Notes under the pieces: model-generated | The model's database searches: none | What the model saw: only the letters and a program-made list of their open reading frames with translations | What the model was told of the DNA's origin: nothing | Position numbers and translations under genes: made by a program | Assembly (NCBI GenBank): GCA_964468545.1 | Contig: CAYXTT010000002.1 | Span: forward strand, 1-32,359 | From: Candidatus Woesearchaeota archaeon | GTDB lineage: Archaea > Nanobdellota > Nanobdellia > Pacearchaeales > GW2011-AR1 | Reading direction: 5' to 3' | DNA length: 32,359 nt | Shown: positions 1 to 32,359 of the stretch, piece after piece | Layout of the letters: the number at the start of each line of letters is the position of its first letter | Position numbering within the stretch: position 1 is the first letter of the stretch

Positions 1-109
1 GAATTTTCGGAGATTGGAAACTCACGAGGTCACTCACTTCGTTCGTTCCGCTCGTACCACCTCTTACAACCTATTCTATTACTAATATCCCAACGCTAAC
101 TCCCTAACC

Positions 110-230
110 AAGCCCCGTGCGTAGCACAACTTCCGCGACAAAGTCGCAACCCCCGTTTCGTAAAACGAAACAACCCCCGGCATTCAAAGAATGCCAACCC
201 CCGGCAAAATCATACTTCTATAATTTTGCC
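110..230. repeat. Tandem stem-loop array with variable stems and conserved 7-nt spacers; the last hairpin overlaps the 3' end of CDS 210..818
   Basis: GTGC-gta-GCAC 117-127; GCGAC-aaa-GTCGC 135-147; GTTTCG-taaaa-CGAAAC 155-171; GGCATTC-aaa-GAATGCC 179-195; GGCAAAAT-n12-ATTTTGCC 203-230. Spacers are aacttcc 128-134, then aaccccc at 148-154, 172-178 and 196-202. Hairpin starts are spaced 18, 20, 24 and 24 nt. Confidence 0.65.
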
Positions 231-818
231 CCGCCGCCCAACCTGCACAACCCGCGTCTTCCCAATCCTGTCCTCAATTCCTTCCGCCTCATGAATGTGC
301 GCCGAGATTAACAAATTAGGTTTAAATTCTTTAACCGCATCTCGCAAAATTTCCTCACCGGCAATCCCAGAAAACTCAGCCATCGTCCCAGCCGCGTGCA
401 AATGCGAAACCAAAATTCGCTTCTTCGGCTTCATCCTTTCAAAATTATTCCTTATAGCAACCAAATCCCCATCGTCCAAACTCAACTTCCAATTCGGACT
501 CCCAATCCCCGCAATCCCAACATCCCCATAAGTCACATAATAATTATGAATACTCTTCCCCATCTTCCGCAACCTCTCATGCTCCTCATCAAAATCACAA
601 TTCCCCGGCACAAAAACAACCTTCTGTCCAGCGTCGACAAACGGCCCCAAAATATTCTCATCGCCCTCGCTATAACCATAAATATCCCCAGCCAAAACAA
701 TTAAATCAACCTTCTCCCTCAACCCCTTCTTCGCCAAACTCCGCGCAACATCCAAGCTTCCATGCAAATCCGCCGCAGCAAGTATTTTTAATTTCTTTAC
801 CATTTCAATTACACCCAC
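210..818 (-). CDS. Calcineurin-like metallophosphoesterase
   Basis: Motifs AAADLHG (DxH), AGDIYG (GD), PGNCD, SHLH and AHIH in the 202-aa ORF. The track start at 818 is GTG; the ATG at 803 (MVKKLKIL) is an alternative start. Confidence 0.8.
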   Translation of the reverse strand: MGVIEMVKKLKILAAADLHGSLDVARSLAKKGLREKVDLIVLAGDIYGYSEGDENILGPFVDAGQKVVFVPGNCDFDEEHERLRKMGKSIHNYYVTYGDVGIAGIGSPNWKLSLDDGDLVAIRNNFERMKPKKRILVSHLHAAGTMAEFSGIAGEEILRDAVKEFKPNLLISAHIHEAEGIEDRIGKTRVVQVGRRGKIIEV

Positions 819-825
819 AAAACAC

Positions 826-851
826 GTCCGCGAAAGTCCGTGTAGTCCGTG
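826..851. promoter_or_regulatory. Three phased direct copies of GTCCGYG in the divergent intergenic region
   Basis: gtccgcg 826-832, gtccgtg 836-842, gtccgtg 845-851. The same triple recurs at 10433-10457. Confidence 0.35.
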
Positions 852-870
852 GTTAATTAAATACCAAATC

Positions 871-878
871 TTTTAAAT
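871..878 (+). promoter_or_regulatory. TATA-like box upstream of valS
   Basis: ttttaaat ends 21 nt before the ATG at 899. The same spacing recurs at most genes in the window. Confidence 0.5.
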
Positions 879-898
879 CTCTTCCCATTCCAATATCC

Positions 899-3274
899 AT
901 GAACTTCAAAGACATAAAAAACTGGAGCCCAGAAATAGAAAACCAAATAACATCTAATTGGAAAAACAAAGAACTCTTCGCCTTCAACCCAAAAACAAAA
1001 AAGAAAATCTACTCAATCGACACACCACCTCCCTACGTCAACACACCAATCCACATGGGTCACGCCGTCACATACTGCTTCATGGATTTCTTCGCCCGAT
1101 ACCGACGAATGAAAGGATTCGAAGTTCTTTTCCCACTCGGTCTCGACCGAAACGGACTCCCAATCGAAATGGCAACCGAAAAAAAATTCAAAACATCACC
1201 ATTCAAAGTCGGCAGAAAAAAATTCATGGAATTATGCGAGCAACTCCTAAGCGAAGCCTCAGCCGAATCAATCGACTCATTCGCAAAACTCGGAATTTCA
1301 TTCTCATCCTACAAAGACAACGGAAAAATCGGGGCAATCTACAACACCGACTCCCCAGAATACCGAACATTAACCCAAACAACATTCGTCGAACTCTTCA
1401 AAAAAGGACTAATCTATGAAGACACAAGAATTAATAATTGGGACCCAAAACTCCAAACAACAATCGCCGACTCCGAAATCGAATACGAAGAAATCCCATC
1501 CACATTCAACAATATAAAATGGAAAGTCAAAGAAACGGACGAAGAAATAATGATCGGCACGACAAGACCAGAATTAATCGCAACCTGCGGGATGGTAATC
1601 TTCAACCCAGACGACAAAAGATACAAAAACCTCGACGGCAAAACAGCGATTTCTCCAATCTTTAACGAAGAAATTCTAATCAGGGCGCACCCACTCGCAC
1701 AAATTGACAAAGGCACAGGGTTAGCAATGATGTGCTCAGCAGGCGACTTGTCAGACATTCAATTTTTCCGCGAGATGAATTTAACCCCACGAATCGCAAT
1801 CAACCAAGACGGGCGAATGAACGAAAAAGCCGGAATTCTCAATGGACTAAAAGTGAAAGAAGCACGAGAAAAAATAATAGAACTAATTAAAGAAAAAAAC
1901 CTATTAGTAAAACAGGAAAAAATAACTCACCGAACTCCAATCTCCGAACGCTCGAAAGCCGAAATCGAATTCATCGAAATGCCGGAATTTTATCTAAAAC
2001 AATTAAACATTAAAAAAGAAATAAAAGCAATGGCAAACAAAATAAATTTCTACCCAAAAACTTCAAAAAAAATCCTCGACGATTGGATAGATTCGATATC
2101 AATCGATTGGCCAATTTCCAGACGTCGATATTACGCGACACCAATACCTTTATGGTATTCAGAAAATTTAATCGCAATAGCACCAGAAAAAACTTACACA
2201 GAACCATGGAAACAAGACCCACCAAAAGAATCCGAAGTAATAGATGCCAAAACAAAAAAAATATTAGGAATAGTTACAAACTTTCCCAAAAATAAATGGA
2301 TAGGTGAAACAAGAGTTCTCGACACTTGGTTCGATTCATCAATATCAGAACTTAACATGCTCAAATACAAATCCGACGACACATTCTTCGAAAAATCATA
2401 TCCAGCGACGCTGAGACCACAAGGAAAGGAAATCGTTCGAACCTGGCTTTACTACACAATTCTCCGTGGCTTCCTCGAAACAGACAAACCGTGCTTCAAA
2501 GATGTCTGGATTCATCAGCATATTCTCGACGGCAATGGACGAAAAATGTCAAAATCTTTGGGCAACGTGATAGACCCACAACAAATTCTAAAAGAAGATG
2601 GAGCCGAAGCCCTAAGATTATGGGCAGCAACCGAAGGCGACTTATCAAAAGGAGATTTTGTTTGCTCAAGAGAGAAAATAAAAGCCGAAAATAAATCCCT
2701 AAACAAATTATTAAACATTTCAAAATTCGTGATGCTATTCGACAAGCCAAAAACGAAACCAGCATTAACAGCGACGGACAAATTATTCATCGACCACGTC
2801 GAAAATTTAACAGAAGAAATCGACAAGTCCTACGAAAAATACGACTTCAACAATCCAGCGCAACAACTAAGAAATTTTCTCTGGAACACATTCGCATCAA
2901 ACTATATAGAACTCGTAAAAAACCGCGCCTACAACGAAAACAAAAGCTTCACAGCCGACGAATCAGCCTCGGCAAAATACACGCTTCATTTCATTCTCGA
3001 ACGACTCCTAACCCTCCTCTGCCCAATCATACCACAAATCACGGCGCTAATCGCAAAAGAAAAAAACATCGACCTTCTAAAATCCAAATGGCCAGAAATA
3101 AAACCAACAACTAATAACCAACAACTAATAACCAAATTAATAAATTTCAATAGCCAAATCTGGAAAACAAAAAAAGAAAAAAACATCTCTCTTCGAAACC
3201 CAATAGACGGAATCAAAATCCCAAAAGAACTAATCTCATTCGAAAAAGACTTAAAAGCCTGCCATAATATTTAA
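899..3274 (+). CDS. valS: Valyl-tRNA synthetase (class I aaRS)
   Basis: IDTPPPYVNTPIHMGHA (HIGH-type), GLDRNGLPIE, DTWFDSS and KMSKSLGN. The 791-aa length and N-terminal signature fit the archaeal ValRS type rather than LeuRS or IleRS. Confidence 0.8.
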   Translation: MNFKDIKNWSPEIENQITSNWKNKELFAFNPKTKKKIYSIDTPPPYVNTPIHMGHAVTYCFMDFFARYRRMKGFEVLFPLGLDRNGLPIEMATEKKFKTSPFKVGRKKFMELCEQLLSEASAESIDSFAKLGISFSSYKDNGKIGAIYNTDSPEYRTLTQTTFVELFKKGLIYEDTRINNWDPKLQTTIADSEIEYEEIPSTFNNIKWKVKETDEEIMIGTTRPELIATCGMVIFNPDDKRYKNLDGKTAISPIFNEEILIRAHPLAQIDKGTGLAMMCSAGDLSDIQFFREMNLTPRIAINQDGRMNEKAGILNGLKVKEAREKIIELIKEKNLLVKQEKITHRTPISERSKAEIEFIEMPEFYLKQLNIKKEIKAMANKINFYPKTSKKILDDWIDSISIDWPISRRRYYATPIPLWYSENLIAIAPEKTYTEPWKQDPPKESEVIDAKTKKILGIVTNFPKNKWIGETRVLDTWFDSSISELNMLKYKSDDTFFEKSYPATLRPQGKEIVRTWLYYTILRGFLETDKPCFKDVWIHQHILDGNGRKMSKSLGNVIDPQQILKEDGAEALRLWAATEGDLSKGDFVCSREKIKAENKSLNKLLNISKFVMLFDKPKTKPALTATDKLFIDHVENLTEEIDKSYEKYDFNNPAQQLRNFLWNTFASNYIELVKNRAYNENKSFTADESASAKYTLHFILERLLTLLCPIIPQITALIAKEKNIDLLKSKWPEIKPTTNNQQLITKLINFNSQIWKTKKEKNISLRNPIDGIKIPKELISFEKDLKACHNI

Positions 3275-3281
3275 TTTTAAA

Positions 3282-3293
3282 ATGACAACAATA
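3282..3293 (+). repeat. Left copy of the 12-nt direct repeat flanking DGR cassette 1
   Basis: atgacaacaata at 3282-3293 is identical to 5358-5369. taatat precedes both copies (3265-3270 and 5348-5353). Confidence 0.5.
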
Positions 3294-3298
3294 GAAAC

Positions 3299-3308
3299 CT
3301 TTAAATAT
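3299..3308 (+). promoter_or_regulatory. TATA-like box of DGR target gene 1
   Basis: ctttaaatat lies 21-30 nt upstream of the ATG at 3329. The surrounding sequence acaacaatagaaaccttta resembles the region upstream of target gene 2 (acaaaatagaaaagtttata). Confidence 0.5.
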
Positions 3309-3328
3309 CAAACTCACTCTAATTCTAC

Positions 3329-4042
3329 ATGACAGAACTAGAAGTACACATCAAACCAATAGGAGAACTAGGTGTAACTCAAGCAGACTCATTTATATAC
3401 CAAAGAGTAAAAGATTTTCTACTCGGAAGAATGGGAGGAAGAAATTCGGCAGGGTACAAGACAATTATGAACAGCGGATTCGATATACAAAACGCCACAG
3501 GCTCAAGTTTACCATTTATAATAGCGGCAACAGAACTACTGGAAGAAACAAATGTTGCAACGATATTATCACTTGAAGATATAATAAAAATAATCACTCA
3601 CGGAAAAGCCAATGGCAAAAATCACTTCAAAGGAATATATGTCGATACAAACGAAGCAATACTTTATTTAAACGACAACTCCTCATTATCACTTAATTTA
3701 GCAGAGATAGCAAGAAATCAAAATAATACACCTTACGACGCAGAAAACCCAGCAAGATTTACCGGATTAAGAGTAGACAAAGCCGACAACAAAGAAGGAT
3801 ATAGGCTAATAGAAACATCAAAAACACAAATAATCACAGATCCGAGATTCTCTTATTCAAACAATGAGCAAGAAATAGATTTTAATGGAACCCCCATTAA
3901 AGTTTTCACAAAAAAAACTGGCTCGTCGAGGCTTTACGCGTACGAGGACGGGCTGTACGCCGGGGACGGCGTTCCCGCGGATTCGAGCGGCGTTGGTCGC
4001 GTGGGGTTGGTTCACGCCGAAGGCGTCGGTTCGAAAAATTAG
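3329..4042 (+). CDS. DGR variable (target) protein 1, VR at the extreme C-terminus
   Basis: 237-aa ORF with no obvious signal peptide. The last ~40 codons (GSSRLYAYEDGLYAGDGVPADSSGVGRVGLV...) are encoded by a GC-rich island repeated near the RT. Paralogous to CDS 31321..32160 (GSSLPFIIAA vs GSNLPFNVLM; G-x-SR-[LV]-Y). Confidence 0.75.
   Translation: MTELEVHIKPIGELGVTQADSFIYQRVKDFLLGRMGGRNSAGYKTIMNSGFDIQNATGSSLPFIIAATELLEETNVATILSLEDIIKIITHGKANGKNHFKGIYVDTNEAILYLNDNSSLSLNLAEIARNQNNTPYDAENPARFTGLRVDKADNKEGYRLIETSKTQIITDPRFSYSNNEQEIDFNGTPIKVFTKKTGSSRLYAYEDGLYAGDGVPADSSGVGRVGLVHAEGVGSKN
3922..4004 (+). repeat. DGR variable repeat VR1
   Basis: Aligns without gaps to 4235-4317. By hand count, 64 of 82 positions are identical over 3923-4004. 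Confidence 0.8.
4014..4026 (+). other. GC-rich hairpin just 3' of VR1 (candidate DGR target-recognition hairpin)
   Basis: ACGCC-gaa-GGCGT, starting 10 nt after the last TR-homologous base and still inside the CDS. Confidence 0.45.
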
Positions 4043-4100
4043 ATTAATATATATTTTAGAATATAATAATAACTAAAAGTCCAAAACTCTTCAAAAGATT

Positions 4101-4117
4101 CCTAGCTTGGAGCTAGG
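4101..4117 (+). other. Conserved stem-loop downstream of target gene 1
   Basis: CCTAGCT-tgg-AGCTAGG. The counterpart in cassette 2 (32185-32204, CTAACC-ttggaact-GGTTAG) keeps the ATTC...TTGGA.CT...TAGGC context but has different stem bases. Confidence 0.55.
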
Positions 4118-4234
4118 CCACACGCCTCTTTATTAGAACTCTTGAATGAGTCAGTAAAATTCAATGGCGACAACAAGTAATTGAAAATTATGAATCTTGA
4201 AGCCATGGTGGCAATTGGTAAAGAGACTATCACT

Positions 4235-4317
4235 ATCGTCGGGGCTTTACGCGGGCGAGTTCGGGCTTGTCGCCGGGTGCGGCGTTCCCGCGAATTCGAA
4301 CGACAATGGTCAAATGG
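4235..4317 (+). repeat. DGR template repeat TR1 (RT-proximal copy)
   Basis: Non-coding: it has no start codon in the VR-equivalent frame, which closes with TAG at 4320. Codons AAT, AAC, GAC, AAT, CAA and ATG at 4293-4316 correspond to VR1 GAT, AGC, GGC, GTT, CGC and GTG. All 8 mismatches there are at TR adenines. The repeat ends 16 nt before the RT ATG. Confidence 0.75.
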
Positions 4318-4331
4318 CCTAGCCAACTAGG
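4318..4331 (+). other. Stem-loop between TR1 and the RT start
   Basis: CCTAG-ccaa-CTAGG. In addition, 4316-4323 (ggcctagc) is the reverse complement of 4112-4119 (gctaggcc), so an 8-bp long-range helix could bracket the TR-containing RNA. Confidence 0.4.
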
Positions 4332-4333
4332 AA

Positions 4334-5350
4334 ATGAAAACTCACAAGAACATCTACTATAAAATCTACAAATGGGAAAACCTTCTTCTCGCCTTCTTGA
4401 AGGCGAGAAGAAGAAAATCAAAAAGAAAAGACGTAAAAGAATTCGAAGAAAACCTGATAGAAAACCTACAAGACTTACAACTCGAGCTAATGGACTCAAA
4501 CATACAAACCAAGACCACTCAAAACATTTATTCTACGAGATCCAAAAACCCGTAAAATATCCAAATCACATTTCAGGGACAGAATAATTCACCACACCCT
4601 TTGTAACATAATCGAACCAATCTTCGACAAAATCTTTATTTATGATAATTGTGCAGGAAGAAAAAACAAAGGAACATCATTCGCATTAAGAAGATTTAAG
4701 AAATTTCAAATTAAAACAACGAAGAATCTAACTTCAAGTAGTTATTGTCTAAAAGCCGATATAAAACATTACTTTGAAGAAGTCAGTCATGAAATTTTAA
4801 TTAACATTATTAAAAGAAAAATAAAAGACAAAATTGCAATACAACTAATAGTAAAGATATTAAAAAATTACCACAACAAAGAAAATGGTATGCCACTAGG
4901 AAGCTTAACAAGTCAACTCTTCACAAGTATTTATCTCAATAAACTAGATTATTTTGTTAAACATCAATTAAAAGAAAAGTACTATATAAGATACGTCGAC
5001 GATTTCCTCATATTAAATTGCTCAAGATTTAAGTTAGCATTCCTAAAAATAAAATAAAAAAATTTCTAAAAAACAATTTAAAATTAGAACTTCACAAAAG
5101 CAAATCAAAAATTATATCATTATCAAAAGTAGTAGACTTCGTAGGATTCAGAAACTACTACCACTTTAAGTTACTAAGACAAAGAAGTATAAGGGGTATG
5201 AAAAGAAAAATACAACTATTCCACAACAATCACATTCCTACAAGCGAAATCTCAGAAATATTTCAAGGATGGCAAGCACATGCAGAAATTGCCAACACAT
5301 ATAATCTAAGAGAGTGCCTAACCCAAACTTTAAAACTACCCCTTCTCTAA
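4334..5350 (+). CDS. DGR reverse transcriptase whose reading frame changes twice (possible pseudogene, assembly indels or recoding)
   Basis: Three collinear pieces. The first runs from 4334 to about 4499 in frame 2 (MKTHKNIYYKIYKWENLLLAFLKARRRKSKRKDVKEFEENLIENLQDLQLEL...). The second covers 4500-5054 in frame 0 (YKPRPLKTFILRDPKTRKISKSHFRDRIIHHTL...GMPLGSLTSQLFTSIYLNKLDYF...YIRYVDDFLIL). The third runs from about 5054-5057 to 5350, back in frame 2 (KKFLKNNLKLELHKSKSKII...VDFVGFRNYY...GWQAHAEIANTYNLR). It has an LGxxxSQ motif 4 and a YVDD catalytic motif. Confidence 0.85.
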
Positions 5351-5357
5351 TATCAAC

Positions 5358-5369
5358 ATGACAACAATA
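5358..5369 (+). repeat. Right copy of the 12-nt direct repeat flanking DGR cassette 1
   Basis: atgacaacaata is identical to 3282-3293, at an offset of 2076 nt. Confidence 0.5.
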
Positions 5370-5400
5370 AACAAAATAGCAAAGCCGAACAATCCGCACT

Positions 5401-5428
5401 AATAACTAATAACTAAAAACTAAAAACT
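5401..5428 (+). repeat. Heptamer tandem repeat immediately upstream of aRF1
   Basis: aataact x2 (5401-5414), then aaaaact x2 (5415-5428), then aac and the ATG at 5432. Confidence 0.7.
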
Positions 5429-5431
5429 AAC

Positions 5432-6523
5432 ATGGACGAAACACAAAAATTTGAACTCGAAACTTTAGTTGAAGAACTCGAAGGTTACCGAGGACGACAC
5501 ACAGAACTAATCACAGTCATGGTTCCAGCCGGAGCAACGCTAACCCAAACAACAAAACAACTCGAGGACGAAAAAGGAACCGCGACAAACATTAAGTCAG
5601 CAGGCACACGAAAAAATGTAATCAATGCGTTAGAACGAGCAACCCGAAAATTAAAAGAAATAGAAAGAACCCCGCAAAACGGACTCGCAGTTTTCTCTGG
5701 CAATGTAATTAAAAACGGAAAAGAATCTCTCGAGGTTTGGGCAATCGAACCACCAAAAAAACTCAAGGTAAAAATTTACCGATGCGACCAAACATTTGTT
5801 CTCGAACCGCTAAAAGAAATGCTCGAGACAGAAGAAGTTTATGGACTTTTAATTATTGAACGAAATGAAGCCTCAATTGGAATTCTCGACGGCAAAAATA
5901 TAAAACTTCTGCAAAACATGACCTCCGGAATCCCAGGCAAAACACGAGCCGGCGGGCAATCATCTCAAAGATTCGCACGAATCAGAGAATCAATGGCAAA
6001 AGAATTTTTCAAGCGAGTGGCCGAAGCGGTAAAAAAACATTTTTGGGACAATAAAAAATTAAAAGGAATATTAGTCGGCGGACCAATCCCGACAAAAGAC
6101 GAATTTCTCGATCAAGGACAACTCGTAACAGCACTCAAGGAAAAAGTAATCGCGGTAAAAGATTTGGGCGGCACCGGAATACACGGACTCGAAGAACTCG
6201 TCGAACTTTGTCAGGATGTTTTATCCGAACAAGAAATTACAAAACAAAGACAGATTTTAGACATCTTTTTTGAAAAACTTGCAAAAGAACCAAATAAAGT
6301 TTCATATGGCGAAGCCGAAGTCGAAGACCGATTAAACCGAGGTGCAGTCGAAAAATTGATCATATCAAAATCACTCCCAAAAGAAAAAATCAAATTCCTT
6401 GAAAAACTCGCACAAGCATCGTCGTCGGAAATTCATCTCGTTACAAAAGAAACATCAGAAGGAGTTCAATTCGACAATCTCGGCGGGACGGGTGCAATTC
6501 TCAGATTCGAAATCCACGATTAA
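5432..6523 (+). CDS. prf1: Peptide chain release factor aRF1
   Basis: NIKS (TATNIKSAG) and GGQ (RAGGQSSQRF) motifs in a 363-aa ORF. Confidence 0.95.
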   Translation: MDETQKFELETLVEELEGYRGRHTELITVMVPAGATLTQTTKQLEDEKGTATNIKSAGTRKNVINALERATRKLKEIERTPQNGLAVFSGNVIKNGKESLEVWAIEPPKKLKVKIYRCDQTFVLEPLKEMLETEEVYGLLIIERNEASIGILDGKNIKLLQNMTSGIPGKTRAGGQSSQRFARIRESMAKEFFKRVAEAVKKHFWDNKKLKGILVGGPIPTKDEFLDQGQLVTALKEKVIAVKDLGGTGIHGLEELVELCQDVLSEQEITKQRQILDIFFEKLAKEPNKVSYGEAEVEDRLNRGAVEKLIISKSLPKEKIKFLEKLAQASSSEIHLVTKETSEGVQFDNLGGTGAILRFEIHD

Positions 6524-6538
6524 TTATCTTAGCCAAAT

Positions 6539-6548
6539 CTTTTAAAAC
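6539..6548 (+). promoter_or_regulatory. TATA-like box upstream of scpB
   Basis: cttttaaaac lies 20-29 nt upstream of the ATG at 6568. Confidence 0.45.
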
Positions 6549-6567
6549 TTCATTCCCGACAATTTAT

Positions 6568-7113
6568 ATGGAAAAAGAGGATGTTTCTAATACACCTATA
6601 ATTACCGAATCAACTGCCGAAGAACTCGACAATACTTTCGAAGACAAAGAAAAAGATTCCGAAGAAAAAGTCGAAGCCTCGCTTTTCATCGCTGGCCGAT
6701 TTCTGAATCTTCAGGAACTAATTATGCTCACAGACATAAACCCGATAATGCTGAAAGAAATTCTCCACCGCCTCGAAAAAAAATATTCACACGGCGTCCT
6801 CCGCCTAATCAACCGAAACAACTCGTGGAAAATGGATGTCGCAGAAAAATATCATTACCTAATCAACAAACTAGCGACGGGAAACGCAGAATTCACAAAG
6901 GCCGAACAAGAAACTCTCGCCGTAATCGCCTACAAACAACCAATAAAACAATCAGTCATAATAAAAATTCGCGGCAACAAATCTTACGACCACATAAAAA
7001 AATTCCGACAGCTCGGACTTATCACAGCAAAACGCGTCGGCCACACCGTCGAACTCTCCCTCTCTGAAGAATTCTACGAATACTTCAATGTAACTAAAAA
7101 AGAAACCAACTAA
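6568..7113 (+). CDS. scpB: Segregation and condensation protein B (ScpB)
   Basis: EASLFIAGRFL..., YSHGVLRLI and TKAEQETLAVIAYKQPIKQSVIIKIRG match the ScpB double winged-helix pattern. Confidence 0.8.
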   Translation: MEKEDVSNTPIITESTAEELDNTFEDKEKDSEEKVEASLFIAGRFLNLQELIMLTDINPIMLKEILHRLEKKYSHGVLRLINRNNSWKMDVAEKYHYLINKLATGNAEFTKAEQETLAVIAYKQPIKQSVIIKIRGNKSYDHIKKFRQLGLITAKRVGHTVELSLSEEFYEYFNVTKKETN

Positions 7114-7115
7114 CA

Positions 7116-7616
7116 TTAAAGAAAATCCTGAAACGAATTCGGTATAACTCCACTATCATTACAATGATAAACTTTATGAAAAATCTGAGACAATTTCCCA
7201 TCCACCTCCATCCCAAGCCCTTCAACTAATCTCTTATTCTCAATACTCAATTTCAATTGCGGTGCCTTAAACCTACTTGGCCGAAACCCAAAACAACTCT
7301 CAAAAATTTCCATTCCTAATTCTAAATCCTTCAAAGAGACATTATAAAAAAACTCATTATAACTATGCTTAATTCCATGCATTCCAATCTCTTTGTCCAA
7401 AGACAAAATAAAATCACACCACCCTCTTGACTCATTAATCATAACCCCATCAAAATACGGCACAACATAGAGAACATCCGACTTCTCCAAATATTCAACT
7501 GAACAATTCATAAAAGGATTAACATCATCGATATGCCTCAAGCCAATAAATCTTATAGAAAACAAACAAAATAAAAAAATTACCACGACGCACAAAGCCA
7601 CCCAATACCACTTCAT
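7116..7616 (-). CDS. Membrane-anchored protein, possibly polysaccharide-deacetylase-like (DUF2334-type)
   Basis: N-terminal TM helix, then LRHIDDVNP..., MHGIKHSY and FRPSRFKAP, which resemble NodB/DUF2334-type deacetylases. The assignment is from memory of the motifs only. Confidence 0.4.
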   Translation of the reverse strand: MKWYWVALCVVVIFLFCLFSIRFIGLRHIDDVNPFMNCSVEYLEKSDVLYVVPYFDGVMINESRGWCDFILSLDKEIGMHGIKHSYNEFFYNVSLKDLELGMEIFESCFGFRPSRFKAPQLKLSIENKRLVEGLGMEVDGKLSQIFHKVYHCNDSGVIPNSFQDFL

Positions 7617-7634
7617 AATCCCCTCAACAATTAA

Positions 7635-7646
7635 CCTTTTATAATC
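7635..7646. promoter_or_regulatory. Single near-palindromic TATA element shared by divergent genes 7116..7616(-) and the GT2 gene (+)
   Basis: ccttttataatc lies 19-30 nt from the minus-strand ATG at 7616 and 19-30 nt from the ATG at 7665. Confidence 0.45.
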
Positions 7647-7664
7647 ATTTTGATAATCATTAAC

Positions 7665-8897
7665 ATGGAATTTCTAACTATACTTTATTTCATTTACACC
7701 TTCATAGCTTTTTACATATTAATGATTTACGTCCTCACGTACATACAAAACAAAAAACAAATCTACGAAATAGTTCAACCAAACAAAATTCTTCCATTAT
7801 CAATAGTAATCCCATGTTTTAACGAGGAGAAAACCATAGCCAAAAACATAGAGGCGTTCCTCTCTTCAGATTACAATGGCCTAAAAAAAATAATAGTAGT
7901 AGATGACTGCAGCACAGACAATTCATACAATATAATAAAACAATGCGCCAAAAAATATTCACAAGTTATAGCCCTTAAAACACCAAAAAACACAGGTTGT
8001 GCTGCTGGGGCAAAAAATTTCGGAGCAAAATATGTAACAACAGAATTAATAGGGTTCAGCGACGCTGATTCAATACCAAGCAAAAACGCAATCTCTCAAA
8101 TGATAGGATTTTTTAATGACATAAAAACAGGTGGAGTCACATCAAGAGTTTTCGTTTCTAATCCAAAAAATTTTCTTACAAGAATTCAAGCAATAGAATA
8201 CAAGATCATAGCATTCACGAGAAAGCTCCTCGGATTTCTAGATTCAATATATGTTACAAACGGGCCATTAAGTATTTACAGAAAAAAAGCATTCGACCAA
8301 GTCAACGGTTTCGACGCGAAAAATATGACCGAGGACATTGAATTAACATGGCATCTCGTTTCAAAAGGTTGGAAAATACAAATGTCAATCCCAGCGATAG
8401 TCCGTTCTTCTCCCCCGACAACCATTAAGTCTTGGTTTCATCAAAGAATACGATGGAACGTCGGTGGAATGCAAACCGTCGCCAAATACAGAAAAAAAAT
8501 TCTCGAAGTCGGAATGCTCGGTTATTTCATAATGCCATTTTTCATAATGTCCTGGTTTTTAGGGTTAACCGGGCTCTTCTTTTTATTATACAGATTAACA
8601 AGATATATAATAGTTAGATATCTCATAATAAAATATTCTGTCGCGGCACAAGTTGCACTCATAACAATGCAAGATTTAAGTGTGTCCCCGAGTATATTAT
8701 TTTTCTTCGGAATTTTTCTTTTCACAGTAGGATTTGCTTATACAATAACAGCAATGTCAATATCAAAAGAAAAAGGATTCATTACAGGGCACCCCCTCCG
8801 CGACATATTTATATACTCGTTCTTCTATTTACTCATGTATCCACCTCTATTAATAGTAGCATTTTACAAATATATGAGAGGGTACAACACATGGTAA
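7665..8897 (+). CDS. Processive family-2 glycosyltransferase (PgaC/IcaA/NodC-like), multi-TM
   Basis: IVIPCFNEE, VVDDCSTDNS, DADS, TEDIELT and QRIRW (QxxRW), with C-terminal TM helices. The track ORF starts at TTG 7650. The ATG at 7665 fits the TATA spacing better. Confidence 0.85.
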   Translation: MEFLTILYFIYTFIAFYILMIYVLTYIQNKKQIYEIVQPNKILPLSIVIPCFNEEKTIAKNIEAFLSSDYNGLKKIIVVDDCSTDNSYNIIKQCAKKYSQVIALKTPKNTGCAAGAKNFGAKYVTTELIGFSDADSIPSKNAISQMIGFFNDIKTGGVTSRVFVSNPKNFLTRIQAIEYKIIAFTRKLLGFLDSIYVTNGPLSIYRKKAFDQVNGFDAKNMTEDIELTWHLVSKGWKIQMSIPAIVRSSPPTTIKSWFHQRIRWNVGGMQTVAKYRKKILEVGMLGYFIMPFFIMSWFLGLTGLFFLLYRLTRYIIVRYLIIKYSVAAQVALITMQDLSVSPSILFFFGIFLFTVGFAYTITAMSISKEKGFITGHPLRDIFIYSFFYLLMYPPLLIVAFYKYMRGYNTW

Positions 8898-8898
8898 A

Positions 8899-9549
8899 AT
8901 GTTAAAAAGTAAAAAACACGTATTTTGGGAAGCATTATTAGTCACAGTTCTGATATTCTTAATAGGAATTTTCTTCGGAATGCTAATAGAAACAGGGAAT
9001 TCAAATAAAATAAATAACTTTTATATTCGTTCCGAAATAAGTCTCACCGACGCGATGGCCAATTCAAGACTATTAGATAATTCAAATTTAAATTGCGAAT
9101 CTCTAAAAACAAAAAACATAAATTTTGCAGATCAAGTTTACGAAGAAGCAAAATTACTTGAAAAATACGAAGCATCAGGAAAACTAACAGAAGGCATAAA
9201 ACTTCTCCATAAAAAATACGACCTACTAAGAACAATCCTTTGGATAAATAATCAGGACTCATTAAAACGATGCAATAATTACAACCTCATCGTTTATCTT
9301 TACGAATATGAAACAAAACAGGTAGAAAAAAAAGCAACACAAGAAGTTTGGTCAAAAATATTATTAGAACTAAAACAACGACAAAGTGACATATTATTAA
9401 TCCCAATAGCAACAGACCAAAACCTAACATCTCTAAACCTATTGCTTGATCAATACCAAATAAAACAATTCCCAGCATTAATAATTAACAATGATAAAAT
9501 ATTATATAATTTAGAAAGTCCAGAAACAATCCAACCCCTCCTAAATTAG
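8899..9549 (+). CDS. Hypothetical membrane-anchored protein, apparently co-transcribed with the GT2 gene
   Basis: The start is 1 nt after the GT2 stop. There is one N-terminal TM helix (ALLVTVLIFLIGIFFGMLI). No recognisable domain. Confidence 0.5.
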   Translation: MLKSKKHVFWEALLVTVLIFLIGIFFGMLIETGNSNKINNFYIRSEISLTDAMANSRLLDNSNLNCESLKTKNINFADQVYEEAKLLEKYEASGKLTEGIKLLHKKYDLLRTILWINNQDSLKRCNNYNLIVYLYEYETKQVEKKATQEVWSKILLELKQRQSDILLIPIATDQNLTSLNLLLDQYQIKQFPALIINNDKILYNLESPETIQPLLN

Positions 9550-9597
9550 TATATTCCACAACAACATTCCTTAAAAAACAAATTTCTATACAATTTT

Positions 9598-10407
9598 ATG
9601 ACAAGATGCACAATTTGCAAGCAGACACCAGACGAAGTTAAACTTTTCGAAGGGATATCAAGAGACGAGATGATTAATGTCTGTGAAGAATGCGCGAAAA
9701 AAGAAGGAATTCCGATAATAAAAAAACCATCCGAGTCCCAACTCAACAGAGCCAATGAAAGATATACCGTTCGCGAACGAATGGAAATAATGTCCGGCAT
9801 GCGCGATGCAACCGAAATCAGCGAAGACCAAACAATCACACAAGGCAATCTCGCAAGATTAAAAGTCCCGCCAAAAAAACAAGTCAACGAAAATGTACTC
9901 GACAATTATTTTTGGGCTCTTAACATCGCCCGTCGCCGAAAAAAAATCACAGTCAATCAACTCGCCAGACAAACCAAAATCCCCGTCGAAACAATTCAGG
10001 CAATCGAAAAAGGAAAAATCCCAAAGGATTTCGAAGAAATTTTCGCGAAACTCGAATTATTCCTCGACATAAAACTTCTGAAAAACCACAAAACAAAAAT
10101 TAATTTCACGCGAACAAAAGATGAAGAACAGGAAATTTTAAAACAAGTCCACGAAAAAATGGGTTCACTAAAACCAAGCAAATCAAAAGATAGAGAAAGG
10201 GAAATACAATTAAAAAAAGAACAATTAGAAAAATTATCAAAAGGTGAAATTGATTTCTCAATAAGAGAAGACCTTTCAAATGTAACTCTCAACGACCTCG
10301 TCGAAATGAAAAAAGCAAGAGAAAAACAGAAAGCACGAATAGAATTACACCAACAGCAAGAAGCAATGCTCGGCGACGACTTAGATTTAGAAATTGAAGG
10401 ACTATAA
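9598..10407 (+). CDS. Zinc-ribbon plus HTH (XRE/MBF1-like) protein with a charged coiled-coil tail
   Basis: CTIC...CEEC at the N-terminus. The HTH segment is ITVNQLARQTKIPVETIQAIEKGK. The C-terminus is K/E-rich. Confidence 0.55.
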   Translation: MTRCTICKQTPDEVKLFEGISRDEMINVCEECAKKEGIPIIKKPSESQLNRANERYTVRERMEIMSGMRDATEISEDQTITQGNLARLKVPPKKQVNENVLDNYFWALNIARRRKKITVNQLARQTKIPVETIQAIEKGKIPKDFEEIFAKLELFLDIKLLKNHKTKINFTRTKDEEQEILKQVHEKMGSLKPSKSKDREREIQLKKEQLEKLSKGEIDFSIREDLSNVTLNDLVEMKKAREKQKARIELHQQQEAMLGDDLDLEIEGL

Positions 10408-10432
10408 ATTACATTCCAACCCCTTATAAAAA

Positions 10433-10457
10433 TCCGCGTTTTCCGTGTTAGTCCGTG
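10433..10457. promoter_or_regulatory. Second copy of the phased TCCGYG triple
   Basis: tccgcg 10433-10438, tccgtg 10442-10447, gtccgtg 10451-10457, directly after cttataaaaa. Confidence 0.35.
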
Positions 10458-10506
10458 TGCTATTTTCTTACATTAACAAAGTCAATAACTTTCCCCACAA
10501 AGTTAA

Positions 10507-11130
10507 TTATCCCAAATACCTCAATCGCCCCGGTCTCGGCTCATAAATCAAACCTTCCTCTAATAGTTTCTTAACCTCGCCATTAATCACATCAGGACTC
10601 GCTTCAATATCCATAATTAAACTCTCAACATCAACCCCGCCATCAACTTCCGCCGCCTTAATCTTGTCCATAATATTACCTTTCAACCCAGAACTACCGA
10701 CGGGAATATCCTTCCTCGCATTCTGAATTTCCAACTTCCTAACTAACAACCACCTCGAATCAACTTTCTTTACAATCTCGGCGATTACATACAATTCACC
10801 ATTCCACTCCCGCACATTCCCGACAATCTGCAACGTGTCCCCCTGCACAATATCCCGAAACATCTCAACATCCTCCCCGAACGCCTTCAACTTAAATTGT
10901 CCCGACGCGTCATCAACCGTCAATGTCGCGTACTTCTTTTCCCCGTCCTGCACGAACTTGTCAATACAATTCGCAAAAACATTAACCCTCACAACCTTCT
11001 TATCCCCCAACTCCAAAAACAAAAATTTCCCCTCGCTGACCATCGGCCGCCCCTTCAGAATATCCCCAATCCGCAACTTATACGCAACATTCCTCTTCCG
11101 AATCTCCGTCCCAACCACGCCATCCATCAA
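10507..11130 (-). CDS. OB-fold ssDNA-binding protein, RPA32/RPA2-like, with a C-terminal winged helix
   Basis: OB-like core (VRVNVFANCID...ATLTVDDASGQFKLKAFGE...LQIVGNVREWNGELYV) and a C-terminal wH-like segment (INGEVKKLLEEGLIYEPRPG). Lies adjacent to MCM. Confidence 0.55.
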   Translation of the reverse strand: MMDGVVGTEIRKRNVAYKLRIGDILKGRPMVSEGKFLFLELGDKKVVRVNVFANCIDKFVQDGEKKYATLTVDDASGQFKLKAFGEDVEMFRDIVQGDTLQIVGNVREWNGELYVIAEIVKKVDSRWLLVRKLEIQNARKDIPVGSSGLKGNIMDKIKAAEVDGGVDVESLIMDIEASPDVINGEVKKLLEEGLIYEPRPGRLRYLG

Positions 11131-11173
11131 AAAAAATAAACCTCAGGGTTTATAAGAATTTATGAGATTGAGT

Positions 11174-11203
11174 TTAAACCTTCTGCACAAATCCCCACTC
11201 TTC
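11174..11203 (-). pseudogene. Orphan duplicate of the MCM 3' end (encodes EEWGFVQKV-stop)
   Basis: accttctgcacaaa at 11178-11191 is identical to 11331-11344 inside the real MCM terminus (PKRGFVQKV-stop). The offset is 153 nt. Confidence 0.6.
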
Positions 11204-11221
11204 AATGCCACAACCAATCAC

Positions 11222-11330
11222 CAACCCTCCAGCGAAGCTGAGCCATCCATCAGCAAAGCTGATGAACCATCCTTTGACAAAGTCAAAGAGCCATCCAATC
11301 GCAAAGCGATTGAGCCATCCAAGTAGCTAC
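11222..11330. repeat. Tandem stem-loop array, 24-nt period, conserved spacer GAGCCATCC; its last palindrome overlaps the MCM stop codon
   Basis: CAGC-gaa-GCTG 11230-11240; ATCAGC-aaa-GCTGAT 11249-11263; TTTGAC-aaa-GTCAAA 11273-11287; AATCGC-aaa-GCGATT 11297-11311; palindrome GTAGCTAC 11323-11330. Spacers are agccatcc, gaaccatcc and gagccatcc x2. Confidence 0.7.
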
Positions 11331-13360
11331 ACCTTCTGCACAAACCCCCTCTTTGGCCTAAATAAATCCCCTTCCTTCAACAATTTCCCAACAACCTCAT
11401 CAATATCAACTTCACTCATTTTTCCCGCCAACGATTTCGTCAGCTCCTCAAACGGAATCAACTTACCCATCCTCTTCTCCAACTCCTCAATCGCCTCCTG
11501 TACAATATGAATTTTATTCCTCGACGACGCCGAAGTCCCAGTAATCCTGTCAACATCGAATGTCTTCGTATCCTTATCATACCCAACTTGCATCAAATAA
11601 CTCTTAACTAAATTAATCGCCTCAACAGCGTCGACAATCTCAACTTTCTTACTCAACCTCATTCTCGCGTGCGCCTCCGCCAACCGAACCATCGCCTCCA
11701 ACTGCCTCGCTCCAATCGGAATCGGCTTCGACGGCCCGTCCCCAATCTGCGGCATATTCCTCAACCCGACATAAAAATCCTTCATTACCATAACCGCCTC
11801 ATCCGTCAAAACCGGGTCACACTTCTGCCTCGCATAAGAAATATATTTCCTCAACAAATCATTATCAATCACGTCGTGTTTCGCTTCCTGTTTATGCTCC
11901 AACAAAACATGCGTCGCAATCGCCTCGTCGTCCTTCCTGCTCGGAATATCTCTCATAATAAAAATAGCGTCAAACCTCGACAACAGCGACGGCGCCAAAT
12001 TAACCTGCTTCGGAATAGATTGCAACGGGTCAAACCTCCCGAACTTCGGATTCGCTGCCGCCAATACCGAGGTCTGTGATCTAAGCGTCGCCTGAACCGT
12101 CGCCTTAGAAATCGTAACCGTTTGTTGCTCCATCGCCTCGTGCATCGTGCTCCTATCCTCCTCATTCATCTTATCAAATTCATCAATGCAAACAATTCCC
12201 TTGTTAGCCAAAACCATCGCTCCCGCTTCCAAACTCCAGCCCCTCAACAACTCATCCTTAACCACCGTCGCTGTCAACCCTGCCCCAGTCGATGATTTCC
12301 CAGAAACATACCGAGCTTTCGGCGCAACCCCCGCGATAAATCCAAGCATGACAGATTTCGCAACTCCCGGGTCGCCAACCAGCAAAACATGAATATCGCC
12401 CCTCATCTTCGTCCCATCACTCCTCGTCTTCTTTACTCCGCCAAATAACTGAAACGCCAACGCCGCCTTCACGTCCCGATGCCCCCAAATCGACGGCGCA
12501 ATACTATCAATCATCTTCTCCATCAAATGAGGATTCATTGCCAACTCTCGAATCGCCCGCTCATCTTCCTCGCCGATATCAACTTCATCATAACTCTCTT
12601 CCAACGGAATAATATTATTCGCCTCAATCGCTAAATCAAACCGCGTCAAAATCGCTCCCGAAGACGACGACAAAGCAATCTCTTTCAAAATCCCAATAAT
12701 TTTAACCCGCGAACCCGGCGTCGTCCTCATCTCCATATTCGGGTCAACCAAATCCTCTTTCAAAAAAATCGTCATCCTTTTTGGTTGCTCACCCCCATGC
12801 AAATTATCACTCGCCTCTTCAATCGTCAAAACCTGCGCATCAACCATATCCTTCGAAATCTCCTTAAACCCACCACGTCGCCCACACGAACACCTCGTCG
12901 GTTCCTTAAACTTTTTGTCAATCTGTAAAACCGAAATAATCGTCCCACAACTCGGACATTCAAACTTCGCATTCGTAACCAACGGCCGAACCTCCGACGC
13001 CTTCCGCACAATCCCCTCAATCCCAATCATCTTCCCCAAAAATTTCGACCTAATATTCCGAATAAAAAGTTCCTGTCCCTTCGAAATACTAGTAAACCTA
13101 ACTCTCGCATCATTCGGCGCCCACTCCAACTCCTCCAATGCAACCTCAAGCATCTGCACCGTCTCCTCTGGCCTATCAATCAACGCCTCAGACAAACTCG
13201 GAGAATGCGCTGACAAATCATCAAAACTAATCGACACAACTTTCTCGCCCGTCTTCGCAATTCGCCCAACCTCTTTCTTATTAATCTCAAAAAATTCCTT
13301 CGCCTCAATCAAGAACTCATCCTGGTTTATCGCCGCCCTAACTCCGCCATCCTCTTCCAT
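11327..13360 (-). CDS. mcm: MCM replicative helicase
   Basis: Zn finger CPSCG...CSCG, Walker A GDPGVAKS, Walker B CIDEFDKM, arginine finger SRFD and a C-terminal wH domain. 677 aa. Confidence 0.95.
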   Translation of the reverse strand: MEEDGGVRAAINQDEFLIEAKEFFEINKKEVGRIAKTGEKVVSISFDDLSAHSPSLSEALIDRPEETVQMLEVALEELEWAPNDARVRFTSISKGQELFIRNIRSKFLGKMIGIEGIVRKASEVRPLVTNAKFECPSCGTIISVLQIDKKFKEPTRCSCGRRGGFKEISKDMVDAQVLTIEEASDNLHGGEQPKRMTIFLKEDLVDPNMEMRTTPGSRVKIIGILKEIALSSSSGAILTRFDLAIEANNIIPLEESYDEVDIGEEDERAIRELAMNPHLMEKMIDSIAPSIWGHRDVKAALAFQLFGGVKKTRSDGTKMRGDIHVLLVGDPGVAKSVMLGFIAGVAPKARYVSGKSSTGAGLTATVVKDELLRGWSLEAGAMVLANKGIVCIDEFDKMNEEDRSTMHEAMEQQTVTISKATVQATLRSQTSVLAAANPKFGRFDPLQSIPKQVNLAPSLLSRFDAIFIMRDIPSRKDDEAIATHVLLEHKQEAKHDVIDNDLLRKYISYARQKCDPVLTDEAVMVMKDFYVGLRNMPQIGDGPSKPIPIGARQLEAMVRLAEAHARMRLSKKVEIVDAVEAINLVKSYLMQVGYDKDTKTFDVDRITGTSASSRNKIHIVQEAIEELEKRMGKLIPFEELTKSLAGKMSEVDIDEVVGKLLKEGDLFRPKRGFVQKV

Positions 13361-13413
13361 ACCAAAACCACGAAACCCCCACTTAAAAATAAATCTATTC
13401 TACAATCTATATA

Positions 13414-14280
13414 TCAATTCTTCACAAACTCAACCCGCCCAAAAATATTATCCTCACCAGTCGCCCTATAAACTCCAACAAAAACTTCCCCACAAAAAAC
13501 AGCAAAACTTTCACCTTTCTTAATCTTTCCAGAAACAATATTGTTCTTCAACAAAGGACGACCAACATAAAGCGACTTCAATGCCGACTTGTCAACCTCA
13601 ACAACCGGCAAAACTTTCTTAATCGCATCTTCAGCTGACACAACCATTTCCCTTAATAATTTATCATCCCCACTTTTCCACTCCTCAACCGCCCTCTCAA
13701 ATTCATAGAGTGTAACAAGTCGTCCTAATACCTGACACCCGACACCTGACGCCTCGTCGAATATCCCAGCAGATATTCGACGGAGTTCCCCCATGTGCGC
13801 CCCGCCAATCATCTCACCCAAATCCGAACACAACTTCCGAATATAAGTCCCGCCCTCAACCTTGCACTCAAAAAGAAAGTTTTTACCTAAATCATCGTTC
13901 TCAATAAGTTTCCAATAATAAACTTCTCGTGTCCTCTCCTCTCTCTTAACGGCACTCCGATGCGGAGGCACTTGCTTAATCTTCCCAACAAAATTCCCAT
14001 CAATCAACTTCTGCAATTCCTTAATATCACATTCCTTATGCGTCTCCAAAATCCCAACATAAGTTTTATCATGCCGAATAAAATAACCAGCCAACTTACA
14101 AGCTCGCCCCAAAGTAATCGGCAAAACCCCAGTCACCTTAGGGTCAAGCGTCCCCATATGTGACGTCTTGCCCAACCCCAACTCCCGCCGCACAAACTCA
14201 CTCACCGAAAACGACGTCGGCCCAGCAGGCTTATCAATATTAATCAACCCAAAATTCAAAAGTTCTTTAATATCTTTCAT
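13414..14280 (-). CDS. cbf5: tRNA/rRNA pseudouridine synthase Cbf5 (TruB family, H/ACA RNP catalytic subunit)
   Basis: INIDKPAGPTS and HMGTLDPKVTGVLPI, with a C-terminal PUA-like region. The track ORF extends to 14337, only 3 nt from the divergent gene. The ATG at 14280 leaves room for the two TATA boxes. Confidence 0.9.
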   Translation of the reverse strand: MKDIKELLNFGLINIDKPAGPTSFSVSEFVRRELGLGKTSHMGTLDPKVTGVLPITLGRACKLAGYFIRHDKTYVGILETHKECDIKELQKLIDGNFVGKIKQVPPHRSAVKREERTREVYYWKLIENDDLGKNFLFECKVEGGTYIRKLCSDLGEMIGGAHMGELRRISAGIFDEASGVGCQVLGRLVTLYEFERAVEEWKSGDDKLLREMVVSAEDAIKKVLPVVEVDKSALKSLYVGRPLLKNNIVSGKIKKGESFAVFCGEVFVGVYRATGEDNIFGRVEFVKN

Positions 14281-14300
14281 CTCAATCCACCAATCCAATT

Positions 14301-14321
14301 CTTTAAATAGATTTTTAAATA
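14301..14321. promoter_or_regulatory. Back-to-back TATA-like boxes for the divergent cbf5 and surface-protein genes
   Basis: ctttaaat 14301-14308 lies 21-28 nt from the ATG at 14280 on the minus strand. tttttaaata 14312-14321 lies 20-29 nt from the ATG at 14341. Confidence 0.5.
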
Positions 14322-14340
14322 CAACTACATTAAACAAAAC

Positions 14341-17300
14341 ATGAAAAAGAGGGCAATAGTATTTACAATATTTTTATCTTCTCTAATAATACTTACCTAT
14401 TTCATTTCAGCAGATTTCACCGACGACGGAACATCAGTGCAGAATGTCACAGAATGCGGAATATTAAATACTTCTTACGCAACCTATACCCTCAACCAAT
14501 CAATGGGCTCGGGAGCAGACGGCGACTGTCTCCTAATTGCCAACGACAGCATCATCCTTGATTGCGCCGGCTTCAACATCACATATGGAAACGCAACAGG
14601 CGGGGCCGGAATCTACGTTTTTAACGAATCAGGAGAAAACGGATTCAATAACATAACAATCCAAAACTGCATCTTAATTCAAAATATAACCGGAGACGGA
14701 GATGCAGGAATTCAAATTGGAGCAAACTCAACAAACATAACACTCTACAACAACACAATCACCACACTCGGTTCAGACAGCAACGGAATCCACTTCGAAG
14801 CGAACGCCACAAACACAAACATAACCTCCAACAACATAAACATATCTGGAACCGAAGTCCACGGAATTTCATTCGAAAGCAATTCGGTCAACGCAAACAT
14901 AACCTCCAACAACATAACAACTTCAGGTATAGAATCTCACGGAATCTTTTTAGCCGACGGAAGCAATAACGTAAACGCAACTCTCAATATCATAACAACC
15001 TCTGGAGTGAATTCCTCAGGAATTAAAATTGGAGATTCTTCAATTAATGCAAGTGTAAATTTCAATGACATAACAACCTCCGGCTCAGGATTAGAGACCT
15101 GTGGAATCTATTTAGCAGAATCAGGAACCAACGCAAACATCACATCAAACACAGTCAACACATCTGGCGAAGACGCATCAGGAATTAAAATGGGCGACGA
15201 ATTATCAGGATTAGTTTATAATAACACAATTACAACTTCTGGAAATTGGAGTTTATCGAATGCAATGGGTGGAATCTGGTTAGAATCAGACACCGCCGGA
15301 ATAAACGTCAGCACAAACACAATCACAATATCTGGATATCATACTGCAGGAATCTGGGCATGGACTTGTGATAATCATTCTATCGAAAACAACATCATAA
15401 CAGCAACAGGAGAAGCGGACGGAGGAATTGTTTTATTAGACACTCAAGGAACAAACATCACATCCAACACAATCAACATCACAGGAGATTATGGCGACGG
15501 AATCTATTCCTTTAATTCGGAAAATTCCCTACTTTTCTACAACAACGTCATAACAACATCCGGAACAGAAGCTTATGGATTCAACCTCAACCAAACTTCC
15601 AACTCAAACTTCTCATCAAACAACATCACAACATCCGGAACATCAGCCTATGGAATGTTCTTCAACCAATCACACAATAACACCCTCGCAAACAACCGAA
15701 TCACAACCGGCTCATCAACCGCCTATCTCCTATACTTCACAACATCCGGAAACCAATCAATCTACGACAACATCTTCAATACATCAACAACCGGCTCCGG
15801 CATATTCATAAATAGCAGTAATCTAAACTACTTTAACACATCAGGTGCCCCATTCACAAATATAATCGGAAAAGGCTACTATGGCGGAAATTTCTGGACA
15901 AACGCAAACAGTAACGGCTATTCCGACTACTGCACAAACATCAACGACAATTACTATTGCGACTCACCTTATCGCGTCGTGTCTGGCGTCGACAGTTACG
16001 ATTATCTCCCACTCACAAACTATCATACCAACATCTCTGTTTGCGCAGCACTAAGCGTCAAAAAACGTTACACCCTAAATCAAAGTTTATCATCAAACGG
16101 AACTTGCTTTAACATCACGACAAACGGAGTTCAACTCGACCTCGCAGAACACATAATAACAGGAAACACAACCGGCTACGGAGTCAACATCACCGCCCAC
16201 AACGACACGACAATCCTAAACGGTTCAATCTCAAATTTCTCGGTCGGAATCTACGCAACATCCACCACAAACACAAACATAACTCTAACAACAATATCAA
16301 GCACGGAAAGTAATTCAAGCGCAATAACATTATCCGACGCTGACAACTCAACAATCAATTCTAACACAATCACGACCTCAGGAAACTTGTCAGAAGGAAT
16401 CTACGCAACTTCTTCTTCTTACTGTAATCTAACAAACAACAATATAACAACAACTGGTATCGGAACAACCAACTCTGGCAATGGAAGCCCAATAAATATT
16501 CTAAACTCATCAAACTATTTTCTAATCTACAACAACAGAATAAACACCACTAACGCAAACGTCGAGGGTATATACCTATCAAACGATTCCTACGGGAACT
16601 TATCCAGTAACACAATTAACACCTACGGGAACAAGTCTCACGGATTATATTTAACAACAACATCAAATAATAACAGCATAATCTCAAACATAATCAACAC
16701 GCACTACACCGGCGATATAAATCTTTATTCATTCTACGCAGGAGGAAGCTCAACAGGAAATAATATTTCATCCAACAACATTTCATCTCTGGCGAACCAA
16801 TCATTCGGTATTTACCTATCAGGACAAACAAACAACACATTCGTTTACGGGAATCGCATAACTTGCCAAGGGTACCTCGCAATCAGCCTCACGATTCTAG
16901 ATACTACCAATGCCACTACCGGACTAATAATCAGAAACAACAACATTTTAGCAAACCACTCATCACTTGGAATTGCAATCGCCACAGCTGGTTCGGTAAA
17001 CGCACTTTTCTACAACAACATTTTAAATTCAACACATGGCTCATACTTAGGAACATCTTTCAATAACTTTTATTCTGAAGACAACCTCACAAATCAATGG
17101 AACACTTCAAAAACAGCGTCGACAAACATAATCGGAAGAAGCTACATCGGCGGAAATTATTGGACAACTCCAAATGGAACCGGCTACTCCGACTATTGCA
17201 CAAACACAGACAGCGATTACATTTGCGACACCGCCTACACAATAACGGCAAATAACATCGACCGCTATCCATTAACAAACCATTTAAACACAACTACAAC

Positions 17301-17805
17301 AACAGACACAACAGACACAACATCTGGCGGTGGTAGCGACGCAGTCGCAACTTACTATCCAACAAAAGAACAACTTGCAGAAGGATACACGCTAACAATA
17401 CCAGAGAGTACCAAAGTAAAATTCTACATCGGAAACAAAAGCCACGAATTAGTAATTAATTCCATCGACAATACTACCATCAAAATAACAGTCACATCAG
17501 AACCACAAATAAAAACACTCAGAATAAACGACGAAGCAAAATTCGAACTTACCGACGATAATTTTTATGACTTCTCTGTAAAATTAGAATCAATAACAAA
17601 TTCTCAAGCAAAATTATTAATGAAAACAATATCAGAAAGTATACCAGCCAACGAACTTACCAATACACAGGAATCAAATAACGAAACACAAACAAACGGA
17701 ACTTCAAAAAACAATGCACCAATCTCCTACTGGATAACAGTTTCAATTATTTTAATTATTACCGTCGCTGTCACCGGTTATTATTATTTTAAAAAAAGAA
17801 AATAA
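14341..17805 (+). CDS. Large secreted or surface-anchored parallel beta-helix repeat protein (NosD/PbH1-like), two modules, C-terminal TM anchor
   Basis: N-terminal signal/TM segment. There are dozens of ~22-aa repeats of the type NITSNNITTSGxxxxGI and very many N-x-S/T sequons. The module end is duplicated (NIIGKGYYGGNFWTNANSNGYSDYCTN... and NIIGRSYIGGNYWTTPNGTGYSDYCTN...). A Thr-rich linker (TTTTDTTDTTSGGGS) precedes the C-terminal TM plus KKRK. Confidence 0.75.
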   Translation: MKKRAIVFTIFLSSLIILTYFISADFTDDGTSVQNVTECGILNTSYATYTLNQSMGSGADGDCLLIANDSIILDCAGFNITYGNATGGAGIYVFNESGENGFNNITIQNCILIQNITGDGDAGIQIGANSTNITLYNNTITTLGSDSNGIHFEANATNTNITSNNINISGTEVHGISFESNSVNANITSNNITTSGIESHGIFLADGSNNVNATLNIITTSGVNSSGIKIGDSSINASVNFNDITTSGSGLETCGIYLAESGTNANITSNTVNTSGEDASGIKMGDELSGLVYNNTITTSGNWSLSNAMGGIWLESDTAGINVSTNTITISGYHTAGIWAWTCDNHSIENNIITATGEADGGIVLLDTQGTNITSNTINITGDYGDGIYSFNSENSLLFYNNVITTSGTEAYGFNLNQTSNSNFSSNNITTSGTSAYGMFFNQSHNNTLANNRITTGSSTAYLLYFTTSGNQSIYDNIFNTSTTGSGIFINSSNLNYFNTSGAPFTNIIGKGYYGGNFWTNANSNGYSDYCTNINDNYYCDSPYRVVSGVDSYDYLPLTNYHTNISVCAALSVKKRYTLNQSLSSNGTCFNITTNGVQLDLAEHIITGNTTGYGVNITAHNDTTILNGSISNFSVGIYATSTTNTNITLTTISSTESNSSAITLSDADNSTINSNTITTSGNLSEGIYATSSSYCNLTNNNITTTGIGTTNSGNGSPINILNSSNYFLIYNNRINTTNANVEGIYLSNDSYGNLSSNTINTYGNKSHGLYLTTTSNNNSIISNIINTHYTGDINLYSFYAGGSSTGNNISSNNISSLANQSFGIYLSGQTNNTFVYGNRITCQGYLAISLTILDTTNATTGLIIRNNNILANHSSLGIAIATAGSVNALFYNNILNSTHGSYLGTSFNNFYSEDNLTNQWNTSKTASTNIIGRSYIGGNYWTTPNGTGYSDYCTNTDSDYICDTAYTITANNIDRYPLTNHLNTTTTTDTTDTTSGGGSDAVATYYPTKEQLAEGYTLTIPESTKVKFYIGNKSHELVINSIDNTTIKITVTSEPQIKTLRINDEAKFELTDDNFYDFSVKLESITNSQAKLLMKTISESIPANELTNTQESNNETQTNGTSKNNAPISYWITVSIILIITVAVTGYYYFKKRK

Positions 17806-17834
17806 TTATTCTCTTATCTACTCTCTCATTTCTC

Positions 17835-17851
17835 ATTGAAAATTTTTCAAT
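17835..17851. terminator. AT-rich palindrome between convergent genes (possible bidirectional terminator)
   Basis: ATTGAAAA-t-TTTTCAAT, with T/A runs on both strands. Confidence 0.35.
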
Positions 17852-17876
17852 TGCATAATCCAAAATTCTTCCAAAC

Positions 17877-18473
17877 TCATCCCCGACTAACAAACAAGTT
17901 TCCTTTAATATAAAATCGATAAGGCAAGTCGACACCTTTCGAAATCCCAATCCGCGTCGTCGCTACAACCTCAAAATCTGTGTTAGCCCGTGTCGTTCGT
18001 GGTTTACCCCCATTTTCAAAATCTTCACAAAAATAAATCCCTTTCCCATCAGCCAAACTCGTCCCATTCTGCATCCTTGAAATCCCAAACGCCTGACAAA
18101 ACTTCGCCGGACCATTACACAAATTCTTAATATCATCAACCCTACGATTTTTTTTCATTTCATCAACTCCCTCAATCGGCTCGACAGCTCGAATCAAAAC
18201 CGCTTCACCTCTCCCACTTCCTCCGCAAACAACATTAAAACAATGATGCATCCCATAAATAAAATAAACATAAGCAACCCCCGACTTCCCAAACATTACA
18301 GCATTCCTAAAACTCTTCCCTAAAAAACTATGTGAGGCCGGATCATCCTCATGATACGCCTCGGTCTCGACAACTCGTCCAACAAAACCTCCAAATACAA
18401 CATACTTCCCCAACAAATCCCGCGCCAAACTCACCGCATCCTTCTCAAAAAATTCTTCTCCCAAAATCTTCAC
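17877..18473 (-). CDS. mpg: DNA-3-methyladenine glycosylase (MPG/AAG family)
   Basis: DAVSLARDLLGKYVV, VVETEAYHEDDPASHSF, AYVYFIYGMHHCFNVV, LIRAVEP and NGPAKFCQAFGI. Confidence 0.85.
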   Translation of the reverse strand: MKILGEEFFEKDAVSLARDLLGKYVVFGGFVGRVVETEAYHEDDPASHSFLGKSFRNAVMFGKSGVAYVYFIYGMHHCFNVVCGGSGRGEAVLIRAVEPIEGVDEMKKNRRVDDIKNLCNGPAKFCQAFGISRMQNGTSLADGKGIYFCEDFENGGKPRTTRANTDFEVVATTRIGISKGVDLPYRFYIKGNLFVSRG

Positions 18474-18503
18474 GACTAACCAACTAAATCAAAATTTAAA
18501 AAT

Positions 18504-18857
18504 CTATTGCAACGGAAAACTCTCCGACGACAAAACCCCTCTTTCGACAAAATGTCTATTAAATCCATCATAATAAGCTCGCGCCAATAATCCAATAATT
18601 TTACTGCCCCCGCTTTCAATTTTTTTTTCAGAATCAGCTATTTGCCAATACTTAGGAACTCCATTAACCAAAAACTCTAGAATTAAATTTGATTCCAAAG
18701 TTGCAGGAGGCAAGCAACTTTGATGAGCAACCATCCCGTCTGAAAAACCCTTCAAATAAAAATCACAAATCAATCTTACATCCTCTTGGCAAAATCCCAT
18801 TCTTCTTGCCCTATTAACATGCTCACTCTTTAACATCCAAAAGAAAAAACAATACAC
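18504..18857 (-). CDS. Hypothetical protein
   Basis: 117-aa ORF in the coding orientation of its neighbours, with no recognisable motif. The start is uncertain. Confidence 0.4.
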   Translation of the reverse strand: MYCFFFWMLKSEHVNRARRMGFCQEDVRLICDFYLKGFSDGMVAHQSCLPPATLESNLILEFLVNGVPKYWQIADSEKKIESGGSKIIGLLARAYYDGFNRHFVERGVLSSESFPLQ

Positions 18858-18875
18858 CTTTTAAATTTTATCAAA

Positions 18876-19589
18876 CTATTTCTTCAACGTTTTCCGAACC
18901 GGCATCGCCTTTTTCATATGAGAACCCTGAGCAGTATGCTTGATTTCTTTAACTGCCGCCTTCTCAATTTTCATCTCCCTCTCCGCCTCAGCTTTCTTAT
19001 CTTCTTTTTCCTCAACCTTGTCATCGATTCCATCCTTATCTTTATCGGCAATTTCTTTTTCCTTCTCAGCTTTCTTCTTCGGCTTAACTTTCTCAACTGC
19101 CAATTTCTTTTTCTCCTCTCGTGCCTTCGCAAATTTCACAACATCAGGCAAATCAATCAACTCAACATAAACAATACCATCAATTTTTTTCGCCCGAACC
19201 CGAACTTTCCCCATCGGCTTCTTAATCCCCCTAAACCAAATTTCATTATTCAAATATCCATCAATTTTAATTTTTCTCAAATCTCCGTCGCGAACACCCA
19301 TGTGCTGAACCATAAACTCCTTCAAAATTCTCACCGCCTTTTTAGCCCGACGATATCTTGGCACTTTCAAAAACCCGCGTCTCAACGGCACAACATATTC
19401 CCTCTCTAATTCCACAACCTCACTCTTTTTTTTCTTCTCATTCGCAACCTTTGGCTTACTTTCAATTTTTTTAGAATCTTCAATTTTCTTAATAACTTCT
19501 TTATTCTCATCACTATCTTTAAAATCATCTAACTTTTTAATTTCAACTTCCCTCTTCTCTTCTAAATTTTTTTCTTCGTCTTTTTCCAT
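18876..19589 (-). CDS. rpl31e: Ribosomal protein L31e with long K/E-rich N- and C-terminal extensions
   Basis: Core REYVVPLRRGFLKVPRYRRAKKAVRILKEFMVQHMG...IWFRGIKKPMGKVRVRAKK...VYVEL. The ORF is 237 aa. The ~85-aa C-terminal extension has no intervening stop. Confidence 0.8.
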   Translation of the reverse strand: MEKDEEKNLEEKREVEIKKLDDFKDSDENKEVIKKIEDSKKIESKPKVANEKKKKSEVVELEREYVVPLRRGFLKVPRYRRAKKAVRILKEFMVQHMGVRDGDLRKIKIDGYLNNEIWFRGIKKPMGKVRVRAKKIDGIVYVELIDLPDVVKFAKAREEKKKLAVEKVKPKKKAEKEKEIADKDKDGIDDKVEEKEDKKAEAEREMKIEKAAVKEIKHTAQGSHMKKAMPVRKTLKK

Positions 19590-19590
19590 T

Positions 19591-19806
19591 TTATCCTAAA
19601 TATTGTTTCCTCGTCCTTCTCGGTTTAATTTTTAATTTCTTTTTCGCCCAAGCCCTCTTAACGTGCGTAATCCTCGACGGATGAATCTTTTTTCCTTTCC
19701 CAAATTTTTTCAACACAGTCCAAAATGGTGCCCAATTCGTCTGTCTCTGTGCCCGGTCTAAATGTCTCTTTTTACTGCTATGTGCCTTTGCTTTTCTACT
19801 CGCCAT
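19591..19806 (-). CDS. rpl39e: Ribosomal protein L39e
   Basis: Very basic 71-aa ORF. The pattern KK..L.RA.RQ...P.W..LK....IHP.R....R.W...KLK fits L39e. Lies in the r-protein run with L31e and S19e. Confidence 0.7.
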   Translation of the reverse strand: MASRKAKAHSSKKRHLDRAQRQTNWAPFWTVLKKFGKGKKIHPSRITHVKRAWAKKKLKIKPRRTRKQYLG

Positions 19807-20341
19807 TACTTATTTCCTCCTCGACCTCATCCTCAATTTCCTCATCTTCTGAATTTTGAACTCTGACGCCTAATGCTTGTATCATAGGTGCAACTGTCCA
19901 GCCAGAATTATCAATCATAGATTCCGTAGGCACATCAATCGAATCCAAAAACTCTCGCCCCTTCATCGTCAATCTTCTGCCGTATTGCAATCTACTAATT
20001 TTCTCAACCAAACCAGCCGCCTCAGCCTGTTGCAAAATAACCCGAATAATTTTCCCGCTCGCTTTTCTAAATTTATCCGGCTTAACTCCACGGTCCTTTC
20101 TCGAACCATATCTCGTCCTCAATCTCCCGACGCCAACAACACCTCGAATATACATCTGCCTCAAAATACTCGCCGCTCTGATATACCAAAAATCATCATC
20201 AGCCGGTGGCCGCTCTCTCGAAACACCAGATTTAACAAATTGAGCCCAATCAGGAATCACAAACTCCGGCAATTCCTTCAACTTCACAGCCAAAGCTGGC
20301 ACAAACTTCTCAGGATTTTTCGCGAATATCGTTTTTCCCAT
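19796..20341 (-). CDS. rps19e: Ribosomal protein S19e with an acidic C-terminal tail
   Basis: LAVKLKELPEFVIPDWAQFVKSGVSRERPP..DFWYIRAASILRQMY....GVGRLRTRYG. The track ORF starts at GTG 20398. The ATG at 20341 (MGKTIFAKNPEKF) gives a canonical N-terminus. Confidence 0.85.
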   Translation of the reverse strand: MGKTIFAKNPEKFVPALAVKLKELPEFVIPDWAQFVKSGVSRERPPADDDFWYIRAASILRQMYIRGVVGVGRLRTRYGSRKDRGVKPDKFRKASGKIIRVILQQAEAAGLVEKISRLQYGRRLTMKGREFLDSIDVPTESMIDNSGWTVAPMIQALGVRVQNSEDEEIEDEVEEEISNGE

Positions 20342-20420
20342 TTTATTACAGCTCTCCTCGCGGAGATAGACAGACCGAAGCCCGTTAACTAAAAACACAT
20401 CAAAAAATTACTATATAAAT

Positions 20421-20666
20421 CTACCGCCTTTCTTTCCTAAACTTAATCAAAGTCAAAACATATCCGACCAACTTGTAATCATATTTTTTCCCAAGCAACC
20501 CAACTAACTTCCGCCCAATTTCATCCGCATCAGTTTTATTCCGACACGCCGACCTTAAAATCGTAATCTTTAAAATTCTCTCACCCTCAAAAACATTTCT
20601 AATCTGCTCGACAAACGCGTCGCTCAATCCACTCTTCCCAAGTTGCAATCTTTTAATCGGCTTCAT
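20421..20666 (-). CDS. YhbY/CRM-domain RNA-binding protein
   Basis: 81 aa. LQLGKSGLSDAFVEQIRNVFEGERILKITIL resembles the CRS1/YhbY fold signature. Confidence 0.65.
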   Translation of the reverse strand: MKPIKRLQLGKSGLSDAFVEQIRNVFEGERILKITILRSACRNKTDADEIGRKLVGLLGKKYDYKLVGYVLTLIKFRKERR

Positions 20667-20707
20667 TAAATAAAAAGTTTCTTAAACCTTATAACTCTTC
20701 CTATAAA

Positions 20708-21562
20708 ATGCAACCAAAAAAATTCGCCGTCATCGGCCACCCAATCGCACACTCCCTATCAAAACCAATGCACGAAGCAGTCTTCAAAGAACTAAAACTC
20801 CCACACACCTACGACGCAATTGATGTCGCTCCAGAAAACCTTAAAGAATTTATAGAAAACACAAACCTCGACGGCATAAACGTCACAATCCCACACAAAG
20901 TTGAAGTAATGAGATATCTCGACAAAATAAAAAACGAAGCAAAACAAATCCAAGCGGTCAACACTCTAAAATTCACCAAATCCCAAATCCCAAATCCCAA
21001 ATTCCCACAAAAATCTTCGATTTTTGGCTACAACACCGACTGGATCGGCTTCCAAAATTCTTTCAAAGAAGAAAATATAAATCTTGAAAACAAAAACATT
21101 CTCGTCATCGGCGCCGGCGGCGTCTCGCGAGCAATCCTAATTTCATTAAAAAACAACAACGCAAATATAGTCCTGACAAACCGAACAAAACAAAAAGCAA
21201 TCGACCTAAACCAGCAACTAAATCTCAACGCAGAAATTTTAGACTACAAACTACAAACTACAAACTACAAACTACCAGAAGTCGACATTATCATCAACAC
21301 AACCTCAATCGGAATGCACCCAAACACAAACGCTTCCCCAATCCCAAAAGAACTCCTAAAACCAAACCACATAATCTTCGACGCTATCTACAACCCACTC
21401 AAAACAAAACTAATCACCGACGCTGAATCAATAGGTTGCAAAACAATTTCCGGCGTAAACATGCTCGTCCACCAAGGCGCAGAATCACTCCGAATCTGGC
21501 TCGGCATCGAACCACCAATCCAAACAATGAAAGAAGCAGTCCTAAAAAAACTAATCAACTAA
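20708..21562 (+). CDS. aroE: Shikimate 5-dehydrogenase
   Basis: VIGHPIAHSLSKPMH, GINVTIPHK, AVNTL, GYNTDWIGF and VIGAGGVSRAI. Confidence 0.9.
   Translation: MQPKKFAVIGHPIAHSLSKPMHEAVFKELKLPHTYDAIDVAPENLKEFIENTNLDGINVTIPHKVEVMRYLDKIKNEAKQIQAVNTLKFTKSQIPNPKFPQKSSIFGYNTDWIGFQNSFKEENINLENKNILVIGAGGVSRAILISLKNNNANIVLTNRTKQKAIDLNQQLNLNAEILDYKLQTTNYKLPEVDIIINTTSIGMHPNTNASPIPKELLKPNHIIFDAIYNPLKTKLITDAESIGCKTISGVNMLVHQGAESLRIWLGIEPPIQTMKEAVLKKLIN
20977..21005 (+). repeat. Heptamer microsatellite inside aroE
   Basis: caaatcc x3 (20977-20997) plus the variant caaattcc. It encodes the extra loop between the AVNTL and GYNTD motifs. Confidence 0.8.
21244..21276 (+). repeat. Heptamer microsatellite inside aroE
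   Basis: ctacaaa x4 (21244-21271) plus the partial unit ctacc. It encodes YKLQTTNYKL. Confidence 0.8.
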
Positions 21563-21936
21563 TTCCCAAATCCCAAAATATCCATTCTCTTTACAACCAT
21601 TCTCTCAGACTTCCCAATCTTCCACGAACCAGTCTTCATCAAAATTCCCTTCTTCATATCCCGACGCAAAAATTTATTCACCACAACATCACTTTTCCCA
21701 TCCCTCCAATCCTGCGAATATCTCGCACAAAAAATCGCCGCCTCTTTCAAATCTTCCTTCGATGGCTTCTCTCCAATATTCACAAACGGACTTCCTGGCT
21801 CAGCAGTGTGCAGCATCAAATCGTTCCGCTCAGCCGCCCGAACCAACTCGTCATTATTCTCCGCATTACGCCCGCCAAAAATTTTCCGCCCCGACGACAA
21901 AACAAACTCCCGAAATTTCATATAATAAAACAACAA
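21559..21936 (-). CDS. NFACT-R/DUF814-like RNA-binding protein
   Basis: SSGRKIFGGRNAENNDELV....DLMLHTAEPGSPFVNI and AAIFCARYSQ...VVVNKF. Overlaps the aroE stop by 4 nt. Confidence 0.6.
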   Translation of the reverse strand: MLFYYMKFREFVLSSGRKIFGGRNAENNDELVRAAERNDLMLHTAEPGSPFVNIGEKPSKEDLKEAAIFCARYSQDWRDGKSDVVVNKFLRRDMKKGILMKTGSWKIGKSERMVVKRMDILGFGN

Positions 21937-22004
21937 ACTAACTTATTAAACTTCCCAATTTAAAATCCGTGTTACTTCTTTTTCTATATTATAACATAAA
22001 CTAA

Positions 22005-22619
22005 CTAAAATTCGTTTTCATTCCCGATTTTCTTGTTCGACATTTCTTTAATCCTCTTCAACGCCGCCCGAACATTCTTGTTCAACTGCACAATCGAATC
22101 ATCCAACTGCGCCCGATTTTTCGTCCCAGTGCAAACCAACTTCCCATTACTAAACAACAAAAAAGTCGCCGTCGGGTCATCCAACTTATAAACCAAACCA
22201 GGAAACTGTTCCGGCTCATACTCAGTATTTTCCAACTCCAACGCCAAAACATTCAAATTCAAATCCAAATTAATCGCTCCCGACGCAACAACATTCTGCA
22301 CCGTAATCTTCGGCTTAATCGTCACATTCACTCCAATTTTCCTCAACTGCTTAATCACCTGTTGCACAACATCCTTAACCTGCGCAACCGACTTCGTCCC
22401 TGTACAAACCAAATTTCCCGACGAGAAAACCAACACCGCACTCTTCGGCTTCTTCACTCTCAAAATCAAACCAGGAAAAGTATCAGGATTATATTCAGTA
22501 TTTGGTTGCGTCCTCGCCAACTTCGTCAATGAAACGTCCTTACCCAAAGAAGCCGTCGCAACAATATTTTGAATTTTCAAAAAAGTGTCCTTTTTCTCAG
22601 AAGTTTTCGCTACTGTCAT
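22005..22619 (-). CDS. tbp: TATA-box binding protein
   Basis: Two direct repeats: IQNIVATASLG...FPGLILRVKKPKSAVLVFSSGNLVCTGTKS and VQNVVASGAIN...FPGLVYKLDDPTATFLLFSNGKLVCTGTKN. Confidence 0.95.
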   Translation of the reverse strand: MTVAKTSEKKDTFLKIQNIVATASLGKDVSLTKLARTQPNTEYNPDTFPGLILRVKKPKSAVLVFSSGNLVCTGTKSVAQVKDVVQQVIKQLRKIGVNVTIKPKITVQNVVASGAINLDLNLNVLALELENTEYEPEQFPGLVYKLDDPTATFLLFSNGKLVCTGTKNRAQLDDSIVQLNKNVRAALKRIKEMSNKKIGNENEF

Positions 22620-22666
22620 AGGATACTATAAAAAATTTCCTTTATAAAGGCTTCGAAGAAACTTAC

Positions 22667-23035
22667 TCATTCAAATCCATTCGCCCTAAGGACAATTGAA
22701 AGCTCCCTCGGAGTAACATTTATTCCCTGACAAGAAGATACACTAACTGTTTTTTTATAAGACACATCAGACAAAAGTAGTTCACCCCCCCCCCTAATAC
22801 CAACATAATAAACAACTTTATCCTTATCTTGAAAAATATTACCGCCCATCAAAAAAGAAGAAAGTAATTCTTCAATATTATCATTTTTATTTCTCATAAA
22901 CAAACCCTTATAAGTTCCACTATTAATGGGTCCTTCAGATTTATACTCCCTCACCCAAACTTTATTAAACATAATAATAACACAAACAATTCCTTTATAA
23001 AAATTTATATACTCAAAAATACAACAATCAATCAA
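22667..23035 (-). CDS. Hypothetical protein (start uncertain)
   Basis: 122-aa ORF. The internal MFNKVWV is an alternative start. No recognisable domain. Contains a G10 run on its coding strand. Confidence 0.4.
   Translation of the reverse strand: MIDCCIFEYINFYKGIVCVIIMFNKVWVREYKSEGPINSGTYKGLFMRNKNDNIEELLSSFLMGGNIFQDKDKVVYYVGIRGGGELLLSDVSYKKTVSVSSCQGINVTPRELSIVLRANGFE
22785..22794. repeat. C10 (G10 on the coding strand) homopolymer inside CDS 22667..23035
   Basis: ttcacccccccccctaatac encodes the GGG in GIRGGGEL. It stands out in an AT-rich genome. Confidence 0.8.
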
Positions 23036-23114
23036 GTCAATATTAAATAGACAACGAAGTCGCCCAATAATATAACACTACTAACTACCAGCGAAGCGAA
23101 CTACCAACTACTTA

Positions 23115-24860
23115 CTACCCCGCTTCCCCTTCAACCTCATTCAGCGTCGCAATATCATCAACCCCCCTGTCCGCCCTCAATCTCAAAATCCGAGGAAACC
23201 TCAAAGCAAACCCAGAAGAATTCGTCGGCGACCTCTGCACATTTTGATACTGAACCGAAACAACAATCTCAGGCCGAACCTTAATCTTCCGCCCCTCAAC
23301 TTCAACAACCAACTTCTCTAACATGTCCGTCATCTCCTTAAAACTCAATCCTTCCTCCGGTTTTTCCTTCAATCCCGTCGACACTTTCCCAATTTCTAAA
23401 AATTCCCCCTCGTTGCTCAAATCTTCCCCGCCGACCAGCGACGAGCGACTATCCACTAGCGACGAGTTTCGACATGCAATGTCAAAACTCGTCAGCCATC
23501 CTGCCCGTTTCCCCGTCCCCCACTTCGCCCCGGTAATCACCAAATCAAAATCATTATCCTCCGGCTTCAACTTCACCGCATAGCCAACACGAGCTCCCGG
23601 TTTATACGGCGCCGACAAACTTTTCCCCATCAACCCCTCTTGATTCTCACTCAGCGCCTCCTCGTAAAATTTCTCAACAACATCATTATCGTCGGTAATA
23701 ATCTGTTTCGCCAGAACAATCCGCCTCTCATCCTCGTGAACAATCTTCTCAATCAATGCACGTCTCTCGCCAAACGCCGTCTCAATCAAACTCCCCCCAT
23801 TGTAATAAATCACATCAAAAATCGTCAACTCAATCGGCAACTTCGCAATCATTTCGGTAATCCCATACTTCCGTTTAATCCTCTGGCTAATCGCCTGAAA
23901 ATCCGTATACTTCCCCGTCCTCGCGTCGAACCCAACCGCCTCCGCATCCAAAATAAAACTTTTACCGTCGACGTTCTTCTCGACATACTTCACAATATCT
24001 GGAAACTGCTTAGTAACTTCTTCAAGTCGCCGAGTAAAAATTTTTATCTTCCCGTTCTTTTCTTTATTAACCATAACCCTAAACCCATCATACTTATACT
24101 CAAACGCCGCCGGCCGCCCAACAATCCGAAACGCATCTTCAACATCTTTCGCTTTCGGAAACAACATAACTTTCACAGGCTTCCCCGGCACCAACTTAAT
24201 TTTCTCCAACGAATCATCGCACGCCCTCTCAAAAACCTCAGCAAAATCCGTTACCTTGTCATACGCCTCCTGAACTTCTTTAACACAAATTTTTTTATCA
24301 TTCAAATCTTTTGGCTCGAAACAATTAACAACAATCGCATCTCTCAAAATCCCAGAACCAACCCCAATTTTCAAATCTCCCAAAACCGTCCTCACAATAT
24401 ATTTCGCCTCTTCCATCGTCGCTGAATGCAGCAACTCAACAATCAACCCAATCTTCATATCAACAGTTCCTTTCCCCTCGAAACTCGGAATCTTCCTTAA
24501 ATTCTCCATAACTTTTTCAACACTTAACTTCCCAGAAAATAACGCCCTCTGTTTCTTTTTCTCCAAAACATCCTCGGCAACTTTTCCCAAATCACCGAAC
24601 TTCTTGAATTTCTCAACAACCTCATTTTCGCCAATCCCAGCTGTCCGCGAAATCGCCTTAATCATCAACTGATGCGAAATTCCCAACTCTCGATTATCAT
24701 AATCCGCAAAAACTCGCCCCTGCAAAAGATAAATAATCTCTGGCTCTCCACGAATTTCCCCCAAAAAATTTGCCAATATCTCGGTTTTATAGAGCCCTTT
24801 CGTCGTCGATTCCAGCGCCATATAAATTTCACAAATTCTCGAATAATTCATAAAATACAA
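23115..24860 (-). CDS. lig: ATP-dependent DNA ligase
   Basis: Adenylation motif FEYKYDGFRV, LDAEAV, EGLMGKSL..PYKPGAR and KLKPE. 581 aa. Confidence 0.95.
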   Translation of the reverse strand: MYFMNYSRICEIYMALESTTKGLYKTEILANFLGEIRGEPEIIYLLQGRVFADYDNRELGISHQLMIKAISRTAGIGENEVVEKFKKFGDLGKVAEDVLEKKKQRALFSGKLSVEKVMENLRKIPSFEGKGTVDMKIGLIVELLHSATMEEAKYIVRTVLGDLKIGVGSGILRDAIVVNCFEPKDLNDKKICVKEVQEAYDKVTDFAEVFERACDDSLEKIKLVPGKPVKVMLFPKAKDVEDAFRIVGRPAAFEYKYDGFRVMVNKEKNGKIKIFTRRLEEVTKQFPDIVKYVEKNVDGKSFILDAEAVGFDARTGKYTDFQAISQRIKRKYGITEMIAKLPIELTIFDVIYYNGGSLIETAFGERRALIEKIVHEDERRIVLAKQIITDDNDVVEKFYEEALSENQEGLMGKSLSAPYKPGARVGYAVKLKPEDNDFDLVITGAKWGTGKRAGWLTSFDIACRNSSLVDSRSSLVGGEDLSNEGEFLEIGKVSTGLKEKPEEGLSFKEMTDMLEKLVVEVEGRKIKVRPEIVVSVQYQNVQRSPTNSSGFALRFPRILRLRADRGVDDIATLNEVEGEAG

Positions 24861-24908
24861 AATATTCTTTCAATTAAATAACTTCCGAGTTAACACCGCT
24901 CCCAAAAG

Positions 24909-24917
24909 TTTATAAAA
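24909..24917 (+). promoter_or_regulatory. TATA-like box upstream of thioredoxin
   Basis: tttataaaa lies 21-29 nt upstream of the ATG at 24938. Confidence 0.45.
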
Positions 24918-24937
24918 AATCCTAACCAAATTACAAA

Positions 24938-25261
24938 ATGGAAATCAACGTAACCGACATAACTTTCAAAAAAGAAGTCATTGAAAAATCAAAAACAATT
25001 CCAGTCCTCGTCGACTTCTGGGCAGAATGGTGCGGTCCGTGCATAATATTAAAACCAATTCTTGAAAAACTCGCAAAAGAATTCAACGGCAAACTCATTC
25101 TCGCAAAAGCCGAAACAGACAAAAATCAAGAACACGCAAGCGAATACGAAGTTATGTCAATCCCATCTGTAAAACTTTTTAAAAACGGAAAAGTCGTCGA
25201 CGAATTTATCGGCGCCCAACCCGAAGCCACAATCAAGCAATGGCTTAACCAAAAACTCTAA
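24938..25261 (+). CDS. trxA: Thioredoxin
   Basis: VLVDFWAEWCGPC active site. 107 aa. Confidence 0.9.
   Translation: MEINVTDITFKKEVIEKSKTIPVLVDFWAEWCGPCIILKPILEKLAKEFNGKLILAKAETDKNQEHASEYEVMSIPSVKLFKNGKVVDEFIGAQPEATIKQWLNQKL
25203..25240 (+). repeat. Left copy of a 38-nt perfect direct repeat (inside the trx 3' end)
   Basis: aatttatcggcgcccaacccgaagccacaatcaagcaa is identical to 25836-25873. Confidence 0.9.
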
Positions 25262-25609
25262 TCACTTTATAAAAAAATCAATCTTGTCTTTCACTTGCCT
25301 GTAAAAATCTTTTTTTACCGTCGCCAAATTTTTGATAATAATTCTTTCATCAATAGTAAAAATCCTATGAGGTTTAATCCAACTCTTAAACGGTAACTTT
25401 CCCTTAGCAAAACTTCCTCTCGAAATCAGAACTCCATTCTTAGGACTATTGGAAGTAACCAAACAACAAATTTTATCCTCACCCTTCAAGTTAGAATTAG
25501 AAACAATCATCGCGGGTCTTCTTTTCACGCCAGCCAAATCAGAATAAGGAAACGGAATCAAAACAATATCCCCTTGCTCAAACATTATTCCATTCCTCAT
25601 CGACTTCAT
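25262..25609 (-). CDS. mazF: PemK/MazF-family toxin
   Basis: GDIVLIPFPYSDLAGVKRRPAMIVS...CCLVTS....G.LPFKSWIKPHRIFTIDERII. The likely start is at MFEQGD (25585), which overlaps the antitoxin stop by 8 nt. Confidence 0.7.
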   Translation of the reverse strand: MKSMRNGIMFEQGDIVLIPFPYSDLAGVKRRPAMIVSNSNLKGEDKICCLVTSNSPKNGVLISRGSFAKGKLPFKSWIKPHRIFTIDERIIIKNLATVKKDFYRQVKDKIDFFIK

Positions 25610-25808
25610 TATCCCAGTCTTTTTTCAAAACATCCTCAGACGCCAACATCGCAAGAATCCCCTCGCTGTTTTTATCACCCTTAATCAAATTGAGTTCCGC
25701 CACCTTCTGACGAATCGCCTTTCTAATAAACTCGCTCCATCTAATTTCAGAATACCTTTTCATTAAACCATAAGTTTCATCTTCGATAGACAACGTAATA
25801 TTAGTCAT
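25578..25808 (-). CDS. Ribbon-helix-helix (CopG-like) antitoxin
   Basis: ITLSIEDETYGLMKR....WSEFIRKAIRQKV, with an acidic tail. Lies upstream of the toxin gene and overlaps it. Confidence 0.6.
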   Translation of the reverse strand: MTNITLSIEDETYGLMKRYSEIRWSEFIRKAIRQKVAELNLIKGDKNSEGILAMLASEDVLKKDWDNEVDEEWNNV

Positions 25809-25835
25809 AACAAATTAAGTGGCATCACTTATTTA

Positions 25836-25873
25836 AATTTATCGGCGCCCAACCCGAAGCCACAATCAAGCAA
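25836..25873 (+). repeat. Right copy of the 38-nt direct repeat (orphan trx 3' end, would encode FIGAQPEATIKQQLN-stop)
   Basis: Identical to 25203-25240. The offset is 633 nt. Confidence 0.9.
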
Positions 25874-25894
25874 CAGCTCAACTAAAAATTATAG

Positions 25895-26212
25895 TTACAA
25901 AAATTCTCTACGATTTGAATATTCCAGTAACTCCGCTTTCGCCATTCTTAATCTATATTTATCTGTTTCAGATAATTCTCCTCCCATCGCTATCATTTCC
26001 AAAGCGAAATCATAATTTCCAAGATATTTAAATTTCTTATCATAAACTTTCAAGACGACATATCTCTCAATCATTTTTTCAATACACGATTCAGAAGGAC
26101 GAGACAATCTTCCATTACACGCTTTAATGACATATTCGATATCTCCAACTACAACTCCCATCATCGCCCTAAGACGCCCTTCATTTTTTGCCGTTTCAAC
26201 AATGTCTTCCAT
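25895..26212 (-). CDS. Hypothetical protein
   Basis: 105-aa ORF with no recognisable motif. Confidence 0.4.
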   Translation of the reverse strand: MEDIVETAKNEGRLRAMMGVVVGDIEYVIKACNGRLSRPSESCIEKMIERYVVLKVYDKKFKYLGNYDFALEMIAMGGELSETDKYRLRMAKAELLEYSNRREFL

Positions 26213-26246
26213 AAAAATCTTAAAATTATTTATTAGAATGAATGAA

Positions 26247-26813
26247 TCAATTCCCTCGTTTCCGATTAGCCTTCAAACTCGGTCTAACCTTCGGAGCTCT
26301 AATCGAGGAATTCCTCAACCCTCTAGCCTTCCTTCCAGCAGAAGTCAGCCCCCTCAACGCTCTCGCCCTTGGCGCCGCAACAAACTTTCCCAAATCTTTG
26401 TCGCTCAAAATTCCCGGCTCACTCCTGTCAACCAAAATCACTTCATAAAAATAATTCATCCCATCTTTCCCAACCCAATACGAACCAAGAACTTCCATAT
26501 TATTAAATTTCCTTGCGACCCTCATCTCCGCAATCTCCTTGTAATTCATTTTCAAATTCTTTCTATTGTGTAATCTCTTCGTTCGCCTCGCCTTATTCGG
26601 CCTCGTCTTTTTATGCCCACCCCGCAAAATTTTAATCCTAACAACGACAACACCCTTCTTCGCCTTATATCCCAAAACCCTCGCTCTATCTAATCTCAAC
26701 GGCTTCTCTACCCTCATGATAGCCCCACCCCTTCGCCACTCCGTCATCCGAGCCCTCAAAACTTTTACATCGGGCTTCTTCCACGCCTCTCGCAAATATT
26801 TCGCAATTCCCAT
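26247..26813 (-). CDS. rpl15e: Ribosomal protein L15e
   Basis: KYLREAWKKP, RLDRARVLGYKAKKGVVVVRIKILRGG and SYWVGKDGMNYFYEVILVD. Confidence 0.9.
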   Translation of the reverse strand: MGIAKYLREAWKKPDVKVLRARMTEWRRGGAIMRVEKPLRLDRARVLGYKAKKGVVVVRIKILRGGHKKTRPNKARRTKRLHNRKNLKMNYKEIAEMRVARKFNNMEVLGSYWVGKDGMNYFYEVILVDRSEPGILSDKDLGKFVAAPRARALRGLTSAGRKARGLRNSSIRAPKVRPSLKANRKRGN

Positions 26814-26949
26814 TAGTAAAAATCCACGAACTTTTTACTCCCGCATTTTTCCAAAAGAAAAACAAGACAATCGTTTTTCTTCGATTTACAAAATTTAATT
26901 ACCATATTACATTATCAAAAATTCGGTTTTTAAAACTTCGCTTCAACTA

Positions 26950-27023
26950 TGAGGCTGCCAAGATTTGAACTTGGGACCCCTGCCTTATCAGAGCAGTGCG
27001 CTACCTGGCTGCGCCACAGCCTC
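26950..27023 (-). tRNA. tRNA-Ile (anticodon GAU)
   Basis: Hand-folded cloverleaf: acceptor GAGGCTG/CAGCCTC, D arm GCGC/GCGC, anticodon arm CTGCT-CTGATAA-GGCAG, T arm CCAAG-TTCAAAT-CTTGG. CCA is not encoded. Confidence 0.9.
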
Positions 27024-27055
27024 ACACAACAATAATCAAAAATTACTTTATAAAA

Positions 27056-27658
27056 TTACCTTAATTCCACAAAAACTTTCTCACTCTTCACGCGATACTC
27101 AATCACTTCAACTTTCAATGGAATAAACTTAACATAACATTTATCTTTCGAATAAGCCCGAATTTCCAACCCCGTCGCCAATTCAGTAACAACAACATTA
27201 TTCCTATCATGAACTCCTGGTGTCTCAATTTCGTAAATAATTCTATCAGCCAACCTTCGAACTTTCGATTCGGCCTCGACTTTCTTCAACTTCATCCTTC
27301 GCTCGTTTTCTTCAATAGAAACTTTCGCAACTTCCCTCTTTTCTTTCGGCGCCTCCCGAATAATCTGTTTCATCTGCGGATTCCCTTTAACAATATTAAT
27401 TCTAATCCCCTTGGGCATTCCATCAAAATTCACATTACCCATTTGTTTTTCCAATTGCTTCACCAAAGAATTCATAATCTTATCCATCCCAAACGGCAAC
27501 TTTTGTTCAATCTCAACACCATCCCCAAAATCATCTGCTCCCAATATTCCAAAATCACCTTTTTCTCGTCGCACCTTGAACGATTCCCCACAGTAAGGAC
27601 AAAAATTAAATTTCCTGTCAATCTTCTTCCCACACGACACGCACTTTCTTTTAAACAT
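27056..27658 (-). CDS. Zinc-ribbon protein with a C-terminal Hsp20/alpha-crystallin-like region
   Basis: CVSCGKKIDRKFNFCPYCG at the N-terminus. The C-terminal beta-rich segment (IIYEIETPGVHDRNNVVVTELATGLEIRA) resembles ACD/CS domains, but the match is tentative. Confidence 0.45.
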   Translation of the reverse strand: MFKRKCVSCGKKIDRKFNFCPYCGESFKVRREKGDFGILGADDFGDGVEIEQKLPFGMDKIMNSLVKQLEKQMGNVNFDGMPKGIRINIVKGNPQMKQIIREAPKEKREVAKVSIEENERRMKLKKVEAESKVRRLADRIIYEIETPGVHDRNNVVVTELATGLEIRAYSKDKCYVKFIPLKVEVIEYRVKSEKVFVELR

Positions 27659-27698
27659 ACATATAAAAATAATTCCCCCTATTTAAATTTCACTATCT

Positions 27699-29126
27699 CT
27701 AAACATAATGCTCAACACTTCCAACCAAATGCTCAAGATAATGAACCTCTCTAACAATCCCCTGCATCGGTCTAAATTCTCTAATTAAATAATTCGACGA
27801 AAACTTCCGAACATGCCTAACCTCTCTCAAAAATTTCAAACCAACAATCGCAACAAAAAATCTTCCCACAGCCGAAACAGCGAATATAAACAAAATTGGA
27901 TTCATAAACGAAACATTAATCCAAGCCAGCAACGAACCCAAACTCGCCCCGACAAACACACCAATCCCGACAATCAAATTCATATAAGTCAAACCGAAAC
28001 TTCTCTTTGGCCCGCTCACCGCATCATAAACATAATTATTCACAGCCAAATTATAACCAGCCCATCCAAACCCGCCGACAATCGATGGCACTATCAACAA
28101 ATATAATTTCATCATCAAGCCACCTCCAATAAATATCGACGCAATCCACAACAATGGACCAATCGCAATAGCCCACGAACAAATAGCCACCAATTTAATA
28201 TTTCCAAATCTGTCAGACACTTTCCCAAGCAACGGCAAAAAAATCAACTGAAAAATAACCGACGAAACCGTCACAAGTATATACCAAACATAAGAAAAAC
28301 CCAAATTTCTCAACATGTAAACCGCCCAAAACGGACCAGCAATAGCAGCGACAAAATTTAACGCCCCCATAAATAAACTAAATCGCCCAAACGGAGTTTC
28401 AAAAGATTTTCTCAAGAATTGCCAAAACGAAAAATAATCTTTCTTCCTGATTCTAATTCTCGGTTCATATTGTTTCCTCAATAAATTCAGCGACCAAATT
28501 CTAATCAAAGCCGAAAGAACAAATAAAAAACCAAACCCAAGCAAAGTAAATCCAATAACATTACCGCGAAGAACTCCAACCTCCTTCGACGCATCAAGAA
28601 TAACAGCACCAATAACCATCGTCAACACTCCAAAAAATCCAATTACCCGATTCCTTCTTGAAAAATATTCTCCTCGTTTCTCTTCGGGAACAATCGAACC
28701 CATCCACGAAAACCACGCCGGATGAGAAATTGCAGTAAGCACATAAAATAAACTAACAAGTCCGATAAAAATCCAAACCATATAAGGAACGCCAAGATAA
28801 AATAATAATCCAGTCGCAAGAATCGGAATCCAAAGCAAAATTTTTCCAAACACACCACCCAAAACTAACTCCTTCCTCGAGAATCTTTTAAGCAACTTGG
28901 CCGTTTTTAGTTGCACAATGCTCGGCAACAAACTCGTAATAGCATATAAAATTCCAACTTGCGTCGACGTCGCGTTCATAGCCAACGCAAACGGAGAAAA
29001 ATAAGACAATCCAAATCCCGACGACATCGAATCCACCGAACCCTCTCGCACACTCAAATTCAAACTCTCGTCAATTTTTTTAGCGACAATCGGATGATTA
29101 ACATTAGCCTCTTTCACCTTCCTCAT
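27699..29126 (-). CDS. MFS-type multi-pass membrane transporter
   Basis: 475 aa with about 12 or more hydrophobic helices and a central charged loop (RKQYEPRIRIRKKD). Confidence 0.7.
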   Translation of the reverse strand: MRKVKEANVNHPIVAKKIDESLNLSVREGSVDSMSSGFGLSYFSPFALAMNATSTQVGILYAITSLLPSIVQLKTAKLLKRFSRKELVLGGVFGKILLWIPILATGLLFYLGVPYMVWIFIGLVSLFYVLTAISHPAWFSWMGSIVPEEKRGEYFSRRNRVIGFFGVLTMVIGAVILDASKEVGVLRGNVIGFTLLGFGFLFVLSALIRIWSLNLLRKQYEPRIRIRKKDYFSFWQFLRKSFETPFGRFSLFMGALNFVAAIAGPFWAVYMLRNLGFSYVWYILVTVSSVIFQLIFLPLLGKVSDRFGNIKLVAICSWAIAIGPLLWIASIFIGGGLMMKLYLLIVPSIVGGFGWAGYNLAVNNYVYDAVSGPKRSFGLTYMNLIVGIGVFVGASLGSLLAWINVSFMNPILFIFAVSAVGRFFVAIVGLKFLREVRHVRKFSSNYLIREFRPMQGIVREVHYLEHLVGSVEHYV

Positions 29127-29176
29127 TTAATTTTCAAGCCAAAACATTTTAAAAACATAACCATTTAGAACAACCG

Positions 29177-29247
29177 GCGTGGATAGTATAATGGTAGTAT
29201 GTAAGCTTCCCAAGCTTGAGACCCGGGTTCAATCCCCGGTCCGCGCA
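29177..29247 (+). tRNA. tRNA-Gly (anticodon CCC)
   Basis: Acceptor GCGTGGA/TCCGCGC, anticodon arm TAAGC-TTCCCAA-GCTTG, T arm CCGGG-TTCAATC-CCCGG, discriminator A. Confidence 0.85.
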
Positions 29248-29329
29248 TTTTATTTGTAGAATATACAATATTCAAAAATATACAATAAATAATACAATGC
29301 ATTATAAACTATCTCAATGAAAAATATTT

Positions 29330-29812
29330 ATGGCAGAAGAATACGGTTTTAAAAAAATGGTTGAAAGTGCATCAACCGGAAAAAGATTGTCTCGTATGGA
29401 AATCATCGAAGAGAAATCAGAAGATAGAGAATTATATCGTATAAGACTAAATGGAATAGGGAATAGAAAGGGGCATTCTGAAATTACAATTAGATAAGTT
29501 GAGGGAAGCATAGGATTAGATGATTATGTCGAATTACTCAGAGAGAACAAAGGATTTGAGGAAGATATTGCGTTACTAAAAAAATTAATGTTCGAAGATT
29601 TAGGAGCTGTCGCATCTGGAGCAGTAAAAAATTTAAGACATTATAAATCAGAAAAAGGATGGACCACATCCTTTCAAGTAGCGAAAAAACAAGAAACACA
29701 AAAAGCCCTTCATGATTACATAGGTATTTCTTTAGAGATCATGGGTGGTTTCTTTAGAGAATATGGCCCAATAGATTTAGCTTTCCTGGCAAGAGAAAGA
29801 GATGGAAGATAA
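29330..29812 (+). pseudogene. Hypothetical ORF interrupted by one in-frame TAA (29495-29497)
   Basis: ATG at 29330 opens MAEEYGFKKMVESASTGKRLSRMEIIEEKSEDRELYRIRLNGIGNRKGHSEITIR, then TAA. The same frame continues VEGSIGLDDYVELLRENKGFEEDIALLKKL and joins track ORF 29588..29812. Confidence 0.4.
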
Positions 29813-29834
29813 ACATATATTGCAAAATAACAAC

Positions 29835-29844
29835 CTTTAATAAT
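29835..29844 (+). promoter_or_regulatory. TATA-like box upstream of metG
   Basis: ctttaataat lies 20-29 nt upstream of the ATG at 29864. Confidence 0.45.
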
Positions 29845-29863
29845 CTTTTCCGAATATAATTAC

Positions 29864-31261
29864 ATGAAAAAATTTTATGTAACGACGCCAATTTATTACC
29901 CAAACGACATCCCACACATCGGACACGCATACACGACAATAGCAGCAGACATCCTCGCACGATGGCACAAACTCAAAGGCGAAGAAGTATTTTTCTTAAC
30001 TGGAACCGACGACCACGGAAAAAAAATCGCCGAAGCCGCAAAAAAAACAGGCAAGTCGCCAAAGGAATTCACCGACGACCTAATCCCAAAATTCAAAGAC
30101 GCATGGAAAAAACTAAACATTAACTACGATAGATTCATAAGAACAACTGACCCCGACCACGAAAAAATCGTCCAGGAAATCTTGCAAAAAGTTTATGACA
30201 ATGGCGACATTTACAAAGGAGAATACGAAGGATTTTATTGCACCGGTTGCGAAGCATACTACACCGAAAAAGACCTCGACAACGGCAACTGCCCAATTCA
30301 CAAAACAAAAATAGAAAAACTAAAAGAAGAAACCTACTTCTTCAAACTTTCAAAATATCAAGACAAACTTCTAGACTTCTATAAACGAAACCCGAACTTC
30401 ATTTTACCAAAACACCGAAGACAAGAAATCATCAACAGAGTAAAAGAAGGATTAAAAGATTTGAGCATTTCAAGAAACTCATTTAACTGGGGAATAAAAC
30501 TTCCATTTGACAAATTGCATATAACATACGTTTGGTTCGACGCACTTTTCAATTATTATTCCGCAACAAGACAAAAAGGAAAAGAAAAATTCTGGCCCGC
30601 CGATATTAATCTAATTGGCAAGGACATACTCTGGTTCCACACGGTATACTGGCCCGCATTTTTGATGTCAGCCGGAATCAAACCGCCAAAGTCGGTATAC
30701 GCACACGGATGGTGGACATTTAATAAAGAAAAAATTTCAAAATCACGCGGAAAAGTAATCAATGTCGACGAATTAATAAAAATTGCCGGAGTCGATTCGG
30801 CAAGATATTTTCTCTTCAGAGAATCATCATTCGGCGAAGACGGAGACTTCTCCGAAACAGCATTGATAAATCGCCACAACAACGAACTCGCAAACAAGCT
30901 CGGCAATCTCATCTCACGGACTTCAGCTCTCGTCGAGAAATACGGGATTGAAGAAAATCCAAACACATTATTAAAAAAACCAATCCTAAAAAAAATAGAA
31001 AACTACATGGACAAATTTGAACTCGACAAAGCTCTAAGTGAAATTTTCGCGTTAATAGATATTTGCAACGAATTTATTCAAACAAAAAAACCTTGGGAAA
31101 CCCACGACAAAAAAGTCCTCTATCAATTAGTCGACTCAATCCGCCAAATCGCAAAACTCCTATCGCCATTCATTCCCGAGTCCGCAGAAAAAATTTCAAA
31201 GATTTACAAAACCGACAAAATTATAAAATCCCCAATACTATTTAATAAAATAATTCAGTAG
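29864..31261 (+). CDS. metG: Methionyl-tRNA synthetase (short form)
   Basis: PIYYPNDIPHIGHAYT (HIGH), Zn knuckle CTGCEAYY...CPIH, and KISKSRG (KMSKS). Confidence 0.9.
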   Translation: MKKFYVTTPIYYPNDIPHIGHAYTTIAADILARWHKLKGEEVFFLTGTDDHGKKIAEAAKKTGKSPKEFTDDLIPKFKDAWKKLNINYDRFIRTTDPDHEKIVQEILQKVYDNGDIYKGEYEGFYCTGCEAYYTEKDLDNGNCPIHKTKIEKLKEETYFFKLSKYQDKLLDFYKRNPNFILPKHRRQEIINRVKEGLKDLSISRNSFNWGIKLPFDKLHITYVWFDALFNYYSATRQKGKEKFWPADINLIGKDILWFHTVYWPAFLMSAGIKPPKSVYAHGWWTFNKEKISKSRGKVINVDELIKIAGVDSARYFLFRESSFGEDGDFSETALINRHNNELANKLGNLISRTSALVEKYGIEENPNTLLKKPILKKIENYMDKFELDKALSEIFALIDICNEFIQTKKPWETHDKKVLYQLVDSIRQIAKLLSPFIPESAEKISKIYKTDKIIKSPILFNKIIQ

Positions 31262-31291
31262 TCTTTCTTAAGAAGTAACAAAATAGAAAAG

Positions 31292-31300
31292 TTTATAAAT
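31292..31300 (+). promoter_or_regulatory. TATA-like box of DGR target gene 2
   Basis: tttataaat lies 21-29 nt upstream of the ATG at 31321. Confidence 0.5.
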
Positions 31301-31320
31301 TAAGAAATTCTAAATCTCTT

Positions 31321-32160
31321 ATGATAAAATTAGGAACAGCGCCAATAATTCAAGTGCCAGAACAAGAATTTGGTTTCTATAGTCGTCCGGATTTAGCAGG
31401 CAAAACTTTTTTAGAAGCATTTGAAAAAGAATTGAGACAATACAATCCAGAAACTCTAAAAAAAGCATTAAACGGAGAATTTTACTTCGACAGCGACGGA
31501 ACATTAAGAGGTTCAAATTTACCTTTTAATGTTTTAATGAATCATAAAAATCTTTTCCCCGAAGACGAACATCCTTTATCAATCGCAGAATTCGGTCAAG
31601 CATTTAACAAAAACCCAGAAGCTTCCAAAGAAATATACGCAGACACCGGGATTATAGCAAGGACACCAAACGATTATTTTTCAGAAAATATAATTAAACA
31701 AATAAAAGCAAGAGGAAAAACACCAACTCCAGAAGAACCAATAGTAATATCCAACACAGACCTAATTCCAATACAAAATAAAGAGTCCCGTTGCGGATTT
31801 GTTTACAAAATAAAAGACAGAGACGGCGAAGAATTAATAGTAGCCCCAGCATATGGAACAGCAGAAACCATAACAAAATTCACAATCTACGACGAAAGAG
31901 GAATTCCTATCCCATCCGAAAGAGGAGATAAACAAATCTGGAAAGGAGATTCTGGCGTGTCGAGAGTTTATTCTAGCTACGGCCAGGTCGTGGGCTCGGG
32001 CGACGAGCGCCTGGCGAGTTCAGGCGGCGGCGGCAGGGTAGTGGTGGGGAAGGCCAATGTTCCGCAAAATATTGTTGAAATAGAAAAGTTAGTTCAGCAA
32101 GAAGAAAAAAGAATAAAAATGGCAAAAAAAGATTTAGAAAAAAGAGTAGCAAAGTTATAA
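31321..32160 (+). CDS. DGR variable (target) protein 2, with the VR near the C-terminus followed by a coiled-coil tail
   Basis: 279-aa paralog of CDS 3329..4042. The GC-rich segment GVSRVYSSYGQVVGSGDERLASSGGGGRVVVG is repeated downstream at 32305 onward. Confidence 0.7.
   Translation: MIKLGTAPIIQVPEQEFGFYSRPDLAGKTFLEAFEKELRQYNPETLKKALNGEFYFDSDGTLRGSNLPFNVLMNHKNLFPEDEHPLSIAEFGQAFNKNPEASKEIYADTGIIARTPNDYFSENIIKQIKARGKTPTPEEPIVISNTDLIPIQNKESRCGFVYKIKDRDGEELIVAPAYGTAETITKFTIYDERGIPIPSERGDKQIWKGDSGVSRVYSSYGQVVGSGDERLASSGGGGRVVVGKANVPQNIVEIEKLVQQEEKRIKMAKKDLEKRVAKL
31954..32049 (+). repeat. DGR variable repeat VR2 (3' limit inferred from the GC-rich island)
   Basis: 31954-32008 aligns without gaps to 32305-32359, with 48 of 55 positions identical by hand count. 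The rest of the TR lies beyond the window. Confidence 0.7.
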
Positions 32161-32184
32161 AAGCCTAAATTTATTCAAAAAATT

Positions 32185-32204
32185 CTAACCTTGGAACTGG
32201 TTAG
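32185..32204 (+). other. Conserved stem-loop downstream of target gene 2
   Basis: CTAACC-ttggaact-GGTTAG, homologous in position and context to 4101-4117. Confidence 0.5.
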
Positions 32205-32304
32205 GCTACATGTTGATTAATTTATAATTCAATCACAACAATTAGTAGTTTGCGCGAAAATTGAAGTGATGGTGATTTACTTTCAATTAATCAACTATAT
32301 AGTC

Positions 32305-32359
32305 GGCGTGTCGAGAGTTTTTTCTGCCTACGACCAGGTCGCGGACTCGGGCAACGAGC
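32305..32359 (+). repeat. DGR template repeat TR2 (partial, truncated by the window edge)
   Basis: GAC, GAC and AAC codons here correspond to GGC, GGC and GAC in VR2 (A to G at 32333, 32345 and 32353). It is preceded by an AT-rich leader homologous to the one upstream of TR1. Confidence 0.6.

Follow-up and report, generated by a model that had tools for sequence, protein, structure and literature searches.

Between the valS and aRF1 genes of a DPANN archaeon, a pair of GC-rich repeats lies beside a gene related to reverse transcriptases (RTs), which raises the question of whether this locus is a DGR and, if so, whether it still works. The window analysed here is a 32,359-nt stretch of contig CAYXTT010000002.1 from a Candidatus Woesearchaeota archaeon. 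A first-pass annotation had placed a target gene, a template repeat (TR) and an RT between valS upstream and aRF1 downstream, and had read the cassette as a DGR. Our analyses upheld the neighbourhood, the ancestry and the architecture, but not a working cassette, since the RT gene contains frameshifts and half of the TR adenines are gone. The order target-TR-RT was likewise retained; however, the RT is not a single ORF, being split over three frames, and the spacer, which had been overlooked, is an RT-16 RNA. The features of this cassette (cassette 1) and of a second one (cassette 2) are collected in Table 1.

Table 1. Features of the two cassettes, with positions numbered from the first letter of the window.
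Feature	Positions	Strand	Description or basis
T1, target gene of cassette 1	3329..4042	+	ORF, 237 aa
VR1	3923..4004	+	codons 199-226 of T1
GC-rich hairpin ACGCC-GAA-GGCGT	4014..4026	+	5-bp stem, GAA triloop, read from sequence; putative target-recognition hairpin
RT-16 RNA (Rfam RF03019), cassette 1	4101..4235	+	85.5 bits; fills the VR1-TR1 spacer
Helix, 5' strand GCTAGGCCA	4112..4120	+	within RT-16; predicted to pair with the TR 3' end
TR1	4236..4317	+	non-coding; 12 A in 82 nt
Eroded tract of TR1	4242..4285	+	G (8) or T (4) at 12 sites that formerly had A; 3 further changes at other bases
Helix, 3' strand TGGCCTAGC	4315..4323	+	last 3 nt of TR1 and 6 nt of flank
RT1, DGR-type RT pseudogene	4334..5350	+	three-frame translation, homology
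Frameshift 1	4492..4493	+	1-nt insertion, extra G: ATGGAC against ATGAC in both intact relatives
Frameshift 2	5045..5049	+	1-nt deletion in an A-run: 5 A against 6 in the ortholog
T2, target gene of cassette 2	31321..32160	+	279 aa; distant T1 paralog
VR2	31954-32041		within T2
RT-16 RNA, cassette 2	32184..32303	+	83.2 bits
TR2	32305..32359	+	cut by the window end; continues in contig L009

The GC-rich repeat that had been reported at a spacing of 313 nt was borne out as an ungapped direct repeat of 82 nt that is 78% identical, with a GC content of 0.70 in VR1 and 0.63 in TR1 against 0.39 for the window. The match is imperfect. VR1 occupies the 3' end of the target gene, whose reading frame continues 38 nt beyond it, and the ORF map confirmed that the second copy is non-coding and ends 16 nt ahead of the RT1 start codon (ATG at 4334). 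An ungapped scan of both strands of the 32-kb window found no further match to either copy at 62% identity or above. The search for a remote VR of TR1 by the same type of scan recovered only VR1, and an inverted match at 27926-27949 (24 nt, I19), which falls within an MFS transporter gene and does not exceed chance, was rejected. In TR 4293-4314, all eight mismatches fall on TR adenines (P = 6.6e-4 given 10 A in 25 positions), and the codon changes listed for them earlier are exact. On the other hand, TR 4242-4279 contains ten additional mismatches; each falls on a G or T of the TR, never on A. Adenine-specific substitution therefore holds in TR positions 45-82 only, and over the full repeat 10 of the 18 mismatches are at bases other than A. 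The 3' end of VR1 carries two candidate cis elements. The first is a fixed VR/TR difference, CGCGTGG in the VR and CAAATGG in the TR, as in nanoarchaeal DGRs; the homology stops at 4004/4317, with no long BPP-1-type IMH. The second is the GC-rich hairpin, located 10 nt past VR1 and within the T1 gene. Among 54 related cassettes, 21 have a stem of at least 4 bp with a GRA triloop no more than 60 nt past the VR, and the stem sequences vary while complementarity is kept.

The affiliation of the RT was examined with a conceptually repaired protein of 341 aa. Residues 2-330 align end to end with the 328-aa RT of 8ub7_A (E 1.8e-45), a much closer relationship than that to the group II RT LtrA (E 5e-19) or to a PDB chain named 'retron-type' RT by its depositors (E 1e-17). 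The cryo-EM entries 8ub7-8ube are, we take it, those of the bRT-Avd-RNA complex of the Bordetella phage BPP-1 DGR. RT1 matches Pfam RVT_1, and its middle frame carries the motifs LGSLTSQ and YVDD that had been noted before; judged by motifs and E-values, it falls into the DGR group. In addition, a syntenic Woesearchaeota relative (L002/L011) has the arrangement valS-target-TR-RT-aRF1 with an intact 339-aa RT, and all 13 of its 13 mismatches are at adenine. Across the family, 52 related DPANN loci with target, TR and RT show 8-19 adenine mismatches (1 in L021) and 0-3 at other bases. It is hardly conceivable, then, that the repeat is a plain segmental duplication beside an unrelated group II intron or retron RT. 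The top NCBIfam model for RT1 is indeed a group II intron RT/maturase, yet its 133 bits fall well short of the cut-off of 300; RT1 is nearest to the RT of 8ub7, adenine-only mismatches occur in the ortholog and likewise in about 50 relatives, no intron RNA domains and no maturase or endonuclease extension were seen, and the Rfam search returned RT-16 only. None of the observations that the first-pass annotation had named as refuting a DGR was made. When VR1 is compared with the TR of the ortholog, 15 differences are at adenine sites and two are not, both of the latter being common to TR1 of the window. The VR1 segment is hypervariable among the four close T1 homologs, the remaining protein being 65-71% identical. 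As judged by sequence comparison, cassette 1 is a DGR by descent and architecture, an assignment based on the RT group, the 3'-terminal position of the VR in its gene, the non-coding TR directly upstream of the RT, the lack of Avd, the GAA hairpin, the ortholog and about 50 relatives. DGRs of DPANN archaea are already known, and cassette 1 is a further member of this known clade (Woesearchaeota/Pacearchaeota/Nanoarchaeota).

The RT gene itself is disrupted. Homology to RTs runs in frame 2 over 4334-4491, in frame 0 over about 4494-5044 and again in frame 2 up to the stop at 5348-5350, and the +1 change at 4492 and the -1 change at 5045-5049 that interrupt it were placed by DNA alignment against two intact relatives. 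Both indels are also present in an independent ENA MEGAHIT contig (L010), which differs by 8 SNPs and 0 indels over 6.7 kb. On the strength of the sequence data, the frameshifts are real. The opposite reading takes cassette 1 to be whole and active, ascribes the frameshifts to sequencing errors or to bypass during translation, and puts the non-A mismatches down to a low-fidelity RT; it is scarcely tenable. One indel does lie in an A-run and the two together restore the original frame, but the G insertion is outside any long homopolymer, the 550 nt between the indels are stop-rich in the starting frame, all other genes of the 32-kb window are unbroken, and the L010 contig was assembled independently from another sample. 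Similarly, differences other than A-to-N occur in 23% of surveyed DGRs, with up to 11 per target, but relatives with near-identical RTs have only 0-3 non-A mismatches. The repaired RT1 is 81% identical to its intact ortholog, with identities of 0.85/0.90/0.69 at the three codon positions; this pattern is like that of valS and thus indicates that the inactivation is recent. A long-dead pseudogene was considered and rejected, as RT1 exceeds the ortholog by only three substitutions at conserved columns. A minority of cells may carry an intact RT1 or a varying VR1. VR1 is identical in two assemblies of the population.

The second sign of decay is in the template itself. We compared TR1 with the TRs of three relatives (L002, L094 and L091). 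In positions 1-57, 12 of 14 adenines have changed, against 3 of 43 other bases (Fisher 5e-8), whereas none of the 10 adenines in positions 58-82 has changed (5' versus 3' part, Fisher 7e-5). All three related TRs have A at eight of the 12 lost sites, L094 having G at two and L091 at three. Because the related TRs retain A at most of these sites, the loss in TR1 is probably derived, and parsimony over the three TRs favours an A-rich ancestral state. The adenine fraction of TR1 is now 0.146, below both the family median (0.305) and the family minimum (0.175), and this loss of half of the adenines explains the non-A mismatches between VR1 and TR1. The replacing bases have the spectrum G8:T4:C0, compared with 67:30:3 (399:178:15) in the VRs of the family, and four of the 12 equal the present VR1. 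Positions 58-82 and RT-16 are 95-96% identical to the ortholog. The tract also contains G25T and G33T, which are changes off adenines. A metagenome scan for further orthologous TRs, with the TR 3' flank as the pattern, returned four loci only, among which the window's own contig was absent.

Could the adenines have been lost by ordinary point mutation, either through neutral drift at codons for variable residues or through selection that hard-wired favourable residues in a stable environment? We consider this quite improbable. Theory does predict selective loss of TR adenines (bioRxiv 10.64898/2026.02.18.706561), the L094 TR has two isolated A-to-G changes, and divergence of the window from the reference relative is appreciable, at 31% of valS third codon positions. 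However, against that very divergence as the neutral expectation, the rate in the block is far too high (P = 3.7e-5), and drift was rejected as the cause. The changes are, moreover, confined to one block (86% of A, against 0% in the adjoining block), oppose the AT bias of the genome and are A-to-T in one third of cases, as in the DGR spectrum, while hard-wiring of the current allele is at odds with the mere 4/12 agreement with VR1. To an assembly chimera, with VR-variant reads threaded into the TR locus, we give almost no credence: although VR and TR are similar over 82 nt and metagenome assemblers can collapse repeats, the aberrant tract covers about 45 nt between TR-specific flanks, a length that single reads would span. 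JGI and ENA (k141) assemblies, made from different samples, contain the same sequence, and cassette 2 shows the same phenomenon. An overwriting of TR1 by mutagenised sequence is the explanation we favour. A single event is unlikely, since a loss of 12/14 is more than it should give at the family's rate of 52% per adenine (P = 0.01), and we therefore assume repeated events.

The spacer between VR1 and TR1 provides a further part of the architecture. Both copies of RT-16 exceed the RF03019 gathering score of 50 bits over model positions 1-158, and the 3' end of the cassette 1 copy adjoins the first base of TR1. A match was obtained at 38 of 40 related loci and, with the cassettes of the window, in 40 of 42; it ends in most of them at the TR start or a few nt off, and in one up to about 40 nt upstream. 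RT-16 of cassette 1 is 94.8% identical to that of the ortholog, against 83% for valS DNA. Our analysis predicts a 9-bp helix that joins RT-16 to the TR 3' end. Across 52 loci, 86.2% of cells are paired (69.0 ± 1.4% in shuffles; 0/500) and the covariation score is 0.596 (0.292 in shuffles; 0/500), with compensatory changes at eight of the nine pairs and only 18-49% pairing in slid registers. The pairs 'TGG' with 'CCA' and 'TAG' with 'CTA' between TR end and RT-16 occur in 46 of 50 distinct sequences, and the start of RT-16 (first 40 nt) pairs with its own TR-downstream flank at -21.3 kcal/mol, compared with -14.5 kcal/mol across loci. A hairpin at 4101-4117, considered as a VR-associated cruciform, is stem P1 of RT-16, which travels with the TR and not with the VR, and was rejected in that role.

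The first-pass annotation had found no avd-like accessory ORF, and our searches agreed, in the cassette as well as among small neighbouring ORFs. The + strand between target and RT contains no ORF of at least 50 aa, a Pfam search with 10 small ORFs from the window and related loci gave no Avd-type match, and cassette 1 has no avd, HRDC, MSL or CH1 accessory gene. Given that 29% of surveyed DGRs (architecture A) do without an accessory gene, the missing Avd is not disqualifying. RT-16 appears to form the 5' arm of the RNA in archaeal DGRs that lack Avd. Cassette 1 would then consist, in order, of the target gene with its C-terminal VR and triloop hairpin, the RT-16 RNA, the TR and the RT. In intact members, by analogy with the Bordetella phage system, an RNA of RT-16 and TR is most likely reverse transcribed with misincorporation opposite adenines, and the cDNA replaces the VR.

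T1 falls into an orphan family of DPANN DGR targets, the invariant motifs of which are GSN, Y.D and, at the C-terminus, GRV. T1 has only four close homologs; a family profile search collected 86 proteins, all named ones being 'hypothetical' and none having a Pfam domain, and Pfam and NCBIfam searches with T1 and T2 gave no match. A C-type lectin fold displaying the VR, which had been proposed for inspection, was not found. AlphaFold models of T1 (pLDDT 63.5) and T2 (pLDDT 69.7), predicted from an 81-sequence alignment, have low confidence in the VR segment of both, and two Foldseek searches of the PDB with them yielded no match at E<0.8 (best E 0.88 and 2.3). In HMM searches of PDB sequences, the T1-family profile gave a single chance-level match (UvrC 1yd6, E 0.65), and an AvpA-like target of a sister cassette gave no match.

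Cassette 2 offers an internal comparison. Its target T2 is 24% identical to T1 (E 1e-3), and the cassette is complete in contig L009, which belongs to the same population (1 SNP in 8.3 kb) and encodes an intact 339-aa RT2 after TR2. RT2 is 64% identical to the RT1 ortholog. Nine of the VR2/TR2 mismatches are at A and four are not; relative to the L013 and L014 TRs, TR2 has lost about nine adenines, again in the 5' part, leaving an adenine fraction of 0.216. Cassette 2, with its intact RT, shows milder erosion than cassette 1. A different case is L021, in which the RT is intact and the TR is VR-like, 1 nt from its own VR, which indicates that conversion occurs naturally in this clade.

The presence of RT2 raises the possibility that cassette 1 is still used, RT2 acting in trans on the RT-16/TR1 RNA and diversifying only the 10 remaining 3' adenines. 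We think this unlikely. RT2 is intact in the same population, both cassettes have RT-16 and share its helix to the TR end, and the clean A-to-N mismatches are confined to the 3' part of TR1; but the helix sequences of cassettes 1 and 2 are unlike, and two assemblies that are otherwise 8 SNPs apart agree fully in VR, TR and RT-16. The 95-96% conservation of RT-16 and TR1 58-82 relative to the ortholog would suit such use, but recent inactivation, as seen in the codon-position pattern of RT1, explains it equally. As an observation in itself, the conservation of RT-16 and the 3' third of the TR fits recent death and in-trans use by RT2 equally. Unless RT2 serves in trans, cassette 1 is a frozen, recently dead DGR.

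Taken together, we regard it as probable that cassette 1 is an Avd-less DPANN DGR whose TR was overwritten by mutagenised cDNA or by a VR allele and which died recently. Two point changes specific to the TR1 lineage, at positions 30 and 75, are also present in VR1, indicating that TR-to-VR transfer went on once this lineage had separated from the sequenced relative. Adenine-mutagenised sequence would then have replaced the 5' 57 nt of TR1, probably on more than one occasion, and removed 12/14 adenines; it may have come from cDNA that recombined with the DNA of the TR or, by conversion, from a VR allele, and the data fit both. A last partial homing would have carried the new TR into VR positions 45-82, giving the eight clean A-to-N mismatches, and would have left the older 5' part of VR1 untouched, hence the ten non-A mismatches against the eroded TR1. 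RT1 acquired its +1 and -1 frameshifts, which are recent. We infer the order of TR1 erosion and RT1 loss from the pattern of shared bases. More tentatively, and with somewhat less than even confidence, we propose that such decay is a self-inflicted ratchet, in which the mutagenised product, as cDNA or VR allele, repeatedly overwrote the 5' part of both TRs, stripped them of adenines and aged the element until, in cassette 1, the RT was lost, and that the RNA of this Avd-less clade may be permuted, RT-16 clamping the TR 3' end through the helix in place of the Bordetella Sp RNA and Avd.

The value of cassette 1 thus lies in its state and context, because together with its intact syntenic ortholog it forms a natural before-and-after pair of DGR death. 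The order of events suggested by this pair is tract-like adenine loss with the element's own signature, retreat of homing to the matching part, and loss of the RT. TR self-mutation has so far been described in engineered systems and in theory, and a natural case, one of three with TR2 and L021, would make the lifespan of DGRs studyable in genomes. Our results could also explain, by TR erosion, one class of non-A-to-N mismatches that surveys put down to RT infidelity, and they suggest that adenine-only DGR detectors would miss or misjudge eroded cassettes. For the orphan RNA family RT-16 they suggest a concrete role, and the predicted helix is testable by mutation. If the ratchet proposed above is true, the template repeats of natural DGRs are not invariant.

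Among known systems, the nanoarchaeal DUSEL4 DGRs (Paul et al. 2015, PMC4372165), likened here by their description, share the order target-TR-RT, the small DPANN genomes and the presence of several cassettes in each. The targets are in both cases orphans without detectable C-type lectin homology, and the target gene contains, just past the VR, a GC hairpin closed by a GRA triloop (PMC4372165). The DUSEL4 VR ends are of GGGGT type and the TR ends of GGAAT type (GGGT/GAAT difference; PMC4372165), a feature matched in this clade; the ends in cassette 1 depart from this, being CGCGTGG and CAAATGG. Unlike the DUSEL4 cassettes, cassette 1 has a frameshifted RT, a TR with half of its adenines gone and, in place of a small basic ORF between target and RT, the RT-16 RNA.

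The BPP-1 DGR (mtd-avd-TR-brt) resembles cassette 1 in the full-length homology of its RT (IGSLTSQ/LGSLTSQ, Y[MV]DD), in the flow from TR to VR with adenine-specific changes and in the hairpin past the VR. The RNA flanks of the TR pair in both systems, as the avd:Sp duplex in BPP-1 and as RT-16 with the TR 3' flank here. The large structured RNA, however, lies 3' of the TR in BPP-1 (Sp region, Rfam RT-10) and 5' of it here (RT-16). BPP-1 has Avd and cassette 1 lacks it; here the RT start codon follows the TR after just 16 nt, the TR-VR homology does not extend beyond the last variable codon, a long IMH being absent, and the T1 and T2 models, low in confidence at the VR segment, gave no match to Mtd-like C-type lectins. 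The original description of the RT-16 motif gave no role and tied only RT-10 to a DGR (Weinberg et al. 2017, PMC5737381), and the Rfam model RF03019 is without the TR 3' end pairing found here.

Finally, synthetic DGRs in E. coli undergo TR self-mutation with preferential dA loss (bioRxiv 10.64898/2026.07.21.739853). The engineered and the theoretical cases (bioRxiv 10.64898/2026.07.21.739853, 10.64898/2026.02.18.706561) resemble ours in a preferential adenine loss that shrinks the explorable sequence space. In contrast to them, cassette 1 is a natural chromosomal element in which the loss is tract-like and biased to the 5' part, and in which the RT has been lost as well.

Cassette 1 is best read as a recently inactivated diversity-generating retroelement (DGR) whose template has been partly overwritten, and not as a working one. 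The first-pass annotation had read 3329-5350 as a DGR cassette; its class assignment was right, but the reverse transcriptase gene (RT1) is frameshifted and the template repeat (TR) has probably been overwritten in part.

The core of the cassette is an ungapped direct repeat of 82 nt whose copies are offset by 313 nt and 78% identical; when the two strands of the window were scanned with either copy at a threshold of at least 62% identity, nothing further matched. Both copies are GC islands, with a GC content of 0.70 in the variable repeat (VR) and 0.63 in the TR, against 0.39 in the window. In TR 4293-4314, all 8 mismatches fall on TR adenines (P = 6.6e-4, given 10 A in 25 positions), and the adenine-only mismatches and codon changes reported earlier for this part were exact. 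That account, accurate in its quoted facts, left unstated another 10 mismatches in the 5' two-thirds (TR 4242-4279), every one at a TR G or T. These 10 non-A mismatches fall on the first or second base of NNC codons: TAC, GAC, TAC and GAC in the VR stand opposite GGC, TTC, GTC and TGC in the TR. Because the mismatched codons are all NNC, VR and TR each look like a diversified version of AAC codons in this part.

Features of the two cassettes and of the rest of the window (window positions unless stated otherwise)
Feature	Position	Description
VR (copy 1)	3923-4004	Near the end of CDS 3329..4042 (target gene T1, 237 aa)
Hairpin	4014-4026	5-bp GC stem, GAA triloop; within T1, 10 nt downstream of VR
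RT-16 RNA	4101-4235	Rfam RF03019; 85.5 bits, gathering score 50; ends one base before TR
9-bp helix	4112-4120 with 4315-4323	GCTAGGCCA with TGGCCTAGC; TGG = last three bases of TR
TR (copy 2)	4236-4317	Non-coding; ends 16 nt upstream of the ATG at 4334
TR, 5' part	TR positions 1-57	A changed 12/14; non-A changed 3/43
TR, 3' part	TR positions 58-82	A changed 0/10; non-A changed 1/15
RT1 frameshift 1	4492	One extra G, ATGGAC vs ATGAC; DNA alignment with two intact relatives
RT1 frameshift 2	5045-5049	One A missing from run; DNA alignment with two intact relatives
Putative surface-protein ORF	14341-17805	1154 aa
63-nt direct repeats	25203-25265 / 25836-25898	87% identical
PemK-toxin/RHH-antitoxin pair	25262-25835	Between the two 63-nt repeats
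tRNA gene	26950-27023 (-)	Rfam scan
tRNA gene	29177-29247 (+)	Rfam scan
T2	31321..32160	Target gene of cassette 2
VR2	31954-32041	Variable repeat in T2
RT-16 RNA, cassette 2	32184-32303	Rfam RF03019; upstream of TR2
TR2	from 32305	Cut by window end; completed from L009
RT2	in L009, beyond window	Intact, 339 aa

Searching with the RT alignment yielded 80 loci, chiefly from Woesearchaeota, Pacearchaeota and Nanoarchaeota MAGs, on which a simple TR/VR detector was run, and 52 cassettes of the clade were counted. In these the TR ends ~20-25 nt upstream of the RT start, each cassette carries 8-19 adenine mismatches (the exception, locus L021, has 1), and non-A mismatches number 0 in 35 loci, 1 in 11, 2 in 5 and 3 in 1. 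Judged by these counts, the family is a canonical DGR family, in which cassette 1 stands apart through its 10 non-A mismatches. Across the 52 related loci, ~52% of TR adenines are changed in the VR, with G at 399 of the mutated sites, T at 178 and C at 15, A-to-C being nearly absent.

Only four close homologs of T1 were found; in their alignment the VR-equivalent segment is hypervariable, and the remainder is 65-71% identical. The homolog P0002, from the MAG 'Candidatus Woesearchaeota archaeon SRP178699_co1_15', occurs on 17 contigs from several samples in the order valS, target, RT, aRF1, as in the window, with an intact RT gene of 339 aa. The offset at its locus is likewise 313 nt, and 13 of the 13 VR/TR differences lie at TR adenines. 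Its VR is identical, within the same protein, across assemblies from at least 8 samples (L001-L008, L092, L093, L095), so that the consensus assemblies show no sign of ongoing diversification, though the RT is intact.

Comparison of the window TR with those of three related loci (L002, L094 and L091) revealed that it has lost adenines from its 5' part. Adenine and non-A sites changed to different extents within positions 1-57 (Fisher 5e-8), and adenine sites differ between the 5' and 3' parts (Fisher 7e-5). All three related TRs have adenine at 8 of the 12 changed sites, with G at two in L094 and at three in L091; since the relatives keep A at most of these sites, the loss is probably derived in the window's lineage. 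Drift was considered as the cause, taking as neutral rate the third codon positions of valS, 31% of which differ between the window and L002. Drift was rejected, as it accounts for neither block: 12/14 far exceeds this rate (P = 3.7e-5), and 0/10 falls short of it (P = 0.024). The lost adenines were replaced by G in 8 cases, T in 4 and C in 0, a composition whose multinomial probability is 0.17 if the family VR spectrum applies and 0.0009 if the spectrum is uniform. The window TR now holds 12 A in 82 nt (0.146), against a family median of 0.305 and minimum of 0.175. Set against the L002 TR, the window VR shows 15 differences at adenines and two elsewhere, at positions 30 and 75; the window TR carries both of the latter. 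The window VR thus behaves as expected of a copy made in the normal way from the ancestral TR, and the changes at positions 30 and 75 arose in the TR of this lineage and passed from there into the VR.

We propose a history in four steps. First, homing went on normally after the split from L002, as shown by the changes at positions 30 and 75 common to TR and VR. Second, the TR up to position 57 would have been overwritten by adenine-mutagenised sequence, either donor cDNA or a VR allele. At the family's 52% per adenine, 12/14 or more losses have a probability of 0.01 in one event and of 0.34 to 0.80 in two or three; because a single event is this improbable, we infer that the overwriting was repeated and ratchet-like. 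Third, the last homing event would have carried the new TR into VR positions 45-82, leaving the older VR 5' part in place. Positions 45-82 of the VR match the TR at all non-A bases, the new G47, G49 and T50 included, and differ at 8 adenines only, and the older 5' part has 10 non-A differences from the eroded TR. For DGRs it is established that the 5' limit of cDNA integration varies and depends on homology. Fourth, the RT would have been lost after this last event. The model is consistent with every repeat position. VR/TR conversion does seem to occur naturally in the clade, L021 being a case.

In L021, a Nanoarchaeota MAG locus with an RT intact from 3001, the TR (2891-2970) is VR-like, with 14 A in 80 nt and a single AAC left of the usual AAC-type codons. 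It equals its VR (2508-2587) bar one base and the fixed 3' end, which looks like a recent VR-to-TR gene conversion. At L091, whose target is 65% identical to T1 (VR 456-537, TR 770-851), the TR resembles cassette 1 in its 5' part, but at its 3' end (CTCGGAATAG) and in the flank beyond it is of a different TR/RT subtype. Because the two parts differ in subtype, recombination between cassettes is suggested.

Cassette 2, at the window end, covers 31321-32359 and continues at 10001-12116 of L009, a contig of the same population (1 SNP in 8.3 kb), where its remainder was read. TR2 and VR2 differ by 9 adenine and 4 non-A mismatches, the non-A ones all in the 5' 40%. Comparison with L013 and L014 shows a loss of ~9 adenines from TR2, in its 5' two-thirds, and its A fraction of 0.216 lies under all relatives except L021. 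Both cassettes of a related MAG (L011, L013) are A-rich. Taken together, the losses in TR1 and TR2 show 5'-biased adenine erosion in two cassettes of one genome.

RT1 is not a single ORF: the homologous reading frame is frame 2 at its start (4334), changes to frame 0 at ~4492 and back to frame 2 at ~5045, and ends at 5350. The frameshifts are real. An independent assembly (ENA contig ERZ27248953, MEGAHIT k141) differs from the window by 8 SNPs and 0 indels over 6,714 nt, and the same RT fragments are called as genes on it. The conceptually repaired RT1 (341 aa) carries Pfam RVT_1, and its residues 2-330 align end to end with the RT of PDB 8ub7 (328 aa) at E 1.8e-45, as against 5e-19 to 1e-17 for group II intron and depositor-named 'retron-type' RTs; it is thus much closer to the 8ub7 enzyme, in line with the first reading. 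Judged by its sequence, 8ub7 is the Bordetella phage DGR enzyme bRT. Codon-position identities to the ortholog are 0.85/0.90/0.69 for RT1 and 0.85/0.94/0.69 for valS, and RT1 has only three private substitutions (N191S, A198T and G269V) at columns conserved in at least 90% of relatives, N191S falling within the LGNLTSQ motif. For these two reasons RT1 was under purifying selection until recently, and its inactivation is recent. TR1 may still be used in trans by RT2.

Of 40 related loci, 38 have an RT-16 match, which in most of them reaches the TR start or stops a few nt away (in one locus, up to ~40 nt before it), and the stretch from TR end to RT start is complementary to the RT-16 start. The duplex energy of the first 40 nt of RT-16 with its own TR-downstream flank averages -21.3 kcal/mol, against -14.5 across loci (Mann-Whitney 4e-7). 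Over 52 loci, the 9-bp helix is paired in 86.2% of cells (shuffles 69.0 +/- 1.4%, 0/500), with a covariation score of 0.596 (shuffles 0.292, 0/500); registers slid from it are 18-49% paired. Compensatory changes occur at 8 of its 9 pairs, and CCA/UGG and CUA/UAG switch jointly in 46 of 50 distinct sequences. This covariation establishes, at the level of sequence, a helix between RT-16 and the TR flank. In cassette 1 the helix has 9/9 pairs and RT-16 is 94.8% identical to its ortholog, and both are intact. Stem P1 of RT-16 shares its 3' arm with the helix in part, so that the two would be alternatives or form a junction. P1 (CCTAGC/GCTAGG, 4101-4117) and the TR-downstream flank (CCTAGCCAACTAGG, 4315-4330) could fold locally or pair with each other, so that the TR RNA may adopt either of two conformations.

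A profile search with the T1 family recovered 86 proteins, none with a Pfam domain; T1 thus belongs to an orphan family, in which the motifs GSN, Y.D and, at the C-terminus, GRV are invariant. Inspection showed no hydrophobic N-terminus. The AlphaFold models of T1 and T2 (pLDDT 63.5 and 69.7) reach good confidence only for a central alpha/beta core, the VR being poorly modelled. Foldseek gave no PDB match to them below E 0.8, and sequence profiles against the PDB gave nothing convincing, only UvrC (1yd6, E 0.65). Display of the VR on a C-type lectin fold, for which the first-pass annotation had advised looking, is not supported by these models, though it may still hold.

Elsewhere in the window, the 63-nt repeats are copies of a thioredoxin gene 3' end, as if the PemK/RHH module had been inserted with duplication of that end. 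The 1154-aa ORF has many degenerate repeats (period ~78 nt, NITSN..I.TSG motifs), a hydrophobic N-terminal segment and a C-terminal membrane anchor, and probably encodes a large surface protein.

The DGR class is already known, and cassette 1 is a further member. It offers a natural instance of a TR eroded at its adenines, for which an intact syntenic locus can serve as comparison, and such erosion accounts for clusters of non-A mismatches. Moreover, the analysis gives the orphan RT-16 RNA a place: in archaeal DGRs that lack Avd, it appears to form the 5' arm of the DGR RNA. The paper describing RT-1 to RT-19 gave RT-16 no function and tied RT-10 alone to a DGR, between the TR and RT of phage BPP-1 (PMC5737381). 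As noted at first reading, no Avd-like gene was found among the cassette ORFs or, against Pfam, the small neighbouring ORFs; accessory genes are absent from 29% of surveyed DGRs.

Two features recall nanoarchaeal DGRs, in which IMH TGGGGT is opposed to IMH* TGGAAT and GRA-triloop hairpins lie inside the target gene (PMC4372165). The repeat 3' end likewise differs here, being GGGT(A/G) in the VR and GAAT(A/G) in the TR of the family (CGCGTGG and CAAATGG in cassette 1), and a stem of at least 4 bp with a GRA triloop stands at the place of the T1 hairpin in 21 of 54 cassettes, with differing stem sequences. In BPP-1, the priming site is positioned by pairing between the RNA segments on either side of the TR, much as RT-16 pairs here with the TR 3' flank. 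By this analogy the helix probably fixes the start of cDNA synthesis, which would explain why TR-VR homology stops at the helix.

Follow-up and report, generated by a model that had tools for sequence, protein, structure and literature searches.

The DGR model assumes an unchanging template, so that diversification can be repeated indefinitely. In the DGR of Bordetella phage BPP-1, the TR is unchanged and IMH versus IMH* decides which repeat is the recipient; in canonical homing, the transfer of information begins 3', at the IMH (Guo et al. 2011, PMC3240598). For the DGRs of Nanoarchaeota DUSEL4, TR/VR pairs were limited to at most two non-adenine mismatches per 100 bp, and the features described include TGGGGT as an IMH motif and, within the target gene, a hairpin with a GRA triloop (Paul et al. 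2015, PMC4372165). The passages of Wu et al. (2018, PMC5758913) that deal with non-A-to-N mismatches place them in 23% of DGRs, more commonly in those of the CPR type, and name as causes an unfaithful RT, errors at integration or independent mutation. In Thiohalocapsa PB-PSB1, complete and degenerate DGR loci occur in one genome (Dore et al. 2024, PMC10907252), and a theory preprint predicts that, in a stable environment, the TR loses its adenines and the DGR ceases to work (bioRxiv 10.64898/2026.02.18.706561). Non-A-to-N mismatches, degenerate DGR loci and, in theory, the loss of template adenines are already known. Our search of the DGR literature yielded no report of a natural, adenine-specific and polarised TR erosion with comparative support; such an absence is not proof.

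Here we describe two DGR cassettes in an A-rich stretch of DPANN archaeal DNA of 32,359 nucleotides (hereafter the window), whose nearest relatives are MAGs labelled Woesearchaeota, Pacearchaeota or Nanoarchaeota. In both cassettes the template itself has lost adenines.

Results

Organisation of the two cassettes

Cassette 1 was flanked by valS and aRF1 and showed the order target, spacer, TR and RT, with the start of RT1 located 17 nt 3' of TR1 (Table 1). Cassette 2 was located downstream of metS, and the end of the window cut through TR2; locus L012 of the same strain completed this cassette, including an intact RT2 of 339 aa. The spacer of cassette 1 was 92.8% identical to that of a sister lineage, compared with approximately 81-83% for the flanking genes, and the hairpin between TR1 and RT1 was unchanged in the sister and L110 lineages. 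No ORF of a size suitable for an Avd or HRDC accessory gene was present between target, TR and RT in the ORF list, the next gene being aRF1.

Table 1 Features of the two DGR cassettes and the basis on which each was assigned.
Feature	Position	Strand	Description	Basis
Target gene 1	3329..4042	+	237 aa, orphan protein, VR at 3' end	ORF
VR1	3923..4004	+	target codons 199-226	aligned to TR1, offset +313
VR-side target-recognition elements	4002..4026	+	TGGGGT 4002-4007; inverted repeat ACGCC-GAA-GGCGT 4014-4026	direct sequence reading
Spacer	4043..4235	+	non-coding, conserved; 193 nt between target gene 1 and TR1	
Spacer hairpin	4101-4117	+	CCTAGCT-TGG-AGCTAGG	predicted fold
TR1	4236..4317	+	immediately 5' of RT1, position as in whole clade	
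TR1 eroded tract	4242..4285	+	12/14 ancestral adenines replaced, plus G4260T and G4268T	versus sister, L110 and L094 TRs
TR1 intact part	4293..4314	+	10/10 ancestral adenines kept; 8 mutated in VR (classic A-to-N)	
Hairpin at TR 3' end	4318..4331	+	CCTAG-CCAA-CTAGG, just 5' of RT start codon	z = -2.0
RT1 pseudogene	4334..5350	+	RVT_1, YVDD, LGSLTSQ; two frameshifts	three-frame translation, sister-RT alignment, Pfam
Target gene 2	31321..32160	+	279 aa, orphan protein	ORF
VR2	31954..32041	+	7 between-sample variable sites, all in 5' part	L105/L106 versus L012/window
TR2	32305..32359	+	continues in L012 to 11072, followed by intact RT2 (L012:11097-12116)	

Both RTs matched the RVT_1 profile, with E values of 3.5e-20 for frame-corrected RT1 and 5.9e-17 for RT2. 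The [LIV]GxxxSQ motif is diagnostic for a DGR-type RT, and LGSLTSQ and LGNLTSQ, together with YVDD, were read directly in the RTs. Furthermore, RT1 and RT2 belonged to a clade comprising 80 loci with DGR-type RTs, the majority of which have a TR/VR pair. The target also had the features of a DGR target, in that the VR lay at its 3' end and the variable sites occupied codon positions 1-2. The target 1 protein had no sequence match in Pfam, NCBIfam or PDB and formed only four homologue clusters among 5.8 billion proteins (three besides its own); AlphaFold2 on an alignment of four sequences gave a pLDDT of 32, which was unusable.

The cassettes resembled the DUSEL4 DGRs in the DPANN host, the order target, TR and RT, the orphan target, the TGGGGT in the IMH, the GRA-triloop hairpin within the target gene and the presence of several cassettes per genome, fragmentary ones included. 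As for the hairpin, the inverted repeat at 4014-4026 was visible here, but its MFE fold was no better than those of shuffled sequences and hence not significant. Unlike the DUSEL4 pairs, cassette 1 carries 10 non-adenine mismatches in 82 bp and would be filtered out by the limit applied there, and erosion of the TR, which is present in cassettes 1 and 2, is absent from the DUSEL4 description (PMC4372165). We conclude that this nanoarchaeal-type DGR has its genuine, resident TR at 4236-4317. Since cassette 1 has the architecture of the nanoarchaeal DGR group but lacks the adenine bias, the invariant TR and the activity, it is a decayed member of that group and not a non-member.

Mismatches between TR1 and VR1

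The ungapped alignment of VR1 (3923-4004) with TR1 (4236-4317) gave 18 mismatches. Eight fell on TR1 adenines, all in the 3' part (4293, 4300, 4303, 4305, 4306, 4312, 4313 and 4314), and the remaining 10 on non-adenine positions confined to the 5' part (4242, 4254, 4255, 4260, 4261, 4268, 4269, 4270, 4278 and 4279), exactly where the sequence-only reading had placed them. Its codon assignment was reproduced as well: in the frame of the target ORF, these 10 sites are positions 1 and 2 of four NNC codons (GGC, TTC, GTC and TGC in TR1 versus TAC, GAC, TAC and GAC in VR1), position 3 of CTT versus CTG and position 1 of GGG versus AGG, and the bases between them are identical throughout. Only 44% of the differences (8/18) were therefore at TR adenines, whereas the usual adenine bias was seen in 4293-4314 alone and with the reconstructed ancestral TR.

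The repeat pair is real, because an N-masked scaffold of the repeat matched twice in the window and not once in 100 shuffles. These were its only two matches in the window; a relaxed pattern added none in L011 or L012, and no third copy was found in the window plus approximately 11 kb of flanks. The scaffold pattern of the window lineage gave 0 matches in JGI metagenome contigs, and a family-wide pattern matched only the sister and L094 lineages, with none in viral contigs.

VR1, TR1 and RT1 were the same base for base in six further assemblies of the strain from at least five samples. An assembly artefact or a homopolymer error was considered for the TR tract and the RT frameshifts and rejected, given that the seven independent assemblies, the window included, agree gaplessly; as to homopolymer error at the RT1 frameshifts, the neighbouring A-rich genes are intact.

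The cassette was compared with 73 TR/VR pairs from species-representative genomes, each adjoining an RT of the clade to which RT1 and RT2 belong. In this survey, 52.9% of the template adenines were mutated, mismatches occurred at 0.97% of the non-A sites, and interior non-A mismatches never exceeded three per pair. Typical TRs of the clade have 19-30 adenines; TR1 has 12, and together with its 10 non-A mismatches this made cassette 1 the extreme outlier, followed by cassette 2 with four non-A mismatches. Clade-wide non-A mismatches were not enriched next to mutated adenines, where mismatch-extension errors would lie (5/31 versus a background of 17.5%), and T<->G pairs made up 14/31. In only 5/31 did the VR have A, against what general erosion of TRs predicts, and we do not claim from these clade-wide mismatches that erosion is a general DGR phenomenon.

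Template repeats of related lineages

Through the homologue clusters of the target protein, we found three more lineages with a syntenic cassette 1, so that the ancestral reconstruction covers just four lineages. The sister lineage (L001-L010 and L032; approximately 83% nucleotide identity) has an intact RT of 339 aa and a fully canonical TR/VR pair, with 13 mismatches at A and 0 at other bases. In L110, only the start of the RT is present at a contig end, and four different VR sequences are documented in its cluster. In the L094 lineage, an extensive internal deletion has removed most of the RT.

At codons 3, 11, 14, 16 and 17, the relatives' TRs read AGG, CTG, AGG, GAC and AAT, compared with GGG, CTT, GGG, GGC and GTT in TR1; VR1 shares the TR1 codon at 14, 16 and 17. 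The sister, L110 and L094 TRs read AAC, AAC and GAC at codon 7 (GGC in TR1), GAC, GAC and GGC at codon 9 (TTC), AAC, GAT and GAC at codon 12 (GTC), and AAC, AGT and AAC at codon 15 (TGC). At nine of the 10 non-A sites, TR1 alone differs from all three related TRs; at position 1 of codon 12, TR1 has G, as do L094 and L110. The alignment of sister-genome TRs that the sequence-only reading had called for thus settles the polarity: TR1 is derived. The three TRs also bear out its central proposal, that the template was mutagenised at adenines and that A-rich codons were ancestral to both copies. The particular ancestors that it named fared less uniformly. AAC is found at codon 7 in the sister and L110 TRs, but codon 9 is GAC in both, and an AAC ancestor there is hinted at only by a TAC VR allele in L109/L112. 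A CTA ancestor has to be abandoned, as codon 11 is CTG in the TR and VR of every relative and the change at 4268 is a plain G>T.

In comparison with the sister TR, TR1 had changed at 12/24 adenines and at 4/58 other bases (Fisher p = 2.9e-5). The losses were localised: 12/14 adenines were replaced in 4242-4285 versus 0/10 in 4293-4314 (p = 6.7e-5), only 3/30 non-A bases had changed within the same 44-nt tract, and the spacer beside TR1 was only 7% diverged from the sister lineage. The replacements comprised eight A>G, four A>T and no A>C, among them four adjacent double changes (AA>GG, GT, TG and GT). This spectrum matches that of VR mutagenesis in the 73 pairs of the clade, in which 543 changes were to G, 229 to T and 19 to C (69%, 29% and 2%).

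Four losses (4275, 4282, 4284 and 4285, in codons 14, 16 and 17) were shared base for base with VR1, and the other eight (4242, 4254, 4255, 4261, 4269, 4270, 4278 and 4279) were found in TR1 only. Codon 15, eroded in the TR only, is flanked by codons 14 and 16, where the losses are shared; one tract thus cannot explain all losses, and the two classes together require at least two episodes of erosion. At the eight TR-only sites, VR1 retains A in five, which comes near the 47% retained in the clade. The VR1 states AGG, TAC, GAC, TAC and GAC are derivable from the ancestral TR by changes of A only; none of the VR1 states that differ is derivable from the present TR1.

Two TR-only changes, G4260T and G4268T, did not involve adenines, though both stand next to lost ones. 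Position 4260 is ambiguous, as the relatives' TRs have G there, yet one VR allele in L109/L112 reads TAC. Elsewhere in the family, the RT of L094 is deleted, and most of the differences between the L094 TR and those of the sister and L110 are at non-A bases, three of them C>T; the L110 TR has C>T at third positions. Across lineages, 12/24 adenines in cassette 1 and 8/24 in cassette 2 have been lost, and the rule that the TR is unchanged while the VR varies does not hold; across samples of the window strain, TR1 and TR2 were invariant. On this comparison of sequences, we regard it as solid that the template itself has changed, at its adenines and with the RT's own signature.

Inactivation of RT1 and decay of cassette 1

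Alignment with the sister RT revealed that RT1 has gained a base near 4492 (+1) and lost one in an A-run near 5044 (-1), so that the catalytic core with its YVDD is no longer in frame. RT1 is otherwise 81% identical to the sister RT at the nucleotide level and has kept all motifs, so that its inactivation looks recent. The same frameshifts were present in L011 and L100-L104, in total seven independent assemblies counting the window, and VR1 was identical in all seven despite SNPs nearby. From the two frameshifts and the frozen VR1, we conclude that cassette 1 is a dead DGR; signs of ongoing activity were found in cassette 2 and not in cassette 1. Rescue of cassette 1 in trans is not visible, because VR1 is invariant.

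The decay of cassette 1 is recurrent within the family. In addition to L094, the lineages L109, L111 and L112 have the target gene without an adjacent TR or RT. Similarly, PB-PSB1 has degenerate loci with a pseudogenised or missing RT or TR alongside complete ones; decay there is driven by transposons and MITEs, and here it consists of frameshifts and adenine-specific erosion of the template.

Template erosion in cassette 2

Two loci served as the reference for TR2: L013, whose RT is 85% identical to RT2, and L014, the second cassette of the sister MAG. At the 24 positions where both TRs have adenine, TR2 had lost eight, compared with changes at 2/47 shared non-A positions (p = 0.0019), and all losses were in codons 6-19. 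Five were in common with VR2 and three were in the TR only (TAT>TTT and AAC>GCC). The codons quoted earlier for this cassette (TTT, GCC and GCG in TR2 versus TAT, AGC and GTG in VR2) were correct, and TTT and GCC do come from A-rich codons, namely TAY and AAC. The third pair had been listed under the same pattern but does not go back to a GAG: all TRs have GCG at codon 13, and it was VR2 that changed, by C>T, to GTG.

Other samples of the same strain (L105/L106) showed 10 differences in 6.2 kb and an identical TR2. Their VR2 allele differed from that of L012 and the window at seven sites, all in the 5' part, where it read TTT and GCC, as in the eroded TR2, and carried new substitutions at TR2 adenines in codons 4, 10, 11 and 17. 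The 3' half of VR2, with many mutated adenine sites, was the same in both alleles. Given the intact RT2 and the two VR2 alleles, cassette 2 is active. The sequences indicate that the window-type VR2 predates the erosion of TR2 and that the L105-type postdates it. The rewriting of VR2 touched the 5' part only, unless selection or recombination mimicked this pattern; strong selection on the 3' half could do so. Codon 13 stayed GTG in both alleles, though TR2 has GCG, which means that the 5' rewriting was patchy or that the alleles are recombinants. In contigs L107 and L108, the 5' part of target 2 was fused directly to TR2-RT2.

Discussion

The fact of template erosion is solid; the route by which it came about is not. 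Since the VR does not have the eight TR-only losses, selection through the protein is no explanation for them, and an adenine-specific mutational input is called for. The DGR RT being the only such input known to act on TR1, we propose that adenine-mutagenised sequence flowed back into the TR, most likely as cDNA integrated into the TR directly, and we assign this reading a probability of roughly 0.6. Direct integration of cDNA, which we infer from parsimony, is preferred because it would take one event per episode and would fit a clonal history in both cassettes. Among the three mechanisms offered by the sequence-only reading, the homing of mutagenic cDNA into the TR thus fits best.

According to this proposal, the element's own RT would make adenine-mutagenised cDNA, which would integrate by homology, independently of the IMH, into the TR DNA instead of or besides the VR. 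Each such event would replace template adenines irreversibly and act as a ratchet. In cassette 1, the adenines at codons 14, 16 and 17 would have been lost first; normal homing would then have copied the new bases into VR1 and diversified the codons that were still A-rich. A second erosion at codons 3, 7, 9, 12 and 15 would never have been copied to VR1, with no later homing across the eroded region, and RT1 would have gained its two frameshifts afterwards or meanwhile. The 5' half of VR1 would accordingly preserve residues (Y, D, Y and D) written from an older, A-rich template. Cassette 2 may represent an earlier stage of the same process, still active.

Several observations stand against this mechanism. 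Canonical, IMH-anchored self-homing should erode the 3' part of the TR first, and the opposite was seen, so that a non-canonical integration relying on homology only must be assumed. Besides, G4260T and G4268T are TR-only changes without an adenine. The GTG kept at codon 13 by both VR2 alleles, the chance that strong selection on the 3' half of VR2 produced its 5'-only pattern, and the small number of lineages, four, behind the ancestral TR1 also count against it. As for the 5' bias, the cDNA may, as we infer, invade the homologous duplex with its free 3' end, the counterpart of the 5' part of the TR; the bias parallels the 5'-only difference between the two VR2 alleles. The 3' end of TR1 (IMH*-like, with TGGCCT and the hairpin) is the same as in relatives with intact TRs. 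As in BPP-1, the mutagenesis is adenine-specific and attributable to the DGR RT, and that system provides an experimental precedent of a TR being mutagenised once it is recognised as a target. Doulatov et al. in 2004 reportedly turned a TR into a recipient by swapping IMH* for IMH. Unlike there, the erosion described here is natural, lies in the 5' part of the TR and is not anchored at the 3' end. It is also possible, a suggestion that we make tentatively and with the odds against it, that DGR templates in general are unprotected from their own cDNA, a homology-only, 5'-biased integration route existing besides IMH-directed homing, by which the 5' part of the VR would be rewritten, its 3' part staying as it was, and the TR occasionally hit.

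The adenine specificity and the spectrum would also arise if they were inherited from the VR, that is, if a diversified tract of the VR had been transferred by DNA gene conversion to the TR, over a distance of 313 bp, to give a chimera without direct cDNA, as the sequence-only reading had also offered. VR and TR are direct repeats, the shared losses (four in cassette 1 and five in cassette 2) fit copying in either direction, and the L107/L108 junction, if real, shows that VR and TR recombine in the population. However, a converted TR tract would equal the VR, and 10 non-A sites differ; the eroded TR cannot have regenerated the present VR, and the TR-only codon 15 between the shared codons 14 and 16 rules against a single tract. 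Moreover, no identical block shared by the repeats is longer than about 13 nt. Conversion fits only when a second event is added, in which a foreign VR allele arrived by inter-strain recombination, and this would be needed in both cassettes; we consider it unlikely.

An alternative is ordinary point mutation of the TR, either by drift after the death of RT1 or by second-order selection against template adenines once the VR had adapted; a progressive disappearance of TR adenines in stable environments is predicted by the preprint (10.64898/2026.02.18.706561). RT1 is indeed dead and VR1 frozen, the shared losses (TR = VR) fit the freezing of an adapted residue, and TRs do accept ordinary substitutions, as the C>T at third positions in L110 and the many changes in L094 demonstrate. 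That model, however, combines spontaneous point mutation with selection through the VR and predicts neither VR-discordant, TR-only losses nor an RT-like spectrum. Selection at the protein level cannot favour the eight TR-only losses. Neutral drift leaves unexplained the loss of 12/14 adenines against 3/30 non-A bases in the tract and 0/10 adenines next door, as well as the four adjacent double changes and the RT-like spectrum; where drift can be seen, in the decayed TR of L094, it consists mostly of non-A changes. Cassette 2, furthermore, erodes likewise beside an intact, active RT. This explanation appears quite improbable to us.

A third explanation leaves the TR unchanged and places all the differences on the VR side, as the result of low RT fidelity at non-A bases or of integration errors. 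The relevant passages of Wu et al. (PMC5758913), with up to 11 non-A-to-N mismatches per target, show that a pair such as ours, with many non-adenine TR/VR differences, is not without parallel, and one mismatch, GTG versus GCG at codon 13 of VR2, is truly VR-side. Unlike in those pairs as so described, nine of the 10 sites here are assigned to changes of the template, at or beside former adenines: TR1 alone departs from the three related TRs, by which the explanation is already contradicted, and the VR1 states derive from the ancestral TR through adenine changes alone. At the clade rate of 0.97% per site, approximately 0.6 non-A mismatches would be expected in TR1, and 10 were seen. We hold it to be very improbable. 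Least credible of all is a master TR elsewhere in the genome, with 4236-4317 as a remnant or secondary VR-like copy: remote templates are conceivable, as the VR alleles of L109, L111 and L112 vary between samples without an adjacent TR or RT and only about 43 kb of the genome were searched, but no third copy occurs in the window and its flanks (L011, L012), the sister MAG or the L094 MAG, TR1 sits exactly at the TR position of the clade behind the conserved spacer, and its 3' third is a perfect adenine template for VR1, including the lineage-specific GGT.

In cassette 1, a natural template has lost half its adenines with the element's own mutational signature, and the same genome shows erosion both in one cassette that later died and in another that remains active. 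Pipelines that demand a strong adenine bias discard such cassettes, so that decaying DGRs are under-counted and non-A mismatches are misread as low RT fidelity. If self-directed integration of cDNA is true, DGRs would have an intrinsic ageing mechanism, VR sequences would record earlier states of the template, and the theory of adenine loss would gain a concrete, testable example. If templates are unprotected from their own cDNA, a built-in ratchet would bound the lifetime of every DGR. Some of the non-A-to-N mismatches seen in about a quarter of DGRs could be accounted for in this way, together with the many fragmentary DGRs of DPANN and CPR genomes.

Genomic position and spacers of the two cassettes

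Both cassettes of diversity-generating retroelement (DGR) type were located directly downstream of an aminoacyl-tRNA synthetase gene (valS for cassette 1, metS for cassette 2) on the same strand, at a distance of about 55-60 nt. The location of cassette 1 after valS was also kept in the sister lineage, which has an intact reverse transcriptase (RT), and in a third lineage represented by L094. The non-coding spacer between the cassette 1 target gene and its template repeat (TR) showed 92.8% identity to that of the sister, compared with about 81-83% for the flanking genes, and a hairpin in this spacer had an analogous counterpart in cassette 2. The DGR RNA probably includes the target-TR spacer. 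Other repeats in the window, which had no relation to the DGRs, are also listed in the table.

Coordinates of features in the window
Feature	Position	Remark
valS	899-3274	cassette 1 target starts at 3329
Cassette 1 spacer	4043-4235	non-coding
Hairpin in cassette 1 spacer	4101-4117	
RT1 pseudogene	4334-5350	frameshifts at ~4492 and ~5044
24-nt tandem repeats	11240-11320	no DGR relation
~78-nt periodic repeats (families D1, D2, D7)	14810-16382	within a long A/C-rich stretch; no DGR relation
63-nt segment present twice (25203 and 25836)	25203-25898	no DGR relation
metS	29864-31261	cassette 2 target starts at 31321
Analogous hairpin in cassette 2 spacer	within 32161-32304	CTAACC-TTGGAAC-TGGTTAG

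Variation in cassette 2

A second allele of the cassette 2 variable repeat (VR2) was observed when the same strain was compared in other samples (L105:4500-4539 and L106, corresponding to window 31963-32002). All seven differing sites were within the 5' half and the 3' halves were identical; this distribution suggests that only the 5' part of VR2 was rewritten, in contrast to canonical DGR transfer, which is 3'-anchored. Two short contigs, obtained from different samples with different assemblers (L107:2330-2559 and L108:2332-2540), had the 5' part of the cassette 2 target gene running straight into TR2 and the beginning of RT2. VR2 and the spacer were absent, and sequence corresponding to about 31900-31960 of the window was joined to TR2. 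This junction is either a real deletion by VR/TR recombination or an assembly chimera induced by the repeats.

State of cassette 1 among lineages

The RT1 pseudogene carries a +1 and then a -1 frameshift, which are spaced by 552 nt and compensate each other; the N-terminal and C-terminal parts share one reading frame and the catalytic core lies in a different one. The same pattern was found in all seven assemblies, the window included. The window lineage, whose cassette 1 is dead, and the sister lineage, whose cassette 1 is intact, were both present in a single metagenome (JGI 3300028191; L002 and L100). No variation was observed in the sister VR among the 10 contigs examined (10/10), although the sister RT is intact.

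In the third lineage (L094:3400-3700; also L095 and L097), a large internal deletion of the RT fused MKSHKN to the C-terminal quarter, and the 3' end of the TR was replaced or diverged (…GGAATAGCC…), being similar to the TR end of the cassette 2 type. In a fourth sublineage (L109, L111, and L112), DUF4389 and then radA directly followed the homologous target gene, and the TR and RT were absent there. Even so, L111 had a different VR from the one shared by L109 and L112, which suggests either a remote template or old alleles that have been frozen.

Evolution of the template

The 73 TR/VR pairs of the RT-clade survey (loci L013-L089) contained 31 non-A mismatches at interior sites, and T<->G was the most frequent kind (14/31). 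Since adenine mutagenesis in this clade yields mainly G and T, some of these T<->G mismatches may be remnants of lost template adenines.

The TR of L110 (L110:1290-1700) showed third-position C>T changes in codons 8, 12, and 15, and G at position 1 of codon 12. In its own VR, codon 15 still had C and codon 12 still had A, whereas the VR of L111, a different strain, agreed with the new TR state. Taken together, these bases indicate that the VRs trail an evolving TR in the L110 lineage too.

Follow-up and report, generated by a model that had tools for sequence, protein, structure and literature searches.

RT1, at positions 4,334 to 5,350 of the forward strand, is very probably the recently inactivated reverse transcriptase (RT) gene of a chromosomal diversity-generating retroelement (DGR) in a DPANN (Woesearchaeota-like) archaeon, and the cassette to which it belongs (DGR1: a target gene with its variable repeat VR1, a spacer, the template repeat TR1, and RT1) appears to be decaying. 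The gene lies in a 32,359-nt stretch of DNA, analysed as a whole and hereafter called the window. Its reading frame is broken by two one-base indels that are present in every assembly examined; its orthologs are intact, TR1 has lost adenines, and VR1 is constant among the assemblies. From these sequences we infer that RT1 has lost its function, that the loss was recent, and in what order events may have followed each other. Two independent point indels, a G inserted after codon 53 and an A lost from an A6 run after codon 238, destroy the ORF. The opposite signs of the two shifts would then be a coincidence, the second having no effect once the first, whichever came first, had killed the gene. 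The damage to RT1 would be part of a wider decay of the cassette, in which a patch of TR1 was altered, VR1 ceased to track TR1, and VR1 became invariant. A preliminary description of this locus had offered a decaying, inactive RT or fossil element as one of several explanations, and it is this one that the shared lesions, the intact orthologs, the decayed TR1 and the frozen VR1 support.

Reading frames and identity of RT1

Three-frame translation of positions 4,334 to 5,420 yields a collinear DGR-type reverse transcriptase of 338 aa, split between frame 2, frame 0 and again frame 2. Residues 1-53 are encoded in frame 2 at 4334-4492 (+ strand, as for all features below) and end in ELM; residues 54 to about 238 lie in frame 0 at 4494-5049 and include the catalytic motifs ADIKHYF, GMPLGSLTSQ and YVDD; a thumb-like C-terminus follows in frame 2 at 5048-5350, with its stop codon at 5348-5350. 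This agrees with the preliminary description, which had noticed a region poor in ORFs and a frame split of this kind. A 73-aa ORF occupies 4334-4555 (frame 2, TAA at 4553-4555), no ORF of 60 aa or more is present between 4600 and 5430, frame 0 is open from 4491 to 5054 (TAA at 5055-5057), and frame 2 reopens from 5033 to 5350. The total span of 1017 nt likewise stands, and corresponds to 338 codons plus the stop. The first start codon of frame 0, which had been placed at 4886, is an ATG at 4890. All the catalytic motifs are in frame 0 with no start codon upstream of them, and translation from the RT1 ATG ends after 73 residues.

The joined 338-aa product matches the Pfam family RVT_1 (E 1.5e-21) and has 5334 homologs at E<=1e-10, the best of which is an intact protein of 339 aa with 81% identity. 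It aligns with its nearest relatives without internal gaps, except for insertions in other sequences, and the repaired frame contains zero in-frame stops; judging from these matches, homology by chance is excluded. The motifs ADIKHYF, GMPLGSLTSQ and YVDD of the conceptual translation correspond to motifs 3, 4 and 5 of DGR RTs. RT1 thus has both the [LIV]GxxxSQ form of motif 4 and the YxDD box of the DGR clade, and its nearest homologs are DPANN RTs adjoining TR/VR pairs; the relatives are named Woesearchaeota, Pacearchaeota and Nanoarchaeota in their records. DGRs of DPANN archaea were described by Paul et al. 2015 (PMC4372165) and surveyed by Wu et al. 2018 (PMC5758913) and Roux et al. 2021 (PMC8144416). 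DGR1 shares with them an RT of about 339 aa with LGxxxSQ and YVDD, a TR directly upstream of the RT, a VR at the 3' end of a small target gene, and a chromosomal location. It differs from them in that two frameshifts leave no intact, translatable RT ORF, that the TR has lost half its adenines, and that the TR/VR mismatches are mostly at positions other than adenines.

The lesions were mapped by nucleotide alignment with the closest ortholog, which occupies the same genomic position and is 84% identical in nucleotide sequence. Relative to this ortholog, the RT1 coding region contains exactly two indels, of 1 nt each. The first (4492-4493) is a one-base insertion, GG in the window against a single G in the orthologs and in the paralog RT2; it shifts the frame by +1, and the ORF then stops at 4553-4555. 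The window reads CTAATGGACTCAAACATAC where the ortholog reads TTAAT-GACAAAAACATAC (extra G, ATG-G-ACT). RT2, which belongs to the same genome, reads ATGACTCAAACCTAC at this site, and its sequence ATGACTCAAACCTACAAACCA is that of the window minus the extra G. The second lesion (5045-5049) is a one-base deletion that leaves A5 instead of the A6 of the ortholog (CATTCCT-AAAAAT against CATTCCTAAAAAAT); frame 0 then meets the stop at 5055-5057. Both indels are absent from RT2 and from a third ortholog (L025), whose surrounding gene order is likewise conserved.

The preliminary description had put the first junction at about 4499-4502, and the extra G is about 7-10 nt upstream of that estimate. Homologs read ELM-TQT-YKP(K/R)PL and, since TQTYKPRPL is already in frame 0 in the window, the junction must fall directly after the ATG at 4490-4492. 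The second junction had been located more accurately, in an A-rich run at about 5045-5063: the change is in the first A run of that region, CCT-A5-T in the window and CCT-A6-T in the ortholog. When orthologous RTs were compared for the same frame changes, none was found in the sister species (L001), in L025, in L026 or in RT2, each of which stays in one frame at both sites.

RT1 also contains a polymorphic site. At position 4645 the window has an A (Asp104) and the other seven assemblies a G (Gly104), and both alleles carry both frameshifts. Among 121 sequences (120 homologs and the window), column 104 holds D in 116, N in 3 and S in 2.

Origin and age of the frame changes

The exact aRF1 protein encoded just downstream of RT1 (5432-6523) was used as bait and is present on 11 contigs, of which seven fetched contigs (L009-L015) span the RT region. 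At least six further samples are represented among these contigs (ENA MEGAHIT assemblies ERZ27248895, ERZ27248920, ERZ27248937, ERZ27248939 and ERZ27248953; JGI 3300028191 and 3300028162), which rest on Illumina-type data and were produced by two pipelines (MEGAHIT k141 in ENA, and JGI). Over up to 12.5 kb, they differ from the window by 1-13 substitutions and by no indel, and gene callers report in them the same RT1 fragment ORFs of 73 and 55 aa. That these assemblies rest on independent data follows from their differing SNPs and VR2 alleles and from a C9/C10 tract at 22785, a true homopolymer polymorphism that they resolve. The sister species (about 84% nucleotide identity), whose MAG bears the record name Candidatus Woesearchaeota archaeon SRP178699_co1_15, shows an A6 run and an intact RT of 339 aa when assembled from these samples, and so provides an internal control against platform error. 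Its gene order is that of the window: a 791-aa class I aminoacyl-tRNA synthetase, a 236-aa target, the 339-aa RT and a 363-aa aRF1. Furthermore, no protein more than 81% identical to repaired RT1 occurs among 5.8 billion cluster representatives, which means that no intact allele has been called anywhere.

These data bear directly on the suggestion, made in the preliminary description, that the frame changes are homopolymer assembly errors. With the lesions as mapped here, the real genome would then have one base fewer near 4493, one A more near 5045, and a single intact ORF. One of the two sites is indeed a short homopolymer, A5. However, the other is a mere GG dinucleotide outside any homopolymer, both lesion states recur in all seven independent contigs, and the A6 run and intact RT of the sister were recovered from the same samples; the suggestion is refuted by these observations and almost certainly wrong. 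RT1 has two attributes of a unitary pseudogene, an ORF disrupted relative to intact orthologs in a conserved gene order, and lesions that are real and present in all examined assemblies. It is an ordinary pseudogene of a well-documented kind, and the genome has retained another DGR that looks to be working.

Substitution patterns suggest that the gene died late. The pairwise dN/dS against the sister is 0.11 for repaired RT1, compared with 0.135 for the neighbouring aminoacyl-tRNA synthetase gene and 0.06 for aRF1. With L025 as outgroup, the N:S counts of the two branches, 17:33 for the window and 19:34 for the sister, are not different. On these figures RT1 has been under purifying selection for nearly all its history and, as neither measure reveals a long relaxed period, its death would be recent. 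For the same reason, sequence evolution alone cannot separate a gene that has just died from one that is still translated somehow, and as a test of inactivation both the pairwise and the branch counts were discarded as uninformative. At columns conserved in at least 95% of the 120 homologs, the window RT has six deviations (median 1), the highest number among the 121 sequences; these deviations and the D104G variant may be weak signs of drift. About two of the six SNP events fall in RT1, which makes up 8% of the length, too few for a test against the flanks.

The preliminary description had also proposed programmed +1/-1 frameshifting. In such recoding, the ribosome would shift by +1 near 4493 and by -1 near 5046-5054, or the RNA polymerase would slip, with a regulated, low level of full-length RT as the outcome. 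A stop-free repaired frame, catalytic motifs that are intact in the window allele, and an N:S ratio that is not elevated all suit this idea. So does the A_AAA followed by a stop at site 2 (AAA TAA, 5052-5057), where a single-tRNA slip is conceivable and a -1 slip would give a product of normal length. The local sequences are less accommodating: site 1 (CUA AUG G ACU) contains no codon prone to shifting, offers neither a rare codon nor a stop in the A site and leaves no room for re-pairing, and site 2 (CUA AAA AUA AAA UAA) is not an X XXY YYZ heptamer. Folding the 65-91 nt 3' of each site, in comparison with shuffled sequences, disclosed no stimulatory RNA structure downstream of either junction (MFE -1.2 to -3.6 kcal/mol, z-scores -0.65 to +0.63). 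Known programmed frameshifts, such as prfB (+1), dnaX (-1) and Saccharolobus fucA1 (-1 at A-AAA-AAT), resemble RT1 in that one protein spans two frames. RT1 differs in that it lacks a slippery motif and a stimulator; real programmed shifts are conserved in orthologs, and the changes in RT1 are absent from the sister, L025, L026 and RT2. RT1 would also need two shifts of opposite sign, and hence two independent rare events for each protein molecule, and in the majority of assemblies D104G alters a residue that hardly ever varies. On motif, structure and conservation, programmed frameshifting was dismissed as very unlikely. An off state that can be reversed fares little better and is, in our estimation, very unlikely. 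Here the indels would be a slow version of the simple-sequence switching suspected in related RTs (see the last section), and rare intact revertants would exist. Its appeal lies in these relatives: 20 of 80 related DPANN RT genes contain tracts of (AG)n, (TC)n, poly-G or poly-C, the tract of one population occurs in four lengths, of which two leave the RT on and two turn it off, and in one locus (L084) a G10 tract is at the position homologous to lesion 2 of the window. Simple-sequence contingency loci are known from Neisseria, Haemophilus, Campylobacter and Helicobacter (for example, PMC5084427 and PMC4081817), and RT1 is like them in having lost its frame via a small indel in a run. But its lesions are at GG and A5, slow-mutating sites without a tract, and two separate reversions would be needed. 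Neither RT1 nor RT2 contains a tract of the simple-sequence pattern, and no length variation is seen at either lesion site in the eight assemblies (0 indels in the seven contigs), although the C9/C10 tract at 22785 varies among them. Inactivation of RT1 by two ordinary indels is the reading that we retain.

The altered template repeat, and the second DGR

The DGR1 target gene (3329-4042) is an ORF of 237 aa with no Pfam family match and with a syntenic ortholog, of 236 aa, in the sister species. VR1 (3923-4004) lies inside this ORF at its 3' end, in register with TR1, and is identical in all seven population contigs. In the spacer between VR1 and TR1, a 7-bp hairpin (CCTAGCT-TGG-AGCTAGG, 4101-4117) is conserved in the orthologs and recurs in the second DGR with changes on both arms. 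TR1 (4236-4317) is depleted of adenines at its positions 7-50, which read GGGGCTTTACGCGGGCGAGTTCGGGCTTGTCGCCGGGTGCGGCGTT: it has 13 adenines, compared with 25 and 27 in the orthologous TRs. Sixteen differences separate it from the sister TR; 12 of these are at adenines (A to G in eight cases, A to T in four), and all 12 fall in positions 7-50 (binomial P 1.5e-4).

TR1 and VR1 no longer form a typical pair. They are 80% identical, with 22 mismatches in 88 nt, and the mismatches are not confined to TR adenines, where only 9 of the 22 occur. In the sister and in L025, mismatches between TR and VR are mostly at adenines (14 of 17 and 10 of 14 in these orthologs). VR1 itself, when compared with an ancestral-like TR, differs at adenines in 16 of 21 cases, and at five positions it has an A where the present TR1 has a G or a T. 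By these comparisons the pair was once canonical, TR1 being the copy that has changed since, and adenine mutagenesis during copying from an ancestral-like TR accounts well for VR1. Frequent non-A mismatches were reported by Wu et al. (PMC5758913) for the DGRs in what they call the CPR set, most of which comes from CPR bacteria and DPANN archaea; in DGR1, the comparison with orthologs pins the change on the TR.

The shared and unshared changes also give some indication of timing. C30G and C75T are common to TR1 and VR1 of the window, which implies that TR-to-VR transfer still ran in this lineage after its split from the sister. Since VR1 keeps an A where TR1 is altered, the TR1 patch would have changed after the last full transfer into VR1, and nothing would have been copied from the patch since. 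The 3' half of TR1 retains its adenines, and the VR1 mismatches in that half are all at adenines; partial 3' homing may have taken place after TR1 was damaged.

How were the adenines lost? Their loss may be the signature of adenine mutagenesis that struck the template, or of a conversion in which a diversified copy was the donor. Neither the window nor about 100 kb of population contigs contains a third copy that might have donated the altered patch. We may tentatively hypothesize, as a possibility that we hold to be somewhat less than even, that the element disabled itself: mutagenised TR1 cDNA would have recombined into the template at positions 7-50, erasing 12 of 25 mutable adenines after the last VR1 transfer, whereupon the RT would have become dispensable and the two indels would have followed. 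In the DGR of Bordetella phage BPP-1, IMH* shields the TR from homing, and an engineered IMH in place of IMH* makes the TR itself mutate. This DGR is the prototype (Doulatov et al. 2004, Guo et al. 2011), in which TR RNA gives rise to an adenine-mutagenised cDNA that is transferred to the VR. DGR1 shares with it the TR-to-VR logic and a hairpin 3' of the VR. TR1 resembles a natural case of the template damage caused by the IMH swap; however, its altered patch lies in the 5' half and is not 3'-anchored. If self-disabling did occur, DGR1 would be a natural instance of a DGR corrupting its own template, and would hint at patchy rather than 3'-anchored transfer in archaeal DGRs of this kind. The differences between the two VR2 alleles, too, are confined to the 5' half. 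More generally, TR1 with its missing adenines points to mutagenesis or conversion of the template as a route by which DGRs may die.

The second DGR, DGR2, is paralogous to DGR1 and about 28 kb away. Its target gene (31321-32160) encodes 279 aa and contains VR2 at 31954-32036; TR2 (32305-32359) is cut by the window end, and in longer contigs of the same population it is followed, just beyond the window, by RT2, an intact protein of 339 aa that has the same sequence as P0011 and shares 64% identity with RT1. The VR of DGR2 is polymorphic: over 6.6 kb of this region the assemblies show 7-9 differences, 7 of them inside VR2, which occurs as two alleles, with four of their seven differences at TR2 adenines. 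In the consensus assemblies of the same samples, VR1 shows 0 differences between the window and the seven contigs. By itself the constancy of VR1 is weak evidence, because these are consensus assemblies only and because the VR of the sister DGR1, which has an intact RT and a clean TR/VR pair, is equally invariant across eight assemblies. The two cassettes nevertheless provide a natural paired comparison within one genome and one sample set, DGR1 apparently dead with a frozen VR and DGR2 intact with a polymorphic one.

According to the preliminary description, an element whose RT is dead might depend on the RT of the second DGR, and RT2 might then diversify VR1 in trans from TR1 RNA. The part of this proposal that holds is that an intact and related RT2 exists. 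The hairpin and several sequence boxes are common to the VR-TR spacers of both cassettes and speak for such rescue, as does the 3' half of TR1, with its retained adenines and adenine-only differences from VR1. The rest of the proposal does not hold so well: VR1 does not differ between any of the assemblies, VR2 accounts for almost all of the local variation in those samples, and the TR-to-RT junction sequences differ between the cassettes. VR1 also lacks the non-adenine bases of the present TR1, disagreeing with it at 10 non-adenine positions, so that no full-length transfer can have occurred since TR1 changed. We regard rescue in trans as unlikely; it is conceivable for the 3' half of the repeat but is not supported. 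With RT1 as an inactivated gene in a decaying cassette, DGR1 illustrates that a DGR called from a TR/VR pair and RT homology can be a non-functional element.

Simple-sequence tracts in related RT genes

A scan with repaired RT1, restricted to one genome per species, collected 80 loci from DPANN MAGs. Eight of the 80 RTs are split between two frames at the same place, corresponding to query residues of about 176-185, and at that place they have (AG)n, (GA)n or (TC)n of 15-29 nt, or G8-G9. Tracts were found in 20 of the 80 RT genes altogether, and 19 of these have them in one loop upstream of GMPLGNLTSQ, about half being in frame; the G10 tract of L084 is the one outside the loop. The loop sequence holds 18 tracts in 19.5 kb, compared with 15 in about 430 kb elsewhere in the loci. 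Searches of the literature accessible to us returned no report that describes DGR RTs with frameshifts or with simple-sequence tracts, which is not proof of novelty.

Length variation was observed between closely related sequences. A metagenome scan for length variants of the (GA)13 tract of L106 found one contig. Over 2716 nt, the sole difference between L108 and L110 is one AG unit. In a 90%-identity cluster with P0051 as its representative, whose contigs derive from different groundwater samples, the tract has four lengths: with 17 nt the RT is split into 194 + 152 aa, with 19 nt it is 350 aa long, with 21 nt it is truncated at 201 aa, and with 25 nt it has 352 aa. From their sequences, the RT-loop tracts look like slipped-strand on/off switches of DGR RTs. 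Should this be confirmed, targeted hypermutation would be subject to a stochastic on/off switch of its own, a side finding that may matter more than the RT1 pseudogene.

Simple-sequence tracts in reverse transcriptase genes and a homopolymer in the window

Twenty of 80 related RT genes from DPANN MAGs carry a simple-sequence tract (loci L045, L046, L054, L059, L061, L063, L072, L075, L080, L084, L087, L092, L093, L096, L100 and L102-L106). The tracts are (AG), (GA) or (TC) repeats of 11-29 nt, runs of G7-G11, or C12, and all but one (19/20) lie in one common loop upstream of GMPLGNLTSQ, where tract density is approximately 26 times that of the remaining locus sequence. The RT frame is lost exactly at the tract in eight loci. 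An in-frame example is the G10 tract at L084:3704-3713 (…LLSWGGGMAGFL…), which has YVDD on one side and LKLEL on the other; its position is homologous to the A-run lesion at 5045-5049 of the window, in the broken RT of the first cassette (DGR1).

Tract length also varies within a single population. P0051 represents one 90%-identity RT cluster, and the contigs of its population (L108-L115) present four length alleles of an (AG)n tract (L110:2046-2064): the RT is off with 17 or 21 nt and on with 19 nt (350 aa) or 25 nt (352 aa). One AG unit is the sole difference between L108 and L110 across 2716 nt. On this pattern, the DGR RT appears to be phase-variably controlled.

We also propose a candidate phase-variable gene for the window archaeon, namely a small minus-strand ORF (22667-23035) with a C10 run at 22785-22794 that reads as G10 along the coding strand. 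This tract is C10 in the window and in two same-population contigs (L022 and L023), and C9 in four others (L017-L020). The ORF is flanked by the TBP and DNA ligase genes.

Spacers, gene order and divergence of the two cassettes

The VR-to-TR spacers of DGR1 (window 4043-4235) and of the second cassette, DGR2 (L017:12298-12446, on a same-population contig), have in common a hairpin changed on both arms (CCTAGCT/AGCTAGG versus CTAACC/GGTTAG), as well as the boxes TAAAATTCAAT and TTGAAGnnATGGTG. These features are probably cis-acting DGR RNA or DNA elements. Between the window and the sister, a related species with an intact RT, the DGR1 spacer is 93% identical; identity is about 82-83% for the synthetase, target and RT genes of the locus and 87% for aRF1.

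Divergence between these two species varies along the DGR1 locus. Comparison of the target genes (window 3329-4042, L001:4999-5709 in the sister) gives a dS of 0.26-0.31 and a dN/dS of 0.6-0.7, for a dS of 0.63-0.75 in the flanking synthetase and aRF1 genes; within the RT, dS is 1.18 in the middle and 0.41 at the C-terminus. Such uneven divergence may result from recombination between cassettes or from constraint at the nucleotide level.

Both cassettes lie directly 3' of a class I aminoacyl-tRNA synthetase gene: one of 791 aa at 899-3274, followed by DGR1 at 3329-5350, and one of 465 aa at 29864-31261, followed by DGR2 from 31321 to the window end. The synthetase-DGR1 order is kept in the sister and in a third ortholog, L025. 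The RT of L025 (3484-4713) has lost its stop, and its reading frame runs on through 70 codons of the aRF1 gene; the resulting 409-aa frame overlaps a 334-aa aRF1 call. The end of a further related RT, that of L026 (195-1207), runs into unrelated GC-rich sequence, reflecting either a chimeric contig or a rearrangement.

Population variants and strand composition

Across samples, VR2 (window 31954-32036; L017-L023) is found as two alleles, which differ at seven sites inside 40 nt, four of them at TR2 adenines. All seven differences fall in the 5' half, the 3' half being identical, and one allele has three non-adenine mismatches to TR2. The patchy, 5'-only difference parallels a 5'-only patch in TR1. 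In one assembly (L021:7230-7975), VR2 and TR2 are merged into a single copy, with RT2 coming immediately after a 241-aa target, which reflects either a genuine VR/TR deletion or a collapse during assembly.

The population is also structurally polymorphic upstream of the DNA ligase gene (L017:371-2714 versus L019:846-2757): the site is occupied in one assembly by genes for a DDE transposase and a DUF3800 protein, and in other assemblies and the window by the shikimate dehydrogenase, NFACT-R and TBP genes.

Strand composition is strongly asymmetric across the whole window, with no change of skew sign in 32 kb. Where genes lie on the plus strand, GC skew ranges from about -0.1 to -0.2, and where they lie on the minus strand it is near -0.5; AT skew is positive for the most part; the plus strand is thus A+C-rich regardless of gene orientation.

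Follow-up and report, generated by a model that had tools for sequence, protein, structure and literature searches.

A probable complete diversity-generating retroelement with an RT-16 leader RNA, and a decayed paralogue, in the chromosome of a DPANN archaeon

The window analysed here, a stretch of 32,359 nt, very probably holds most of a complete chromosomal diversity-generating retroelement (DGR) of a DPANN (Woesearchaeota-like) archaeon, together with a decayed paralogue that is no longer diversified. The first of these, cassette 2, reaches the 3′ edge of the window. It has the parts of a DGR in the order target gene with variable repeat (VR), RT-16 RNA, template repeat (TR), 24-nt spacer and reverse transcriptase (RT) gene. 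The differences between its VR and TR are adenine-specific, its RT is intact and of the DGR type, and the VR is polymorphic among strains while the TR is constant. Cassette 1 lies near the other end of the window and has an RT pseudogene. The features of both are collected in Table 1.

Table 1. Features of the two cassettes, in window positions
Feature	Position	Strand	Remarks
Target gene 1	3329..4042	+	237 aa; paralogous target; sequence identical in 10 contigs
VR1	3923..4004	+	Invariant in seven other assemblies
ACGCC-GAA-GGCGT hairpin, GRA loop	4014..4026	+	Inside target gene 1, 10 nt after VR1
RT-16 RNA, cassette 1	4101..4235	+	85.5 bits
TR1	4236..4317	+	Eroded template, compared with the orthologous template of L102
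RT1 pseudogene	4334..5352	+	Two frameshifts, in-frame stops; ~70% protein identity to RT2
Target gene 2	31321..32160	+	ORF, 279 aa; internal variable region, C-terminal helix
VR2, variable repeat	31954..32041	+	88 nt, codons 212-241; aligned to the template
VR2 3′ end	32032..32041	+	GGCAGGGTAG in VR2, GGCAGAATAG in the template; IMH/IMH*-like
RT-16 RNA (Rfam RF03019), cassette 2	32184..32303	+	83.2 bits; structured leader between target gene 2 and the template
P1 hairpin of RT-16	32184..32205	+	UCUAACC, 8-nt loop, GGUUAGG; Rfam consensus structure
Strand U	32197..32208	+	CTGGTTAGGCTA, then CAYG box; partner at L001 11070-11081, outside the window
TR2, template repeat	32305..32359	+	First 55 of 88 nt; remaining 33 nt past the window edge, read on L001

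Repeats, reverse transcriptase and target protein of cassette 2

An earlier reading of the window from its letters and open reading frames, referred to here as the sequence-only reading, had noted that the segment 31954-32008 of target gene 2 recurs at 32305-32359. The two copies are identical at 48 of 55 positions and the seven mismatches are those it gave; in three of them (32333, 32345, 32353) the downstream copy has A where the gene has G. The repeated segment is rich in G+C, as described, with values of 0.68 and 0.62 compared to 0.39 for the window. Three of seven mismatches on the nine adenines of these 55 nt correspond to p=0.078 (hypergeometric), and an adenine bias is not demonstrable if the window is read alone.

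The remainder of the cassette was found by exact-protein look-up in another assembly of the same population (JGI 3300028168, Ga0268277_1000920; here L001), which is 99.98% identical to window positions 21320-32359 over 11,040 nt and runs 8.5 kb further. RT2 and the last 33 nt of TR2 were thus read from L001 and not from the window's own contig. The window does stop inside the repeat, as had been recognized. Six extra mismatches lie past the edge and all are template A to gene G; in the full 88-nt pair, 9 of 13 mismatches fall at template A (p=7e-5). All nine are A to G and the other four are not at A, a pattern that selection or ordinary transitions could partly mimic in this one pair. A second strain (L002) has 12 differences between VR and template, 11 of them at adenines, where the VR has G or T instead (p=2.6e-8). 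In an orthologue (L007/L015) all 15 mismatches inside its 86-nt repeat are at template A; two further mismatches seen when 88 nt were compared fall past the end of that repeat and were excluded. Adenine-specific VR/TR differences are also present in L016, L018, L021, L022, L025 and L048, and the counts for relatives with both repeats on the contig are 15/15, 13/14, 8/8, 10/10, 16/18 and 13/13. At the 3′ boundary the last bases are AGGGTAG in VR2 and AGAATAG in the template, and this GG/AA difference recurs in all five cassette-2-type pairs (L001, L002, L015, L016, L025).

The modest bias of the mismatches inside the window would also suit a downstream copy that is the start of a coding paralogue, a segmental duplication or a part of a retron or group II intron, and the NCBIfam models nearest to RT2 are those for group II intron RT/maturase and Drt3a, both far under their cut-offs. 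The probability of such an origin is negligible. No + strand ORF runs over the downstream copy, in-frame translation of which meets TAA, and the RT begins within 24 nt of its end. The adenine bias is overwhelming in the full repeat and in the orthologues. A search of Rfam gave RT-16 only, with no group II intron or retron RNA, and the best structural relative of RT2 is a DGR RT. The absent ORF and the adenine bias refute a non-DGR origin, and the copy, 88 nt long, is a non-coding template rather than the beginning of a coding paralogue, as had been proposed.

A second RT had been predicted within about 100 nt of the window edge, and extension of the contig was advised. L001 supplied both the rest of the TR and an intact RT ORF of 339 aa, which starts 24 nt after the template and 58 nt past the window end. 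With these results every testable prediction of the sequence-only reading was borne out, and its view of cassette 2 as a DGR is supported. RT2 matches Pfam RVT_1 (E=6e-17). Its best match in the PDB is 8ub7_A (E=1e-41), and group II intron RTs follow at 3e-21. The [I/L]GxxxSQ motif of the DGR clade is present as LGNLTSQ and YxDD as YVDD; in the alignment IPLGNLTSQFFAN and YVDD stand opposite I181/G182/Q187 and D215/D216 of 8ub7_A. Handa et al. name I181, G182, Q187, D215 and D216 for bRT (bioRxiv 10.1101/2023.10.23.563531), and 8ub7_A is taken to be this Bordetella phage DGR enzyme because the residue numbers match. There is no ORF in the cassette between the target gene and the RT, hence no Avd-like candidate, and neither Avd nor another accessory gene was found by Pfam among ten small ORFs of the window and L001 (~40 kb). 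The avd gene is present in 74% of DGRs and one lineage is without it (PMC5758913).

VR2 covers codons 212-241 of 279, within the 3′ part of its gene. Target gene 2 had been called a paralogue of target gene 1, and BLASTP agrees that the two proteins are distantly related (26% identity, E=8e-6); the GS.LPF and G.SR motifs that had been singled out align. Two residues, G64 and S65, are conserved in at least 90% of 109 family members. A profile search recovered at least 673 cluster representatives of the family, and neither single-sequence nor profile searches gave a match in Pfam, NCBIfam or PDB sequences. By eye, target 2 has no N-terminal signal sequence. An AF2 model built on the 109-sequence alignment has a pLDDT of 92.4, with a helix at residues 251-278; it replaced a model from a 13-sequence alignment that had reached a pLDDT of 66.7 and gave meaningless Foldseek hits. 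With the better model Foldseek returned nothing under E=1.8 in the PDB and nothing under 0.054 in BFVD. The non-significant hits recur on NKG2D, TaqVP, (viral) C-type lectins and crAss-like tail-collar fibres, and a divergent C-type lectin fold is plausible for the modelled protein. The family is large and is without a name, a Pfam model or a significant structural match.

Variation among strains and loss of template adenines

Strain comparisons, which were drawn from assembled contigs and not from reads, place most of the variation of cassette 2 in its VR. In the 90% cluster of target 2 (n=5), residues 1-214 are invariant, and two C-terminal changes are the only variation outside residues 215-241. 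Contigs L004-L006 show an apparent 351-nt deletion by which codon 211 of target 2 runs straight into the template. L001 and L002, which come from different samples, have nine differences in 8,840 nt; seven of the nine are within 40 nt of the VR, and TR2 is identical in the two. This concentration of differences beside an unchanged template is good indirect evidence that the cassette 2 DGR was recently active.

The mismatches of the window that are not at adenines are partly accounted for by changes in the template. When the sister templates of L015, L016, L024 and L025 were aligned, three of these four mismatches (columns 17, 22 and 23) proved to be at positions occupied by A in the sister templates. 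In the window's template these positions are now T, G and C; the window's VR keeps states derivable from A, and the VR of L002 copies the present template. These observations indicate that the template lost adenines after the VR tract of the window was written, which explains the three mismatches, and that the L002 allele records a later homing event. In all, TR2 lacks about six adenines that are found in the sister templates.

The same comparisons contain features that would be expected if the cassette were complete but no longer diversifying, the VR differences being old recombined alleles or chimeras of assembly. The template has been depleted of adenines, as just described. The two VR alleles have an identical 3′ half and share a C-to-T change at column 38, which is unlike the outcome expected of a single 3′-anchored homing event; recombination between alleles or chimeric assembly could have contributed to it. 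All four pairings of the two VR alleles with the two C-terminal alleles exist (P0001, P0008, P0009, P0010), and this points to recombination or to chimeric contigs. Cessation of diversification is nevertheless improbable. The clustering of seven of nine differences within 40 nt of the VR, in 8.8 kb, argues against it, as does the finding that four of the seven VR differences coincide with adenines of the present template and show either G or T as the outcome. At the three non-A columns the L002 allele agrees with the template in its altered form and would thus have been written afterwards. RT2 is intact and the RT-16 RNA of the cassette scores well over threshold. Recent activity of cassette 2 is the preferred reading.

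The RT-16 leader RNA and a long-range helix

A hairpin and an AT-rich leader common to the two cassettes had been noted from the letters of the window. They are real, and are more than a hairpin: in both cassettes they belong to the curated RNA family RT-16. The two matches are full-length (model positions 1-158) and lie above the gathering score of 50. All of 20 related loci carry RT-16 in the corresponding position, its match stopping each time at the template's 5′ boundary, and altogether it directly precedes a DGR template in 22 of 22 cases. The P1 stem of cassette 1 has two compensatory changes (CCUAGCU/AGCUAGG). A scan for sigma-70 promoters and terminators is uninformative for an archaeon, and the one hit that it gave at the hairpin was on the wrong strand.

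The family was described by Weinberg et al. (2017) as one of the motifs RT-1 to RT-19 found near RT genes, and RT-10 alone among these was tied to DGRs (PMC5737381). Only 24-40 nt separate the template and the RT gene in this clade, and the RNA scaffold is therefore expected upstream of the template. RT-16 would then be the RNA scaffold of an Avd-less clade, placed 5′ of the TR. According to the mechanism of the Bordetella phage element, the RT would bind a transcript spanning RT-16, TR and spacer. The TR would be copied into cDNA with misincorporation opposite adenines, and the cDNA would replace the VR, so that about 10 positions in a surface patch of 30 residues on the target would be recoded.

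Folding of a 270-nt RNA was only mildly better than that of shuffled sequences (z=-1.7), but it suggested a long-range pairing, which was then tested by covariation. The 3′ arm of P1 and the next three bases (...GGYUA, then CAYG), here strand U, are complementary to the bases that begin with the last T of the template (...AAU|RGCC...). In 58 distinct loci, with the register set by fixed sequence anchors, 79% of cells are paired, compared to 64.4±1.2% in shuffled sets (reached in 0 of 500) and 24-49% when the partner was slid. Nine of the 12 pairs change on both sides. The position beside the invariant A-U is paired in every locus, as U-A in 38 and as C-G in 20; since this pair lies outside P1, similarity of the two hairpins cannot explain its covariation. 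The Rfam model of RT-16 does not contain covariation of the P1 3′ arm with the 3′ flank of the template. The long-range helix overlaps the P1 hairpin of that model, and both cannot form in full together.

The covarying helix of 8-9 bp would thus be made by the 3′ arm of the RT-16 hairpin, which ends in the invariant A (32208 in cassette 2) followed by CAYG, and the bases from the last T of the TR, and it would close a domain of leader plus template. In the phage, two duplexes have been described, an upstream:downstream RNA duplex (the 'cPRT stop') and a template:primer duplex that ends in the priming adenosine, and such duplexes were predicted for 207 Avd-containing DGRs (bioRxiv 10.1101/2023.10.23.563531). 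By analogy the helix between strand U and the post-TR bases is likely the counterpart of one of these, either template:primer or cPRT stop. A more general proposal is put forward tentatively, as a possibility with the odds against it. The RNA architecture of this abundant Avd-less clade of DPANN DGRs may be permuted relative to that of the phage. The orphan motif RT-16 would serve as the RT-binding scaffold and would give the strand that pairs to the 3′ boundary of the TR, its invariant A before CAYG being placed like the phage priming adenosine, and priming and delimitation would be achieved without an accessory protein.

Cassette 1, relatives and known systems

The sequence-only reading had taken the two cassettes for duplicated elements. 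They are paralogues, and comparison of the RTs adds that the duplication is old. RT1 groups with that of L102 (82% nt) and RT2 with those of L015, L016 and L025 (82-85%), while RT1 and RT2 are 74% identical in nucleotides; cassettes 1 and 2 are therefore old paralogues, each with orthologues elsewhere. A scan of genomes gave eight loci in Woesearchaeota, Pacearchaeota and Nanoarchaeota MAGs, and a scan of metagenomes at least 507 RT relatives. The order metG, target, TR, RT, tRNA_bind, ParA is kept in L015 and L016, and partly in L017, L024, L025 and L048. Two ideas about this neighbourhood were rejected. Insertion of the DGR as the event that split metG does not stand as stated, because close relatives whose metG is split have different cargo at that site, and adjacency to an aminoacyl-tRNA synthetase is not a property of the clade, being seen in few of ~80 related loci.

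Cassette 1 is a fossil that is no longer diversified. Coverage of RT1 by tblastn requires frames +3, +1 and +3, and seven other assemblies, which show no indels relative to one another, carry identical lesions. In its 5′ two-thirds TR1 has lost most adenines, about 12 by comparison with the template of L102, an orthologue with an intact RT and 13 of 13 mismatches at adenines. Where L102 reads GACAAT, TR1 and VR1 have GGCGTT in common; either mutagenized information was copied into the template or the VR converted the TR.

It had been suggested that an intact RT at the window edge could serve cassette 1 in trans. Several features of cassette 1 are compatible with diversification by RT2: although RT1 is a pseudogene, the cassette keeps its RT-16 RNA (85.5 bits) and a 9-bp helix between strand U and the post-TR bases, and in their 3′ third VR1 and TR1 differ only at template adenines. 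Paul et al. raised remote diversification as possible for the RT-less cassettes of DUSEL4 (PMC4372165). The suggestion nonetheless found no support, and service in trans is very unlikely. The window and the seven assemblies have the same VR1 and TR1; two of these assemblies (ERZ27248920 and ERZ27248953) carry the alternative VR2 allele, so that cassette 1 is invariant where VR2 varies. The sole protein variant of target 1, A110P, is outside VR1. The 5′ two-thirds of TR1 have been stripped of most adenines, and the RT-16 and template-flank sequences differ between the two cassettes. The reading of cassette 1 as a fossil is retained.

For DPANN it has already been published that a genome can hold several paralogous DGRs, that some cassettes are fossils, that orphan targets have the VR in their interior and that the repeats end in a GG/AA motif (PMC4372165, PMC5006420, PMC5758913). 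The present elements resemble those of DUSEL4 and other DPANN (PMC4372165, PMC5758913), a likeness drawn from published descriptions and not from sequence comparison, in having several cassettes in a small genome, fossil or RT-less ones among them, paralogous RTs, orphan target proteins, a short VR inside the target gene rather than at its end, and GG in the VR against AA in the TR at the 3′ end of the repeats. The DUSEL4 Nanoarchaeota have TGGGGT and TGGAAT as IMH and IMH* (PMC4372165), and many of the related templates end, like that IMH*, in TGGAAT. The GRA trinucleotide loop hairpin of DUSEL4 DGRs (PMC4372165) has a counterpart in target gene 1 of cassette 1, which was placed by complementarity, the minimum-energy fold having chosen otherwise. 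In contrast to the DUSEL4 elements, cassette 2 lacks a convincing hairpin with a GRA loop downstream of its VR; single-sequence folding offered only a weak candidate (7 bp, one mismatch; z=-1.1). The lack of an ORF between the target gene and the RT is a further difference from the DUSEL4/DPANN elements.

Cassette 2 shares with the DGR of Bordetella phage BPP-1 (mtd-avd-TR-brt) an RT of the same clade, as the match to 8ub7_A indicates, an adenine-specific flow from TR to VR, and mutually pairing RNA segments on either side of the template. It differs in lacking Avd, in the position of its RNA, RT-16 (about 120-220 nt) being 5′ of the TR while the Sp RNA of the phage (~140 nt, Rfam RT-10) is 3′ of it, and in a VR half as long. 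It is also chromosomal, among housekeeping genes. Target 2 may be compared with AvpA, the C-type lectin variable protein of DUSEL4 (PMC5006420). Both are single domains of ~250 aa with a VR of ~27 residues that lies close to the C terminus without reaching it, a C-terminal tail of ~40 residues, and a non-variant strand encoded by the end of the VR (RFxGV in AvpA, GRVVV here). There is, however, no detectable sequence relation by the 109-sequence profile, and AvpA was not among the Foldseek hits.

These findings provide one more DGR for archaea already known to hold several per genome, and a clean natural example of an active cassette and a decayed paralogue within one 32-kb stretch. The allelic contigs reveal which part of the VR was rewritten, and also that templates themselves are depleted of adenines over time. 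Three results are modestly new: the placement of RT-16 as a leader 5′ of DGR templates, joined by a covarying helix to the template's 3′ end, contig-level evidence of recent homing and template erosion, and a large unnamed target family. The assignment of RT-16 and the helix together define a concrete RNA construct with which the priming and bounding of cDNA synthesis could be studied in a DGR that has no Avd.

Location of cassette 2

The second diversity-generating retroelement lies exactly between two genes for parts of methionyl-tRNA synthetase: one encodes the body of the enzyme and the other, separately, the C-terminal tRNA-binding domain. The second of these genes is on L001, a nearly identical contig that overlaps the end of the window and runs past it. 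In close relatives (70–83% identity) these two parts are either fused, as a protein of about 600 amino acids, or split, and in split relatives the slot between them carries differing cargo. This slot appears to be a gene-insertion hot spot. Both cassette 2 and cassette 1, its decayed paralog, are directly downstream of a class I aminoacyl-tRNA synthetase gene on the same strand. Since few of about 80 related loci adjoin such a gene, the shared adjacency is probably coincidence combined with synteny.

Features of the window and of the corresponding slot in relatives
Feature	Position	Strand	Evidence
Class I aminoacyl-tRNA synthetase upstream of cassette 1	window 899-3274		
1,154-aa ORF	window 14341-17805		
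63-nt direct repeat, two copies	window 25203-25265, 25836-25898		
tRNA gene	window 26950-27023	(-)	Rfam tRNA, 67 bits
tRNA gene	window 29177-29247	(+)	Rfam tRNA, 64 bits
Methionyl-tRNA synthetase body, 465 aa	window 29864-31261		
C-terminal tRNA-binding domain of methionyl-tRNA synthetase, separate gene	L001 12118-12456		TIGR00399, 127 bits (cut-off 116.65)
Slot cargo: chorismate mutase	L103/L104		
Slot cargo: histidine phosphatase and unknown gene	L105/L106		
Slot cargo: 53-aa ORF	L107		

Other features of the window

The direct repeat, with copies 87% identical, flanks PemK toxin and RHH antitoxin genes, and the 3′ end of the thioredoxin gene forms one of the copies. The arrangement resembles the footprint that an inserted toxin-antitoxin pair would leave. 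The long ORF contains numerous degenerate repeats; their period is 78 nt, or about 26 residues per repeat (repeat families D1-D3, D7 and D9). It probably encodes a repeat-rich surface protein.

Variants of target 2

Two alleles of the variable repeat (VR) and two C-terminal alleles (I265K + K270I) occur among the contigs in all four combinations (window 31954-32160; protein variants P0001, P0008, P0009 and P0010). This implies either that recombination took place inside a span of about 100 nt or that assemblies are chimeric. In three assemblies (L004, 4001-4726; L005; L006) codon 211 of target 2 is fused straight to sequence of the template repeat (TR), followed by the reverse transcriptase. 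This junction is a deletion of exactly 351 nt, and its product, P0011, has 241 amino acids. Exact runs common to VR and TR are only about 16 nt long; simple k-mer collapse is therefore an unlikely source of the deletion, unless some VR alleles match TR completely. The deletion could otherwise reflect real recombination between VR and TR.

Erosion of the templates

The templates themselves undergo erosion. TR2 (window 32305-32359 with L001 10985-11072) has 19 adenines, compared to 25–29 in the two sister templates counted, and TR1, the template of cassette 1 (window 4236-4317), has lost about 12. The bases that replaced the lost adenines are of the kinds made by adenine mutagenesis, which suggests occasional homing into the template, or template conversion.
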